From the NCBI GenBank assembly GCA_047967505.1, contig CM106538.1: a stretch of 64,000 bases of DNA. One strand, 5' to 3'. Below the pieces are notes generated by a model. It had not been told where the DNA came from and did not search any database. It saw nothing but the letters and a program-made list of their open reading frames with translations. Below are positions 1-64,000 of this stretch, piece after piece. Numbering within the stretch: position 1 is the stretch's first letter; each line of letters opens with the position of its first letter. The stretch is from Dipteris shenzhenensis (lineage: Eukaryota). Position numbers and translations under genes: made by a program.

Positions 1-1164
1 CATTCTGCATCCAACAAGGATCCCAAACCAGCCTGTGTGCACCGCAGACGAGTTCTCTCTCAATTCTATTTTGTGCAGAACTGAGCTAAACCGTGAGACG
101 TAATCTTAAAAAATAGGACAACAGATACAGATCCCCTTGCACATGAAAGTACAACCTCATTTTCAATGACCTCCTTCCTTGTAATATGTATACCACTCTT
201 AAATCTCATTCAAATCTTTTAGGAGATAAGCCTTGTACTTCGCATATCTGTATAGAAGTTATACCAGAACATAGCCTGCTATTCGAAAGTTCCCTCCTCC
301 ATGTTTCTTTGTGGAGGCTTCAAATACATCGATGGGTCCCAAAAGGTGGGGATTAGTAATCATAACTTTCTTTCATCCTATCCCATATATATACCTTTAA
401 AAGACTCGAATAGATTCAATCTTATAAATCACAATTTTTTTATAGAACAAGCAAAAGAAAGCGACTTTAGACAAACTTAGGAGTAAATGAGAAAAATAAA
501 AATAAGGATAACTTAGTCAGCAAAGCTACGCTTATGTTTACATCAGTACCCAAGCAAAAACTGCCATCTGGGTTTTGAAAGATTCCGGAATCCCTTGGGT
601 AAAATCCTATCCCATATGCCTAGACCCTAGGGACTTCATAAAATCAATCCTTCAGGGCCAGAAATCGTTAGATAACCAAAGGACAACAGAGACTTACAAA
701 GCTCTTCGAGATAACAGAAGCAAGAACATGTGCAAGATAAGAAGGCCCATAAATGCATCAAGCCTCTCTGCGATTGATTGTACATGCATTTAGAGATGCT
801 ACCGAAGCGCTAGCGTAAGACTCGAGGCAGGTACAACCTTCTTTAAGAATCCAACGCCAATAATGCGCAGCTATTGCGTAGAGATAAAATTGCAGCCCAT
901 AAATTATGCTTAAACATAGCGAGGGTAAGAGCTCTACAGTCATGACCGTCGAAAATAAGACGGAGCGAATTGGGAAAGACGTGGGGCAAGACCCTGTAAC
1001 AAAGGTCAAGTCGGAGTGAGGTAGTGTAGAAGAGCACTATGCGACCTCTGCAGAAGGATGAATGAGCGAGCGAGACTGTCCTTCGTTATACTTTTCATAT
1101 AGATGCACCTTTCCTAAATTTAGAGTAACAAATAACACTGGTAAAGGAGAGAGAATAGGCGCAC

Positions 1165-1484
1165 CTTGAAGCCAGGTAACACAGCGCTGCATTGGAGCAA
1201 TGACGAGTGGAAAGCTCGCGCATATTCCCACAGCTCCGATCGACTACCAATTTGATAATATAATCAATTTTCTTCTCGAAAGACGGCTGCCACCACATGG
1301 AAGTCTCCTCTCTCTTCCGGAAGGAATCTTCCATATTCACGCACTCCCAACAAGCAGAATCGGCGGACGCTCTTCTCCAAGTCTTGCAAACCAGCGGCAC
1401 GGAGAGGTAGAGGTCCTCGAAGCCCACTCTCTTGAAAATCTCCACAAGGGCTTCGTGGGTGAGGTCGGCCCAGGAAGCATCCAT
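1165..1484 (-). CDS. F-box protein, SKIP1-like (first coding exon; remaining exons not identified, probably left of the window)
   Basis: ATG at 1484; F-box WADLTHEALVEIFKRV...VPLVCKTWRRA then WWQPSFEKKIDYIIKLVVDRSCGNMRELSTRHCSNAALCYLASR, closely resembling the Arabidopsis SKIP1 N-terminus as I recall it; donor AAG|GTGCGC at 1165/1164. Confidence 0.85.
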
Positions 1485-1868
1485 ACCCACAAAGCGGGAA
1501 GGCTCTCTTTGGGATCGGAATGAGCAAGAGAAACTTGGAAATTGAATACGATGGACAGATGAAGAGCTTGAGACAATTTGCGAGGTTACTGACAGCTACA
1601 ATTTGCCGTTTTTTTCAGCCATATCCAGTAACAGAAGGTCGGAGCCAACGGAGAGAGCTTACAAATTACTGTCTTTGCAGTGTAGAGCAGCTGTCAACGT
1701 GCAATTCCAAAAGTCCAAAGGGAAAATTCCATCACCCACAAACTTCCAACAGAAGAACAACCAAAACAAAAATTCCCGCGAGATCCGATGCTCTTATCGA
1801 TGTTTAGAATGCTTTACAATACTCCCTATGCATCTCTTTCTTCTTCTCTGCCCAACAATTCTCTTTCA

Positions 1869-1920
1869 CGCCGCCGCCGCTGCTGCTGCTGCTGCTGCTT
1901 CTTCTTCTTCTTCTTCTCTG
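1869..1920. repeat. Compound trinucleotide SSR (GCC)n(GCT)n(TCT)n
   Basis: Directly visible. Confidence 0.9.
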
Positions 1921-2247
1921 TCCACTGATTCTCTCTCTCTCTTCTTCTTACCCAACGACTTCCTCTTCTTCTTCACAATTCTCCCTGCCCACCATAATCT
2001 CTCTGTGGTGCGCTTTATCACATTCACGTATCTCTTGGGAGCGCCTAGTAGGGCAGGCTCTGATGTGGATAAGACTTGGATTTATCATCATCAGATTTTT
2101 TACCGATGAACGTGAACGAACGTGTGGAGCCGTAGAACATCAAAAGATGTAGATTAGAAGACATATATACACAATACAAATCACTATCAAGATCATATAG
2201 TAAAGGATATAATATCAAATAATGGGAGGGATGTGTCCCTTCCGTGG

Positions 2248-2323
2248 GTGCCAAGAATATTGACACCAAAAAAATATTAATGCTAAGAATATTAGCGCAT
2301 AGAATATTAGTGCCGAGAATAAG
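2248..2323 (+). repeat. Five degenerate ~15-bp tandem units (core AGAATATTA)
   Basis: gtgccaagaatattg / acaccaaaaaaatatta / atgctaagaatatta / gcgcatagaatatta / gtgccgagaataag. Confidence 0.75.
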
Positions 2324-2390
2324 TCTTGCGAATGGATAAAATACTGGCATATTACCTGAATGTCAGTAGTCGAAATCGTAGTCGAACGTC

Positions 2391-5300
2391 GATAAAATCA
2401 CTACAAGTCATGCGCTACTATGTGATGAAGTTAACATTGATTCAAAATGGACCATCAAGATTAAAGATATCGCAAGAAGTGAGTCCAACGAGGAATGTGT
2501 TGAAATGCTTGGGATTGATAACAATAAGAAACCTATCGTTTATATTGTTATGGAAGAGAAGTTCTCTTTGAAAGCTGTTACTCCACCCGCTGTAGCGGAA
2601 TAATTAAAATAAATCAAAGAGGAAGGGAAGGTTAGTTACTATTTATAAGTATTTTCTAATTTTCTTTGTTTATGTAATTTCTTTGGAATACTATGAGAGA
2701 TTCAATTTTGTTTTGTGTGTCCAAGATCTTATTTATCACTTGACAAATCAAATTGTGGAGGTTGATGAAATAATCGAGGAGATGGAGGTATCAACTTCCA
2801 ATAGTGATTCTGACGAGCATATAGAGGAGGGTTATGAAGAAGATACCATAACATCACCAATCAAACCAAGAGGTTCTTCAAAGTCAAAAGGAAAGGAATC
2901 TTCTCGTGTTGAAGCTGAAAAATTTGGCTCTAATACACAAGGATTAAGAACTCCCACGGGTTCACATGGATTGAGAGCACCTTCTCTTTTAGGCCATCAT
3001 GGATTGAGTGCACCCCCAAGTGGGCATGGTTTGAGCGCCCCCCCAAGTAGGCATGGTTTGAGCACACCGCTCCCAAAAAAATGACCTCTATTGGCTGCAA
3101 GTGCATTTCCTCTTGAGTCTTATGAGGATGTTGTCGAGGAGACTCCATCTATTGCACAAGGGAAAAAATAGAGTAAACCGGGATCAGAGGCTCCAAGGAG
3201 AGTATAGCCATTGGATATCATTGAAATCCCAACCAATGGTGAGCTACAAGTACCAGGAGTTAACATTGGAGATGGCACCTCAGATACACAACAAAATAGA
3301 GTCTGAGCAAAGGTACAACGAGATAACCTTGTGGATCGATAGACTTTCTTCTTGCACATTGATCATGTTATCAGACCTCCTATTGATCCTAGGACTGGCC
3401 TTCGGCCATTTGAGGTGCGAAAAATACATCCTTTTCATATTGAGAATTTGAAGTCACGAATGAAGGACAATCTGCATGCACAAGTTGTGAACTACATTGT
3501 GCTTGTGGATCCAAAAGATTGTCCAGACAAGACATCTATTGATTGTCGGAAAGCAAATGATTATAACTACTTTGTTCTTGGAGTCCCATTCAGCAGAGGC
3601 AAAAAGGTAGTTGAATATTGAGTTTCCGCGCAACTCTCATTACAAGACATGTAATTGTACAGTTTATGCTGGTTTGACTGATTCGAAGGCAAACTTTCTA
3701 GCTTTTGATCACAATAATGACAATGAGTATAGAAAGTCCATGTCTTGGATAGAACAGGTTCATTTCTATCACAATGAGTTCATTATGAAACTCAATGAGG
3801 ATCGTTCTTTGATCACTCCAAAGTTTCGCTTGTCTTTGTTGAATGAGACTCGGATTTCTACAACAATTAAAGATCCGTCAAGGCCAAGTGGCAGCTTCAG
3901 ATCATGGGACGGGATGTTTCAAATTGCATTTCATAGTGGAGAAGTTTGGGTTTTGATAAATGCAATTTTTTCCAAGTGGGAGAATTTTGAAATCAAAGGG
4001 CAGAAAAAACTCATACCTAAAGGAGTCGAGAAAGAAACCTAGACGTTGAAGGCATTACTTGGAGAAGTTCGAGCCACAGCATGGAAGAGCATGCAGGGAA
4101 TTAAAGATGAGATTCTAATTAAGTCTGTGCTTGGCAGAGTGGTGTCTAGGGATCTCTCTTTGGATGAAATGGGCAATGAATTTGATGAGTAATTAAACTT
4201 CTCTCTTTTGCATCATCTCTCTTTGATTTTACATTAATCTCTTTACAATAATGTTTCAATAGACTTTGTTTCAACTGTAAAAGTGAGAAGAATTTTACAT
4301 GTGTTTTCAATGCAAGCATAAAATATACATGAGAATGCAAGAAGCAATGATCTGGCAATTGAACATGCCGGATTGGAATGCTGTTCGGGAGGAGTATCCA
4401 GAGAGTAGAAGGATGGAGAGCTTGGCTCCATATTTCAATGTATTCAAAAGCATGGTATGTCAAATTTGGTATACATATTCTAATGGAATTTTTTCTTTTG
4501 AATTGTAGATTTGAATGTTTAAAATATTGAATTGTTATTTTGACAATAACCTTCAGAAAAGAGGTAAGAAGGGATCTGAGAGTAGTATGATGCCTGCAAG
4601 CTTTAAGCAATTGATTGACTGGGCTGCAAAAGAAAAAGAGCGTCGAACTCGACAACAATCTCTCACTCTTAGTGATGACATGTTAGAGTTTGACAAGGGG
4701 GAAAACCATCCACCAAACTTTTATCGTGTGCTCAACGGAGATTGCAATGAATTGTCGAAGATAGTTCCAAAGTATGAGTACACGTCAGTCATTGTAGACA
4801 TACCATACGGATTTAATATTCTCGGATCCACCTTTGATGAGGTCCCTTACAAAGCAAAGGAACTAATGAGTCTTCTTGACCAGTTCATGTCAATTACGTC
4901 GGCAACGCTTTGGTGTGTCATAACTTTTCATTCAGACTTGCAGTCTGGGGCAGTGATGAGTGTCATCAATGATAAATGTGCTGGACGTGACCACCTTTAT
5001 TGGTGAGTGCAGCAATAAAATGCAAAGATTTTTTGGGGTCAATTATTATTATTATAATTGTATTTTCTTTTGATAAATTTAAAACTTATTTTTATTGCAT
5101 GTCATAGGATGAAACCCAATGTGAGACAAATGAAAGGACATTGATTCACATCTGCTATAGAAAACATTTTAGTTGGGTATTGGTCTGTGGATGGAAAAAA
5201 ATATATTGGTCACATCAATTTTTCCTCATCTACTCCATTTACCCCTGATCATTTCATTATTCCAGATGTGACGAAGAAGCTCATGCATGTGACCATGGAT

Positions 5301-5768
5301 AAGAATGGGGAGATAGTAATTCCTTATCAAAAACCACAACTCCTAATTAATCAGCTCATAGATCTATTTTCAAATGAGCATGAGTGGGTGCTCAATCTAT
5401 TTGCTAGTTCAGGCACAGTCACAACATGTGCCTTAAAAAAGGGTCGAAATGTAATTGCAGTTGAAAAAGATCCTATTCAATGTGATTACATAAAGAAGAG
5501 AGTGATTGCTATTCATCACTTGCCTGATGAGCATAAGGAGCTTGGTTTGAAAGGTGGGAAGTTCGATGCAGATTTAGTGGTAGCCTCGTCACGGGAACCC
5601 CAACCTCCTGAGATATTGAAACCCGTTTTTACGGAGGCAGGCGAGCTAGCTGATACATGGGAGAAGGAGGTTGTGAAAGAGAAAGTGATTGAGAAACCCA
5701 TACAAGAAACCCAGACTAGGGAGGGTGATGAAGATGAGGTAGATGACACATATGAGAGAATTGAATAG
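2391..5768 (+). pseudogene. Intron-containing ParB/Srx-like domain + beta-class N6-adenine/N4-cytosine DNA methyltransferase fusion, inactivated
   Basis: Reassembled exons ~2391-2630, 2761-4188, 4316-4454, 4557-5002, 5108-5768; introns start GT and end AG except 4189-4315 (ends CAA). Motifs: VLNGDC, VIVDIPY (4797-4808), LYW|MKPN, ENILVG, PYQKPQLLINQLIDLFS, WVLNLFASSGTVTTCALKKGRNVIAVEKD; ParB-like FVLG(G)SHSAEA across a frameshift at ~3583. Ten in-frame stops; true start not located. Confidence 0.85.
2938..3075 (+). repeat. ~27-bp coding tandem repeat (HGLSAPPSG-like, 5 copies) in the low-complexity N-terminal part of the methyltransferase gene
   Basis: QGLRTPTGS HGLRAPSLLGH HGLSAPPSG HGLSAPPSR HGLSTPLP in ORF 2683..3084. 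Confidence 0.85.
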
Positions 5769-6085
5769 ACTCTAGTTATGGATTTGTATTGCTAGTTTTT
5801 TGTATTTGAATGGTTTCAATAGACAAGTGTTCTTAAGACATATTAGACTCCTTATGCTTTGAATGTTTTGAACATTTAGTTGTTCCCATTAATTTGTTGT
5901 TAGGGATGGTTATGAAGATAATGTAGATGACACATATGGGAGAATTGAGTAGACTCCAATTATGGAATTATATTGACAATTTTGTGATTTTGAATTGTTT
6001 CAATAGACAAGTGTTCTTGAGACATTTGAGAATCCATATGCGTTGAATGTTTTGAAGGAGGCATTTACTTTTTCCCATTAATTTG
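5717..6085 (+). repeat. Diverged tandem duplication (~184 bp x2) spanning the methyltransferase stop codon and 3' UTR
   Basis: 5717-5900 vs 5901-6085 share gtagatgacacatatg.gagaattga.tagactc, ttcaatagacaagtgttctt, cccattaatttg. Confidence 0.85.
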
Positions 6086-8698
6086 ATGATATTTTTTTAC
6101 TCTTTCAGTATTTTATGTGATAGTACAAAGTTTAACTTCAGAATTTTGATAAGGTTATGTTACTACATGCAGGATTGAAAGTTGTATCATGTAGTTTTTC
6201 TATTGAAAATAAAAGGTCAAAGGAAGGAAAAAAATTACAAACTTCTTGATTTTTCTAAATACATTGACATTGTCCTCTGTAGTCGAGGTCCTTCATAATT
6301 TGCGAGCATTATGTACCAAAATTGATAGGATTTTAAGTGTTTTGAAAAATTCACTACGCAAAATATGACCTTTTTTTGAAAAAGTTATAATTTTAATGAA
6401 TTTTTGAGGGAATTTTAAAACGGGTACCAATGTTACATCCCTGAATTAGATGTTACACTGTTCACACATCCTATAATCACAACTTGTGATTTTCAAAAAG
6501 CGAGCTAGCTTTGGAAGAATCCTTTTGGGTCAAATGGAAGCCCTCTTTTAGGCCTTTAAATCAATCTAAAATCAAGGGCTCAAACTTCTACACATGGCTC
6601 AATGAGGACTCAAGAAAACCAAACTTCCCCCTAGGCTACCTGTTGTAAAAAGCTCAACTTGAAGAAGCTTACTTTCTGATGAAGGAATACATGATGAATG
6701 AACTAAGGCATGAAGAGCCCATCATGTGGCAGTGACAACATAGCTACTACTAGCTCAATTGCAATCACGTCTCCAGTAAACTCATAAAACATCAATAAAC
6801 AAGTAGCACCTCCTCCTTCGTAGATTGCAAATTGGGATTCTTCAACTATGTGCAAAATTTCACAAGCAATTCAAAATTGTCACCCGGTGCACATCCCTTT
6901 GCTTTGCAAGACACTATCTTTCACAAGAGAGGAGTGAATAAAACTTGCTATGTGGCGAAGCTTCAAAGAGAGGCATCGTTGAGAAGAACGTGATACATAG
7001 CCATAACTTATGAGAAACACTTGATGTGAGACTAAAAGAACTACCTTTATGTCTCATCAATTATCGTCAAGCTAGCTAAAGGAGATGAACCAGGGTTTAA
7101 ACCTTTTGTTTTATTATTCTTCCTTTCTATCACAGACTATGATAGAGTTTCACAAGGCCATGAAACTCTCCTCTGTGCTCTTAAATTGCCTTGAAGTAGG
7201 TAATGGCTTCATCAGATATCACTTTCTTGAGATAAGCAAGGGCATCTCTACATGAAATGGGAAAATAGGACCCCCTACTTGCTTCCTTCTTTGCAAAGAG
7301 TACCTTTTTAGGATTGATTGCCATTGCAAATGCAAGAAAAGGGGTGGGGTGAGGAGATTGAATGGACTTTTTTCTCCACCAACAATGAGACAAAATGTGA
7401 TTCCTCTTTTGTAAAGAAGAAGAAGAAGATGAAGAAAAGAATTAGGACAATTCCATCATGGATGGTTCTGCAAGGGCTTGGAATCAACTTGTTGGTTTTC
7501 GTTTATATTGTACAACAAAATACCTATTGTCATAGGCATGAGTATGTTTACAAAAAGGCACATAGTGGGTCTAGAAGAGAAATGATGATAATTGAACATT
7601 GGAGAATGTTTCCTATGCTTGGTATTGTTGATATGGACACAGGGCAATCTTCTCTGACATAGCTACTTTCGTAAAAACAATCAAACGGATGCTCAAATTG
7701 ATACCATTTATGTTTTCCCTTAAGAATATCAAAGCCCCTCCCAAGTACTAACATGACAATAAAGGATAAATAATGTAAACAAGGACTCATGTTGACACAC
7801 TCAATAGGGCTTGCCTATGGAGATTCTCAAACTTTCCCCCGAAGTAAATGCTACCGTTTCTTGACCACACTCTTTGTTTTATGATGATTCTTTCATATCT
7901 CCGAGTTGTTGAAGACAGAAGGGAACGTCTCCCCTTTTTTTCTAGCTTTGCTACTTCCCATTCAACGGCTTTTGTTTTTGAAAATGCTGAATATATATTA
8001 CAAAAAGGGGTGGTCAACCCCTTTTCGTAATATATTGACATTGCTACTTCCCATTTAATTGCATTGTTGTGCTCTTAGGTTTAAGAGGAGCTCCTCGCGC
8101 CAGCCAGTGGCGTTGGGGAGGATATATTCACATCCCCGTGGGTGCAGAATGCTGAACGATGGAGTTTTCTTGGCAGTGGACTGCTACGCTAGACGCTTGG
8201 ATTTCTGGAATTCCAGGCCAGCATTTGGCTGCTGGACTGGTTCAACCTGTAAAACGGGGCATTTATTGTTGCAAGTCTTCATCTTTGGCGGCGGAGAAAG
8301 GCATCTCCAACGTGGTGGAGACCTGCAAAGCGAGATCTGCAAAGCAGGTTCCACCCGAAGTAGCCTGGAGGATCTGTCCAAAATATCTAGCAGCCGACAT
8401 CGGGGAACGCAAATAGAAGGTAAGTTTCGCCTCTTGAATCGGTGCCCTCCCTAGCTTCATCTCCGACGCGGGGAGGCCCTCTTACATTAGACCCTTCGAT
8501 CTTGATCTGCCAGCCAATCAAAAGATGGCAGCTTTCATGCAGAGCTCCCTTCAAGCAATCAGACCTCGATTTCCAACACCTTCCGTCGCTTATTAAATGC
8601 ATGACGCTTCTTCACCATTTCAGAGTGTGAACAAATTTGCCTTATGGCACAAAAGGCGCAGTAGCTGCTCGTGTGGACTAAATAAATGGAAGCGGTTG

Positions 8699-8766
8699 CA
8701 TGATATATGAATTGCCTGACGAAACTCGTCCACATGATATATGAATTGCCTGACGAAACTCGTCCA
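8699..8766. repeat. Perfect 34-bp tandem duplication
   Basis: catgatatatgaattgcctgacgaaactcgtcca x2. Confidence 0.95.
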
Positions 8767-9726
8767 CGCTCTAGGTTTCAGCAAGGCCTCACGGTTTCAT
8801 CTTGGTAGGTTCTCAAGTTGGCTGCAGGTCCTAATACTGCCCACTCGGCATGTGGTGTCGAAGTTCGCCAATGCTGTAGACAGCAGCGTGGAGGCACTAG
8901 ATTTTGCAGAGTAATCGATATGGTCTCCATGCAGAACACGTCCCCATCGAGCCGAACTTGAGTCTGAACGTCCGGCGCCAACCCATCCATCCCCTTGAAT
9001 GAGCGGGAATTGAGCTTAGTCCCCGTCAACAGGTTGGAAACTTCTCCATGGGGAGATTGGAATGCGCAAAATGTATCGAACTTCGCTTCATGGGGCCTGC
9101 TTTAGTATGTTTGTTAGCGCTGATTTTGCGTTGCAGAGCTGGGTGCGCCGGGTTTGCATCGCCAAACGCATAAATTATGCTGAGAGCGAGAGAGTGTTGA
9201 TGAGAGTGGAGGATCGGTACCAGGAACTCGGATGCAAAAGCTTTTTGCTTGGTATGTTACGGTGCGATTTTCAGTTCAAGTCGTGTGTCATTTTCTTTCT
9301 TCGATAGAAATTATTTTCGCGTGCGAAACAAGTCTGCAATGCCGCCATACATACGTACATAGGCATCAAGATCCTTTTCTTGATTTTGTGAGTGGGGTGA
9401 GGGACCTCCCACCCTTTGTTATTGGCTCCTAGCACGGATTGCCAAAAACAACTAAGATAAAAGGAGCGTTAAAGAGGTCCGTGCCTTTACAATGTCAGCA
9501 GCTCCCAATAAAGAGGCTGAAAAAAGGCAAGATATGCTTATTTGTCAAGCTCATAGAAAAAGTTTATACAGGTAACACTTGGGGGAGTGCCAACCTACTT
9601 TTTGGCCGGCCCTCAAGATGCAATTTTGGGAAAGCAGAAATTAGGCATTTCTTGAATTTTTTGGAAGTGCATTTTTCCTATTGGCTCTTCTTCATTGGAC
9701 TTCAATGTAGACTTTAAAGTGGTTGA

Positions 9727-9730
<4 letters not shown>

Positions 9731-9773
<43 letters not shown>

Positions 9774-9857
9774 CCCTTCTTTATCTCCTCAAGTCTTCTT
9801 ATGGAGGATCTCGACCTTTTCTCCCTTACGCAAGATCTCCACCTTTTCTCCCACACC

Positions 9858-9903
<46 letters not shown>
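9731..9903. repeat. Two (CT)n microsatellites
   Basis: 9731-9769 and 9859-9903. Confidence 0.95.
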
Positions 9904-9907
<4 letters not shown>

Positions 9908-10940
9908 CCCCTTTATCTCCTCTAGTCTTCCTCCACACCATTTTCAGTGGATTCCTTTTTGCTTACTTCTTTTATCTTGGGCAGGCCTTATGAATGATTG
10001 AATATCATTCACCTTGTTTGCAAGAGGGGTAGGGCTTAGTGATTGTTTGAGAAAAATCACGATTTTTTCTCATTTTTGCATGTCTTGGTTTTTGTGTGCT
10101 CGGGGTTGGTACACCTGTTTCCATCCTTTTTTAGCGGAGAGAATGTCTCTTGGTTGTTTGCGTGGAATTCCCTCCCCTCCTCCTTCAGCGGAGAGAATGT
10201 CTCTCGCCTGTTTCCGTGGTACAACTCTTGGGCAGACAACGTCTCCCATGTTAGTGTTCAAGTTTGTGAGGTTTGTTGGTTTTTAGTTGAGCTCGCAGCA
10301 TTTGTCGCTTGAAGATCATTGGGTTTGTGTTAATGTTGTAGCACATTATTTCTGGCCAATCTAATTTTGCTTGCTCCCTCAATCTCTTGTAGTCGTTAGA
10401 TCCTTGCATACTATCTAGAATTCACATTACAAAAGGAAAATTTTGACGTACCATGATACATACGCTTTGTGTGGTGAGTATCGTCATTCGTGGGCTACTT
10501 GCCATAGTCTTGCCATCAATGTCCATTGTGCCCATTCCTGCCTCATTGATAGGCTAATGCTCGAGTTTTGTCTGTTTTTTACCTTTGGCAATTGCACCAC
10601 CCCCAGTTTGTGTTGTGACCAGATCTTTTCCTCCCAATTGAAAACCATTAACAAATATTGGAATCTTAAACACATGTTTTGCGAAGTGCGCCTTTATTTC
10701 CATCTCTTGTCATAATTAGAACTATTATAAGATAGTATGTCGACTTCCCAACTGGAATCGAAAGAAGTGTACTACTAGAGTGTAGGAGTAAAGTGCCGCT
10801 GCCCGTAGACCTATTGCCACTGTTGGTAAGAAAAATAATTTCTCAAAAATATGATATTATTGTACATACAACATCTGAGTAACAGATATGCGCAGAAGAG
10901 GAGATTGGAATTTGGGCAGTCGGGAATACTCATAAGAAAA

Positions 10941-11104
10941 AGAACTTCTCGAATAAATAGAATGTTATTGTATGTTCAATATCACAGAATAACATATGTT
11001 CATCAATATGCACAGAAGAGGAGAACTTCTCAAACAAATTGGATACTGTTGTGTGTTCAATATCACAAAATAACATACATTCATCAATATGTGCAGAAGA
11101 GGAG
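10941..11104. repeat. ~81-bp diverged tandem repeat (2 copies plus a partial upstream copy)
   Basis: agaacttctc...gttcaatatcaca...ttcatcaatatg..cagaagaggag repeated. Confidence 0.75.
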
Positions 11105-14100
11105 CTTGGAATCTAGGCACTTGAGATTGGGAGTAGGGACTTGTGTTCCGGTCATTGCATATTTTAACGAGTAGTTCAAACTTCAAAAGAAAAATCTAAA
11201 GAATGGTTGAATGTGTGGTACAATGGTAGCAAAGCTAGCAGTGCGTGAATCATAATCCATCGAGATTCATGATTTGACAATATATAGATGATAGATGATT
11301 TCAACCAAGAACTGGTAATGACAAGCACATTAGCTTAAAGACAAGTGTCAAGAATGGAGGGAGCTATTGTGTAGCAATTAGATATCATTCGCCTGAAACC
11401 AATCAAATTTACATATCTCTATATTGGCTTTACGCTCCGAGTCTAAGCTCGCAAAGACAGGTGGCCACTAGCATGGCAAAATCTCACTGTTGACTATCAA
11501 GAGAGAGAAAGAGAAAGAAAGAGAGATAGAGAGATCATGATTCATCAAATGATGTTCTTTGGGTTTTTGCTTTGTTTGTGTCTCCCAATTTGCCTACTGG
11601 AAAAGTGCACAAACAAAATCATTTGGCAATGATACCGTATACAATAGAGGTCAACCTAAGATGAAAGGATCACGACGAATTGCAATGGCCAAACAAATAA
11701 ATGAGCTGAGCTACCGAACTGATCTTCTGTTAATAAGTCTTCAAGCTCCATGTAAAGCATACATATAGGGAGATGAAGTGATTTCGTTCTGATAAGGTAG
11801 TCTTTGATATTTATAAGGTCCAAGTCAGTTCATCTCCCCTCCACCTGTGCGGCAAGGTGAAAATAGCTCTATTGTTGTTCATATGATGTAGTTTCTTGCA
11901 TTATGTTAAGAGCGAGAAAACGTGAAATACATAGGTCTCTCTGAGGCTTCTCTATCCACTATTCATCACCCCTTCCAATTCCATGCTTAACTAAGGATTT
12001 GGAAAAGTTTGCGTTCATACAAATTCTATGGATAGCATTTTAAGTGGCATGGCAAAGCCGGTATAGGGGGGCCATATCAAGGAGGAAGGCTTTTCAGAAG
12101 AATGCAATTAAAGGGACCCTTACCTTGTCCGCCATGGAAACTGCAAAAAATTGAGTAGGGAAGACGATGGAGAGACGAACTTGTTTGTGAGTTTTGTGGG
12201 GCATCTCCATGGGCCACTTTAGCTTACGTTCATTGCATTGGGACGGCCCTTGTGGATTGAAAAGAGGAAGTACAAGGGTTATGTGGGAGGGCAGGAATGT
12301 TCAAGATTTGAATTGGGAGGGAGAGATTTTGAACGGTCAGGATCCCCAAATGAATGTTCAAGGGTGGAGTGATGCTTAAATTCAAACTCGACCAAATTGT
12401 GCCTTTCTCGTGGATGGCCATGATTTCAACTTTCCCTCATAAGGCTTACCTTGTTGTTCATGTCTGCTTATCCAATTGTAAACTATGGGTCAGCACCCAA
12501 CAACTTATTAAAGCTCAAGAAATGAGCTAATCAATATACCCCCGCGGGGTGCACCATCGACCGACCATGATCTTCTGTGAAAGGTTTGAGTGGGAGCGTA
12601 CTTGCTGGGAAGCAATTTGAATTTTGGATTGGGGGGAGCCAAGCCACATAATTTGACAAAAATTAACATTCCATTGGTTGAGGGAGGATAAGTTGTGAAG
12701 AGTAAATGAAATGTGAAAAGGAAAATGATTTACCTAATTAGGAAAGTGAAATAAGTGGGAGTTGAACATTGTGAAGGGGGGAGGTGAGAGTAAAGGGGGG
12801 GAGGCTATGCCTTTGTATTGGTGATGTGACATCATTGGATGAGACTTATGGTATTAATGAATATATGGTTGTTTAAGCTCATGCATGTGAGCATAAAGGT
12901 CTTGGGGTCAATTCCCAAGCACAAACTAGGACTCCTTTCACACTTTTGAAAGGTTGATTGTGCGTGAGATCGATGGTTGGGAGACTTTCAAGATTACAGG
13001 ATGGGAGGGGTTTGATTGCACTGCAAAAGATCGATGGTTGGGATTGCACCATCCTCCCAAAAACTTGGGGGGGGGCATATTAACATGGGAGTTAATCTAG
13101 ATCCTTGAGTTAATTAAAAAGGATAGGCTAGCTTTTAAGTAGCATTAATGAGATTGACCCTAGAAAACTAATTGGATGGAGTTAGAGCACACTCACTATA
13201 AATCTACACAATAAGAACTGGTTACTCCATTTAATTAGTTAGAGGAGGAGAGGGGGGTGACAGGAAGGGGGAGGAGGGAGCAATTCACCTAAGGGGTGGA
13301 GGGGAGGTGGAGTAATTAGGTGAAAGATAAAAGGAGTGTTGAATTGAAAGGATAGCACAAGAGTCAAAAAGGAGAAGATGAGAGGGTTGGAAAGGGGGGC
13401 ACTAGCCCATCCATGAGGGAGGGGAGGTGGTTTATGTGGGGGAGTGGACATTCTTGTCATGCATTTAATAGACCCCTTCCAATCCCTCAAGTACTAACAT
13501 TTCCAAATTGTACTTTGAATTTTAAAACAAGTTGCCAAAGCCACTATGGCCCTTCTTTTAATGAAGCTTTTAATGAGAAGAAGAGTAGATGGATATCCAC
13601 AAGATATAAGGAAGAGTAGAAGGATAGCAAGAAGACTAAACTAACTTAAGGCCCTTTGGACCAAAAAACCACCCCCTTCCCATAGTCCTTTAGCAAGGCA
13701 AAAAATTCACCATTCCTATTCCAACTTTTCACTATAGGCAACCTAGCCCCAATTTTCCGTTCTTTGAGCTCTTAGAAGCCATTTGGCATGTTTCCATTAT
13801 TTTGTTTTTTCTTTTCCAATTAAGGTTTTGTTCTGATTTGCTTTTGCTAAAATTTTTACTTTCTTTTTTAGTTACCATAGCTGTTCATGCCAATCACATA
13901 GGCCCCAATGCAAGTTGTGGTGATTGCCTGGCAAGCAAGGGGATGGGGATGGGGCTCACAAAAACTGGACATGTTCAAGAGAAGAAGGTCACAATGTCAG
14001 GCCCTCATTCTCTCTATCAAGGACCTATGTGAGGTGTGCAATACTACTTTGCTAAGAGGGGAGGTTGAAACAAAAAATATTGCTAATAAATCTATGGGCA

Positions 14101-14429
14101 TGTAGATTGATGGCTTCAAGGAACCCAGAAAGGAAGCCAATGATAGTAGCAAAGTGGCATTTTGAGTTCGGTTAATCCATTGAAATAGTAACTAGAAGTT
14201 TCCGGACTGCTGTCAAAAGTGTGTAGGTACCTATTTTTAGTAGCAAAGAACAGTGAAACCTTACAGAATTTGGACCTGCACTAAAATGGAAAGTTGTAGA
14301 CCTATCGATTGGCTACAATTTTTTAGTTGATAGTTTTTGTATTTGAGGTAACGTGCGGAAGTTATTGACTATGCAATACAACAAAAAGTTGCAGAAATCT
14401 GCTATTGGAAACCATGGCTCTATTGGAGA

Positions 14430-14810
14430 GAAGGATCAAAATAATTATGCCATTTGGAAGGTTCGGATGGAAAATTTCCTGGCTGGAAAAGGATATTGGG
14501 ATTTGGTTACAGGTGATGAGAAAGAGCCTAATTTGCCAGAAAGAAATGCTACTGTAGAACAAGTTAAGAATCATAAAGCTTGGCTGGAAAGAGCACGGAG
14601 GGTACTTCATTGGTTTTCAATATCTATTTCAGATGCCATGGTTATGCAAATTCTGAACTACAAGTGCCAGGAAAATTCAACTGAAGAAAAAGTTCAACAA
14701 TATGTGAAGACGAGGTAGAACAATACAAGAGTACGTGACTGAAATCAAAACCATAGCTGATCAATTAGCTTCTATTGATGCTTCTATGGATGATGATGAC
14801 ATGGTTGAAG
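14430..14810 (+). mobile_element. Ty1/copia gag remnant
   Basis: NNYAIWKVRMENFLAGKGYWDLVTGDEKEP; downstream frame YVTEIKTIADQLASIDASMDDDDMVE. Confidence 0.8.
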
Positions 14811-16039
14811 AGCAAGCAAACCAACAAGAAGCTATCTTTTCTACTTTGTAGTATCAGAGAGACATGAAGTGGTGCCAACCAAACTCAAAACAAAGAAGCA
14901 TCGTAGGTGGGAAATAGATATAATGAAGAAATTAGAGGCTTTGCATCTATCAAAGCAATATAAGTCTTGGAATATTGAGTTTTAAGGTTGCTAGTTTGGA
15001 GCCATTTATTCAAGGATTCGAGAGGTACATGAAGATAATGATCTAAAAATGACTCTTGGTCACCTACAGTAGTGCTTGAATGAATGAGAGTTGAGAGATT
15101 TAAATCAAAGAGCTTGAGTCAAGGAAGCATCACGAACAACAACTTTAGAGTTTAGGAAGACAAAGGACAAACCAATGCAATTGCTCTAAGGCAAGAGAAG
15201 GCTCCAAAATATTGAAGCTTAGTTGCAAAGATCAAGGCCGATAAAGGTTTGGTGTAATAGCTAGCCCACAATTAGTCCAAGAGAAGATAGATGTGATCAA
15301 TTTAAATGCAAAGGTTTATTAAGGCCCCAAACATCGTGGGTGAAGCCAAAGTGATAGTCATTGAAGGCCCAAGATGATGTGGCCAATGATAGTTTTTAGT
15401 GGAAGGGAACTATTTACACTCACAATGATGGTCTCTCTAAATAGTTCATGATGATGCCAAAGACTTTGCAATTGAGTTGAACCGATTCCTCAGATGGCAA
15501 TAATGATGTTATTCCCTATTTAGAATTTGAGGTTGGAAGGAGGGTTTGATTAAATTAGATGCATAGTGAGCAAACAAGGCTTGGATTTGATTAAATCAGT
15601 GATTCACATAGTGAGCATTGTGTTGAAAGTAGACAAGGAAACAATGTCATCCTTGGCAAGTAACATGTTTGCCCTTGTCTCCTAATTTACATACTAGGTT
15701 AACATGTTTGTAGGATCCCTACTATTGTGTACCTAGGTTATTGTTCCCTCAGCTTGTTGGCAAAGTGTGTTTATTTGTTAGGTCTACTTGTTCATGTCTT
15801 TAATGCTCATCTTGTGGTTGTCACATGGTTTGTGCCATTGTTTTGGTGTTTGGGTACTTTGTGAAATTCTGAATGGCATTTCTTATTTTGTATTTGTTCA
15901 TTATATGCCTTCTTTTTTGGCGTGTCTAGCTATTCTATCTATTTATGCTAGACAAGTGTCTTTTTGTTATGTCAACTATGATACTAATATTACAGCATAG
16001 GGCAAAAATGAACAGGGGAAAAAAAAACTTTACTTGATG

Positions 16040-16825
16040 TGTTTGAAGAGCATGAAGTCTCATTTTGATTTACTTGATGGTTTACCCCCTAACAGAGAAG
16101 TAGATCATAAAATAGATATATTTCTTGGATCTACCCTTGTTTATAAACTCCCTTAGTCAAATAGAGGAATGTGAGGTAGAAATACACCTGGTTGAATATC
16201 TTAGAAGACCTCAAATTTAACCAAGTAGCCCACTATGGTCTTCGCTAGTTTTGGTGGTAAAGAAAAAGGATGGTACTATGCGCTTATGCATAGATTACAA
16301 GCTTATTTTGGTGATATTTCTGCAAAGAGGATGACCAATAACTTTTGAAAGTAAGAAGTTAGAGTGCACTTTTATGGAATTACTCGACATAGGAGAAGAA
16401 ACTATATGCTATAGTCTATGTATTAAGAAATGGAGGCAGTGTTTCTATAGTGCTAGATTTGAGATCATATTTGGTCAAGAAGGTATCAAATTGATTTGCA
16501 ATCAACCTCAAAACTTCAATGAAGAAAAGTTAGATGGGCTAAATTGATGCAAGAATTTGATATTCAATTGACATTCTATATCACAAAGGCAAATTTGATA
16601 TATACCCAATTCAGCTAAATGCCAATGGTTAATGAATTGAATAATACTCAATTCCAAAGTCACTTTGTACAGTCCCTAAAAGGAAAATCTGAGCATGATC
16701 CTCACCTTAGGGAAAGCAATTATTGAGAGGGATTCCATTGGTCAAGGAGCTTCCATTGAGTAATGGTGCCATACTACAGGTTGGTCATAAAGGACTCAAG
16801 TGGAAAAAATCTAATATTGATGGCT
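16040..16825 (+). mobile_element. Highly degraded Ty3/gypsy RT-RNase H remnant
   Basis: LPPNREVDHKIDI, LVVKKKDGTMRLCIDY, PITFESKKL and ELYAIVY-like segments in broken frames. Confidence 0.75.
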
Positions 16826-18699
16826 TGGTTGAGAATCAGTCAGGTAGAATGCTTAAATGCCTACGGACTGACAATGGTGGAGAGTATCTCTCTCATGACT
16901 TTCAGCATTTTTGTGATACACGTGGGATTAAGAGGGAGCTCACATCCCCTCGTACTTGAGAGCAAAATCTAGTTGTAGAAAAGATGAACCGTACCATTCA
17001 AGAAAGGTTGCAATGCATGCTTTCCAATGCAAGTCTTTCTGGTGTTTTTTTGGGCTGAGGCAATGAAGACTGCAGTGCATGTGATCAATAGATCACCTAG
17101 TAAGAGTTTGGATAGTGGTATTCCTGAAGAGGCATGGAGTGGCAAGAAGCCCTCTTACTCTCATTTGCATATATTTAGGTGTGAGGCATATGCACATGTG
17201 CCAAAAGAGCTTCGAAAGAAGCTAGATCCTAAGTCTAGGAAATGCATCTTTCTGGGTTATGGTGAAAGTGGAGAGATGGGCTATCGTCTCTGGGATCCAG
17301 AAGCAAAGAAGATCATACGCAGCCTTGATGTAGTCTTCAATGAGAAGAAGATGCATAAGGCACCCATGAGGGATGTGGAAATGAGGAGAATCACTTTCCA
17401 GGATGTGAATCCACCTGCATATGTTGATAGACAGCAAGCTGTCCATGCACCAAATGTGCAAGAAATGGTACCACCAAGTACTCCCACAGGTATTCAATCA
17501 AGGGTAGATGATGGATCATCTATTGGTGGAAATGATGAGCCAAATGTGGCTGATATGCAGGTGGGATAGCAAGCTGAAATGCCCTTGAGAAGATCATCTA
17601 GAGTGTCTAGATCGCTTGATAGGTTTGTTCCAGGGGTAGACTATGTGATGCTTACTGATTGTGGGGAGCCTTCTTGCTACAGAGAGGCTATGATGCGCGA
17701 GGATCAATGCAAGTGGGAGTATGCTATGCAATCAGAAATGAGTTCACTTATGAAGAATAAGACTTGGGACTTGGTTTCTTTGCCACATGGAAAGAAAGCA
17801 TTGCCATGTAAATGGGTCTACAAAATGAAGGTCATAGGTGATGATGTGCCTAGGTACAAGGCCCGTTTGGTCGCTAAAGGGTTCAAGCAAGAGAAGGGTG
17901 TGGACTTTGATGAGATATTCTCTCCGGTTGTGAAGATGACCACACTTAGATGCATTCTTGGACTAGTGGCATCAGAGGATATGGAGCTTATGCAGATGGA
18001 TGTCAAGACAGCTTTCATGCATGATGGGGATTTGCATGAGGAAATTTACATGGTGCAACCGGAAGGCTTTGAAGAAAAGGGCAAAGAGCATTTAGTTTGC
18101 AAGCTGAAGAAGAGTCTCTATGGTCTTAAGCAAGCGCCTAGAGAATGGTATCAGAAAGGCTGAGTATGTTGCAGCCACAGAGGGATGCAAGGAGGCTATA
18201 TGGCTTGGTCGACTAGTGGGAGATTTGGGGATTCATACAGGTTTACCAACATTGCATAGTGATTCCATGAGTGCTATTCAGCTAGCACGGAATCCAGTCT
18301 TTCATGCAAAGACCAAACACATTGAGGTCAGGCACCATTTCATCAGGGAGGTACTTGAGGACAAGCGCATAGAGCTTGTCAAGGTTCATACAGATGATAA
18401 CCCTGCAGATATGTTGACGAAGAGTCTACCTAGTCAGCGGTTTGAGTATTGTCGTGTATTGATGGGCATTGGATAGTATGCTCACTGGTTGTTCTCCCTT
18501 AAAGGCACATTGTCCTTTAAGTGGGAGGTTGTGGGGGTTAAAGGTCACTGTGTCTTTACCCCGATTATGTACAATACTCAAACACATATATAAATGAATG
18601 AAAAAGAAGATTAGGGTGTTCTACACCCACCAAAACATGTGTGGCTCTCTATTTCTCTCTCTCCCTCTTCCGTTCTTGCTTCCGTTGAGAGCACTCTCA
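16826..18699 (+). mobile_element. Ty1/copia 3' half (integrase core, RT N-part, deletion, RNase H, PPT, 170-bp 3' LTR 18530-18699)
   Basis: LRTDNGGEY, KLDPKSRKCIFLGY, YKARLVAKGF, QMDVKTAF, LKKSLYGLKQAPR, HAKTKHIEVRHHFIRE, NPADMLTK; PPT aagtgggagg; LTR TG...CA followed by GTAGA. Confidence 0.92.
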
Positions 18700-19200
18700 G
18701 TAGACTCAAACTCAGTTGAAGTAGTGGAGAGCATGCAAACTTTTGAGGAGCATCTTGAGAGAGCTCCTAAAACATGAAGATGAGGAGCCTTTCACTGAGG
18801 TTAAGAGTAAGAAAAATAAGAATAGAGGATTGGGGCCTCCCTTACAAGAATTAAATGGTGTGGAGGGAAAAGAGAGAAAGAAAACCAAATGGGTTTAAAT
18901 TTAGCCCCAAAGCAAGGTCTCGGCCTATTCAAGGAGAACCAAAAAAAAACAAGTAATTTATGGGACACACCAAAAGAATTTCCTCTTTTTTAGCTTAAAT
19001 GTACAGGGCTCATGAAACGATTTTAGGCTTGCACTTTAGGAAGATGGCTCAAATCATTAGAGTTAAAACCATACTTCCTTACGAGACTGCACTAGCATTT
19101 GTAGAAAATTGATAAGGAAAGAGTATATTTCATCACAGACATGAGACAAGCCAAGGAGGAGCAGCTGTGGGTATTAGTAAAAAATATTTTATAGGTTGAT
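18700..19200 (+). mobile_element. LINE remnant (ORF1 tail and start of ORF2 endonuclease)
   Basis: SLNVQG-like at ~18990, GGAAVGI at ~19155; frame continues from 35749 across the Copia TSD. Confidence 0.55.
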
Positions 19201-19261
19201 GCTTTCCCACATTTGGCAAACTATAGTAGGGGTTGGATTTAGACATGCCAAGCTGAAGTGT

Positions 19262-19681
19262 GGAATATTTTGGGTTTTGGATGGGGCAAATCAATTGATT
19301 GGCATCAGCTTAGGTAATTTTTTATACCACTATTCTCCCCTTGCACAAATTAATTAATTGGCCCTCAAAACAATTGAGGGCCCTATTGGGTAATATCTTC
19401 AACAACCAAGTTGGATGGTTGCTATCCATTTTGTTTTATTTGTGGTTAAAGTATATGGCATCATATTTGGTGGAGAACCCTCTGACAATAAACTTTACAT
19501 TTTGAAGATACCCTCCTCCCTTAAGCTTGCCTTGGTATTTATACTAGGTTATAGAAGCTTATAAGACTAGAAGCTTCTCCAAAATGCTCCCTCCATTTGG
19601 CAAGAATAGGAATATTTTGGGTTTTGGATGGGGCAAATCAATTGATTGGCGTTAGCTTAGGTAATTTTTTATACCACTATT
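19262..19681. repeat. Direct repeat of ~72 bp (19262-19333 and 19609-19681)
   Basis: ggaatattttgggttttggatggggcaaatcaattgattggc...ttaggtaattttttataccactatt twice. Confidence 0.85.
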
Positions 19682-21835
19682 GTGCAAACTTTTGAAGAAT
19701 TGCTCTCATCTATCTTTTGCCTCTTTGCTTGCCTACCTTCCTTTCGACAAGAAACAAGTAGGTCACTGTCTTTTATAGTATGAAATGCCAAGGAAATTGT
19801 TTCAGGGAAATACCAAGGAAATTGTTTTGGGGCACACAAATTCCTCTATCACATTCCACCCCATCTTCTTCAAAGAGTACTCATGGTAGTCCCAGATGTA
19901 TTTTGCTTTAACAAAGCATGGTTGCCTCTTGCAGAGCTACAAGACATTCAAAAATGCACATTACACAGTATAAAATGAAGGACTCTTGACCCTCCATGTC
20001 CTACTTCATATAATGAAGCATTGGGTGCTCTCACATAGATGCTAAGAGTGCCTACCGATAATATTCATCCCTAGATATTGTAAATCAAGCAACCTTGAAT
20101 TAGATACAAGTGGAGCATCATTCTTTGAAGGTGGCATTGACTCACTCACTGAGAGCCATGAGAAAATTTAGGCAGCTCGCACATAGCTTTGGTTATCCAG
20201 CTCCAAGAAAATCAAGTGTCTAGACTACAGATGTCGAGCTCGCTTAAGTTTGCAAATGGTTGAGAGTACAACGACAAACTATTAGGGAAATAATATGCCA
20301 CCGTTACAATACAAGCTTCAGCATCCATGGAAGAACTTGCTCGGTTGCAGGTCAAGAATGTAAGGTTGTAATAAAAAAACAACGCCTTGAAGGACTCGTT
20401 GTGCACTTTAGAATAGATTGAAAAGTTTTGCAAACATGCTTGGCTCTTGATGAGAACCCAAGTAAGAGACCACGCCAATATGTTCCTAGTGACAAGGATG
20501 ACCTATCCTGCCAATCCCCCCTAGCCTGTCTCATAGACACCTTCTAATGTTTACACGCCCGCAATGTCCACAAGGATAACCAGACCCAAGACTTCTACCT
20601 CCAAAGGCACCAAAGAGGAAGGCACCCATCCTAATGCAAACTTAGCCCTCAACTCCAATGACAGGTCCATTGTCCATGCGCTATTGATGCAAGAGTACGA
20701 GCCTTGCCCTCCTAGTTTGTGCTTGGCCTAACCCATGCTCTGACAAAGTCTTCATCACTTGGTTGGCCCTACCCTTTTTTCCATTCATCAATCCTGTATC
20801 GCTTGCTTCTAGCATTTTGCCCATGGCCCTTTTTGCTCCAACCAACACTTTGTGTCCATTCTTGGCAAAGAAGACTTCAAAGTCTCCTATCACATGAAAG
20901 GAGTGTGCTCATCGATGACCTCTTGATGACAAAGCCGCATTTTTAGTAACTTTCCTCTTGGAAAAGTGCTCCCAAAGCACTTTCTCTTGTCTCGGCCACC
21001 GGTTGTGTTTTCAATGGCTTCTTGATTGAAAAAGTGTGATCGGAGCAATTTCTTCATTTGTTAAGGGCCAAAAGGAGATGCTTTGACATGAGGGCATGAC
21101 CAATGCAACACTAGTAAAGGGCATGGCAATGATGTGTACAACACGTGTGACACATGGTTGATGACACACCATTGAGCAAACTTGCAAACTAGGGACATGT
21201 AGAGAGAGCAGATGCAGACATAATAGGTGGCGGCCATTGTCCATTGGAAATTTGATCGGAGGTCGTTTTTCACTTTATTGAACGCGTACAAGTCAATTTT
21301 TAATGCATTTTTTGACTTTTTCAATTGTCTTTTCAAGATCAATTGAATTTGGAAGCGATTTCATTGGATTGTGTAGATTGGTCTTCCATTGATTGATGAC
21401 CTTGATAGAGCAATAAAGGGATGAAAAAAACCAAAAAAGAAGAAGAGGGAAGCTTAAGAAGCTGCAAAAGAAGCTTCAATGACACATAGATCAACCAACT
21501 TGCAGCCTTGAGGTGTGGACCCAAAAAGAACACTCATGTCCCCTCCACCATCTAATCCCTCCCCATCCACCCCCACATGTGGCTCCAAGGTGGTTCCCCA
21601 TACTCAACACAAGTTAATTGAAGACAAATCAAAAAATTCACACAAGGAGCCAACATTTCTCCGGTGTGTGCAAAGCAACAGCAGCTCAGACGATTGGGTG
21701 TTTGCCCACTTGAATGTTTGAGATGCTTCCCTGCTACCTACCCGCCAATGTAGGGCACAAGCAGATGTGCCCAAATGGTGAGGGGGGGAAAAAGCATTCT
21801 ACCACTCTAATGAGAGGGTGCTAATAACACTATTA

Positions 21836-24025
21836 TGTTGGTAAGCTGAAAGGAAAGCAAAGAGTGGACACAAACTCAGAATACTTGCATTACTTGCATT
21901 ATGGAATGAAGAAGAGTGAGGTCCTTAAGTAGGCACCTCATACATGCTCACTGACATCACTGATGACTTCAAAGCTCCACAATCATCTCCTCAATATGCT
22001 CCTAGATTCTCTCAATCATCCTATGTGGCTCTCCACCACCTAACTGTGCTTGTGGGCACCTAACTGTGCCTCTAGCACTCACACATAGAAACCAAGGTGT
22101 GCCTGAGGCATACACCTTGAGATATCCCAACAAACCCCCCCTCAAGGGAATGCCTTAGGCTATGTCAAGGATACATCTAGTCTCATAGTTTCTCATGCCA
22201 TCTCATGGTGGTCAAGGATAAATCTATGGCTAGGTTCTCATGCTAGCAAGGGTTCCCATGGGTGTAAGGTAAACAAAAAGGGATACACAAAGACCTTCCA
22301 ATGGTTATCTCCCCTGCATGTACATGCACACAATGTCTGCAGGAGGTACCATGGAGCAAAACATACACATGGCCTACATCATAAGGTGACCAGAGGTGTT
22401 TACAAAACACACAAAAACACAATAGTTTATTTCATTCATTTTGGAGGACTATCCAGGCTGAGTACCTTGACATAAAGAGAGATCTGGAGCATACATAGAG
22501 ATGATTTAAAATGCATAATCTTCAAAGGATGCCTCATCTTGTGGAGGCAAAATATCCATGTCAAGGCAAGGTCTTACCACATGGGCAGTGTCTAGTGCCT
22601 TATAAGATGGTACTATGATAGAACAAGTGGATCTGAAAATCATATCCTTCAAGAGAACAATTATCTTGTCATCTCCATAGTTGTGTAGAGAAGCATATCT
22701 TAGGTATTTGACCTTCATCTTTTTCTTGTACTTGGAGTCAAATAAAAGTGCCATGAGAGGGTAGATCTCTGGCTTTGTAGTTGCTTCCTTTTTGGCAATC
22801 ATTGTTTTGGCAATCTTCAACAAGGAAGTCAGGTTGGCATTTTCATCCTTTGTAGCATAACAAGACATTGCTTTATGTTTTGGCTTTTCACATATTTTTC
22901 ATAAGCAAGCCATGAGAGGGTCTAACCCAGGTATTGGGCAGTGTCTTCTCTCTTACAGGGCTTAGAATATCAACTGAAATGCTTCAAAATATAAGCATTT
23001 AATGTAGCAAAGTCTTAGAATTGGCTAAAATGAATACTTTCCAATCAAAACCAGGTCTAGCAATTCAAAACAAAACTGAAGCCACACTTGTACTGAAGTT
23101 ATAGAAAGTTTCAAAAAACCAGAATTGCTAGAGTAGCATTTTATGTAGCATCATCTTCAAAAACTTGTCCAAAACTGTCAAAACCAAAAGGCTGAACTTG
23201 GAGGGCTTGTAGCTCACTCTTCAAAGCAAGGAAAAGAGGGCTTTCTAAAGCAAAAGAAAGCTCATATACCAGAGAGGGTCCAGCATAGAGGTTGGATGAA
23301 ATGGCATGCGCTATTGCCCGAGGGAGTTATTGTAGGCCGAAACTGACTTTTGACAATTTCTCCTTCGTTACTAAACCAAATGAGCTGAAAAATGGCTCAA
23401 AATCTTTGTCTTGAGGTCACCCATCTACTCCTAAGAGGGCTCAAGCAATGGCGGAGCAGGCAGGGAGTATTGAGCAATAGAAGAAATTCGCTCTTTGGAG
23501 AATGGCAGCCAACAGAGACGTTTTTTTCTCAATTGCTTGTAGGTGGAAGTTTGCCCATACTAGAGGAGTTTACAGCTCAGAGGGTTTGGGCAATGGTCAT
23601 TTGTAGGCAGAGAACCAAGCTCTCAAAGATTTTGGGAAGAAGGAGGTAAATGAGGAAGAAGAAGATGAAGAAGAAGAAGATGATGTGGTAGAAATGGGCT
23701 CAAGGGGGATCAAAGGGCTCTGATACCATGTTGGTAAGCTGACAGGAAAGCAAAGAGTGGACACAAACTCAGAATACTTGCATTACTTGCATTATGGAAT
23801 GAAGAAGAGTGAGGTCCTTAAGTAGGCACCTCATACATGCTCACTGACATCACTGATGACTTCAAAGCTCCACAATCATCTCCTCAATCTGCTCCTAGAT
23901 TCTCTCAATCATCCTATGTGGCTCTCCACCACCTAACTGTGCTTGTGGGCACCTAACTGTGCCTCTAGCACTCACACATAGAAACCAAGGTGTGCCTGAG
24001 GCATACACCTTGAGATATCCCAACA
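21836..24025 (-). mobile_element. Non-autonomous LTR retrotransposon, 2.19 kb, 297-bp LTRs
   Basis: LTRs 21836-22132 and 23729-24025 (two substitutions seen), TSD TATTA, Met-tRNA PBS 23717-23728, PPT at 22133-22148, no pol. Confidence 0.95.
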
Positions 24026-25499
24026 TATTATTGATGCATCCCAGTAAGTGGGTGGGAAAAAAAGAAAACATTTCATCACTCTAATGAGGGGAGAATAAAA
24101 CACTATTACTGATGCCCTTTGTGGAGAAAGAAAAACTTTTCTCAGGGGGTGCTAACAAACACTATTACAATTGTTACATGAAAAAAAAATATGCTATTAT
24201 GATTATCGATAAGGATCAAAGCTAAGAATCCAATACAAAGGCATCCCCTACCCTTGAGGAGCTCGCTTCCAAGATGTGATACTGAGAATCCAATATGGAA
24301 TATGTCCAAAGACGCTCTCCTTAAAAAGGCCCTCACCCATTCATGCAAGCACGCTCTTTAGAGCACACTTCCAAGTAGCCTCCACACCATGACTAGCGCT
24401 TGGATTTGTAGCCTTTTGATGCTCCCCCTCTACATGTCAACCTTTTCATGAGCACAAAACTAATATGGCCCCAAAGATCTCAACTGTTGTGCCTATGGCA
24501 TTGCTCAACTCAACCAGGATTACTATATGATCTACCTGGGTGCAATCTTTTAATTAGAAAAACCGTATTGTTTTCTCACTGTGGAGAATAACTATAGAGC
24601 TCCAATCAACATCTCTAATGTGATCGTTTGTGATGCATTTAGCAATGTGCTAGACACCTTTCTTGATCGTAATGGGTTTATGATAGACAGTGAGTGCGAA
24701 GGGGGCGTACTCTTCGTAGTATGTATGACTTGCTTATAGTATCATAGAACTTTTTTTCAAAAGCCTCCTTCGTCTTGAACCATTGTACCCATTCAAAGGG
24801 TCGAGTCTTAGAATATGTTTCTCCTTCTGATGCAAGAATCATCGATTCTATTTGCTAGCACACATAACTTTGTTTTAGCTACTTCAATGGACTTGTAAGG
24901 TGGCCGTATACTCAAATTATGTTTAAACTTTTCAAAATGTCTACCAACATGTGAGACTGTCATGGACAAGACATACCACCGAAGCTGCACATGACTTTGT
25001 CAGAGCAATCGATATGTGTTTGCGGTTTTGAAATAAAATTGTCGGCAAATGTGTTCCATAATATCAATTAACATGGGCTATAGATCAGTGCTCAATTCTA
25101 GCTTTTGGAAGCCTAAGGCTTAGCCACCACAGGGCTCTGGACGGGGTGAGGAGGGAGAGCGAACAAGAAAAACCAGTGCTATTTGAAACCTCAGCGTCAG
25201 TATGTCCCCCCATACATTGAAAAATGGGAAATTCCCATTGATTAGTTGTGGAGAAGAGAAGAGGGGTGAAAAGGAAGAGGGAAAGGGCATGATTAAACTA
25301 AGGGATAAATGGGGGAGGGAGGAGTTTCGATTAAGAGGGACCACTTAAGAAGGGGGGATTAAAGAAGAAGTCAAGTGCCAAAGGGGGAGGGGTACTAGGG
25401 ACCACTTGAGGGGGCTTTACAAAAGAACTTGCATACTAAAGGGGGAGGGGGAGGATAGACAATTTATAATATTTTAGTTAGCATTAGGTATGCTCTTCC

Positions 25500-25570
25500 A
25501 CTCTACAACTTAGTGGTTAGGGTTCACATGTGGGAAAGACAACATTGTGGGTTCGAATCCCACCCTCTTG
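25500..25570 (+). other. tRNA-derived (Pol III A/B box) segment, SINE head or tRNA pseudogene
   Basis: TAGTGGTTAGG A-box and GGTTCGAATCCC B-box with T-arm stem GTGGG/CCCAC; no clear cloverleaf. Confidence 0.5.
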
Positions 25571-26398
25571 AATAATATGTACTCCTCTTAGACATACCTT
25601 AAATAAATAAATTAACCCACATAAATTAATTAATCCATGGACAAACATAAGTTAATTTTAGCATCAATATACTTTGGTGCGCTCGGTAAGAAGAAAATAA
25701 AAATTTGAATGCTATTGACAAACTCAATTGATCCATGACTGTATCGTTTTGTCAAGAACACGAAATAAGAGTGGACGAGTGCACGTGAGCATTGCCTCGT
25801 TGGTCAAGGAGGAAAGTTTGGCATGTGTATTTTTTTGAGAATTTGTAGCTATAAGAATAAATAACAAAAATTCAAACAGATAAAATGTGATGAGTTGGCT
25901 AGACCAAGCCAATAAGCTATTTCTTCAAACAGTTAATGTATGCAAATGCCACACATGTTGGAGTAAATGTGGCATACTACTTGCAATGATGGGGGCATCA
26001 TGAGTAGTTAGAAAGGCTCATGCAAATTCATCATGGATAGCTTTTTCCTTATTGCAGTTGATTTTACCCTCCTCTCCTATTGGTCGGGACATACTTCCTT
26101 TGCTCAAAGACTAGAATCAGTCCCTCTACTATTTTCTATGCCAAGTATATATGTCAGCAATAATAAACTAGGAAATGGTCCAATATACACATATCAAAGT
26201 TTTAATTCGTATGCATATGATTGTATTCTTCTAGTCAATATGTTGTATGTGCAAATGTTTTGGATAGTCTTCAATGCATGAAATATCGATTATCATACGA
26301 ACCACCCTCTAGGCAATACTGTAAGATAGAAAGATTCAATTTCTTTTGAAATAATGATAAATGGAAAAGATTTTAATCAAATTCTTATTTCATATTCC

Positions 26399-26530
<132 letters not shown>

Positions 26531-27999
26531 ATTTTGACATATCAAATAAATAAATCCATGCTTTAGCACATATAATCAATGCAATATAGCTATAGCTTTT
26601 TTCATTTAATAATACATTACAATTGATAGCTTCTCAACTTATCAAGGACTTTTTAGTGGAATTTAATAATTATAATCAGTTCTTCATAGTACTTTCTCAA
26701 AATAAGTATCATAATCAGTTTCTTAGAATTAGCATCATAATCATTTCTCAAAATCAGCATCATTATTACTTGTTGTTTTAATAGCATCAACTAGGTCAAC
26801 TTTAGCCATTCAGAGAAAATCTACATGATGCATTTCAAATTTGTATTGAACGTAGGTCTGGAATTGGCATTCAAAGGCAGATTCAAAACTCGCATTCAAA
26901 CAAATATTCATAGATAGATTTCAAATATGTATGGGAAAAAATCAAATTTGATATTCATTGTTGCAAGTCAGCATCGTAATTAGTTTCTCATAATGAGCAT
27001 CATAATCAACAAGATATTTCACAAAAAAATTTGTTGGATATGTTAAATGATAGTAGATATAGCTTTAGATGATAGCTTTTCTAGAAGATATAGCTTTCCT
27101 AGAAGATGAGCCCCATAGCTTCAGATGATAGTTTTTTTGCTTTAGCCTTTTTCAATAGATATAGCTTTTTTAGTAGATCACACTGGATTTACAAGCAGAA
27201 GGAATGCATATTAGTGCAAAAATCATGGGAAAATTGGTCAATTATCAAAGGTGTAAAACTCAGCTTACAAGCAAATGCATGCTAATGAATCAAAAACTTT
27301 GACAAACAATCTATTTTTTATTTTCATCAATCCATGGTGCTCTGAATGTCACATCCGAGGAGAAAGACCTCATCTTCACTTATGATGCATCTTATTTGCT
27401 CCAAATTCATGACGATGGCCTCCTCTCAACCTAAAATTGTCAACAAGTATACAAATAAGGGATCAAGCAAAAGAAGGCCACAAGTAGGTAGATGACATCA
27501 TTTCATAGTCCCCACCTTATCAAGAGTAATCTAAATTGAGTGTATGATGGCTTGAATGACTAATAGGCTGATTAAACAATAGTCTAGACTCGAGGGTTGC
27601 GCAATAGCTGAGGACTATTACAAATGGAAAGTTTGACGCCGAGTTCAATGGCACACCTGGTATCCAAAAAGCAAGGGAGATCTATCCATAGCTACATGGT
27701 GGATGGTTTTGCAATTCAATGTCTGTCAAATTGAGATGAGCAAGGTGACTATGTTGCAATGAAAGAACAAAGAAAGAGCCAGAATGAAAAAGGATCAAGG
27801 TGATAGGGGAGGAAAGGAAAGGGGGAAAGAGAGTCAAAGTCAAGGCAACCAGTTATCTGTTGCTAGAATGAGATGGATGATGGGGACATGCAGATTGTTG
27901 AGGATGGATTTGAGGTTTATAGTACTATTGAGAAGGGGTAATTTAGTAGGGCTACAAAGGAAGGAACTATTGAACAAGAAGAGACCATCAAGGCAAGCT

Positions 28000-28004
<5 letters not shown>

Positions 28005-28052
<48 letters not shown>
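28005..28052. repeat. (AG)n microsatellite
   Basis: Directly visible. Confidence 0.95.
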
Positions 28053-28057
<5 letters not shown>

Positions 28058-30934
28058 GGGGATCAAGTAGCTCCATCAATCTAGCAATATGGGATTTTGG
28101 GCAAGGAAGCTTAAGAAGAAGGGGAAGACTTTTGGGATGGAAGGGACAAAGAGAGGGAGCATGAGATCAGGAGCATAGAAGGTGGAATGAGGAGGAGCCA
28201 TAAGGGAAGAAGGCAAAGAGACTCAAGGGTGTGGAGATGAATGAAAGGGGCAGGAGCAAGTAAGAGGCCCACAAAGCAACGGTTGGAAAGGTTCACAAAC
28301 CTCAAAGTATTGATCTAACAACTTAGCAATAAAACAATTTCCTTTGTAGAGGTAACCATGCATCCGAAATTATCTTTAAGGCAAAATTGAAAATTATTTC
28401 CTGATGCCAAGCTCAAAACATTTTTTTGCTAGAACAACAATCCACATACAATAAAATATGGCAATACAAATTGCCAAAAAGTCAAGGTGACCCGGCGAGG
28501 TGCTAAAGCTCTTGGATTTTGAATGTTGTGAGTGAAATTGTCACCTGTCAAAAACTGCAAAGAAAAAGCTCCAAGTCATGATTTGTAATGTTGATGGAAC
28601 ATAAGGGACTAAATCATATTTTCATCCAAGGAAAGGCAAAAACCCAAACCCCTAAACGCAAGTTGCATCTCTAAAAAATGAAAATCGGCTACAACCTCAA
28701 GCAAAATTTATAAGCCTCTAGAGGGCCCCTTTCTCTCTCATACATCATTTTGCATGCACTGTAGCAGAGGCTCAAATTCACCAGCATAGCTGGAAGTCAA
28801 TATATTTGAGACTTGAGACATACGTAAGCCAAGGGATTAGAAAGGTCTCGAAGCTTTCTTCATATAAAAATAAGATTTCCATGGTCCTGATGCTCCAAGA
28901 TTACTTTTGTTTCTTAAATGTGAAGGGAGCAAGTTTCCTTGATGATCATTAGCATGTACAAATACATTCAAGAAGCACCCTTCTTACATTTTGAAGTGCA
29001 CATATTAGCTTCAAGATATTTTAATCATTTTCATAGAAAAAGAAATTGAAGGCATTAAGAATTACCACTCCATTGTCATGGTCAACAAACACAAAGATTC
29101 AACTCTTCTTCACCCCAAGCTGCCAATGCATGGGTCAAAACCCAACTTGCCATTGCCTTGAAAGTTTCATCGATTCACCAACAAAACATACCCAACATCT
29201 CCACCAAAATATGTGACATGAAGTTGGGGTTAATGAGCTTTATGCACTTCTTAAGTTTCTGCTTCTTCTAAACTCGATGATAAGGACCCTTTCACTTAAC
29301 GAGACGAACATAACTTGACATTTATATATAACAGGGGCATCATGCCAATAATTCAATACCATAAGAAATTTCATGTTAAAATATACTGTGTGTTGTTTTA
29401 TGGGAAACAGAGACGTGGTTGGACAGTTATGGACAATTTTCTCACACACAGAGTCCCATAACTTCCTCCTCTGACCTTCTATATAAAAACTGAATACAAA
29501 TCGTGATGTGGCTTGAAAAGATCTTCATGCTTATAGAAGTTTTGTTATAATTAGACAAGTGAACACAAAGTTACGAGCCATTGTACTTGAGAAGTTCAAG
29601 CTTTCCCAGGGGTCTTCCTCCATTGTTGTTAAAGTTTGGGCGGTTGAAGAAGTTGTCGCCATCATTGTAGTCAAGGTCATCCTCATCACAATGGCGATCT
29701 ACCATATTGCGAATTAGATGAGGATGATGGTTTTGATTAATTGGAGGAGGTGGGTTCGGTGAGGAGGGTTGTCATAGATGCTAGTCGAATTGTAATTTCA
29801 TGCACACTAGTCGAGTGTTTGATTGAGTGCATTCTTCTTTGGTCCGAAAGTTGATGTGTGCATGTTATGGGGTTAGAGATGTGTTAGTAAGTCTACTTAT
29901 GCATCCATGGTGACAATTCTTCACTACCCCAGGTGTGTCTATAGTGGTGTGGCCACCATTGTGTCTAAATAAGGGCCAAAATATTCCAAAAAGCTACTCT
30001 AAACCATTTGGGATTGTTGTTACTATCTCTCCCAAGTCTAGTTTTCAAAGGTGTTGGCCACCTACAATCGTGTCATTGCTCATTGTAGCATAGGTGTTCA
30101 CAAGTGTAACACAGGTCCTTGAGTTGTATTCCATTGAGAGGGGTAGGTTAAAGCGTGGAAAACAGATCTCATGCGTGCGTGGGTGAAAAAGAGGGTTTTA
30201 TGACAATGATGGATGGAGGCTCTCTCCTCCACAAGAGTTCAAGGGTTTAGAAGGCAATTGTAGGGTTTAGAAAACACCTCACATCCCCCCCTCATACCCC
30301 TCGTCACCCGTAGCACCTCCCCTCCCCCAAACTGATTGACTGACGGCAGTGGCGGCCCCCCCTCCACCTTTTTAATTTTTAATTTAAAAAACCCTAACCC
30401 TAACCCTACTAACCCTAGTTAGGCTAACTTAATCTTGGTTAGGTTAGGCTAAAGTGAGTGACAGCTAGTTAATTAGGATAACTATAGTTAGCATTAGGTT
30501 AGATTAATTGGTTAACTATTGTTAGGTTACATTAACCGGAGTTAAGATTAGGCTAAACGTAGCTAGGTTAGTTGTAATAACTAGTCAGTTAGACTAACTG
30601 GATAGTTTGGTTAATGAGGTTAACCAGACAATTAGAATACCTACTTAGTTAGACTAACTGAACCTAGTTTAGTTTCTAAAAGTCTAAGGCCATTTGCACC
30701 CAAACTTAAAGACCAAAGGACTCCTAATTTCACCATAACTTTAATGAACCATAACTCACCCACTTTGGATCCAAAATGAACCTAGTTTGAACCCATATTT
30801 CACACACAAAAATGCCACTCTATGGGGTATTTTCCATCCCATTACATACCATTTTGGCATCCCTAGCACTCGTTAATCTGAGCTCCCGTGTGGGCTAATT
30901 CTTACACTAATTTGCTCATGACTTTCAATCGTGA

Positions 30935-31382
30935 CCTCGGATTGACGATCTGTTTGGACCGACACATCCCCACTCTCAACAAGGGGGGAAATCCTAGGCA
31001 CATTTTCTAGCACAACATACACCACAACCATTAAGTCACTATTAGGAAAAGCGTAATATATATAGAAAAGGCCTACCTAGACCCCAAACTAAACCAAACT
31101 TATCATAATTTAACTAATGAGGAGTAAAAAACATATTGTCACCTAGAAAAAGTGTAGAGCCTCGGATTGACGATCTGTTTGGACCGACACATCCCCACTC
31201 TCAAGGGGGGAAATCCTAGGCACATTTTCTAGCACAACATACACCACAACCATTAAGTCACTATTAGGAAAAACGTAATATATATAGAAAAGGCCTACCT
31301 AGACCCCAAACTAAACCAAACTTATCATAATTTAACTAACGAGGTGTAAAAAACATATTGTCACCTAGAAAAAGTGTAGAGC
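30935..31382. repeat. Near-identical ~224-bp tandem duplication
   Basis: cctcggattgacgatctgtttggaccg...cacctagaaaaagtgtagagc at 30935-31159 and 31160-31382. Confidence 0.92.
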
Positions 31383-34129
31383 CCCTAGGAGGTGGTGTCA
31401 TCCTTTTAATAAATATGGGCATCATACATTAAAGCCCAACCATAATTTAACTAACTATGAGATAATTTTTGTTTACTAAAGGGGAACATTTTTCATGTTT
31501 TCTTTGGTTTTGTCTCTATAGGTAATTTAGAGGTCCATAAAGCCAAGAATTGCCTACTCATAATTGACATCATGTAACCTTTCCCAACTTTCAATCTCAT
31601 CGACTCATGGCCTCCCTTTTGTATCTTTACAAAGTCTATAGAGCCTTCAAGGGCTCCTTGGTGCTTCCTCAAGCCTAATTTATCTTTCCTTAATGGGAAT
31701 ATTACTTGTGATGTTGCTATGAGGGCTTCGCTATTGCTGCTAAAGAACACATCTATTCATTTGAAATCAGCATCGGTTTTGCTAATACTTGGAGCTTATT
31801 GGTTGTCACCTTTGAGTACACACATTAGCTCCTTCCTATCTACATGCGACACTTATTATGATAGGTGTTTGCTCAATGTCAAGGATCCACTTGGTTGTAA
31901 AAATGCCTAAGTCCTTCATTACACTAGTGTCTAGTAATAGGTGCTCCTCAAATCTCTTTGTTGGATGATTTTGGTGTTTGTAGCTCCTCAAGTGGATCCA
32001 GTCTTGGAGCTCAAGTTATGTTCATTTGGAGGTTTTTAGCTCCAAAAAGTGGGAGCTAAAATTATTTAATTCCAGTCATTTTGAGTTTTCTTATTTGAGT
32101 ACTACTTTGTAATAGCTCATCCCCTTTATCAATTCCTTACATTTTCATCAAATTTCTTTCGAATGTTCATACTCATTATGTCAATTTGAATGGTTCCTTA
32201 TTAAAATGCGTTTTTCATTGGGTTTTAGGCAAAACATGAGATCTTCTAGAAAATCAAAATTTTAGAAAGAAAAGGCATTACCAAGTTTGAAGAAAAAGTT
32301 TTTTAGTATAAAAAAGTATCTGCCTATATTTTTCTAATGACATTAGCTTTTTCATATGGCTATATCTTTATAATGGGATAATTAATTTTATGCTTATGTG
32401 GGGATATTTTATGTGTATGAGGATTAAGAAATTTTCCTAATCCTTTTATTTTTTATGGTCTAACCTTTTGCTCTATATTTCAGACATCAATAACAAGTCC
32501 AGTAATGCTATGACACCTGTCTTCCCTTCTGGTTTAAGCTATCCTAACTTAAGCTTGTTGGATGGTGGTAGGTTTCAACATTGTTGTTTGTGTATTGATT
32601 TCTATTAGCTCCATTTTATCAATTACTTCCCTAAGGAGTTAAGGTGAGAGGGTATCTCTTTGAGCGAGAGCAAAGCTTTGAGAGGGGGTGAAAACCCTCT
32701 GCTAAACTTAGCAAGTGTGAGATGGCATTTTAGCTAAGGTTTCAAAATATTACTTGAGACCTTCATTATCAACAAAAGATGTTACAAGGTTGCACTAAAG
32801 GACAAAACATAAGAGGTGCTAAAAAAGGCACTGTAAACCTTTAAAATTTTATTTGAGGCATATAGAAGCCACAATACAGTAGGGATCTCTCATAAGTTCT
32901 CAAGCCAATCAACTTTCCATCAGCTTTAATAACTTGTGACTGAAGCTACATCCAAGGTAGCTTGAGAGCACAAAGAATATAATTTTAGAGTTTTTTAATC
33001 TCAATAAATATTTATTTATGGGCATCTATAGTAGAGAGTATCTCATGTTAGAGCTTATGGGATTTCATCCCCTCAAATGATCTCTCTATGTAGAAACAAC
33101 ACATGTCATTTTACTGATTGGTAAAGGCCCTAGGCTTGGGTATTTTTGTTATTCTCAACATTTTTGAAGATCTTAAAATGATTGCTAAGAATTTTGAAAG
33201 ATTAAAAAAGATTATCTAGCTCAAAAAGTCATTCAAGCAATCAAATAACGTCCTTGCTTAAGGGTAAGTATAGCATCAATTGAGAAGCTAGTAACAGACT
33301 TGAAAAGCCTTTAAAAAGGCTTGGCACCTTGGTATACAACAAAAGTGATTCCAAAACGGCAACCAAACATTATATTCCACAGCTTGTAGAGGAAGGGGAA
33401 CCATGTTATGACATGTGGGTAGCATGGAGGATAAAAGTAAATTGCCTATTTTTTCATACTGATGTCAAGTTGATGATTTGGCCAATTGGCTAGAGCATAT
33501 AGATTTTCTTGGAATGGATGATGGTTTGAGTTCTAATACGACTATAGTAGATATTGTTGGGTCTATTTTCTCAAGGAGAAACCTAATCTCTTTCAAGCCA
33601 CTGTATACATATTGTATATCTAGTATAAAAAGGTTATTCCTTTTATAAAGGTCACATGATTTCTAAAGTGCCATGGAAGTGCTAGTTTGTTTCATGTCAA
33701 ACAACAATTCACCCACATGTAAGGGATCCATCATCACTATCGCATGTGTCCTAAGGGCCATATCATCATCAAACATCCATCTTATCCCTCATTGTGACAT
33801 CAATTGCATTACCCCTCACATCATTAAGGTGCCATGTGGATATTTTGACTACAACTAAAATGCCCACATGGCGTGGCATATAAGTAAAAGTAAACTAAAA
33901 TTGGCATTATTGTATCTTAACTTGACTAGTACATCCAACTCAAGGTCAACCAATTCCTTGGATGGATTTAACTAACTAACATAAGAAAATTTTAGTTTCC
34001 CTTCATCCCTCTTGGTCGACTAATCCATGATAACCCACATAGAGTCGTGCCTCCTCTATGCCCTAGCTATTCCAACAATAAAGCCACTTTTTAATTTGCC
34101 AATGAAGTCGCTTAAATGATGTACTAGAC

Positions 34130-34320
34130 TACATTGTACTTCTTTATTTATTATAGGCCAAAAGATTTTTTTTCCAAAAAAGCAAACATCTTTATAATTC
34201 CTTGGTCTCCTATGCTACACTATCATGAAATCACTACATGAGGAGTATCTTGACACACAAAAAGAATCCGGTGTGCCTTATGTCATTACTATTTGGGATA
34301 CACATTTGTAGAGAGGTACC
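34130..34320 (-). mobile_element. Ty3/gypsy integrase zinc-binding region remnant
   Basis: Broken frames MCIPNSNDIR...CQDTPH...GIIKMFAFLEKK..FWPIINKEVQ. Confidence 0.55.
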
Positions 34321-35748
34321 CCTGATACATGTAAGGGATACAAAGTCCCACACTTGGCACCCCTGGCCAAAAGCATAGAGCCCTTCTAAATTTTCCAACT
34401 CTGAAAGCCAAAAGTGGTGTGAAAACTAGCATCATCTAGCTGACCCACTGAAATAAGACTCTTGGTCAACTTAGGCACATGTCTCACATGTTTCAAAATA
34501 AATGCAGACCCATTTGCAAAAGAAAACTTTATGTCACCTACTCCCACTATGTCACATGCATAGTCATTTCCAAGATGCACACAACCTGTCTTTCCACTGT
34601 CATAAGTGGAGAACCATTCCCTATGGGGAGTAATATGGAATGAAGCACCAGAATCCAAAATCCAATCCTGGGAATATGCATCATCTGAAGTGGTAAGCAA
34701 CTCTGTAGATAAACTAGACATGAAGAGAAAATCATTGTCACTATCATGTGTGACTGCATTGATCTCCTCGATCTTCACTTTTCCTTTGTCCTCCCTTGGA
34801 CTCTCTTCCTTTTGATTTGCACCCCAATTTGCATTATTTTTCTTATCCTTTTGCTCTCTTTTCAGCTTGTAGCAATCCTTTTTCACATGGCCCTTCTTGC
34901 CACAGTGGTAACACTCAATGTTCCATGCCTTGGATTTGCTACGAGACTTCCCTCTTTCTTGGGACTTCCCCCTGAACTATGATCTGCCCCTTTGCACATT
35001 TAAGGCTGCATCCTGCTTGTTGCCGTCCATAGACTTCCGTCTAATCTCCTTGGCCAACAAACTACCCACAACATCATCAAATTTTAGTACTCCACCAGGT
35101 GCAGAGTTATTGACAGCTGTACGGAAGGTATCCCATGAGGATGGCAACGAACATAAGAGAACTATTGCCTTAGTCTCCGCATCAAAATTCATCTTTTGAG
35201 CCTAAAGCTGGCTGAAAATAATATTGAATTCATTCAAGTGAGAAGCAATGGAGACCCCCTCCTTCATCTGCAGCTTAAACAACCTCTTCATGAGGTAAAC
35301 TTTATTAGAGGCAATTTCCTTTTCATAAGTGGCACACAGTTTCTTCCACAAATCTTCCATAGTATGCTCATTTACTACTGTGAAATAAACTGACTCTAGA
35401 AGATGAAGTCTAATAGTAGATTTTGCTAACGCATCCAACTCATTCCAATCATCCTCAGACATATTTGCAGGCTTAGCTTCAATTCCTGCCAAGGGTTTAA
35501 TCTGCTTCTTTTGAATAAGCACATCCCTTATTTGTTCTTTCCACAAAGAAAAGTTTGTCCCATCAAACTTTTTAATGCTAAAAAACTCCTTTCAGACATG
35601 GAAGAGGATGCCATGATGCAGAGAAACAGAGAGCCACACAAGTTTTGGTGGGTGCAAAACACCCTAATCTTCTTTTTCATTCATTTATATATGTGTTTGA
35701 ATATTGTACATAACCGGGGTAAAGGCACAGTGACCTTTAACCCCCACA
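34321..35748 (-). mobile_element. Ty1/copia 5' half (truncated 5' LTR, gag, CCHC knuckle, protease)
   Basis: LTR 35748-~35620 matches LTR at 18530; gag MASSSMSEGVFSIKKFDGTNFSLWKEQIRDV; CYHCGKKGHVKKDC; WILDSGASFH; HVPKLTKSLISVGQL. Confidence 0.92.
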
Positions 35749-36100
35749 TCTACCTCTTGAGGTAGGTCATAAGGATTTGGGGAATTAGAGAGTTACAAGA
35801 CATGCTCACCTTTATCCTTACTACCACTCTTTTGATCATCACTAGAAAATCTCTTACTTCTATCCCTCTGTGAATGTCTTCTACCCCTTCCTTTGGCATC
35901 TCCTTAGGGGTTTGAAGAGGATCCCTAATTTTCTCCTTTGGTTTCTCCACTTCCTTCTCACCCTCACCCTTAATTCTAGGGGTTCTTCTGCTAGCTCTGT
36001 GAGTGCAGTCTTGAATAAAGTGGCCACCATATCCACACAAGAAGCAAGAGCTAGAGAAATACTTGTAGAAAACTTTCTATAGCATCTTCCCTCCCCTCTC
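35749..36100 (-). mobile_element. LINE ORF1 remnant (zinc knuckle region) interrupted by the Copia
   Basis: CGYGGHFIQDC; SNSPNPYDLPQEV continues into DSNSVEVVESM at 18705. Confidence 0.55.
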
Positions 36101-36393
36101 GTCTTTCGATAGCAAAGGGTCTATAGCAAGATCCATCAATACACACACTTGTGTGTTTCCTCTAGGACTGAGAAATCGCTCTTGTTCTATACCTACCTAG
36201 AGGAGCACACAAAGTCTCTAAGTGAGAGAAGAGAGCTAAGAAAAGTTTTGAAAACTCAACCTATATTGGGTCTTTAGAGGGAAAGGCATATCAGGTGTGA
36301 ACTCAAGATCCCACATCTTCAAGGATTCTCTATGTTATGTCTTTAATTGCAAAAGGATGTCCTTACAAACAATGTGAATTACATTCATAAGGC

Positions 36394-39300
36394 CTACCCA
36401 ATATCATCAATTGTCGTGTATAAAAGGGAGTGGTCTATTGTTACAAGATTCCAAATATGGTCAATTGTGGAACCATGAATACAAGTTGGTTCTTCTATTA
36501 ATTGTTTGAAATTGTTTTGTACCATGAATTTGTGTAGTTGTGTTGAATTTGTAGAATTTTTGCAATTAATATTGAAGTCCCCTAAGATTGTAGTTGGAAT
36601 TTGTTGTTGTACTTTGTTTATCATTGTTTGCAATATATTTATAAGTGTTGATTATGGTGAGGAAGGGTGTTTGTAAACATTAATTATTGCAAATGTTGAA
36701 TTTTGATATGTTTTGAATATTGTTAACAAACACTCTGACCTTTTGTGTGTAATGTATTCTTGCATTTGCAATTGAACATGAGTTTTACAACATGTTGCAA
36801 TACCGATGCCATTGTTATTTTGCAAGATTGTGAAATTTTTCAAGAAGAGTGATTGATTATTTTGGCAATGAAGTTCTTGGAGGCATAATATTGTGGCACT
36901 CATGAGGCTTTTGTCAACAACAATGTCTTTGTAGTGTGCAGAGGATGCTCTAACATTTAAAGATTACAATGTCCTTTGTGGGCTCTTATTTAAGGAGTGG
37001 TTAATTTGTTTTGCAATCCATTATCAATGTGATCTCAATCTTTCTATTTTTTTGATAACATTTTTGTCGATTTTGATGTACTTAGGTTCGAGTGGCTTGA
37101 CAAGGTAAAGGTTGTCTGGGTTGTGAACAGTGATAGTGCTATGTATGTAAGGCCATGTGCTTTGATGAAAGAAGGATCAAATGCATGATAGTCCATAGAT
37201 AGACCTTGCGAACGATGTATTGTTCTTGCAGCTATTGGTTGTAGTGGAAATTGTCGTCTAGTGAGACAATGTTCAAAAGGTTTTTCCCAATTTGAAATTC
37301 TCTTGTTATTTGGTGTATTGTTTTCCATTGTTGTGGAATGTCGTTAGTGTAGAGGTGCTGTTGTTTAAGCGAGTTTTCCTTCCAATGATATTATTAGTAA
37401 ATTGAACCCAAACAATATGAGGCTCTATTGCGATGAACGATTGTTTGAATATTCCATCGGCACCATTGACTAGACCATCACCAATGTCCAAGTTTCCTGA
37501 ACATATTTCCATTATTATTCCAGGCTTTAGGTACAATGTTTGGTGCAAACCAAATGTGTTCTTAGGAGATGTAGGAATGTTTATTATTTTGCTACATGTC
37601 TTGTGTCTTTTGTCAATTGCTTTCAAGATGTGTGGATTTTCCTTAAGCAATGAGAAGACTTCCTCATTGTGTGCATCCTTGCTTGCATTTTTGTAGAACA
37701 AGTAAGGTATGTTTTCCTTTTTTATTGGTTGACAAAAGTATTTATTATTAAGATATGATATGTCTTGAAGAGTGTGTTCTCCAATTCTAATGCGGTTTAG
37801 AATTTCTATGTATGTATTGTCCTCTTGGTGCATAGGCTTTATTAATTTATAAATAAGACATTATTTGTCCAAAATGATCACATTGATCTTGTGTTTGTTG
37901 CTTGGTCCATGAATATCCATGAGTCTTTTGTTGGACTTGCTTGACACAAATTTCCACAAAGAATAATGTCTATTCCTCCAAAGGGCTCCAAGTGATTGTG
38001 CTTGATCTCATGGAGATGCATGTCAGCAGCCACAAGTGTACTGTGTCCAATCAAAGAAACCTCATCAAAAACTACTAGTTCAAGTTCTTTGTACAGTTGA
38101 GATAGTTCTTGTAATTTCTCGGCTGAGAGGCTTGTGTAATGAGATGCCATTAGTGGTAAATAAAGTGTAGCATGTATGGTTGTGCTGCCAGTGTTGAAAG
38201 CCACCTTGCCTATGTATGCAAGCAATAACACTTTTGGGAGGTCTACGTCTAAGGATTGTTTGTGTGTAGTGTCGTAAAAGAGCTTGTACTATGAGTAGTA
38301 GTGTAAATGTTTTCCCTGTTCTTGCATTCCATGTTAGAAAGACATGATGTCGTTTATTTGAAGCACATCTTTTCTTTAGCATTATGTCTTCGAGAAGCAA
38401 ATGTTGTTCACTATTTAGTAATCTCAAGGAATAGTAATATTGTGTGTTAGGCATCATCAAATATTTGGGCAAAGACTTGTCAAAATGTTGAGAGGTTTTT
38501 GTATTTTTTGGCATTTCTAATCCAATGTCGTATTTGTCGGCATTCTTTAATGTTTGGGTTGATATTGAAGACGATGTTGTTGATGTATTATTTGATTTTG
38601 TGGGGAATTTTGGAATGAGTTTGATAAACTTTTCTTCATTGGGTTGTATGATGTGTTTGTTGAGAAAGAACATGTCATGCCATGTTTGATAATTTTCATC
38701 AAGAGTAAGTACATTATTGTGATATGGAAGAAATAGAATACATTTCTCTCGGTAGTAATCTTCTAGGTCTTTTTTAAGGTTGTAGTTGTTGAAGCGGATG
38801 ATCTTAGGTTTTTTCCTCTTTTTTGTATTTGAAGCTGTAATTGTGTATTGGTGTAAAAGTTGCTAGGCATATGTCGAGAAGAGTATTTGTGCGTTTCAAA
38901 TACTTCATTATAATGTCATCAAAGAAGATGTTGATATTTTCAAGGTGCATTTTCTCCAATTGCTCTCGACATTTTAGTAGGTAAGTGCATTTCTTGAGAG
39001 GATTTGTGTTAATATACTGAAATTGCCTAGTGGATGATGATAATGGTAAAGAAAGTGCTAATAAGTAAATAGCTTGTTGAGAGCTAATATGTTGAGTATT
39101 CAAGATGGCATTGCCACTCTATGAATGTGTTCATTTGCTGGAGTATTGGAAGCAATACTTGCAATGAGTGCTAGTTTCACAGCTTCTGTTGTTTCTTTTC
39201 TATTTTAGTTATGTACAATGTGCAATATGCTGCTGCTCGATGTGGGTTTAGAATGAATTGAATATTGGTGTTTGCTCCCCATAAGTTTGACATCGTTGGG

Positions 39301-40570
39301 TTGAAGTTATTTGTGTAAATGTCTTTTGGTTCTCTTTTTAAGAATAAAGTGGGTTGAGAAATAGAAGAACGAATTGAATGAATGTAATCATCTTTGGACA
39401 TAGTCGATGCCTTTAGAAAGCTTGTGTAGTCCAACGTTAACGTATGATCTTCTAGTAGTTGACTTTTAATTTTTCTCATTGTTTTTTTGAAGTTTTTGTT
39501 TTCGATATGATCTTCCAAAGGTTCCAAGATTTGTGTTTGTTGCATAGGAAAACGTGGAAATCCAAATCTACATTTATCTTTTCTTTTGAAGCAAGTTTTA
39601 TGATGTTTATGTGTTTGCATTTCATGTATTCTCATGGGGGAATTTGGAGATATTTGTTGAAATGTATTTATCAACAAAATCTTCAATATCATGGTTGGAA
39701 TCAATTCCAAACTTGGGGAATTTTGGACCCACAAGAGGCCATGATCATGTTGACTCCCTCTATTTTGAAATTTTGTTACAAAGAAGAAGTCATTTATTTT
39801 GCCTAGAAATGTCGCATCTTTTTTTAATAAATTCTTAAGGGCTTGGAATTTGTGTACATAGTATGGTGCAGTTGTTATTGGATCAGATCTTATCAAATTA
39901 CGAATTTCTATGTTTGAGTTTGAATTTGTGGATTCTTTATAGGGATTTAGTTTTCTCAAACATTATAGAAGTGGTTCCCAAAGTTTTTCTGCAGCACATA
40001 GTGTTATAAAGAAACATGGTGGTCCTAATTGTCTCAACATTGCAAATAGGTTTCTTTTGAGTTATTGCTTGTAATCAATGGAAGTTCTTAGATGTGTGAA
40101 GTCACAAAATCCAATGTTTGATTGTAGAAGTTTTTCAATATTAGTATCCAAAAGAGCATCTTTGACTTGCAATGTTCTACCTTTTGTTTGTGCTTTACGC
40201 ATACGAACCCAAGATGAAGAAAGAATTTGGCAGACCAATATTTTCATTGTTTTAAAAAAGAGGTTTTCCATTGACATTGCAAATCGACAGTCCACATTTA
40301 ATAATTCCCAAGCTACAATAATTTGGTATGAATTGCGCGCTAGAATTGCATGGTTTCTTTTTTGCCTATAAAAAATTTTGGGGTATGCTAATTCTTCACA
40401 ATATTTGTCTTTAAAAATACTTAATGGTGAAAAGCCTTCAAAAGGTGCTACAACAATAGTTGTTCTTCAAAGTCAACAACTTGTTGGCTTGCATATATGC
40501 CATGAACAAGCGTATCTGTTGCAATATCATCTTCTTCTATTTGGATATGCTCTTTAATATCTTGTTGCAA
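36394..40570 (-). mobile_element. Helentron/Helitron2-type element, degenerate: Rep (HUH), PIF1 helicase, AP endonuclease-like domain
   Basis: KFQNRGSQHDHGLLW, QTHKHHKTC...CRFGFP, NARTGKT, VFDEVSLI, RTIHRSQGLS, then ILCLQELH, ILGDFN, STIDHIW. Confidence 0.9.
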
Positions 40571-40581
40571 TTGCTCTTCCT

Positions 40582-43500
40582 ATGAAGGGTGATTTTACCT
40601 ATAGGTTTTGTTCTCACACAGTCACCTTGCTCATTCCCTCCACTTACATTCATCAATTTGTAAATTTCTTACAAGTTGGAGAATTTTATAGAATAGAAGG
40701 TGCCAGTGTTGTAGTGGAAGGACCTACAAAAGGAGGAACTTCTAGATTCTCCTTACTTGTTGATGCAACAACATGCATCATTAGAGGTGAGCCTTTTGAG
40801 GGAAATCTACATTTATTACCCGACCATTCTCTATGCAAATATGTCTCATGGGCGGCAGAGAATATAAACTTTGGCAAATTGAGTATTGACAAAACATGTG
40901 TGCCTCAGGATCTATGGAGCGCTCTAAGGTGGGTGGAACCTATGTGGAAACATGATGAAGAGAGTGCTCATGACATGTATCTCAAGTCAATTAGGTTCCA
41001 AGATAGATTAGCTTGGACTCATAAAGAGAATCTTGAGATAGTGCAAAGTGCTTGATTGATATTCCTTCAAATGAACCTCCCTTTTATAGGTGAGGGTACT
41101 TACATCCATTTTGCTTGCTCACATGTGGGATATCTCCTCCATGCCATGTGGCAGCTTATCCTTTGCTCATACCTTTGCTCTACATGTGCTTATGGCACCA
41201 TATCTCTCAACACCTCCCCTTGGTGCCATAATCCTTTGGCTACTGCAAGGTGGTCAGATGTGAGTTACAAATCCATCACCTCCCCTTAGTGCATACATTG
41301 CTAGTTAAGGTGGTCAAGTGTGGTTTTTACATGTCAATACCTCCCCTGGGTGCTTTCATAGCTACTCTCAGGTGGTCAGGTTTGATTACAAAACATAGGC
41401 AAGGTTGGCAAGGTTTTTGTTCTTCAATACATGTTGTTCCTATCATTCTGCTCATGGCTTGATGATGACCTTGTTGACTTCTTCGCTTGATGCATGATGC
41501 TTTGTTCTTCCATATGCCTTCATGCTTTCTGTGTGGATGCCATGTTTCGTGCTATGGTCATCTCATGCACTTGTGCTTTTGGCATGCTTTTTACATCGAT
41601 GTTTGCATTCATGCTTTGCTTTTCCAATGGTTGCAAAGGTCTTACCAATTGAATTCTTTCAATATTGGCAGTGTCTAATTGCATACAATGATTCTGATCT
41701 GACAGGTGCGTAGAGCTCGAAAAGACGATCACTTTTCCTTTTTGGAGCGTGTCCAAATTCTTCCTGGATTGCAAGTTATGGCTTGTCAAAGATTCTATGA
41801 AGAAGAGAGCCTTTGATGATGTGGCACAGGGATTCACATGCTGAATTCCATACTGTGCTTAGCAAGAGACTCTGTGCTTAGGTGGCACTGTGGTGACTTT
41901 TAAACCAGCTTATTTAACCCAAGGTTGCTTTAACTGTACTATGGTTCAACTAACCTAGACAAAACCTAACCATAGTTAATTTTTGACTACCTTATCTGCC
42001 ATGTGTCAAAATGTGGAGAGACCTTGGAAGACTTTGTGAAGAGACGATAATTCTGAGTAGAGATTTCGTCTGCATCGCGGCCGACTGAGATCAATTGGAG
42101 GAGCGGTGCGATGGCTCGTTGGAGAGGCATTCGCAAGAAGTTCATCTTGCTGTAGATATTGGAGCTCTGTGGAGCTTTCATTGCAGGTCATTGCTGTGTG
42201 TCGAGGCCGTGTAGGAGCTCGTGGCTAGCAGGAGGGCTGCCGGTTGTTGGAGCGGAAGGCTTGATACTGTGCAAAGGCTATTTGGCCGTCAGTTGGAGCG
42301 CCACTTTGATGGAGAAGGCCGTTGGAAGCTTTGGCTGAGGTGCCTCTGCTGTGAGATGAAGCATGGGCGTCGATGGAGCTCGGCTAATCCTTCCCGGGTC
42401 GTAGGAGCCAGTTGTGTAGCCGCCTTTTCGTTAGAGAGATCTTTGCAGGAGGTCGTCCTTGTTCACTGCTTGCTGTAGTCGTTGGCGAGCTGCCTTGTCG
42501 TGCAGGTTATATATACTACTAGAGCATGGGTTGAAGCTCACTGGTTGTGACAAGCTGAGGGAGGCCCGTAGTGAGATTTTGCATTCGTCAGTTTGGAGAA
42601 GGAGGTCACTGCATGTCGTAGAAGGTCGCGGGATGGCTGGCCGGTAGCGCGTTGGAGCAGGATGCTTGCCTACAGCAGTCAATGGAGGGAGCTATGACTA
42701 TTCGTCGAAGGCGCTGGATGCGTTTGAGCTTTAGAGCCCGTTGGGTCGTAGTTTGTAGAGCCGCATTTCGTCGACTGGGAGTCGTAGAGCAGTGTAGGCA
42801 CTGCTGGTAGTGGTAGCTTGTTGTTGCAGAGCCGTCGCATGCGGGCTGCCAGTCCGGGAGCGCTAAAGCTTAGAAGCTTTGGTCATAGTGCTTTGTCGAG
42901 CCTCTCCAGTCCTCTCTAAAACTGACAAAGGAGTCCGAGACTCTCTCTCTATTCTCTTTCGAAAAACACTAAACTACTTTGCACTCTTTAAATTTCTCTC
43001 CTTGGAGAATTGGATTCCTCACAATGGATCTCTCTTACTCTCTCAATGACGGAATTCCCTCAATGCAATGGAAGGAATCAATGGACGGAAATTTGCTCTC
43101 AATCTAAAAACTAAAACTAACCTAAGGGAAAAAACATGAGCTCCTAAGACATGCCTACAACTAATCTAGACTTAGCTAAACCTATGCTCTGATACCATGA
43201 CAAAACATGTGTGCCTCAGGATCTATGGAGCGCTCTAAGGTGGGTGGAACCTATGTGGAAACATGATGAAGAGAGTGCTCATGACATGTATCTCAAGTCA
43301 ATTAGGTTCCAAGATAGATTAGCTTGGACTCATAAAAGAATCTTGAGATAGTGCAAAGTGCTTGATTGATATTCCTTCAAATGAACCTCCCTTTTATAGG
43401 TGAGGGTACTTACATCCATTTTGCTTGCTCACATGTGGGATATCTCCTCCATGCCATGTGGCAGCTTATCCTTTGCTCATACCTTTGCTCTACATGTGCT

Positions 43501-44384
43501 TATGGCACCATATCTCTCAACAAGTATTTCACATGTCATGGGTACAATTGCAATTGTGATAATCAAAGTGGCAAATGAAGAAGGCATGGTGAGCCAAATT
43601 ATTGTTGCTGATGGCCCAAGAGATGAAGATAGAGCTACAGTTAGTAAGAATTTTTAATGTTATCTTTACTACTCCAACATAATTTTTTTTTCTTACTTTC
43701 AATATTTTTTTGTAGTTATCATTTGTCAATGAAACAAAACCCACATTGACTCTACTTGTGCAAGAGTTCAATGACAAAGGTGTGCTTATGTACATCTTAA
43801 AGAATGTTTCATTCCTTAAGGCAAAAAACACAATTTGTGTGTTTGACTTCACTATTTTGGCTAAGGTTCCCGATGGCCCAACCAAAGATGCTTGCAATTC
43901 ACTTTTACTAGTTAAGTTTCTCGACTAGGCTATGGCACAAAGGTACATATTTTACATCTACCCTCTTAATGGTAATAACCCAACAATTGAGTACTAACAC
44001 ATTCTTTCACAAGTGCAGGTATATGGGATTTTGTACTTCACGAATGCCAATGCAGATCTTGTGGAGCATGTTTGTGAGACTTGTGGAGGATTTCGTGTAA
44101 GTAGAGATCCACTTCACCCATATTGCTATTCTTGCAAAGGCCCTCAAAACGTCGAATGAGTTCCAAGTTTGACAGGAGATATAGCGCAATGCAATGGAGA
44201 GCAAGTTCCAATTCATGTTCGAGGCCCTTACGTGGATATCATATTGTCATTAGGTGTTCCTTTTTTACAAATGTATGAAGAAGATCTTATGATGGCATGC
44301 AGCAAGCTCAAAGCTACAAAACCTAGCAGAAGCTTCACTATCAATAGCTTTGGCTTTGTAATTGCATTTGATCCTAATGCATAA
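40582..44384 (+). pseudogene. RPA1/RPA70-like OB-fold gene (Helitron-associated), split by an LTR insertion and introns
   Basis: HQFVNFLQVGEFYRIEGASV OB-like segment; frame resumes across TSD AGTAT (KLSI|SHVMG); exons at 43716 and 44019; C4 zinc ribbon CETC...CYSC in the last exon. Confidence 0.65.
40887..43522 (-). mobile_element. Non-autonomous LTR retrotransposon, 2.64 kb, ~326-bp LTRs
   Basis: LTRs 40887-41212 and 43198-43522 (one 1-bp indel seen), TSD AGTAT, PBS 43186-43197, PPT at 41213-41223, no pol. Confidence 0.95.
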
Positions 44385-44896
44385 TCTTTTCTTTTACTTC
44401 TATAAAGTACTCCTACAGTTTCAGTTTTGATTGAAGGTTATTCTTATTTCTCTACTTTTGAGTCGATTCAATAAAAAATTACATTTACTTGTAACAATGA
44501 ATATTGAAGTACTTCTTCATAGAAGGAAATTTGAAAAAGATGAAGCTTTTAACTTAGCATATCCTTTCAACACAAATGTCATTCTTTGTCTTTTGAAAAT
44601 TTTTCCAAGCTTTACCTATGGACAAATATTGAAGGTTTTGTTTGAGAACATTATTTCAAATTTTGAAAATCTAGGTGGTCCATGGTATATCTTCCAAACA
44701 ATGTGCAAGAAGTCATTGTTGACAATAGATGAAGTACAAAATTTAGTCCAAATATCTTCAAATTCACTTGCAATGATTGTTGATATTCTTAAAAGTTTCA
44801 ACATTATGTTTGGTACATTGTTTGCCTTGCTATTTTATAATGGAGTTAATATCAAAAATAAATTATCAATAGTATCTAGGAAATGAAATAGTAGAC

Positions 44897-45558
44897 TGTT
44901 AGATATGCTCAATGCCCCACCCTCTTGGTAACCACCAGTGGTCCAAGGTGCTCAAGTTGTAAGGCCCCCATATGAGGAGAAGCCATGTGTGAGCGCAGGA
45001 CATTGGATGGATCCTGACTTGTGGATCTTGACTTGCATGTCAAATGAGGTCTATCAATGAGACTATTGATGGTAGAAAGGTGATTGTGTGGGAGCCCCTT
45101 ATTCTTGCTGGGACCCCCCCAACTGGGGGATCCCGGGGGGCCAACGGCCCCTCTGGTGGGGGTTCGGGGGTGGGAGTCCCCGAGGCGACGGTATATGGAA
45201 TATTCCTTGAATATTCCATGGACAACTAGTCGGTTCCACCGACTAGGTTGACTGGTCAGCTCCACCGACTAGGTCGACTGGTCGACTCCACCAACTACAT
45301 TGATCCGACTACCGCCCTCATAGCTATAAAGAGGTGACCTCGCCAATCCATTGTATCAGATCAGATCTTCCAGCTAGTAGCTCTTCACCTAATATCTATC
45401 TAGATCGCCATCTAAGCTCCACTGTGGGAGCGCACAGGTGGACGGAGCCATCATCTGTACTACATCATTATTGAAGGAAAAGTTTGTTCCTCTCTAGTTT
45501 GCTGTGTACTCTCTATTCTTTGTTCAGTTTCTATTCCGCTGCGCTATGTAATTTAACA
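44897..45558 (+). mobile_element. Solo LTR, 662 bp
   Basis: TGTTAG...TTAACA, TSD TAGAC on both sides, TATAAA at ~45325; 5' end resembles the LTR of the Copia at 51959-57059. Confidence 0.9.
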
Positions 45559-45563
45559 TAGAC

Positions 45564-48540
45564 ATACTTTGTTATTAGATCAATCAAGTAATATTTATAC
45601 AATAACTCCACTAATTTTTTTGGAAAATAAACAAACATACAAAACATGGAATGGCAAAGATGTAAATAAACTAGAAGAAATATTGTTGCAAAATCATTAT
45701 CTGTCAGCAAAAGAACTAGATACATTGTTTTTCCAAACATTTGAACAAACATCTTATTCGATGCAAGGAGTTCTAAACAAAATATACAAAATGCAAAAAA
45801 ATGTTCTCCACCCAAATGCAAATTTAGATCCGTCAAACTTACTCAAAAAAGATGAACCATCTCAAAAACCAAATTCTACAAGAAAAAGAAAAAAAAAACT
45901 ACAAATACATATCAAGAACAATATTGGAACAAAATATCGAATACTCCATCATTTGCATGTATTTGTTGTGGATCACTTAAATTTTTGTCCAATTTGAAAC
46001 AACTCAAAGGCTAAAAAGCAATATTTTTACAAAGCAATGGTCTTACATTATCAACAATAAAATCTCAAAATAACTACTTATGTTCTATTTGTAACAAAGA
46101 TGTCAACAAAAACAAGATGCCATTACTAAATAAGACAAGCTTACAAATAGCTACTAAAATACCTTCCACTCGCAAACTAAACGAAGTAGAAGCACGTTTA
46201 GTTTCCATTTGAATACCATTTGCACAAATACATGAGCTTTCCTATGAGGGACAATATGGTCTACATGGAAGTGTTGTGAATGTGCTTGCAGATGTGGATA
46301 GAGCCCAAAAGTATTCCCAAGGTTTATAGGGGACAATGACACGGTAGTTGTGGCAATAAAACGGAAGTTATCATACAAACATAGCACATGAGTGGTATAG
46401 TACGTCCAACATTGACTATGCTTGCATTAACTGAACTATTAAACACGCCACTCTATAAAGAAAATGATATAGATAAAATGGGAATATCCCAATTCCCATA
46501 AGAAGTAATGGAGTCCGGTGAACCTTTATAAGATTTTTGTCAAAACCACCTCATGTGACATATCCTTGGAAAGATCTCAACAAGTAGAGTCTAAAGATGC
46601 AATCTGTAACAAATTTAGAGTTTGCATGTTTGATATATAGCAAGAATAAGATTAAAGTTTCATTCCCACAATACAAAATTCTTTCCACTTTATCTAATAT
46701 TGAATTTGAAAGTAAATCCTCTTTGGGAAAGTCATATTAAAAACATTCAACAACAAGAAGAACCATCATCAATGAAAATGAAGAGAAGTTTATCAAACTC
46801 ATTCCAAAGTTTCCCACAAACTCAAGTAATGCATCAACAACATTATCTTCAACATCAACACACACATTCAAAAACATCAGCACATACAACATTGGAATAG
46901 AAATGCCCAAAAATGTAAAAGCAAATCAACATTTAGACAAGTCTTTGCCAAAGTACTCCATGTTACCTGACAACAAATATTACTACAATTTAAGATTACT
47001 AAACAATGAACAACATTTACTTCTCCACAACATCATGCTTAAAAAAAGATGTCATTTGCAAAAGCGGAATCATCTTTTTTTGACAGGAAATGCAGGTACA
47101 GGTAAAATATTCACACTACTATCATAGTACAAGATCTTCTACGCCACTACTCAGACAACCAATCAATAAACATTGAGCTTCCAAAAGTGTTGTTGCTTGC
47201 CTATACAGGCAAAGCAGCTTTCAATATTGGAGGCACAACCATCCATGTTGCCCTTCATTTACCACTAATGGCATCTCACTACACAAGCCTCTCCACCAAA
47301 AAATTGCAAGAACTATCTCAACTATACAAGAACTAGAACTTGTAGTGTTCGATGAGGTTTCATTGATTGGGTACAGCTTACTTATGGCTGCAGATATGCG
47401 CCTCCGCAAAATTCAACACAACCACCTACAACCTTTTGGAGGAGTTGATGTTATTTTTTGTGGAGATTTGTGCCAAGCAAGTCTAACAAAAGACTCATGG
47501 ATATTCATGGATCAATCATCAAACACAAGATCGATGTCATCATTTTGGACAGAAAATGTCCTTCCTATGAATTAACAGAGCCAATGCGGCAAAAAGACAA
47601 TACATACATAGACATACTAAATCGCATTAGAATTGGGGAACACACTCTTCAAGACATCTCATATCTCAACAATAGATACTTTCGTCAACCATTAAAAATA
47701 GAAGAAATTCCCTACTTATTCTACACAAATACTTCAAAAGATGCACACAATGAAGAAATCTTCTCATTGCTTAAGGAAAGTCCACACATCTTCAAAGCAA
47801 TTGACAAAAGACATAAAACATGTAGCAAAACAATAAAAATTCCTACATCTCCAAAGAACACATTTGGATTGCACCACATATTGAACCTAAAACCAGGAAT
47901 GATTTTGTTCTAGAAATTTGGACATTGGTGACAAACCCACACAAATGACACTGCAATCTTTGAATACGAGAACATTATCTTTGCACCATGAAGACATTGT
48001 TGCCGACAAAAGCCTAATGAGCACCACAATCTTGTGCCTCCAAGAACTTCATTGCCAAAATAATGATTTGCTCTCCCTACAAAATTTCACAACTTTGCAA
48101 AACAACAATGGAATTGGAATAGCAACATGTTATAAAATTAATGTACAATTACAAATGCAAGAATATATTACAAAAACAAGGTGAGCGTTTGTTGACATTA
48201 TTCAAAACATATGAAGGTTCAAGTTTTGCAATCATTAATGTTTATAAACACCCTTCCTCACCACAATCAACACTCATTAATATCTTGGAAAATATGATTT
48301 TGAAATTAAAACAAAAATTTCCAACTACAATCCTAGGAGACTTCAATATTCATTGTGACAACTCTTCAATTTCATCACTTCTTCATAAATTCATGCGAAA
48401 ATACAATTTCATACATTAATAAAAGAACCAACAACTATTCATGGTTCCACAATTGACCACATATGGAAAAACACATACCATAACAACACAACAAATGGAA
48501 CAAACTTCATATACTGGTCAAACCACTCCCTTCTATATAC
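45564..48540 (+). mobile_element. Second Helentron-type copy, internally deleted (N-terminal region, helicase, AP endonuclease; Rep absent)
   Basis: LTGNAGTGK, FDEVSLIG, FCGDLCQ, ILCLQELH, ILGDFN, TIDHIW; clearly homologous to the 36.4-38.7 kb region in opposite orientation. Confidence 0.88.
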
Positions 48541-50698
48541 AAACATAAATTAAATTCGACAAGCCTATTGAATGTAATTCACCTTGTTTAGAGTGCCCCC
48601 TCTTCCCTTCACTACACACATTAATTAATTGCCGAGTTTTCTCGCAGGGGGCTCCTATTGCATGTGTACACAAACACTTCGCCTTTACGTTTAGGAACAC
48701 TTGTTTGGGAACCAAGTGTGAATGCAGATTATAGGTAGCTTACCCAATACATATTCTCCACCTTCATGCTCTACGGGGTAGCTTTTCATCCTATCCAATG
48801 GCTCTTTCAAACTAGCTTGATCGAGAATGTCACCCGCTTTTTCCTTTTTGGCCAGACAACCCTTTCAAGAGGGGACGGCTTCCTTGCACTCCCTTGCTCT
48901 AGACTACTGAGATGGTGCATTTTGCACGGCAACACTGCCTCCTTTGAGATTCTCTTTGCATTTTCTCTTCATTGCCCTACGCTATCTTCTGATTTTGTCT
49001 AGTAGTGGGGACGTTTGCACCCTATGAGTACTCAGCGTTGGGAAATGAACCAACTCCTCCCAAATCCTCTTTCTTGTTGAAGAATGAAAAACCTAACGGC
49101 ATCTGATACGAAGGGATCATCCATCCCATCCGACATGGTTCCAAGATGCGAGGCTCAAACATTCCCTGAACTAGAGATTGCATGGTACAATTTCTAATCC
49201 TTTCGCCTGCTGCTAGAGAGAGGCTGTCACATACCACCTTGTTGCCTCCCAAGCGTGGCGCCATCGTCCCCTAGGACAACCCTTTTGCTATGATATTAAG
49301 GGAGACGCTTTCTAATATAAAACTTCTTCACGAGGTCATTAATGTTATATCTGTGAATTGGGAACATTAATCAATAGTGTGTTATCCATATATTTGAAAG
49401 CACTCTTAGAAAGTTTCAAGTAATCTAGTGCTTAAATTTTCTTAAGTTGCAATATAGGTTGAAACTATGAAATTGGGCTTGATGTTCCTTCTCAATCTCA
49501 CTTTGTCTCTAAGTCTTGCTGATAGCAATATGTATATTGCATAACACTCGTGTAGGAAGCCTTAGTAGGTGCAAGGTGCTCATTCTCTTGCTGCACATTA
49601 CAAAGAGGATGTAGCAGTCATCACAAACAACAAACATGAGAGGGGGTGATATCTAGTATAAAATTATATCATTGGTACTATGTGATTATTGGCAATGGTG
49701 GAATTCACTGGAGCTCTTGATGACCTGTGTGTTTTATCAAGGGTGTCCAATTTGATGTAAATGGTTCATGTTAGGGATTGCATCTACGCAATAATCGAGG
49801 ACAGGTCAAGGAAGGTAGCTCTAGACACATCCCAAAAGGACCCTAGGCAATGTTAGTGACCCATCTCTAGCCTTATATGACCTTTACATTACAGCAAGTG
49901 AAAAGCATGATCCATAGACACGACCAAGTCTTCCAATGCACAAATGTGGCAAAAACTGTAAAAGTAGGTCTTTTCTCTAATCTGGCCAAAATCCACCTCT
50001 TCACAGCATTCAAAAATGGCTGCAGTATGCATAATCACTGGCTAGTGACAATATATTACAATTTTGGCATCCAGCAATGCTCTCATAAACTTAGAAGGCA
50101 CAGGTAAATCACACTGAATTGCAAAATGAATCAACTCCATCAACAGCTAATACAATCTGCAGATAATCCAATACTGGGAACTATCCCTTACTAATAATAT
50201 AGTTTACACAAAGTGTACAAGCCTACACTCTGGACAACAAAATCTCCTAGGCAAGAGCTACTGCTGACATATGTGCTTGGAAGTAAGACCTTAGTACGCA
50301 GGTCCAGTTAATTGCATTCCCAAGTGACTTCACAAAGACAGGATCATCTGAAAGGTGCACCACTCTGATGATTGAAATGCTTCCCGAATACAACATACAT
50401 TAGAAAAGGGTAAGTCAGAGGCCAAATCTGTAGCTCCCGCTCTGAAAGAAATTTCAAACCTAGAAAGGGTGTATCGTATCAAAACCAACACCCAGGAATC
50501 TGATAAGAATGTACAATAAATCTTGGTGGAACTGTACAAGAATCTCCCAAATGAGAGGCACAAATCAAATAAACAGCATCTTTGGGAGATGGAAATAATT
50601 CGTGGGCAGATTTCTCAAACGCTTTTGCCGCACTGTACACAGACTCTGAAGAGTTAATCCTTCCTCTCTAAAAGCTCTTTCATCCAACTGATGCAGAA

Positions 50699-50917
50699 TT
50701 ATGGAGATTTTTTTTCAGCCTTAAGATTGATTCCAAACCACTTCTTGCTATATTTATCCTTTAATTCAACTGCAGGCACATCTAAAGAGCTTCCACCTTG
50801 TTCAGACCCAATCTCATCTGGTGTCCTCAGCTTGCTGCTACTCGGTTGCCTTTTAACTGGTAGAATTGACGAAAATGAGGCTTGGATACTCTCCCGAGAT
50901 TTCAAAAGCTCGTCAGT
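50699..50917 (-). CDS. Probable terminal coding exon of an unidentified host gene
   Basis: Pyrimidine-rich tract and CAG acceptor at 50918-50920, open frame TDELLKSRES...KWFGINLKAEKKSP*, followed by non-TE-like 3' sequence. Confidence 0.5.
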   Translation of the reverse strand, partial: TDELLKSRESIQASFSSILPVKRQPSSSKLRTPDEIGSEQGGSSLDVPAVELKDKYSKKWFGINLKAEKKSP

Positions 50918-51459
50918 CTGACAGCCAACAAGGCAAGACAAAATTATAAACTGACTTGACAGTCTTTTTTCTTGTGTAATTCATAAAGAAACCTAAAACA
51001 ATACCAGCAGCTTATCCTTTTGTTTAGGGTAGCATATAATCATTGATCTCACTCATACCACAAATATTTATATTTTGAAGAGCATATACAAATCTATCAA
51101 ATCAATTATAGGACTTTTAGGATTATGTCATGGTAAAGTATCTTAGTCCTCCGCCTTCTAAAGAAAAAGATAAGACTGTCGATTGCCCTTACAACCAGAT
51201 GGTAGCCTATAGCGTAACATTTAACTAAATGTATCTGGCAACTGTCCAGAGACATCATATAAAAGTAACATAAGTGTGCAGTTTAACATAGACAGGCTAG
51301 CTATAGCCTATTATGGCATCTCCGCCAACTATATCTATACCCCATGGTCAACTTCCACAATGCTTGAAAATGACATCCTCTGGTATGTGCGTGGTCCTTT
51401 AGTTCACCTTGTCTTGATGTGCTGTGCTAGAATCAGCAAGGTGGTCATCAGAGTCATCT

Positions 51460-54400
51460 TAAGGACACAGTTCCACCATGTTGATGGACAAGGAGGGTTT
51501 CAAGTTTTGTTGAACCTCTTGTATCCCAAGTTTCATTTTGGAAGGCAGAATCAATTGATATAGACCAATTGCTATGGGCCAGTCACCAAGAACCCACCGT
51601 TCCTTCTCTGCACCAACTTCCTCTTCAAAATCGTCTTCAGACATGTCTGTTTGCCTATGGCGTGACTGCCTGATTATCATGTCGATTGCCAAGCATGTAT
51701 GCAGCTCGACTTCACCATTGGACCAATCCTTGATAGCTTTGGCTGATCTCAAATAGATGAGATCATCCCTTGTCATGTCAAGCACAACAAAGTTAGAGAG
51801 AAAGATGACCTCACCAATCTGCATGGGAACTCCCTTGACAACTCCTAGGGGCACAACCTCCATTGGTCAACCGTTTTGACTTGAAAGTGTGTTGAACTGA
51901 TGAGACTCAAACCCAATTGCACCATAGTACTCTTGGGCATGATATTAATTGCTTTTCCTGTAAGAAAACAATACAACGTCTGTGCTCAACAGATAACAGG
52001 ATCTCGTATGCAAGAGAGAAAAGCAGATAGTATGGAGAATCAAAAATTTGATTACTGTAAAACTGATACAATAGATGGCGCTGCCTCCCAATCGTGCGCT
52101 CCTGCGAGAGAAGCTTTGATGGCGTGCTGGAAACAGTAGAGGACGGAGCCTGGATGCTAAGGAATCAGGGTTGCTGTAGCTAGTGATGATAATGGGCTTC
52201 ACGGACTTGCTCTTATATAGCCACCAATCGTAGTCGGTTAGACCCAATTGGGTGACCGACCCAGTCCGCCCAAAACGGTCGACTGGGGGTCAGTCTCGAA
52301 ATAGGCCACCGACCACACGATAGAACCGTGGTGCAAAATAAAGCAACTAACCTGCGGTCTTCATTCGGCCATCCGGGATCATTTGGGGCTCCAAACGGGC
52401 CTCGCAACCCGAGAGTGGGCTGCCTCGGGAAATGCTCCGTCTACCCTTAGTGCGGTCAGTCATGGGATGCCTTCCCGCACTTGCATGTAGCCTAGTTGGC
52501 AATGTGCCAACTCTCTGAAGCCGTCCAGCCATCAGGCCACACATGGCCCCCATCTGCTGTCCAAGCCTTCTCCTCATATGAGGGGCTTACAAGTAGAGTT
52601 AGCTGGTTCCCACGTAGTTACACGAGAGTGGAGCATTGATATCTAACATCCCTCCTCAATGTCCACCCGCAAGTGAACTTACTTTTTCGGCACAATGCCA
52701 AGTCGATGAAGATGCCTCTCCAACAAGTCTCTTCCAAGAGCCTTCGTGAAGATTTCCGCAGTAACATGTCACTGATCTCCTGCTATCCACGTCTCTTGTC
52801 CAATCCGAGTCACAGAATCCGGTCAAGATATTGCCCTTGGTATAGGTGATGCCATAATCAAGTGTGCCTTTGATGTATTTCAGCACCCGCATCCTTACCC
52901 TCCAATGGTTCTCCTGGGGCTTATTGGAAAACTTGCTTAGTACACTAGTCGCAAAAGTGATGTCCGGCCGCGTGTTGCACAAGTAAATCAAACTGCCCAT
53001 AAGCCTTCTGTACTTCGCTTCGTCCACCAGTGGTGATGAATCCTCGTTTGAGAGCTTCACATCAACCTCCATAGGGGTGCCAACTGTCTTGCACTCAGTC
53101 ATGCCAAATGCCTTCAGTATCTCTCCCGCATACTTCAACTGTGAGATGAAGATCTGTTTTGGCTCTTGCCAAACTTCAATTCCCAAACAGAAATGCATCA
53201 GTCCGAGGTCTGTCATTTCAAACTCTCTTCCTAGCAAATGCTTTACCTGCGAGATCTTCTCTTCATGGTTCCCTGTTATGACAAGGTCGTCCACGTAAAG
53301 GACCACGATCATACACCCGCCTCCTTCTCTGTAGATATACAAATTTGCATCAGATGGGCTCCTCCTGAATCCGTTTTGCAGAAAGTAGGCATCAATCCGC
53401 TGGTACCACGCTCGTGGGACCTGTTTCAACCCGTAGAGTGTCTTCTTCAATTTACAGACTTTACCTTATGAACCGGGAATCACAAAACCTGGTGGTTGTT
53501 CCACGTATACCTCCTCCTTGAGATCTCTATTCAGAAAGGCGGATTTTACATCCATCTGAAACACGGGCCAACTTTCTTGTGCTGCTATAGCCAAAACACT
53601 GCGAATTGTGGCTAGTCTAGCTGTGGGAGCAAAAGTATCCTAATAATCAAAACCATGTACCTGTGCGAATCCTTTTGCCACGAGCCGAGCCTTATACTTA
53701 TCCAACGTGCCGTCGGACTTGTACTTAGTCTTGTACACCCACTTGGTGCCGATTACCTTGCGTTTTAGTGATCGATCCACAAGGTCCCAAGTGTTGTTCT
53801 TCATTATGGAGCCATACTCCGACTGCATAGCCTCCATCCACCTTTCATCACCCTGTGCCTCTTCAAGACACTTGGGTTCTTCAGCACGGATCACCTCTGT
53901 CATCAAAGCATAGTTGACCAAGTGTTCCTGCGCCCTTCTTTGCTCCTCTAATCTCTTGGACCGGCGGTGTTCGGATGGTTCCTCCTCAATGATTGAAGAT
54001 TCTCTGCCGTCCAAAAGCTGCTTTACCCACTTCGAGAATGGTCGTTGCCATTGTGGTTCTGCAGGCTCTTCTTCCTCTTCTTTATCTTGAATCCTCCCAA
54101 GCACCGTTGGGGGAGTTCGGTTTGCTGTTGGTGGTTGTACTGGATGGATATCCTGGTCCTGGTTGTCTGGGAAGGAAGCATCCTTCTCCACTTGATGCGG
54201 CTGTTCTGAGAAGACCACATCGCGACTTACTATTACCTTCTTAGTAACAGGGTTATAGAGACGGTAACCCTTCGACTCTTCACTGTAGCCCAAGAAAATA
54301 CACTTCCGACTCTTCGGTTCCCATTTGGTCCTGTTAGCATCAGAGACATGCACAAAACAGTCACATCCAAAAACTCTGAAATGTGCAGCTGAAGGTTTCT

Positions 54401-57350
54401 TACCAGAAAAGGCCTGCAGTGGAGTCATCCCGCTCACAGCCTTCGTGTAGCTACGATTCAGAATGTAAACTGCTGTGTTACATGCTTCAGCCCAGAAAGT
54501 CTTTGGCAAATCTTTCCCTTTCATCATACTCCTGCCCATTTCGCAGATGACGCGCATCTTGCGCTCTGCTACTCCATTTTGTTGTGATGTATGTGGCGGG
54601 GGTTTCTGCCTCTTGATCCCGTGACTTTTACAGTAACTTTCAAATTCACTTGATGTGAACTCACCACCTCTGTCTGATCTCAACTTTTTCACCTTCCTCC
54701 CTGTTTCTTTCTCGACCATTACGTGCCATTCTTTGAACTTACTAAAAGCCTCATCTTTAGTCTTCAAGAAGTATATCCATATCCTTTTACTGTAGTCGTC
54801 GATCAGCGTCATGAAGTAGTAGGAACCACCCAAAGCTTCTGTCTCCATCTTTCCGCAGAGGTCCGTGTGAACGAGCTCTAGAGGAGCCTTTGCCCTGCTG
54901 GCCTCTTTAGGAAAGGGCTGCCGATGCTGCTTGCCCATCATGCAAGCTTCACATACATTGGGCAGATCTGTAATTTCTTGTAGGTCTACAATCATTCCAC
55001 TTTTATGCATCTCCTTTAAAGAACTAAGGTTTAGATGACCAAACCTCTCATGCCACAGCTTAGTGTTCTTCACATCGGCTCGAGCACTGAAAGCTGAGAG
55101 TTCGTAGATGTTGCGCAGTGTACCTTTACCAACGACCTTCCCTTGAAGATCCAAAATCTGTGCACCATTCTTATCGAATTGAACTTTGAGGTCCCGATCC
55201 GTGATCGCAGAAATGGACAACAAGTTCCTCTTGATATCTGGCACATAAAGAACATCGGACAACTATTTTACAACTCCATCTGACTTGAGAGCAATCGTAC
55301 CTTTTCCTTTTATTGGACATTTTGCATCATTGCCGACTACTACCAGGATGTCATTCTCTACCGGATGTAGAGAGGTATACCAATCCTTCCAACTGGTCAT
55401 GTGGCGCGATGCACCACTGTCAATAATCCAAGGTTCTTCCGCAGGTACATGAACTTGCAAATCTCCTCTTCTCATCTGCAATCTGCTTGTGCCTTGCCTT
55501 GTTGCAATAGAAGCACTTGATCTTCTTCTTTCTCTTTTTATCATCTGAAGAAGATGGGTTACCAGAGTCCTTACCTTTACCTTTCTTTGATTCAGCATAA
55601 AAAGCCGAATCTTCTCCAGTCCTCGTCTTTTGACGCATCTCCTCCTCCAGAAGCATTGCGCTGAAATCCTCAAAGTTGAGGGACGGATTTCTGTTCTGCG
55701 TATTCAGCGCTGTAACAAGACCGTCGTACTTTGGTGGTAGAATCCGTATGCACCTTCGTGCTAGATTCTCGCTGGTGATGATGATGCCAATCGCAGGCAT
55801 CTGATCGCGCAGATTCTTCACCCTGGTGATGAACTTCTCTGCCACTTCAGACTCAGATGGTTTCTTGTTCGCGAGTTGAGTCTCTAGATTCTAAATCCGC
55901 GTCTGATTCGTGATCTCGTACTGATTCTTCAAGACCGTCCATGCCTCCTTCGCTGTGGTGACATGTTGAATTAACGCCATGACAGAATCACTTACACTGC
56001 AGACAAGAGAACACAGCGCATCTGTATTTCTTCTTGTCCACGCGAGAATCTCATCCGTAGTTGGTATTATCTGTTGTGCTGCATTGGCTGGATTCAGTCT
56101 CGCAACTGGCTTCAGGTCCACCCCAGTAGCAGTATCCCAAAGCTCGTATGCGCTTAGGATGGTCTTCATCTTGAACTTCCAGAGTGGATAGTTAGTGCCG
56201 TACAACTTTTCACTTTCGCCGAACGATGGGATTCGCAGTCTTGCGGGCTGGGCCATCACTCACAATCTGCTCACAAACAGGAACACACTACCAAATCTTC
56301 TTGCTAGAGCCCAAGCTCTGATACCATGTAAGAAAACAATACAACGTCTGTGCTCAACAGATAACAGGATCTCGTATGCAAGAGAGAAAAGCAGATACTA
56401 TGGAGAATCAAAAATTTGATTACTGTAAAACTGATACAATAGATGGTGCTGCCTCCCAGTCGTGCGCTCCTGTGAGAGAAGCTTCGATGGCGTGCTGGAA
56501 ACAGTAGAGGACGGAGGCTGGATGCTAAGGAATCAGGATTGCTGTAGCCAGTGATGATAATGGGCTTCACGGACTTGCTCTTATATAGCCACCAATCGTA
56601 GTCAGTTAGACCCAATTGGGTGACCGACCCAGTCCGCCCAAAATGGTTGACTGGGGATCGGTCCCGAAATAGGCCACCGACCACACGATAGAACCGTGGC
56701 GCAAAATAGAGCAACTGACCTACCGCGTCCATTCGGCCCAGAGCCATCCGAGATCATCTGGGGCTCCAAACGGGCCCCACAACCCGAGAGTGGGCTGCCC
56801 CGGGAAATACTCCGTCTACCCTCAGTGCAGTCAGTCATGGGATGCCTTCCTGCACTTGCATGTAGCCTAGTTGGCAGTGTGCCAACTCTCTCTGAAGCCG
56901 TCCAGCCATCAGGCCACACATGGCCCCCATTTGGTGTCCAAACCAAGACCTACCGGATAACCGAGCTACTCAAATGCCTTCTCCTCATATGAGGGGCTTA
57001 TAAGCAGAGTTAGCTAGTTCCCGCGTAGTTACACGAGAGTGGAGCATTGATATCTAACATTTCCACCATCCAGAAATACATTCTTCAAGACTACTTCATT
57101 TATTTCCAGCACCACTTGTGGACTTCGCACATAGGTGAGAACTACATAAGCTGAGCACTAGTTCACCATGGATCCATCTTCACCGGCTTCCTATAGAACG
57201 TGCCCATTTTTTTGACCTCCTGGCATTCATTTCAGGAATGCCATAATCTAATCCTTAATTTGTGGGGACAACAGAAAAAGTTGCCTGAGGTGATGTTGAG
57301 TAAGGTTGTATGATGGCCCTAGCTTCCACCATAGGATTAAAGATTACCTG
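51460..57350 (-). mobile_element. Ty3/gypsy aspartic protease remnant (51460-51958 and 57060-57350) interrupted by Copia
   Basis: Removing the Copia restores VVLKNVFLDGGKAINIMPKSTMVQLGL...PLGVVKGVPMQIGEVIFLSNFVVLDM. Confidence 0.75.
51959..57059 (-). mobile_element. Ty1/copia LTR retrotransposon, structurally complete but defective
   Basis: LTRs 51959-52648 and 56327-57059, TSD TTTCC, PBS 56315-56326, PPT ~52649-52659; gag, WIIDSGASRH, LWHERFGH, LRSDRGGEF, LYVDD; stops, frameshifts and RNase H mostly deleted. Confidence 0.97.
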
Positions 57351-57392
57351 AGGTGGGAGTCACGAGTCTAAGTATACTATCATCGTTTCTTG

Positions 57393-60300
57393 TTTTTTTC
57401 CCAGAGAAAAGAAATTCTATTAATGCTGAAAAAACAACCATACAAATCAGCAATCCAATAGACGCTGATAATGGGAAAAGAGATGCAAACTGGCTGTCAA
57501 AGAAACCAGACTGTTTCTAGGGAACCCCAACTCACTACCGAGGGAATCTCTGGAACAGGGGTTAACAACCAGGGTGCAGATCTATACATCCAACGAATAC
57601 CTCTCGCAGTAACAATATAAAAGATACCATGGCAAAAACGCTCCCGTCTCTCGATGGTCGCTCTAGAACCTGAAGTTCCGCGCTATCAAATGGCGTGCAG
57701 GGTGTATATAATATCCTGGCAAATGGTGACGAGGGTGGCTGCAGGGGGAACCTGACAGCCTCCCATCACAAAACTACAGTTGGCAAACCAGATGTTCCAG
57801 GCAGTAATGCTGGACACCGTCTCCCTAACAATATCCCCCAACGAAGGGAAAGGGCGCATGTGGGAAGGAGGTGTCGCATCATGCACCTCTATCCTGAGAA
57901 CTCGATGGACATGTAGGCTAGAGAGGCAAAGTCAAGCTGAAGGCGTGACCTCCCTTGTCAGCCATGCAGCCATCCCCAAAGTGAAGTCTCAATGCATCCT
58001 CTGCGTGTTGGCCACAATCCGAAGGGCTATACTATCCAGATCCTCTGCACCGCTAGGCAGCCTAGAGAAAATGAGGGATTGTCTCCAAATCTGTCTGTGC
58101 AAAGTGGCATCTACCATCTACCCGCACCTGCTTTGCCAAGGGGGCAAGCCTCCATGCACCACCATCCAGAAGAAATATGATATCTTCCAAGGCATGCAGC
58201 AATTGGTCCAGAGATGTGCCCAAAAATGGGAGAGAACCTCCAGGGGGACCTCTTGCTCCAATTAGTGGCACTCTCTCGAGGGACCAGGCTACCGCCTCCA
58301 ACTGAAGCCGCCACCGCATGTGAGTGGTGTAAGAGAAAAAGGGCACCTCCTCCACTATTTCTGAGCGCCCTACCTGAATGGGCCAAAACCACTCCCCCAG
58401 ATCACACTAAAACTCCTAAATAGGTTGGCCCTTACACAACCAAAGGCGCCATCTTGGTCCCTCCAATCCTGCCATGACTGGAACTGGGTTAATGATTCAA
58501 TCCTTGCCCAAGCAGCTTGCCTACTACCTTGACCCTCTGTCACTTGAGCGGATCCAAAACCTCATCAACTTCAAGGTCCCTCGCAGTCTCGAGTCGGAGG
58601 AGGCCCCCTAGGCCACACTCTGTAGAGTATACACAGGTAAGACCCAACGTCTACCAACAAAACTGGATCTTGAGAGGCACCCCGGTCCTAAAAAACTATC
58701 CAATGCATGAAGTTCTTGCTACAAGAAACCCAAGCTGCTGCTCCTCACCGACTCCCTAGCTGCCCCCTCTCCTCCCCTCCCTACCTCCCCTCTCCCTCCT
58801 CCCTCAGCCTCTCCTTGCCTCCCTCCCTCAGCCCCCTAACCCCGCTCCCTCAGCCCTCTCTCCCACCCTCTACACCCACCCCTTCTCCCACAGCTCAGCC
58901 CCCCTCCCCTGCCCTTTACACCCACCTCTCCCCCGCTCTCTCAGCCCTCTCCCCCGCCCTCTACCCCCGCTCCCTCAGCCCTCTGCCCCGCCCTCTACTC
59001 CCGCCCTTTCCCCTCCGCCACCCCAGCCCCTACCCTCGCCCCGTCTCTCCGTCACCCCCGCCCCCTACCTCCGCCTTATAACTCCGCCCCTTCAGCCCCT
59101 ACCTCCTCCCCCCTCCCCCTCCCCCGCCCCCGCCCCCCCCTCCTCCATCCTCTCCTCTTCCATCCCTTCAGCCCCTTTGCCTCTCCCCTTCCCTCCTCCT
59201 CCATCCCTTCTCCTCCATTCCATCCCCCCCCCCCCCCTAAACCTCTCCTTTTCAGCCTCCGCCCCCCCGCCTTCTTCCTCTCTCCGTCTCGTCCTCATCC
59301 TCTTCTTTATCCTAAGCGTTTTTTCAGTCGGACGGAGCTCATTAGTGTTCGAGTCGGCTTTTCCACCCCGATTGACGATGGCTCTGCCTTCAGCCAATCC
59401 TCGCCCCCTTCCACCGGCCGCGAAAACCATCACCTTTTCAAAAGACGAGTTGCAGCAGCTCAAAGATGATACAGAGCAAGAGAGCTCGACATCACTCTTT
59501 GCTCATATCCATGGGTCCCACCCTTCCACGTTACAGGCCAGGGATTGGATGCTCGCCGCTCTACCTGGAGACCTCGCAGGGCACCTCACTGATGTTCGTC
59601 TACTTGGGCGAGGTTTCTTCCAGATTGTTGTTGACTCCTCGGAGGTAGTAGGTACAGTGCTTCAGGCTAGCCCATTAGCACTATGCTCCAGGAGGATTTT
59701 TTTAACCCCTTTTTCATTGGGGTTTGATCCCGTCGAGGAGGACAGCCAGACAACATCACTCTTCATCAGATTTTCCAGCCTTCCACAGGTGTACCATCGA
59801 CTTCTGCATTCCATTGGAGCTGCCTTTGGAATGGTTACTGAGATCCCCCCTCTCCCTGAGATGCCTTCTTCAGCAACAAAGGCAGTCAGGTCCAATGGGG
59901 TACTGCGTGTTAGGGTCATTGTCTCTTACCCTAACATCTCAGATGACCACATTATGCTTCAGCGTCCAGAGGCTCCTTCTTCAGATAGAGAGTCGAGGTT
60001 GCAGGGAGATAGGATCAGTGTAGGATTTGCAAGACCCTTGGGCACTTTGCCAGAGATTGCCTAAGGAAAAGAAAGAAGAAAAGACCTAAAAGATCCACGG
60101 GTACACCTCATAGCTTCACCCGACCTGGACCTTCCTCATGACCAGATCCTATCACTTCACGCGCTACTAGAGCTTCGACTTCACAGCCAAGACCGTCAGC
60201 CTCTCGTCTTGGTACTTCTACAGCGTAGCCAGGACCATCAACCTCTCCTCCCGGTACTTCTTTAGCGCAGACAAGACAGTCAGCACGTCCTGTTTCGATC

Positions 60301-63300
60301 GTCTCCCGTTGAGTGCCTGTCAAATTTGGGGAGCTAGCTCCACCTCAGGCTACCACTAATGGCGCCACGGACCCATCTCTTCATGCAGGACACATTCCTA
60401 TCCTGGTTCCACGTGCAGATGAGACTACTCTTGCCCCTTCAGGTGTTCATATGCAGGAGCGCTCACCTAGGGAGATCCTCTCAACAGAGACCCGTGCCTT
60501 ACTTGAGAACAACGCCAAAGTTGTGGCCGAGGTCATGCAGATTCAGGCCGAGGTCATGCAGCATGCTGAGTTCTTGCAGCACCCCCTTCCCTCTCCTGCA
60601 CGTCTGTCTACATCTGACAGAGCTAAGGGGGTTATTGGTTCCAATCCTCCTTCCGTAGGGCTCCTTCGCACTCATGCACCAGAGGCACTTCGAAGGAATT
60701 CATTTTTTGTTATGGTAGACTTGGTTGAGTTTAAGGCAGAGGAGGAGTTTGTACCCTCTACGCTCGGGGGGCACATCTTTCAGACATCCATGGACAGAGT
60801 TTCACCCTCAGCTGGTGTGGGTGTGATATCCCCAATTGACTTCCCTCCTCTTGATAGGAGGAACTTTTCGTAGGAGAGGGTTTTCTCCGCTACCAGGTTG
60901 GGTAGGATCTTCCATCCGACCTCCTCCTCTCACAAATGAGGATTATCAGTTGGAATGTTCAGGGCCTCGGGGGTGTACCTCACCGCCGCTGTAGGTAGCT
61001 GATTCGTAACCATCTTCATCCAGGTGTTACTGGGGACCCATGGATATTTTGATGATTCAGAAACACAAATTGGATGTCACGAATTATGCCAAGTTGGGTA
61101 AGCTTCTTTCACGCCATACTTTTTGGTCACCTGCCTTGGGCACCAGGGGAGGTACTTGCATCTCTGTTTCTTCTTCTATACTCCCCTTGGTGATTGGACA
61201 CGAGATCACAGTCCCTTCCAGAGCTCAATGGATTATACTTTTGATTGGTGGGCATAAGGTTGGCCTTTCAAACCTTTATGCACCCAATCCTAGAGGGGAT
61301 CGTGTTCTTTTTTGGAAGGAACTGCTCTCTTGGTCACATATTGCAGATGCTTGGATTATAGGGGGCGATTTCAACATGGTTGAAATGCCCTCAGGCAAAA
61401 GGGGTGGTAGGGAAGGTGGTATTCACTCCCTAGAGAGAGCAACCTGGGATGCCTTCCTTTTTTAGTACAGTGGTAGGGATGCTTGGCACGATGATGCTTT
61501 TCACACTCAGCCACATTCTCTCATGTTTTCTTGGTCGAATAGGAGATTGTGGATGCCTATACATGCACGGATTGACAAATTTTATGTGGATGATTGGGCT
61601 CTTGACAGAGATGGTACTGTTTGCATTACAGCTGGGGTGATCATTCTCTAGTGGTTCTGATGGTCTCAGATCCTCATGTAAGGGGCCGCTCTGTTAGTGT
61701 AAGGATTCCAGATGCCTTTTATGCAAAGGAGGGCCTTACAGAGACAATGTTGAGGACCTGGGTATCTCATATGCAGGATGGGCAGCTTTCTCCTTCAGAC
61801 TTAGCCGCAACCCGCTCTAATATTAGCGACATTTATCTTTCAGTTGCTCGTATCAGGAGGGGTGATTTCCTCAAGCGTGAGATAGGTATCCGCCAACAGT
61901 TGGCTGCCCTCCAAAGGGAGTTGGATTTAGGAGCGCCTTGCTACAGCAAGGGCTCAGCAATAGTCACTTTTAGATCAGAGAGCAGAGTATGCCTTTCATG
62001 CCAGAGAGTCATTTTGGACTCAAATGGGAGGTAGGGTCAACAAGCAGTTCTTCTCTACTCTTGGCCCAAGACATAGTAGGGAGAGCGTCTCACAGCTTGT
62101 TGACATAGGCAGAGTTCTTCGGACACATCCAGATGCCGTCTTGCAAGTTGCCATCGATTTCTATGCCTCCCTTCGGGCCACAGATGATGCTAGAGTGGTT
62201 ATTTGGCGACACTTACCTCGGTAAGTGACAGGGGATATGACTGTCTCACTTGATGCACCCTTCACCAACGTAGAGTTTAGGACTGCTCTCTCTGCCCTTC
62301 ACAAGGGCAAGTGTCCTGCTTCAGATGGACTTACCCCCTTGTTTTTTATTACTTTTTAGGATCAAATTGGGGATCACATTAACTCACCCCACAAGGTGTA
62401 TGGGACTCAGGTGAGATGCCAGACTCACTTACGGAGGGCCTCATTTGATTCCGAAAGGGGGTTTCAGGAATCTAGTGTCTCACTGGAGACTGATTACCTT
62501 GTATAAAATCCTAGCTAAAGCTATCAGCCTTCGTCTGCAGCCCTTTCTCCCATATCTTATCCATGATACACAGACGGGTTTTGTGCATGGCAGGAGCATC
62601 TTTGATAACATCTCCTCATTTTGGGAGGCTTCAGATTGGGCCATGCATAATGGCCACAGGCTGGCCATTCTACTCTTGGACTTTGAGAAAGCTTATGACA
62701 GGGTAGACTAGGGCTTTCTAGAAGGCACACTTACTCGCTTTGGTTTCTCAGATGCATGGATCAAAGGGGTGTCAGCCCGCATTGCAGCTTGGCATATTTG
62801 GAGAGCCAGGTGTACAGAGGCTATGGAGGGTATCCAGGTTCACCCTTCCCACGCTATGGCTAGTATTTGGACCGACACAGTACACACTCTAATGGCCATA
62901 TGGGCGAGTCTGAGTCTCCCTCAGGATTGAGGTGGCATTTTCAGCCTCCGCCTCGGTTTTTTATTAGCTCATTTTGAGCTTTTTTTTCCTCATGCATTGC
63001 ATGATGTACTCCCGCATTTGAGCTTGCTCTCGCGGTTTTCATTTATACTTCATGAAGTAATTTTCTTGAAGAAACGAAAAAAAAACTATCCATACTAGTG
63101 ATGGGAATCCCTATGTCAATTTCTACCATTCACGTGCCTTCCCCCCTCAAATGAGAGAGTGCCTACTCGCATGACTCTACCTCCATGGAAAGGCGGCTCC
63201 AAGTCCCAAACGACCTAGCTAAGCCAGTATCCCCCTGAGCCCAATCGAAGTGTGTCCACTAGCCAAGAATAAGTCCCTCCCGATCCCTAACCTCCACATG

Positions 63301-63312
63301 CCAAATGAGTGG
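57393..63312 (-). mobile_element. LINE 3' portion (zf-RVT region; 57393-58702 and 63093-63312), host of a nested LINE
   Basis: T-run at ~57393; WMVVHGGLPLG, DGRCHF...LETIPHF, AWNIWFANC; PLIWHVEV beyond the insertion. Confidence 0.7.
58703..63092 (+). mobile_element. L1-type LINE with ORF1 and ORF2, internally deleted
   Basis: ORF1 RLLGRGFFQI and CRICKTLGHFARDC; ORF2 MRIISWNVQGLG, IGGDFN, GDHS, LLDFEKAYDRVD; poly(A) at ~63077; 13-bp TSD AAAAAACTATCCA at 58690-58702 and 63080-63092. Confidence 0.92.
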
Positions 63313-64000
63313 TGTCACGGGGACGTGAAAAGTGATGTAAAGTATCTTTGTAACTCAACCCACGCTTAACCCGAGGTTAACCATGGTTAAGTGTAGTGAT
63401 GGTTTGGCCATGAGGAAGAGGGCCAGCAAAGGGCCCTTATATAGGGCTGCCTGCATAAAGTCGGCCAGGGGGGGGCAGAAAGTCGGCCAGAATGAGGATG
63501 CTGGTCGGTGGATTTCCAGCCCCTTGGGGGCTATATAAAGGGGCCATTGTGCCCTCACAATTCATCCAGCACTCCAGCAAATCCAGTTGCTATAGATAGA
63601 GCTCAAGAGGGCTGGTACCTTGGCTGTCTCCTAGGGCAGCAAGGAGCTGAGGTCAAAGGATGGAGAGTCTACATATGCTCAAGGTGGAGCACGCAGGCTC
63701 GAGTCTAGAGATATCCGGCAGATAGTAGAAGCACCTTGTGGTAAGATCAAAGTACCACGCTCTGGTGGAGCTTTGGATCTATCTCTCTTTTCTTGTGTCC
63801 ATAGTTTTGGACGGAAATATATTATTTTGGTAGCTTCTATATCTGGCTGGTTCATTATCTATTGACGAGTCTGCACATCTATGATGCACATCGTTTAAGA
63901 AGTTAGTGATCCACTCCCACACACACACAATGTGAGCTCTTGGGCTATTCTATCAGTCTTCTGCTATGCATACCCTCTGTTGGTCGATTTCTAACAGAAA
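63313..64000 (+). mobile_element. Probable LTR running off the window end
   Basis: Starts TGTCAC exactly where LINE homology stops; CTATATAAAG at ~63531. Confidence 0.55.

Follow-up and report, generated by a model that had tools for sequence, protein, structure and literature searches.

A decayed ParB-like–methylase gene

Positions 2782–5768 on the plus strand of the window (the whole stretch of 64,000 nt analysed) hold a pseudogene, disabled by five in-frame stops, a frameshift and a first-intron acceptor that is out of phase. It is probably a decayed copy of a multi-copy streptophyte gene that joins a ParB-like module to a methylase, the module targeting DNA in intact members. The intact product would be one polypeptide that runs from a disordered N-terminus through a ParB-like module and a helical linker to a beta-class N6_N4 amino-methyltransferase, in which motif IV precedes motif I; this architecture would be that of phage ParB-methylase fusions. 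The module would comprise a ParB/Srx nucleotide-binding fold and a ParB-type HTH/helical DNA-binding part. In intact members it may bind DNA, possibly at sites in their own element, and the DNA-bound module would place the tethered methylase on the same DNA. The nearest described eukaryotic relatives in kind would be accessory genes of algal DNA transposons that combine a ParB-like part with an N4/N6 methylase. Since the locus is a decayed pseudogene, nothing functional is expected at this position in the window. Its features, all on the plus strand, are:

2782..3249 (+): putative N-terminal low-complexity coding region, acidic/Ser-rich, with HGLSAPPS repeats; frame 1 from ATG 2782
3250..3583 (+): ParB-like module, N-terminal half (RPPIDP...FEVRK...IVLVDP...YFVLG); frame 1, stops 3304 TGA and 3340 TAG
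3583..3584 (+): frameshift in the GG-x-H-S motif; GGSHS in the family, G and then SHS in frame 2 in the window
3584..4188 (+): ParB-like module, second half, from the P-motif helix SHSAEA through the HTH/helical region to SLDEMGNEFD; frame 2
3608 TAG and 4040 TAG (+): stops in the second half, whose fold is assigned through models of homologues
4189..4316 (+): intron-like gap 1; its GT overlaps an apparent stop (GA/GTAATT, unspliced GAG TAA)
4317..4454 (+): linker exon, HKIYMRMQEAM...YPESRRMESLAPYFNVFKSM; matches the confident helical linker of the fused model
4455..4556 (+): intron-like gap 2; GTATGT...CAG, phase 0
4557..5002 (+): end of linker and methylase N-terminal half; tblastn to Adiantum P0046 and fused homologues
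4797–4811 (+): variant of catalytic motif IV, DIPYG, read from the sequence
5003..5107 (+): intron-like gap 3; GTGAGT...TAG, phase 2; colinear with HLIWHKPNI of P0048
5108..5768 (+): methylase C-terminal half; TGA 5142, PYQKP, SAM motif I in degraded form, natural stop 5766
5717..6056 (+): tandem duplication of the gene's last codons and 3′ flank; 184-nt period, 85% identity

Reading 3250–4188 across the frameshift at 3583/3584 and four in-frame stops gives about 310 residues that are colinear, at 42–51% identity, with a large eukaryotic protein family. Frame 1 supplies TFFLHIDHVIRPP...FEVRKIHPFHIENLKSRM...IVLVDP...YFVLG (3343–3621) and frame 2, from 3584, SHSAEAKR and a stop, then CTVYAGLTDSKANFLAFDHN...MSWIEQ, ending in SLDEMGNEFDE before the stop at 4190. 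All the peptides quoted in the initial annotation, together with its stops and its single frameshift near 3583, are present in these two frames. At the frameshift, where family members have GG, the window has one Gly codon and a stray G. The part homologous to ParB-like proteins carries the stops at 3304, 3340, 3608 and 4040, and the methylase part the one at 5142. Homology begins at 3250, about 90 nt ahead of the start given earlier, and three further stops (3082, 3169 and 3205) lie upstream of it in the same frame.

The low-complexity region 2782–3249 shares its frame with the ParB-like part and produced neither a homologue match in tblastn nor a Pfam match. The P0008 and P0063 models have disordered N-termini, and on this analogy the region is probably part of the same gene. 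A 27-nt tandem repeat occurs within it, at 2998–3068.

The ParB-like part had also been described as being in frame with the methylase exons. Colinearity with fused homologues bears this out, Ginkgo P0182 aligning by tblastn through residues 35–130 to 3914–4183 and through residues 133–275 to 4317–4835, but the donor and acceptor of gap 1 are out of phase. The donor GT (4189–4190) and the sole nearby AG (4315–4316), both putative splice sites, leave the frame broken: AA stands at the in-phase acceptor position, and splicing to the only AG shifts the frame. A search for a second copy of the gene within the 64,000-nt window found none, so it is single-copy there. A second protein search (E ≤ 1e-5) returned neither a close paralogue nor near-length relatives of the window piece, and Rfam had no match over the whole window.

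Homology and fold of the ParB-like module

Homology of the ParB-like part is far above chance. By tblastn against the window, P0003 and P0005 gave E values of 2e-64 and 2e-62, residues 234–345 of P0003 matching 3250–3582 at 43% identity, a stretch also represented in the family alignment. The first protein search returned seven homologues (E from 1e-36 to 1e-40), and the family amounts to 644 representative clusters at E ≤ 1e-3 and 66 at E ≤ 1e-30.

Searches with profiles of known domains identified little. Pfam ParB_N (PF02195) had no match at gathering score in the window pieces or the first seven homologues and was absent among the 25 listed of 66 Pfam families for 126 members; the raw ParB-part pieces of the window matched no family in Pfam or NCBIfam, and profile searches of PDB sequences with two family alignments gave no matches. 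Identification as ParB therefore rests on predicted structures of homologues, which are only 40–50% identical to the window. The AlphaFold model of the intact homologue P0008 has a mean pLDDT of 81.4, and exceeds 90 over most of residues 140–446. All 12 of its Foldseek matches in the PDB at E ≤ 1e-3 were ParB or Noc (best 6sdk_A, 1.6e-5, probability 1.00), with KorB, sulfiredoxin (TM 0.55–0.65 on the target), PadC and SbnI ranking after them. Against BFVD there were 14 matches at E ≤ 1e-3, with phage ParB/Spo0J-type proteins at the top. The ParB/Noc/KorB alignments span about 290 columns and take in the HTH part, which places an HTH DNA-binding domain directly C-terminal to the N domain, as do the Pfam HTH_ParB matches in 2 of 126 members (best 3.1e-4). 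DUF6551 matched weakly in eight of the 126 (best 0.019). In these models of intact homologues, a ParB/Srx fold is followed by a ParB-type helical/HTH part, and the earlier ParB/Srx reading thus holds at the level of fold, though without a match to the Pfam ParB model.

The methylase domain

The methylase part is recognised by Pfam N6_N4_Mtase (PF01555) on 5145–5765, with 38.2 bits against a cut-off of 26.7 (E 2e-9), and its C-terminal half by a CcrM-type NCBIfam model (1.1e-7); the Pfam matches of homologues reach 7.6e-18. This C-terminal half is 49% identical to Adiantum P0046. The permuted order of the beta class is seen in the window, with DIPYG (4797–4811) ahead of FASSG (ca. 5400). Motif IV reads D-I-P-Y in the window and D-[A/I/F/V]-P-[Y/H] in homologues, the first Pro of (D/N/S)PP(Y/F) being replaced. 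SAM motif I is degraded to LNLFASSGT (ca. 5394–5420), as against LDLFSGSGT in homologues such as Ginkgo P0048, so that, with the TGA at 5142, the window copy has neither an intact FxGxG SAM-binding motif nor an open frame.

The nearest solved sequences are adenine enzymes (M.RsrI at 2.3e-6, M.MboIIA and CcrM), and N4-cytosine enzymes gave only 0.35–0.91. With adenine methylases as the closest solved relatives and D as the first residue of motif IV, intact members are predicted to make N6-methyladenine more probably than N4-methylcytosine.

One polypeptide or two genes

The combination of a ParB-like module with N6_N4_Mtase, for which the initial annotation had proposed searching eukaryotic proteomes, does exist there: Pfam detects the methylase in 7 of the 26 long family members, and two more, P0183 and P0185, align by tblastn to the window methylase exons as well. 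Proteins with both parts come from Ginkgo, Adiantum, Riccia and Chara; by species, 20 members include eight from Chara braunii, four from Riccia sorocarpa, three from Adiantum nelumboides and two from Ginkgo biloba. Ginkgo P0182 is colinear with the window through the end of the ParB-like part, the linker and the methylase. In the model of the fused P0063 all three parts are confident, with pLDDT >90 over the ParB-like module and mostly >90 in the linker helices (residues 422–511). In BFVD this model matches best a 507-aa phage protein, aligned over 666 columns (E 5.3e-14), and its other long matches include phage proteins named 'ParB/Sulfiredoxin' and 'DNA methylase'; with alignments of 659–705 columns to phage proteins of 458–507 aa, the best viral matches to the predicted structure are long enough for both domains.

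The fused plant proteins are automatic gene models, which could be mergers of neighbouring genes. The window would then have held one gene for a ParB-like protein by itself, terminated by the TAA at 4190, and another for a methylase, and the fused models would be annotation artefacts, a reading that we consider unlikely. In its favour, the 4190 stop aligns with the C-terminus of all seven ENA homologues (P0002–P0008, ending …SLDEMVVELSK), which stop exactly there and have no methylase, so stand-alone forms may exist; besides, the present sequence cannot splice gap 1 in frame, and the Adiantum P0046 model is of a methylase only. However, 9 of the 26 long members (seven by Pfam and two by tblastn) have both parts, including proteins from the four named species, and in both Ginkgo P0182 and Adiantum P0185 ...EF(xx) passes straight into the linker HKIYMRMQEAM...YPESRRMESLAPYF, which the fused model predicts with confidence as a helical domain. 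Moreover, an unspliced donor GA/GTAA reads as E-stop and AA/GTAA as K-stop; what looks like a common 'C-terminus' may thus be the end of an exon that an ORF caller has read unspliced. We therefore retain a single fused polypeptide as the probable product of intact members.

Loss of the P-motif arginine

The initial annotation remarked that the conserved Arg is replaced by Ser in the window, and this loss extends beyond the window copy to the whole family. The column after the conserved His contains S40, G6, L5, T5, C5 and Q1 of 66 sequences, with no Arg among the six commonest residues at this P-motif position. Of 65 sequences, 58 retain the GGxH His, and the residue in place of the Srx catalytic Cys varies (N19, S18, G9, T7 and C5 of 65). 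In the available text of a recent preprint, R-to-A mutants of the tested ParB-fold proteins lose nucleotide binding (bioRxiv 10.1101/2025.10.10.680097). The earlier suggestion that ParB spreads the methylase along DNA is accordingly doubtful, this Arg being absent; CTP-driven clamp sliding becomes unlikely without it, and simple DNA binding or dimerisation likelier. The lack of this Arg likewise speaks against CTP binding and hydrolysis.

The module might instead be a nuclease or a nucleotide-using enzyme, like ParB-like nucleases, Srx or SerK, and have no part in targeting the methylase. The ParB fold is enzymatic in Srx, SerK and SbnI, according to the accessible part of the same preprint (bioRxiv 10.1101/2025.10.10.680097), the structural matches include Srx and SbnI, and the GGxH His is retained. 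We nevertheless regard this as very unlikely, because the best matches are the DNA-clamp proteins ParB, Noc and KorB, along ca. 290 columns that include an HTH part lacking in Srx, HTH_ParB is matched by two of 126 members, and neither the Srx Cys nor the Arg is conserved. A methylase-targeting, DNA-binding module remains our preferred reading.

Genomic context and relation to phages

The initial annotation had proposed that the two domains were acquired as a unit, which stays conjectural: detectable sequence similarity to phages is limited to the methylase half, and that of the ParB half is one of fold only. In a tblastn search of 50,697 phage records with the fused P0063, 301 matched, in the methylase part only and at 23–29% identity, and none covered at least 80% of the protein. 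Likewise, when the family alignment was compared by hhalign with Javan93_0016, a phage ParB-methylase, only 33 columns matched, at methylase motif I (probability 85.8), and the ParB halves stayed unaligned. Scanning 185,579 prokaryotic species genomes with the family alignment pattern gave 26 pattern matches and no confirmed relatives.

The flanks of the gene contain an F-box gene, copia elements and Helitron remnants. That the locus is recent bacterial or phage DNA (contamination or a very recent transfer) and not a resident eukaryotic gene is scarcely credible: the two domains are of kinds usual in prokaryotes and phages, and the methylase half matches the 301 phage records, but there are three GT...AG-type gaps where fused homologues run continuous, the flanks are eukaryotic, the named relatives are all streptophytes, and the prokaryotic genomes scanned gave no confirmed relative.

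Among ORFs of at least 75 aa in window 1–22 kb, no transposase domain was found except in copia, and a search for terminal inverted repeats (TIRs) or a TSD around the gene gave no convincing flanking inverted repeats. The window copy may be a fragment, in which case the missing transposase and TIRs are compatible with a transposon origin. Neither a ParA-like ORF nor a parS-type inverted-repeat array, the canonical company of ParB, was found in window 1–14 kb.

A broader picture, which we put forward only tentatively and hold to be doubtful as a whole, is that streptophytes from Chara to Ginkgo contain unrecognised, partly active mobile-element ParB-methylases of phage origin, which would write 6mA (or 4mC) at DNA chosen by a switch-less ParB module. 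The same module without the methylase would form a pan-eukaryotic mobile-element family that includes the ENA/Logan proteins (one with a SAM domain) and possibly the fungal Starship DUF3723. A language-model search of the ESM Atlas placed fungal DUF3723 nearest (score 0.96, 187 shared features). This kinship is unconfirmed: DUF3723 is absent among the 25 of 66 Pfam families listed, and the Starship preprint terms it SMC-like, not ParB-like.

Comparison with known systems

ParB-like plus methylase accessory genes have already been described in algal DNA transposons (PMC12477816), so that the window gene would be a further case of this kind, in a land plant. The algal ParB-like methylases are likewise multi-copy, with a proposed role in binding and modifying DNA; by comparison, neither a transposase nor TIRs or a TSD were found around the window copy, and its host has a land-plant-type genome. 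The algal (Ectocarpus) protein is likened to the window family by description, not by sequence.

That ParB-methyltransferase fusions are common in phages, as noted at the outset, agrees with the available portion of a preprint (bioRxiv 10.1101/2025.10.10.680097) and with the one example checked, and the accessible text of Iyer et al. (2015; PMC4738411) assigns them to ParB-terminase loci. In that example, the 418-aa Javan93_0016 of a Streptococcus phage, ParB_N occupies residues 8–95 (4.2e-5) and N6_N4_Mtase 195–384, and the gene lies about 1.8 kb upstream of the terminase small-subunit gene. Phage fusions and the eukaryotic family have the same N-to-C order, a ParB fold and then a beta-class N6_N4_Mtase. 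The eukaryotic module is about three times longer, with a ParB N domain, HTH, helical region and a helical linker of 100–150 aa, and, unlike the phage fusions, the family has no P-motif Arg, possesses introns and has no terminase neighbour.

The CTP-dependent clamps ParB, Noc and KorB (6sdk, 7bnr, 7nfu and 8qa8), the best structural matches, share the nucleotide-binding fold and HTH; the family differs from them in lacking the GxxR Arg and a Pfam ParB_N match, in being fused to an enzyme and in showing no ParA partner or parS array at the window locus. Sulfiredoxin (3cyi, 1xw3 and 6ky4) superposes on the core fold over about 111 columns, with an rmsd of 3.1–4.0. The Srx motif is GGCH, which the GG-x-H of the family resembles, whereas in the family the Cys position is variable, the next Arg is absent, an HTH/helical domain is added and there is no link to peroxiredoxin.

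Among the Plavaka accessory genes of red algae, PAG3 combines ParB with a 2OG oxygenase and PAG2 an N6A methylase with SET, according to the available text (bioRxiv 10.1101/2025.02.11.637652). As there described, PAG3 likewise belongs to a eukaryotic mobile element and links a ParB-type DNA-binding domain with an enzyme that modifies DNA or chromatin; it differs in that the partner of ParB is an oxygenase, the methylase being on another protein, and the window gene lacks an adjoining tandem inverted-repeat array. The N4CMT of bdelloid rotifers is, in the part of its description available to us (PMC8885841), a single-copy host gene with a C-terminal chromodomain, and the enzyme is stated there to have no eukaryotic homologues. 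It is similar, on that account, in being a permuted bacterial-type N6_N4_Mtase in a eukaryotic genome, with introns and a fused targeting domain, and, unlike the window family, has no N-terminal ParB module.

Significance

The fusion is little studied and is present in stoneworts, liverworts, ferns and Ginkgo. No description of the family in land plants was found in the open-access papers and the main texts of bioRxiv preprints that were searched. According to the accessible text of PMC4738411, adenine DNA methylases are few in land plants, and that of PMC8885841 regards permuted N6_N4 methylases as nearly missing from eukaryotes. The window locus itself contributes only a dead copy; the multi-copy family in Chara, liverwort, fern and Ginkgo would add candidate 6mA/4mC writers in plants and would extend from algae to land plants the idea of a transposon with its own DNA-binding epigenetic writer. 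With the P-motif Arg lost throughout, the family would also offer a natural test of the ParB fold without its nucleotide switch.

ParB-like reading frames and predicted fold

The ParB-like part of the broken gene is split between two frames. Frame 1 (+), from 3343, reads TFFLHIDHVIRPPIDP...FEVRKIHPFHIENLKSRM...IVLVDP...YFVLG. Past a shift at 3583/3584 the translation continues in frame 2 (+) as SHSAEAKR-stop...CTVYAGLTDSKANFLAFDHN...MSWIEQ...SLDEMGNEFDE-stop; these translations contain the peptides quoted in the initial annotation. A protein search with the frame-2 piece (P0001, with X placed at its two TAG stops) identified seven proteins of 446–582 aa (E 1e-36 to 1e-40), and tblastn of two of them against the window joined both frames (E 2e-64 and 2e-62) and carried the homology upstream to 3250. 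When aligned with the first homologues (alignment A1), the window pieces showed 51% and 45% identity to homologue P0003, and the frameshift falls inside the invariant GG of the family's ...VIGGSHSAEAR.... When 1.84 billion representatives were searched with a profile, 644 clusters scored E<=1e-3; 305 of them reached E<=1e-10 and 66 reached E<=1e-30. Judged from these comparisons, the ParB-like homology in the window exceeds chance.

Sequence methods alone do not identify the module as ParB/Srx. The window pieces and the first homologues of the ParB-like part had no match in Pfam or NCBIfam, and PDB profile searches gave 0 matches; among 126 members, weak Pfam matches were obtained to DUF6551 (8 members, best 0.019) and HTH_ParB (2 members, 3.1e-4). 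Since the window copy is itself broken, the fold was examined on homologues 40–50% identical to it. The model of the intact homologue P0008, built with a 126-sequence alignment, had a mean pLDDT of 81.4, exceeding 90 over most of residues 140–446. Twelve PDB structures matched in Foldseek at E<=1e-3, all of them ParB or Noc (best 6sdk_A, 1.6e-5, prob 1.00; 7nfu, target TM 0.50–0.53), followed by KorB, sulfiredoxin (rmsd 3.1–4.0, target TM 0.55–0.65), PadC and SbnI, and phage ParB/Spo0J-type proteins ranked first among viral models. The structural alignments, ~290 columns long, correspond to the N domain plus the HTH domain. The structure prediction is clear and assigns the module a ParB/Srx fold, as had been proposed initially.

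Fusion to the methylase

Pfam N6_N4_Mtase matched window 5145–5765 (2e-9, 38.2 bits vs a cut-off of 26.7), and the window methylase also matched CcrM-type NCBIfam models. Motif IV (DIPYG, within 4557–5002) lies upstream of motif I, the permuted order of the beta class. Among named proteins, P0046 from the fern Adiantum nelumboides is closest (49% identity), and the nearest solved enzymes by sequence are the adenine methylases M.RsrI (2.3e-6), M.MboIIA and CcrM, whereas N4C enzymes scored 0.35–0.91. The first residue of motif IV is D; S at motif IV has been linked to N4C (PMC4738411). N6-adenine is the better guess for the predicted target base.

In eukaryotic proteomes, N6_N4_Mtase was C-terminal to the ParB-like part in 7 of the 26 long family members scanned with Pfam, in line with the proposed fusion, and P0183 and P0185 are two more members aligning to the window methylase exons. 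Members looked up (20) included eight from Chara braunii, four from Riccia sorocarpa, three from Adiantum nelumboides and two from Ginkgo biloba. Ginkgo P0182 is colinear with the window (residues 35–130 with 3914–4183, 133–275 with 4317–4835, and 262–381 with 5382–5750); the window order is thus ParB end, linker and methylase, interrupted by three intron-like gaps.

Intron-like gaps and duplication in the window copy
4189–4316 (+), intron-like gap 1, from colinearity with P0182
4455–4556 (+), intron-like gap 2, clean GT...AG, in phase
5003–5107 (+), intron-like gap 3, clean GT...AG, in phase
5717–6056, tandem duplication (184 nt, 85% identity) of the last methylase codons and 3′ flank

The seven ENA homologues stop exactly at window stop 4190 and have no methylase. 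This stop overlaps a donor-like GA/GTAATT, and their C-termini may have arisen where an ORF caller ran past the end of an exon, because this donor, left unspliced, reads E-stop.

The model of the fused member P0063 was confident in all three parts. Its best viral structural match was a 507-aa phage protein (E 5.3e-14, 666 columns), and among its other long matches are phage proteins labelled "ParB/Sulfiredoxin" and "DNA methylase"; alignments of such length would have to cover both domains. The one phage example checked, Javan93_0016, similarly combines ParB_N and N6_N4_Mtase, ~1.8 kb upstream of terminase genes.

The seven ENA homologues (P0002–P0008) have in common a conserved N-terminal domain of ~150 residues (EW.L.Y...VDY.D.DS...VETSKG...TLRPFI), which neither the window nor the plant members contain, and member P0139 has a SAM domain (4e-8) in its place; it thus appears that the ParB-like module can be joined to various partners.

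Decay and setting of the window copy

In-frame stops occur at 3304, 3340, 3608, 4040 and 5142, with three more upstream in the same frame. The SAM motif is degraded (FASSG vs FSGSG in homologues), and in gap 1 the in-phase acceptor position is AA, the nearby AG (4315–4316) shifting the frame. With these lesions and the frameshift, the window copy is a pseudogene. The stops at 3304, 3340, 3608 and 5142 are TGA or TAG, at sites that in homologues are mostly Arg, Gln or Lys, a pattern that, as an impression from the alignments, is compatible with C-to-T decay in a silenced, methylated repeat. The 5717–6056 duplication adds a second, diverged version of the C-terminal ...DDTYERIE-stop.

The gene and transposon content of the window is eukaryotic and plant-like.

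Other features of the window
1098–1595 (-), F-box ORF (Pfam F-box 3.4e-6, F-box-like 1e-5)
9717–9934, two (TC)n microsatellite blocks of ~20 and ~22 units, spaced roughly 90 nt
14347–18473 (+), copia-type LTR retrotransposon body (gag, integrase, SH3-like, RVT_2 domains)
34389–34976 (-), retroelement gag-pol piece (zinc knuckle and Pol beta-barrel domain, 8.6e-29)
37881–39962 (-) and 47177–47572 (+), Helitron/PIF1 remnants in opposite orientations (Helitron_like_N 8.6e-7; PIF1 helicase pieces 5.8e-13, 2e-9)
52659–55890 (-), copia-type LTR retrotransposon body (gag, integrase, SH3-like, RVT_2 domains)
58760–60064 (+), 434-aa open frame (weak DUF4283 match, 5.8e-4)

The F-box ORF is divergently oriented, lies upstream of the pseudogene at a distance of ~1.2 kb, and appears to be exon 1 of a host F-box gene. 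The second copia body retains an open stretch of 540 aa (53643–55262). The (TC)n blocks and a flanking 27-nt unit form a diverged direct repeat. The 434-aa frame has a very proline-rich start and lies in the most GC-rich region of the window (GC 0.57), with strong negative GC skew. Inverted repeats flanking the pseudogene were not found, nor were transposases other than copia in window 1–22 kb, Rfam matches in the whole window, or further copies of the ParB-methylase gene in the window.

Relatives and the P-motif

Phage sequence similarity is confined to the methylase half (301 records, 23–29% identity, best E 3e-9); profile comparison with one phage ParB-methylase aligned motif I only, and no relatives of the ParB-like part were found among 185,579 prokaryotic species genomes scanned. 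Joint acquisition of the two domains, as suggested initially, would agree with the architecture shared with phage fusions. In an ESM Atlas feature search with P0003 residues 265–555, fungal DUF3723 clusters were nearest (score 0.96, 187/256 shared features); DUF3723, a Starship accessory gene, is a candidate relative.

ParB (GxxR) and Srx have an invariant Arg, whereas the ParB-like family mostly has Ser at the equivalent position. Counted over an alignment of 65–66 sequences, the motif reads G(57) G(56) x H(58), and the residue after the His is S in 40, G in 6, L, T and C in 5 each and Q in 1, Arg not being among the six commonest. The Ser noticed initially in place of Arg is thus a trait of the whole family and not a lesion peculiar to the window copy. 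An R-to-A change here is reported to abolish nucleotide binding in tested ParB-fold proteins (bioRxiv 10.1101/2025.10.10.680097); because of this and the family-wide loss of Arg, CTP-driven sliding looks unlikely in the ParB-like family.

The Ectocarpus transposon Sola1-1_Ec32 is reported to carry a 1104-aa ParB-like plus N4/N6 methylase accessory gene (PMC12477816), and Bostrychia accessory genes combine ParB with 2OG-oxygenase, and N6A-methylase with SET (bioRxiv 10.1101/2025.02.11.637652). N6A methylases are described as few in land plants (PMC4738411), and our literature search found no description of this ParB-methylase family there. Given these precedents, we class the gene as a land-plant addition to a described architecture: ParB-like methylases of algal transposons are known, the land-plant member, dead in the window, is new, and the distinctive trait of the family is its switch-less ParB motif, which is family-wide.

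What the first reader, a model, noticed from the sequence alone, without database searches (positions are those of the whole stretch)
4557..5768. Bacterial/phage-type beta-class amino-DNA methyltransferase domain in a spliced plant gene
Seen: splicing out the GT-AG intron 5003-5107 joins two ORFs into VLNGDC...VIVDIPY...HLYW|MKPN...ENILVG...PYQKPQLLINQLIDLFSNEHEWVLNLFASSGTVTTCALKKGRNVIAVEKD. Established: catalytic motif IV ((D/N/S)PP(Y/F)) before the HPTQKP-like segment and the SAM-binding DPFxGSGT motif defines beta-class N6-adenine/N4-cytosine methyltransferases (Pfam N6_N4_Mtase), unlike plant 5mC enzymes (MET1/CMT/DRM) or MT-A70; eukaryotic examples are rare (bdelloid N4CMT, Marchantia DN4MT1). 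Inference: a horizontally acquired enzyme that gained introns; D rather than S in motif IV leans toward 6mA, which would suggest an undescribed plant 6mA/4mC writer family.
Basis: partly seen in the sequence, partly recalled or inferred. Interest (0 to 1): 0.92.

Follow-up and report, generated by a model that had tools for sequence, protein, structure and literature searches.

The report
Dead copy of plant ParB-methyltransferase gene
The stretch is a broken, non-functional copy of a little-known plant gene family that joins a ParB-like DNA-binding half to a bacterial-type DNA amino-methyltransferase; the family is worth study, but this copy is a relic.

Summary
The domain is real. ORF 5145-5768 passes Pfam N6_N4_Mtase (38.2 bits, cut-off 26.7). 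The read-through aligns to CcrM from motif IV to motif I. The GT-AG intron 5003-5107 is supported by a 35-codon gap against the Ginkgo homologue.

The spliced frame is not open. The gene runs upstream to at least ~3300 and carries seven more in-frame stops and a 2-nt deletion near 3583. Motif I is degraded: NLFASSGT against a family D..xGxG. This copy is a pseudogene.

It belongs to an intron-bearing, multi-copy family. 20 of 30 clusters looked up carry organism names: Adiantum 9, Chara 5, Riccia 4, Ginkgo 2. Intact relatives fuse a ParB/Noc-like N-half (VIA Z 10.8-10.9) to a beta-class methyltransferase closest to CcrM, M.BceJIV and M1.HpyAVI. Motif IV is D-x-P-Y, not the TSPPY/SPPY of DN4MT1 and N4CMT.

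No paper on the family was found. Red-algal transposon accessory genes are the nearest precedent. A transposon link is plausible but unproven.

The parts
2745..3309 (+). Low-complexity acidic/Ser-Gly-His-rich N-terminal remnant in the reading frame of 2602, with in-frame stops at 3082-3084 TGA, 3169-3171 TAG, 3205-3207 TAG and 3304-3306 TGA
   Evidence: Frame translation and tblastn of Chara P0164 residues 81-196, which starts at about window 3241 and runs through the stops at 3304 and 3340. Stop codons checked. Assignment to the gene is by colinearity with acidic N-terminal regions of relatives, so it is inferred.
3310..3583 (+). First half of the ParB-like domain (...RPPIDPRTGLRPFEVRK...YNYFVLG), with in-frame TAG at 3340-3342. 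It ends at a 2-nt deletion (frameshift) near 3583.
   Evidence: tblastn: P0029 residues 95-192, P0164 81-196 and P0022 89-139. A related contig of run X1 has two extra bases behind 3583 that restore the family frame GG.HS.EA (table 4).
3584..4189 (+). Second half of the ParB-like domain plus the helical middle region, in the next frame. In-frame TAG at 3608-3610 (Q in Ginkgo) and TAG at 4040-4042.
   Evidence: tblastn of Ginkgo P0004 residues 143-348: E 3e-44, 42% identity. Also Adiantum P0022, Riccia P0072 and Chara P0164. Stops checked.
4190..4316 (+). Probable intron. The acceptor AG is at 4315-4316. No in-frame canonical donor remains.
   Evidence: Gap between HSPs against Ginkgo P0009 (EF..|HK.YM), with homology resuming exactly at 4317. 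Read from the sequence. The donor problem is my reading, so inferred.
4317..4454 (+). Exon (HKIYMRMQEAMIWQLNMPDWNAVREEYPES...FKSM), linker region conserved in the family
   Evidence: tblastn of P0009 from residue 133 and P0022 residues 296-344
4455..4556 (+). GT-AG intron, 102 nt, phase 0
   Evidence: ATG|GTATGT ... CTTCAG|AAA. Coincides with a gap against Ginkgo P0009 (FRNV|KTKKKG).
4557..5002 (+). Exon with the N-terminal half of the methyltransferase: VLNGDC at 4728-4745 and motif IV D-I-P-Y-G at 4797-4811
   Evidence: tblastn: P0004 from residue 353 and P0001 residues 192-313, E 5e-11. Aligned to CcrM. Coordinates.
5003..5107 (+).
   Evidence: TTG|GTGAGT ... CATAG|G. Three stops in frame. 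A 35-codon gap against Ginkgo P0004 at HLIW|HKPN.
5108..5768 (+). Last exon: (W)MKPN; premature TGA at 5142-5144; ENILVGYW at 5160-5183; PYQKP at 5322-5336; degraded motif I NLFASSGT at 5394-5417; acidic tail; TAG at 5766-5768
   Evidence: PF01555, 38.2 bits. tblastn: P0002 1e-37 and P0001 2e-28. Coordinates. Family motif statistics.
5717..6091 (+). Tandem duplication of the gene's 3' end and the start of its 3' flank: two units of about 185 nt, 85-87% alike
   Evidence: the repeat finder families D2 and D11

Best explanation
Window ~3300-5768 (+), probably starting nearer 2400-2750, is a decayed pseudogene. Its parent family is an intron-bearing streptophyte gene family. The intact proteins join a ParB/Noc-like N-terminal half (ParB/Srx-type domain plus helical DNA-binding region) to a C-terminal beta-class, SAM-dependent DNA amino-methyltransferase (PF01555).

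In intact relatives the likely mechanism is this. The ParB-like half binds DNA. The methyltransferase half flips out a base and moves a methyl group from SAM to an exocyclic amino group, more likely N6 of adenine than N4 of cytosine. That mechanism is inferred from fold and motifs and is not shown.

The copy in this window cannot do this. Its frame is broken by eight stop codons and a 2-nt deletion, and its SAM-binding loop has lost two consensus residues.

The family is ancient in the plant lineage, not a recent bacterial insert. It is multi-copy with species-specific bursts, so it is probably carried by, or derived from, a mobile element. That last step is inferred, at roughly even odds.
For: Domain identity:
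- PF01555 above its cut-off.
- phrog_67 at 2e-11 over both halves.
- CcrM aligned end to end.

Pseudogene status:
- TGA 5142-5144, TAG 3608-3610, TAG 4040-4042, TGA 3304-3306 and TAG 3340-3342 all lie inside alignments to relatives that continue on both sides.
- Three more stops lie at 3082, 3169 and 3205.
- The frame changes at about 3583, where a related contig carries two more bases.
- At motif I the window has N where 55 of 59 family rows have D, and S where 53 of 59 have G.

Family:
- 407 proteins at E <= 1e-3 and 59 at <= 1e-10. The best is Ginkgo Gb_37443, 6.9e-69, 47% identity.
- Named members are Adiantum 9, Chara 5, Riccia 4 and Ginkgo 2, out of 30 clusters looked up; 10 are unnamed.
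- In a quick tree of 68 rows, the 50 'YQKP' rows separate from the 18 'HPTQKP' bacterial-type rows (SH-aLRT 96). The Chara (100) and Adiantum (99) clades are species-specific. Window plus Ginkgo gets only 83.
- D-x-P-Y is kept in 50 of 64 family rows covering motif IV.

ParB half:
- The AF2 model of Chara P0164 matches Noc and ParB: Foldseek 3.0e-04 and 4.8e-04. VIA gives Z 10.8 with rmsd 2.4 over 99 residues for 7bm8_A, and Z 9.3 with rmsd 4.6 over 187 residues for 6t1f_B.
- The window holds the homologous segments.

Methyltransferase fold:
- The model of P0029 matches CcrM at 3.6e-12, then M.BceJIV and M1.HpyAVI.

Mobile-element lean:
- Near-identical Adiantum copies, with end branches of 0.025-0.1.
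- Many truncated gene models.
- In run X1, contigs over 2600-3575 have word depth 314-355, against 7.6-18 for those over the rest.
- Red-algal Plavaka, Mutator and Zisupton transposons carry a PF01555 gene and a ParB-like gene as accessory genes (passages).
Against: Against pseudogene status: the assembly could hold errors, and a single-base indel is a common error. Eight substitution-type stops are not a common error.

Against a mobile-element link:
- No terminal repeats around the gene. The only inverted pair is 30 nt at 70%.
- No second copy in the 64-kb window by blastn or tblastx.
- No transposase domain in six frames of 5801-14802. The only hit is a copia gag.
- The methyltransferase part is low-depth in run X1, and that tool warns that depth is not copy number.

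Against N6-adenine: specificity cannot be read from sequence (passage).

The ParB assignment rests on predicted models of relatives at moderate confidence (mean pLDDT 64.3). No sequence model of ParB reaches significance: searches found none, and DUF6551 reached only 0.019 in P0004.

The tree is a quick search with one support measure, on 68 of 164 proteins chosen by a motif filter.
Confidence: 0.88

Rival explanations
1. The gene is cargo or an accessory gene of a large DNA transposon, and this locus is a worn-down fragment of such an element. The ParB-like half would bind repeats of its own element, and the methyltransferase would mark that element's DNA. This refines the best explanation rather than excluding it.
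For: Multi-copy, species-specific expansions with very short branches in Adiantum. Many fragmentary models. The 5' part of the locus lies on contigs of 40-fold higher word depth in run X1. Precedent in red algae: PAG2 (PF01555 + SET) and PAG3 (ParB-like + 2OG oxygenase) sit on Plavaka, Mutator, Zisupton and Fanzor-encoding elements (passages). By language-model features, the N-half is nearest to fungal DUF3723 clusters (0.95; 177-188 of 256 features shared), and DUF3723 is a conserved Starship cargo gene (passages).
Against: No termini, target-site duplication, transposase or second copy in the window. Atlas scores are leads without alignment. Depth in contigs is not copy number. A host gene family with tandem or dispersed duplication could give the same tree.
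Confidence: 0.45
2. It is a working spliced gene for a plant 6mA/4mC writer. The stops would be bypassed by alternative splicing, read-through or editing.
For: Two well-formed GT-AG introns at conserved places. Motif IV D-I-P-Y, W.KPN and PYQKP are intact.
Against: TGA 5142-5144 sits between conserved blocks with no splice signals that would skip it without removing the conserved W.KPN...E..L.G block. Seven further stops and a frameshift lie upstream. Motif I is degraded. The related copy in run X1 has its own 196-nt deletion and 2-nt insertions.
Confidence: 0.03
3. It is bacterial or phage DNA: a contaminant in the assembly, or a very recent insertion.
For: The domain type is typical of bacteria and phages. 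ParB-methyltransferase fusions occur in prophage WO (passage).
Against: Spliceosomal-type introns. The best relatives are plant proteins at 35-47% identity. 301 phage records match, all below 60% identity; the 15 listed are at 24-29%, over the methyltransferase part only, and none covers 80% of the query. Four IMG/VR loci match at 22-36%. The gene lies between an F-box gene and plant transposons on one contig. G+C of 0.37-0.39 matches its surroundings.
Confidence: 0.01
4. The family methylates RNA or protein, not DNA.
For: Weak sub-threshold Pfam hits to TRM5/TYW2, Cons_hypoth95 and RrnaAD over the SAM-binding loop. Motif IV of the form N/D-[IL]-P-Y also occurs in rRNA adenine dimethylases (recalled, not tested).
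Against: Only PF01555 passes its cut-off. The best solved relatives by sequence profile and by fold are all DNA methyltransferases. The fusion partner has a DNA-binding ParB/Noc fold.
Confidence: 0.05

Closest known systems
Bacterial beta-class N6-adenine DNA methyltransferases CcrM, M.BceJIV, M1.HpyAVI, MboIIA, RsrI
   Same: Same Pfam family and fold. Same permuted order, motif IV before motif I. Shared blocks: G-D-C, D-x-P-Y-G, W.K.N and (H/N)P(T/Y)QKP...LD.F.GSGT. These are the best matches by sequence profile (5.9e-10 to 2.7e-05) and by fold (3.6e-12 onward).
   Different: Only 15-19% identity in the structural alignments. The first proline of motif IV is replaced by I, A, V, F or L. The family has YQKP instead of TQKP. 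It is eukaryotic, with introns, a ParB-like N-terminal half and an acidic tail. The window copy is broken.
ParB-like + DNA adenine methyltransferase fusions of prophages (Wolbachia phage WO met genes)
   Same: Same two-part architecture: an N-terminal ParB-like domain followed by an adenine-type methyltransferase (passage).
   Different: No close sequence relation was found. Phage matches to P0029 cover the methyltransferase part only, at 24-29% identity in the 15 records listed. I did not compare with the WO proteins directly.
Marchantia DN4MT1a/b (sperm-specific N4-cytosine methyltransferases)
   Same: A plant-encoded beta-class amino-methyltransferase of prokaryotic type. The family here is also present in a liverwort, Riccia.
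   Different: DN4MT1 carries TSPPY (passages of the 2021 preprint). All 64 family rows covering motif IV begin with D, and 50 of 64 read D-x-P-Y. No ParB-like half is mentioned for DN4MT1 in the passages I saw. The sequences were not at hand, so the relation is untested. The 2025 Cell version is not held.
Bdelloid rotifer N4CMT
   Same: A eukaryotic, intron-bearing PF01555 enzyme of bacterial origin. It matches by fold at 2.2e-09.
   Different: SPPY motif and a C-terminal chromodomain (passages). The sequence-profile match is only 0.0024. Its authors state it has no eukaryotic homologues.
Red-algal transposon accessory genes PAG2 and PAG3 (Plavaka, Mutator, Zisupton elements)
   Same: A PF01555 'N6-adenine' methylase and a ParB-like DNA-binding protein encoded by eukaryotic DNA transposons, with mostly degenerate copies (passages).
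   Different: There the two functions sit in two proteins, fused to SET and to a 2OG oxygenase. Here they sit in one protein, and neither SET nor an oxygenase was found by Pfam. No transposon context is shown here. No sequences were compared.
DUF3723 proteins of fungal Starship elements
   Same: Nearest named clusters to the N-half by language-model features: 0.95, with 177-188 of 256 features shared, for two family members. DUF3723 is conserved Starship cargo, described as related to DNA-binding segregation proteins (passage).
   Different: This is a lead only, with no alignment or E-value. No Pfam hit to PF12520 at E <= 0.1. The fungal proteins have no methyltransferase fusion that I know of.

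Membership tests
Pfam N6_N4_Mtase (PF01555), beta-class DNA amino-methyltransferases | Score at or above the curated gathering cut-off | tested here: met
   ORF 5145-5765: 38.2 bits against 26.7. Relatives: P0004 65.7, P0002 60, P0154 47.6 bits. ORF1 alone: no hit.
Pfam N6_N4_Mtase (PF01555), beta-class DNA amino-methyltransferases | Permuted order: catalytic motif IV lies N-terminal to SAM-binding motif I | tested here: met
   Motif IV at 4797-4811 and motif I at 5394-5417. One alignment to CcrM spans query residues 57-331. phrog_67 spans residues 55-321.
Pfam N6_N4_Mtase (PF01555), beta-class DNA amino-methyltransferases | Motif IV (D/N/S)-P-P-(Y/F) | tested here: inconclusive
   The window has D-I-P-Y: D, the second P and Y are kept, and the first P is replaced. 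29 of 64 family rows share D-I-P-Y, and 50 of 64 read D-x-P-Y. Whether this form is active is untested.
Pfam N6_N4_Mtase (PF01555), beta-class DNA amino-methyltransferases | Motif I, D/E..F-x-G-x-G SAM-binding loop | tested here: not met
   The window reads N-L-F-A-S-S-G-T. The family keeps D in 55 of 59 rows, the first G in 53 of 59 and the second G in 55 of 59.
Pfam N6_N4_Mtase (PF01555), beta-class DNA amino-methyltransferases | Uninterrupted coding frame | tested here: not met
   TGA at 5142-5144 within the domain. Seven more stops and a frameshift lie upstream in the same gene.
Pfam N6_N4_Mtase (PF01555), beta-class DNA amino-methyltransferases | Methyl transfer to N6-adenine or N4-cytosine of DNA | not testable with these tools
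   Needs an enzyme assay of an intact natural member.
ParB/Srx-like N-terminal domain proteins (ParB, Noc, KorB) | ParB/Srx fold followed by a helical DNA-binding domain | tested here: met
   Tested on the relative P0164, not on the window copy. Foldseek: Noc 3.0e-04, ParB 4.8e-04. VIA: Z 10.9, 10.8 (rmsd 2.4 over 99 residues) and 9.3 (rmsd 4.6 over 187 of 190). The window holds the homologous segments 3310-4189, broken.
ParB/Srx-like N-terminal domain proteins (ParB, Noc, KorB) | Match to the sequence model ParB_N (PF02195) | tested here: not met
   No hit at E <= 1 for the window ORFs or at E <= 0.1 for 8 relatives. DUF6551 reached only 0.019 in P0004. PHROGs found none.
ParB/Srx-like N-terminal domain proteins (ParB, Noc, KorB) | Nucleotide (CTP)-binding arginine motif and binding to a specific DNA site | not tested
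   No residue-level structural alignment was available. The family block GG.HS.EA at the expected place is my reading.
Marchantia DN4MT1 | TSPPY catalytic motif | tested here: not met
   Motif as given in the preprint. The window has D-I-P-Y. All 64 family rows covering motif IV begin with D.
Bdelloid N4CMT | SPPY motif plus a C-terminal chromodomain | tested here: not met
   Features as given in the papers. No chromodomain appears in the Pfam scans of the window ORFs or of 8 relatives.
Red-algal PAG2/PAG3 transposon accessory genes | PF01555 fused to SET; ParB-like fused to a 2OG oxygenase; location inside a DNA transposon | tested here: inconclusive
   No SET or oxygenase domain in 8 relatives. 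No transposon features around the window copy. The locus is old, and other copies could not be examined.
MT-A70 (METTL3/IME4-type) | Match to PF05063 | tested here: not met
   Only P0018 gives a sub-threshold 0.032, 14.6 bits against 23.9. METTL3 appears only far down the fold list.

The most novel reading that the evidence does not exclude
Intact members of this family are active DNA 6mA (or 4mC) writers that are carried by, or were domesticated from, large DNA transposons. The ParB-like half would load on repeats of the element and so direct methylation to it, as a self-marking or anti-silencing device. Every organism name recovered so far (Chara, Riccia, Adiantum, Ginkgo) belongs to a lineage with swimming sperm, as does Marchantia with DN4MT1. 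A second, independent amino-methylation system tied to male gametogenesis in such plants is therefore not excluded.
Probability: 0.15. Interest if true: 0.8.

Novelty: new variant of a known kind. Interest (0 to 1): 0.4.

Why it matters
The locus itself does nothing, so it should not be counted as a plant 6mA/4mC writer.

It does flag a family that public records name only 'hypothetical protein' or 'DNA methylase N-4/N-6 domain-containing protein'. That family spans charophyte algae, a liverwort, a fern and Ginkgo. It mostly keeps its catalytic motifs. It fuses a ParB-like DNA-binding half to a bacterial-type amino-methyltransferase.

Only two eukaryotic enzymes of this Pfam family have been characterised in the papers I read: N4CMT and DN4MT1. 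If intact members are active, they would be a third and architecturally different case. They could bear on disputed reports of 6mA and 4mC in plants, or on how large transposons handle host silencing.

Tried and rejected
- **Whole genome.** None is held for this window, so copy number, other copies and element termini could not be examined.
- **Sequencing runs.** One DNA run was listed, holding a 0.08 share of the sampled words. No RNA holder was listed, so nothing can be said on expression.
- **Metagenome loci.** Single protein P0029 found no relative.
- **Viral contigs with P0004.** 4 loci at 22-36% identity over the C-terminal motifs only, one from a giant-virus bin. No close viral relative.
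- **Phage records with P0029.** 301 records matched, all below 60% identity; the 15 listed are at 24-29%, and none covers 80% of the query.
- **Terminal repeats around the gene.** Only a 30-nt, 70% inverted pair at 2336-2365 / 6087-6116. I judged it chance.
- **Self-comparison.** Comparing 2100-6200 with the rest of the window by blastn and tblastx gave nothing.
- **Six-frame Pfam scan of 5801-14802.** Only a copia gag near 14430; no transposase.
- **Sequence models for the N-half.** Pfam, NCBIfam and PHROGs gave nothing significant.
- **First structure model.** In the whole-P0029 model the ParB-like part had pLDDT 36-53 and was unusable. The second model, P0164, was used instead.
- **Alignment A1.** It misplaced the N-terminus of P0002 and was not used further.
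- **Literature.** The 2025 Cell paper on DN4MT1 is not held, and supplements are closed. I therefore did not see DN4MT1 sequences, its phylogeny or any list of plant homologues, which could bear on whether this family has already been noted.
- **Rejected readings.** Organellar-type RNA editing and selenocysteine were considered for the TGA. I rejected both because the locus is nuclear, with transposon-rich flanks, and seven other stops exist.


Full report
**What is in the sequence**

On the + strand there are two ORFs in the same frame, 4515..5006 and 5145..5768. The first holds VLNGDC (4728-4745) and D-I-P-Y-G (4797-4811). The second holds ENILVGYW, PYQKP (5322-5336) and NLFASSGT (5394-5417).

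Between them lies a 105-nt AT-rich stretch with G|GTGAGT and CATAG|G ends and three in-frame stops. The joined frame then runs into TGA at 5142-5144 (MKPNVRQMKGH*FTS).

**Is it an N6_N4 methyltransferase?**

Yes.
- ORF2 hits PF01555 at 2e-09, 38.2 bits against a cut-off of 26.7.
- Its best NCBIfam models are CcrM and another adenine methyltransferase, far below their equivalog cut-offs.
- ORF1 alone gives nothing in Pfam. The read-through with X at stops (P0003) aligns to CcrM in one piece over residues 57-331. That alignment pairs RVLNGDC...VDIPYG with IIHGDC...ADPPYN, and KPN...FTSAIENILVGYW with NP...FANAHETLIWASK.
- phrog_67 'DNA methyltransferase' covers residues 55-321 at 2e-11.

The order, motif IV before motif I, is that of the beta class.

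**The gene is longer and is broken**

The best relative, Ginkgo Gb_37443 (P0004, 670 aa; 6.9e-69), aligns to the window in two blocks. Residues 353-656 match 4722-5750, and residues 143-348 match 3584-4183 at E 3e-44. Chara, Adiantum and Riccia relatives extend the match back to about 3240-3310, in another frame.

Within these alignments the window carries these lesions:
- TGA at 3304-3306 and TAG at 3340-3342.
- A frame change near 3583.
- TAG at 3608-3610, where Ginkgo has Q.
- TAG at 4040-4042.
- TGA at 5142-5144, where relatives have R or K.

Three more stops (3082, 3169, 3205) lie in the low-complexity N-terminal part. A related contig of the one public DNA run found (X1) has two extra bases behind 3583, which restores the family block GG.HS.EA. 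That contig has lesions of its own: +2 at 3616, a 46-nt skip at 3726, +2 at 4946 and a 196-nt skip from 5119 to 5316.

At motif I the window has N and S where 55 of 59 and 53 of 59 family rows keep D and G. This is a pseudogene.

**Introns**

Two GT-AG introns are supported both by splice signals and by gaps against Ginkgo proteins. They are 4455-4556 (102 nt, phase 0) and 5003-5107 (105 nt, phase 2). A third gap, 4190-4316, has a good acceptor but no in-frame donor, which is my reading. So the family is a true intron-bearing eukaryotic gene family, not a contaminant.

**The family**

The exhaustive search found 407 proteins at E <= 1e-3, 59 at <= 1e-10 and 2 at <= 1e-30. Of 30 clusters looked up, 20 carry organism names and 10 are unnamed. 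The named ones are Adiantum nelumboides 9, Chara braunii 5, Riccia sorocarpa 4 and Ginkgo biloba 2. Where sources name them at all, they are 'hypothetical protein' or 'DNA methylase N-4/N-6 domain-containing protein'.

Family members read [NC]PYQKP where bacterial-type hits read HPTQKP, and D-[IAVFL]-P-Y where those read D-[PL]-P-Y. All 64 family rows covering motif IV begin with D, and 50 keep D-x-P-Y. The exceptions include D-I-P-H in both Ginkgo proteins.

I built a quick tree on 68 rows. These were the proteins, out of the 164 held, that had the QKP block with at least 40 residues before it and 60 after it; the rest were left out. The tree splits 50 family rows from 18 bacterial-type rows (SH-aLRT 96). 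It gives species-specific Chara (100) and Adiantum (99) clades with very short branches inside Adiantum. It places the window next to Ginkgo with weak support (83).

Phage and IMG/VR relatives are remote. The 15 phage records listed are at 24-29% identity and the four IMG/VR loci at 22-36%, over the methyltransferase part only.

**The N-terminal half**

Sixteen of the 161 proteins then held share an N-terminal region of about 230 residues with P0029. The window has this region at 3310-4189. Sequence models do not name it.

An AlphaFold2 model of the Chara protein P0164 was made from 13 sequences. Its mean pLDDT is 64.3, with ten-residue blocks over residues 100-330 ranging from 55 to 91. It matches Noc, ParB, KorB and sulfiredoxin:
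- Foldseek: 3.0e-04 and 4.8e-04 for the top two.
- VIA: Z 10.9 and 10.8 (rmsd 2.4 Å over 99 residues of C. crescentus ParB), and Z 9.3 over 187 of 190 residues of a ParB that includes its DNA-binding domain.

Language-model features point the same way, as a lead only: DUF3723 at 0.95, ParB_N at 0.92-0.93 and DUF6551 at 0.90.

The methyltransferase part of a second model (P0029) matches CcrM (3.6e-12), M.BceJIV, M1.HpyAVI, MboIIA and, lower down, N4CMT. The sequence profile gives the same ranking.

**How intact members probably work (inferred)**

A ParB-like half binds DNA. The beta-class half methylates an exocyclic amino group using SAM. The D-type motif IV and the ranking of solved relatives lean towards N6-adenine. 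The N4CMT authors note that specificity in this domain changed repeatedly (passage), so this needs an assay.

**Host gene or mobile-element gene?**

For a mobile link:
- Multi-copy, species-specific bursts and many truncated models.
- In run X1, contigs of word depth 314-355 cover 2600-3575, against 7.6-18 over the rest. The tool warns that depth is not copy number.
- The red-algal precedent. Plavaka, Mutator and Zisupton elements carry a PF01555 gene (PAG2, with SET) and a ParB-like gene (PAG3, with a 2OG oxygenase), and most copies are degenerate (passages).
- DUF3723, the nearest named look-alike of the N-half, is conserved cargo of fungal Starships (passages).

Against:
- No termini and no second copy in the window.
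- No transposase in six frames of 5801-14802.

I put this at about even odds.

**Comparison with what is known**

Characterised eukaryotic PF01555 enzymes in the papers I read are bdelloid N4CMT and Marchantia DN4MT1. N4CMT has SPPY plus a chromodomain and is stated to have no eukaryotic homologues (passages). DN4MT1 has TSPPY (passages of the 2021 preprint). A 2025 paper cites these two as independent bacterial acquisitions (passage).

ParB-like plus adenine methyltransferase fusions are noted in prophage WO (passage). The plant family differs from all of these in motif IV, in its fusion partner or in its host.

Searches for 'N6_N4_Mtase'+fern, ParB+N6_N4_Mtase+eukaryot, 4mC+Marchantia+methyltransferase+HGT, ParB+methyltransferase+transposon+Chara braunii, and PF01555+plant found no description of it. 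The Cell 2025 DN4MT1 paper and all supplements were out of reach.

**Verdict**

The locus is an ordinary dead gene copy. The family behind it is a new variant of known kinds and deserves a proper survey and one enzyme assay.

Noticed in passing
window 2600-3575: In the single public DNA run found (X1), contigs about 93% like this stretch have word depth 314-355. Contigs over 3670-5800 have 7.6-18. The high-depth contig departs from the window at 3575, close to the frameshift. The 5' part of the gene may therefore be shared with a high-copy repeat in that organism. The tool warns that depth is not copy number.
   Followed up: partly
window 5717-6091: The last ~50 nt of the coding region and the start of the 3' flank are tandemly duplicated: two units of about 185 nt, 85-87% alike.
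   Followed up: no
window 1095-1595 (-): An F-box domain ORF (PF00646, 3.4e-06) lies head-to-head with the pseudogene, about 0.8-1.2 kb from its presumed start.
   Followed up: partly
window 37306-40466 (-) and 45557-47913 (+): Two decayed Helitron-like coding remnants in opposite orientation. Helitron_like_N hits 39180-39962, and similar helicase-like ORFs appear on both strands.
   Followed up: partly
window 14347-18163 (+) and 52656-55890 (-): Two copia-type retrotransposon bodies, with gag, rve, SH3_retrovirus and RVT_2 domains.
   Followed up: partly
window 58760-60064 (+) and 61010-62034 (+): A G+C-rich (0.57) proline-rich ORF with a weak DUF4283 hit (0.00058). It is followed by ORFs that look like a LINE endonuclease by eye but have no Pfam hit.
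   Followed up: no
window 9717-9934: Two long (CT)n microsatellite blocks about 120 nt apart.
   Followed up: no
P0008 (Chara braunii, 1825 aa): One gene model holds the ParB-like region twice (residues 68-295 and 1044-1264) together with methyltransferase matches. This is either two tandem family genes merged in annotation or a true duplication.
   Followed up: no
P0004 and P0009 (Ginkgo biloba): Both Ginkgo models read D-I-P-H in motif IV, so the catalytic tyrosine is replaced. In total 5 of the 64 family rows covering the motif read D-I-P-H, and 3 read D-L-P-R. Some lineages may therefore keep inactive or decaying copies.
   Followed up: partly
P0029 residues 100-320 and P0072 residues 135-300: By language-model features the N-half is closest to unnamed eukaryotic clusters (Porifera, Mollusca, Cnidaria; 0.96) and to fungal DUF3723 (0.95). 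This hints at a wider eukaryotic, perhaps transposon-borne, ParB-like family.
   Followed up: partly
window 2390-2600 (+): A short open stretch (…WTIKIKDIARSESNEECVEMLGIDNNKKPIVYIVMEEKFSLKAV…) lies just upstream. It loosely resembles N-terminal parts of Adiantum and Ginkgo members by eye. The X1 high-depth contig also continues upstream of 2602. It may be an earlier exon of the same gene.
   Followed up: no
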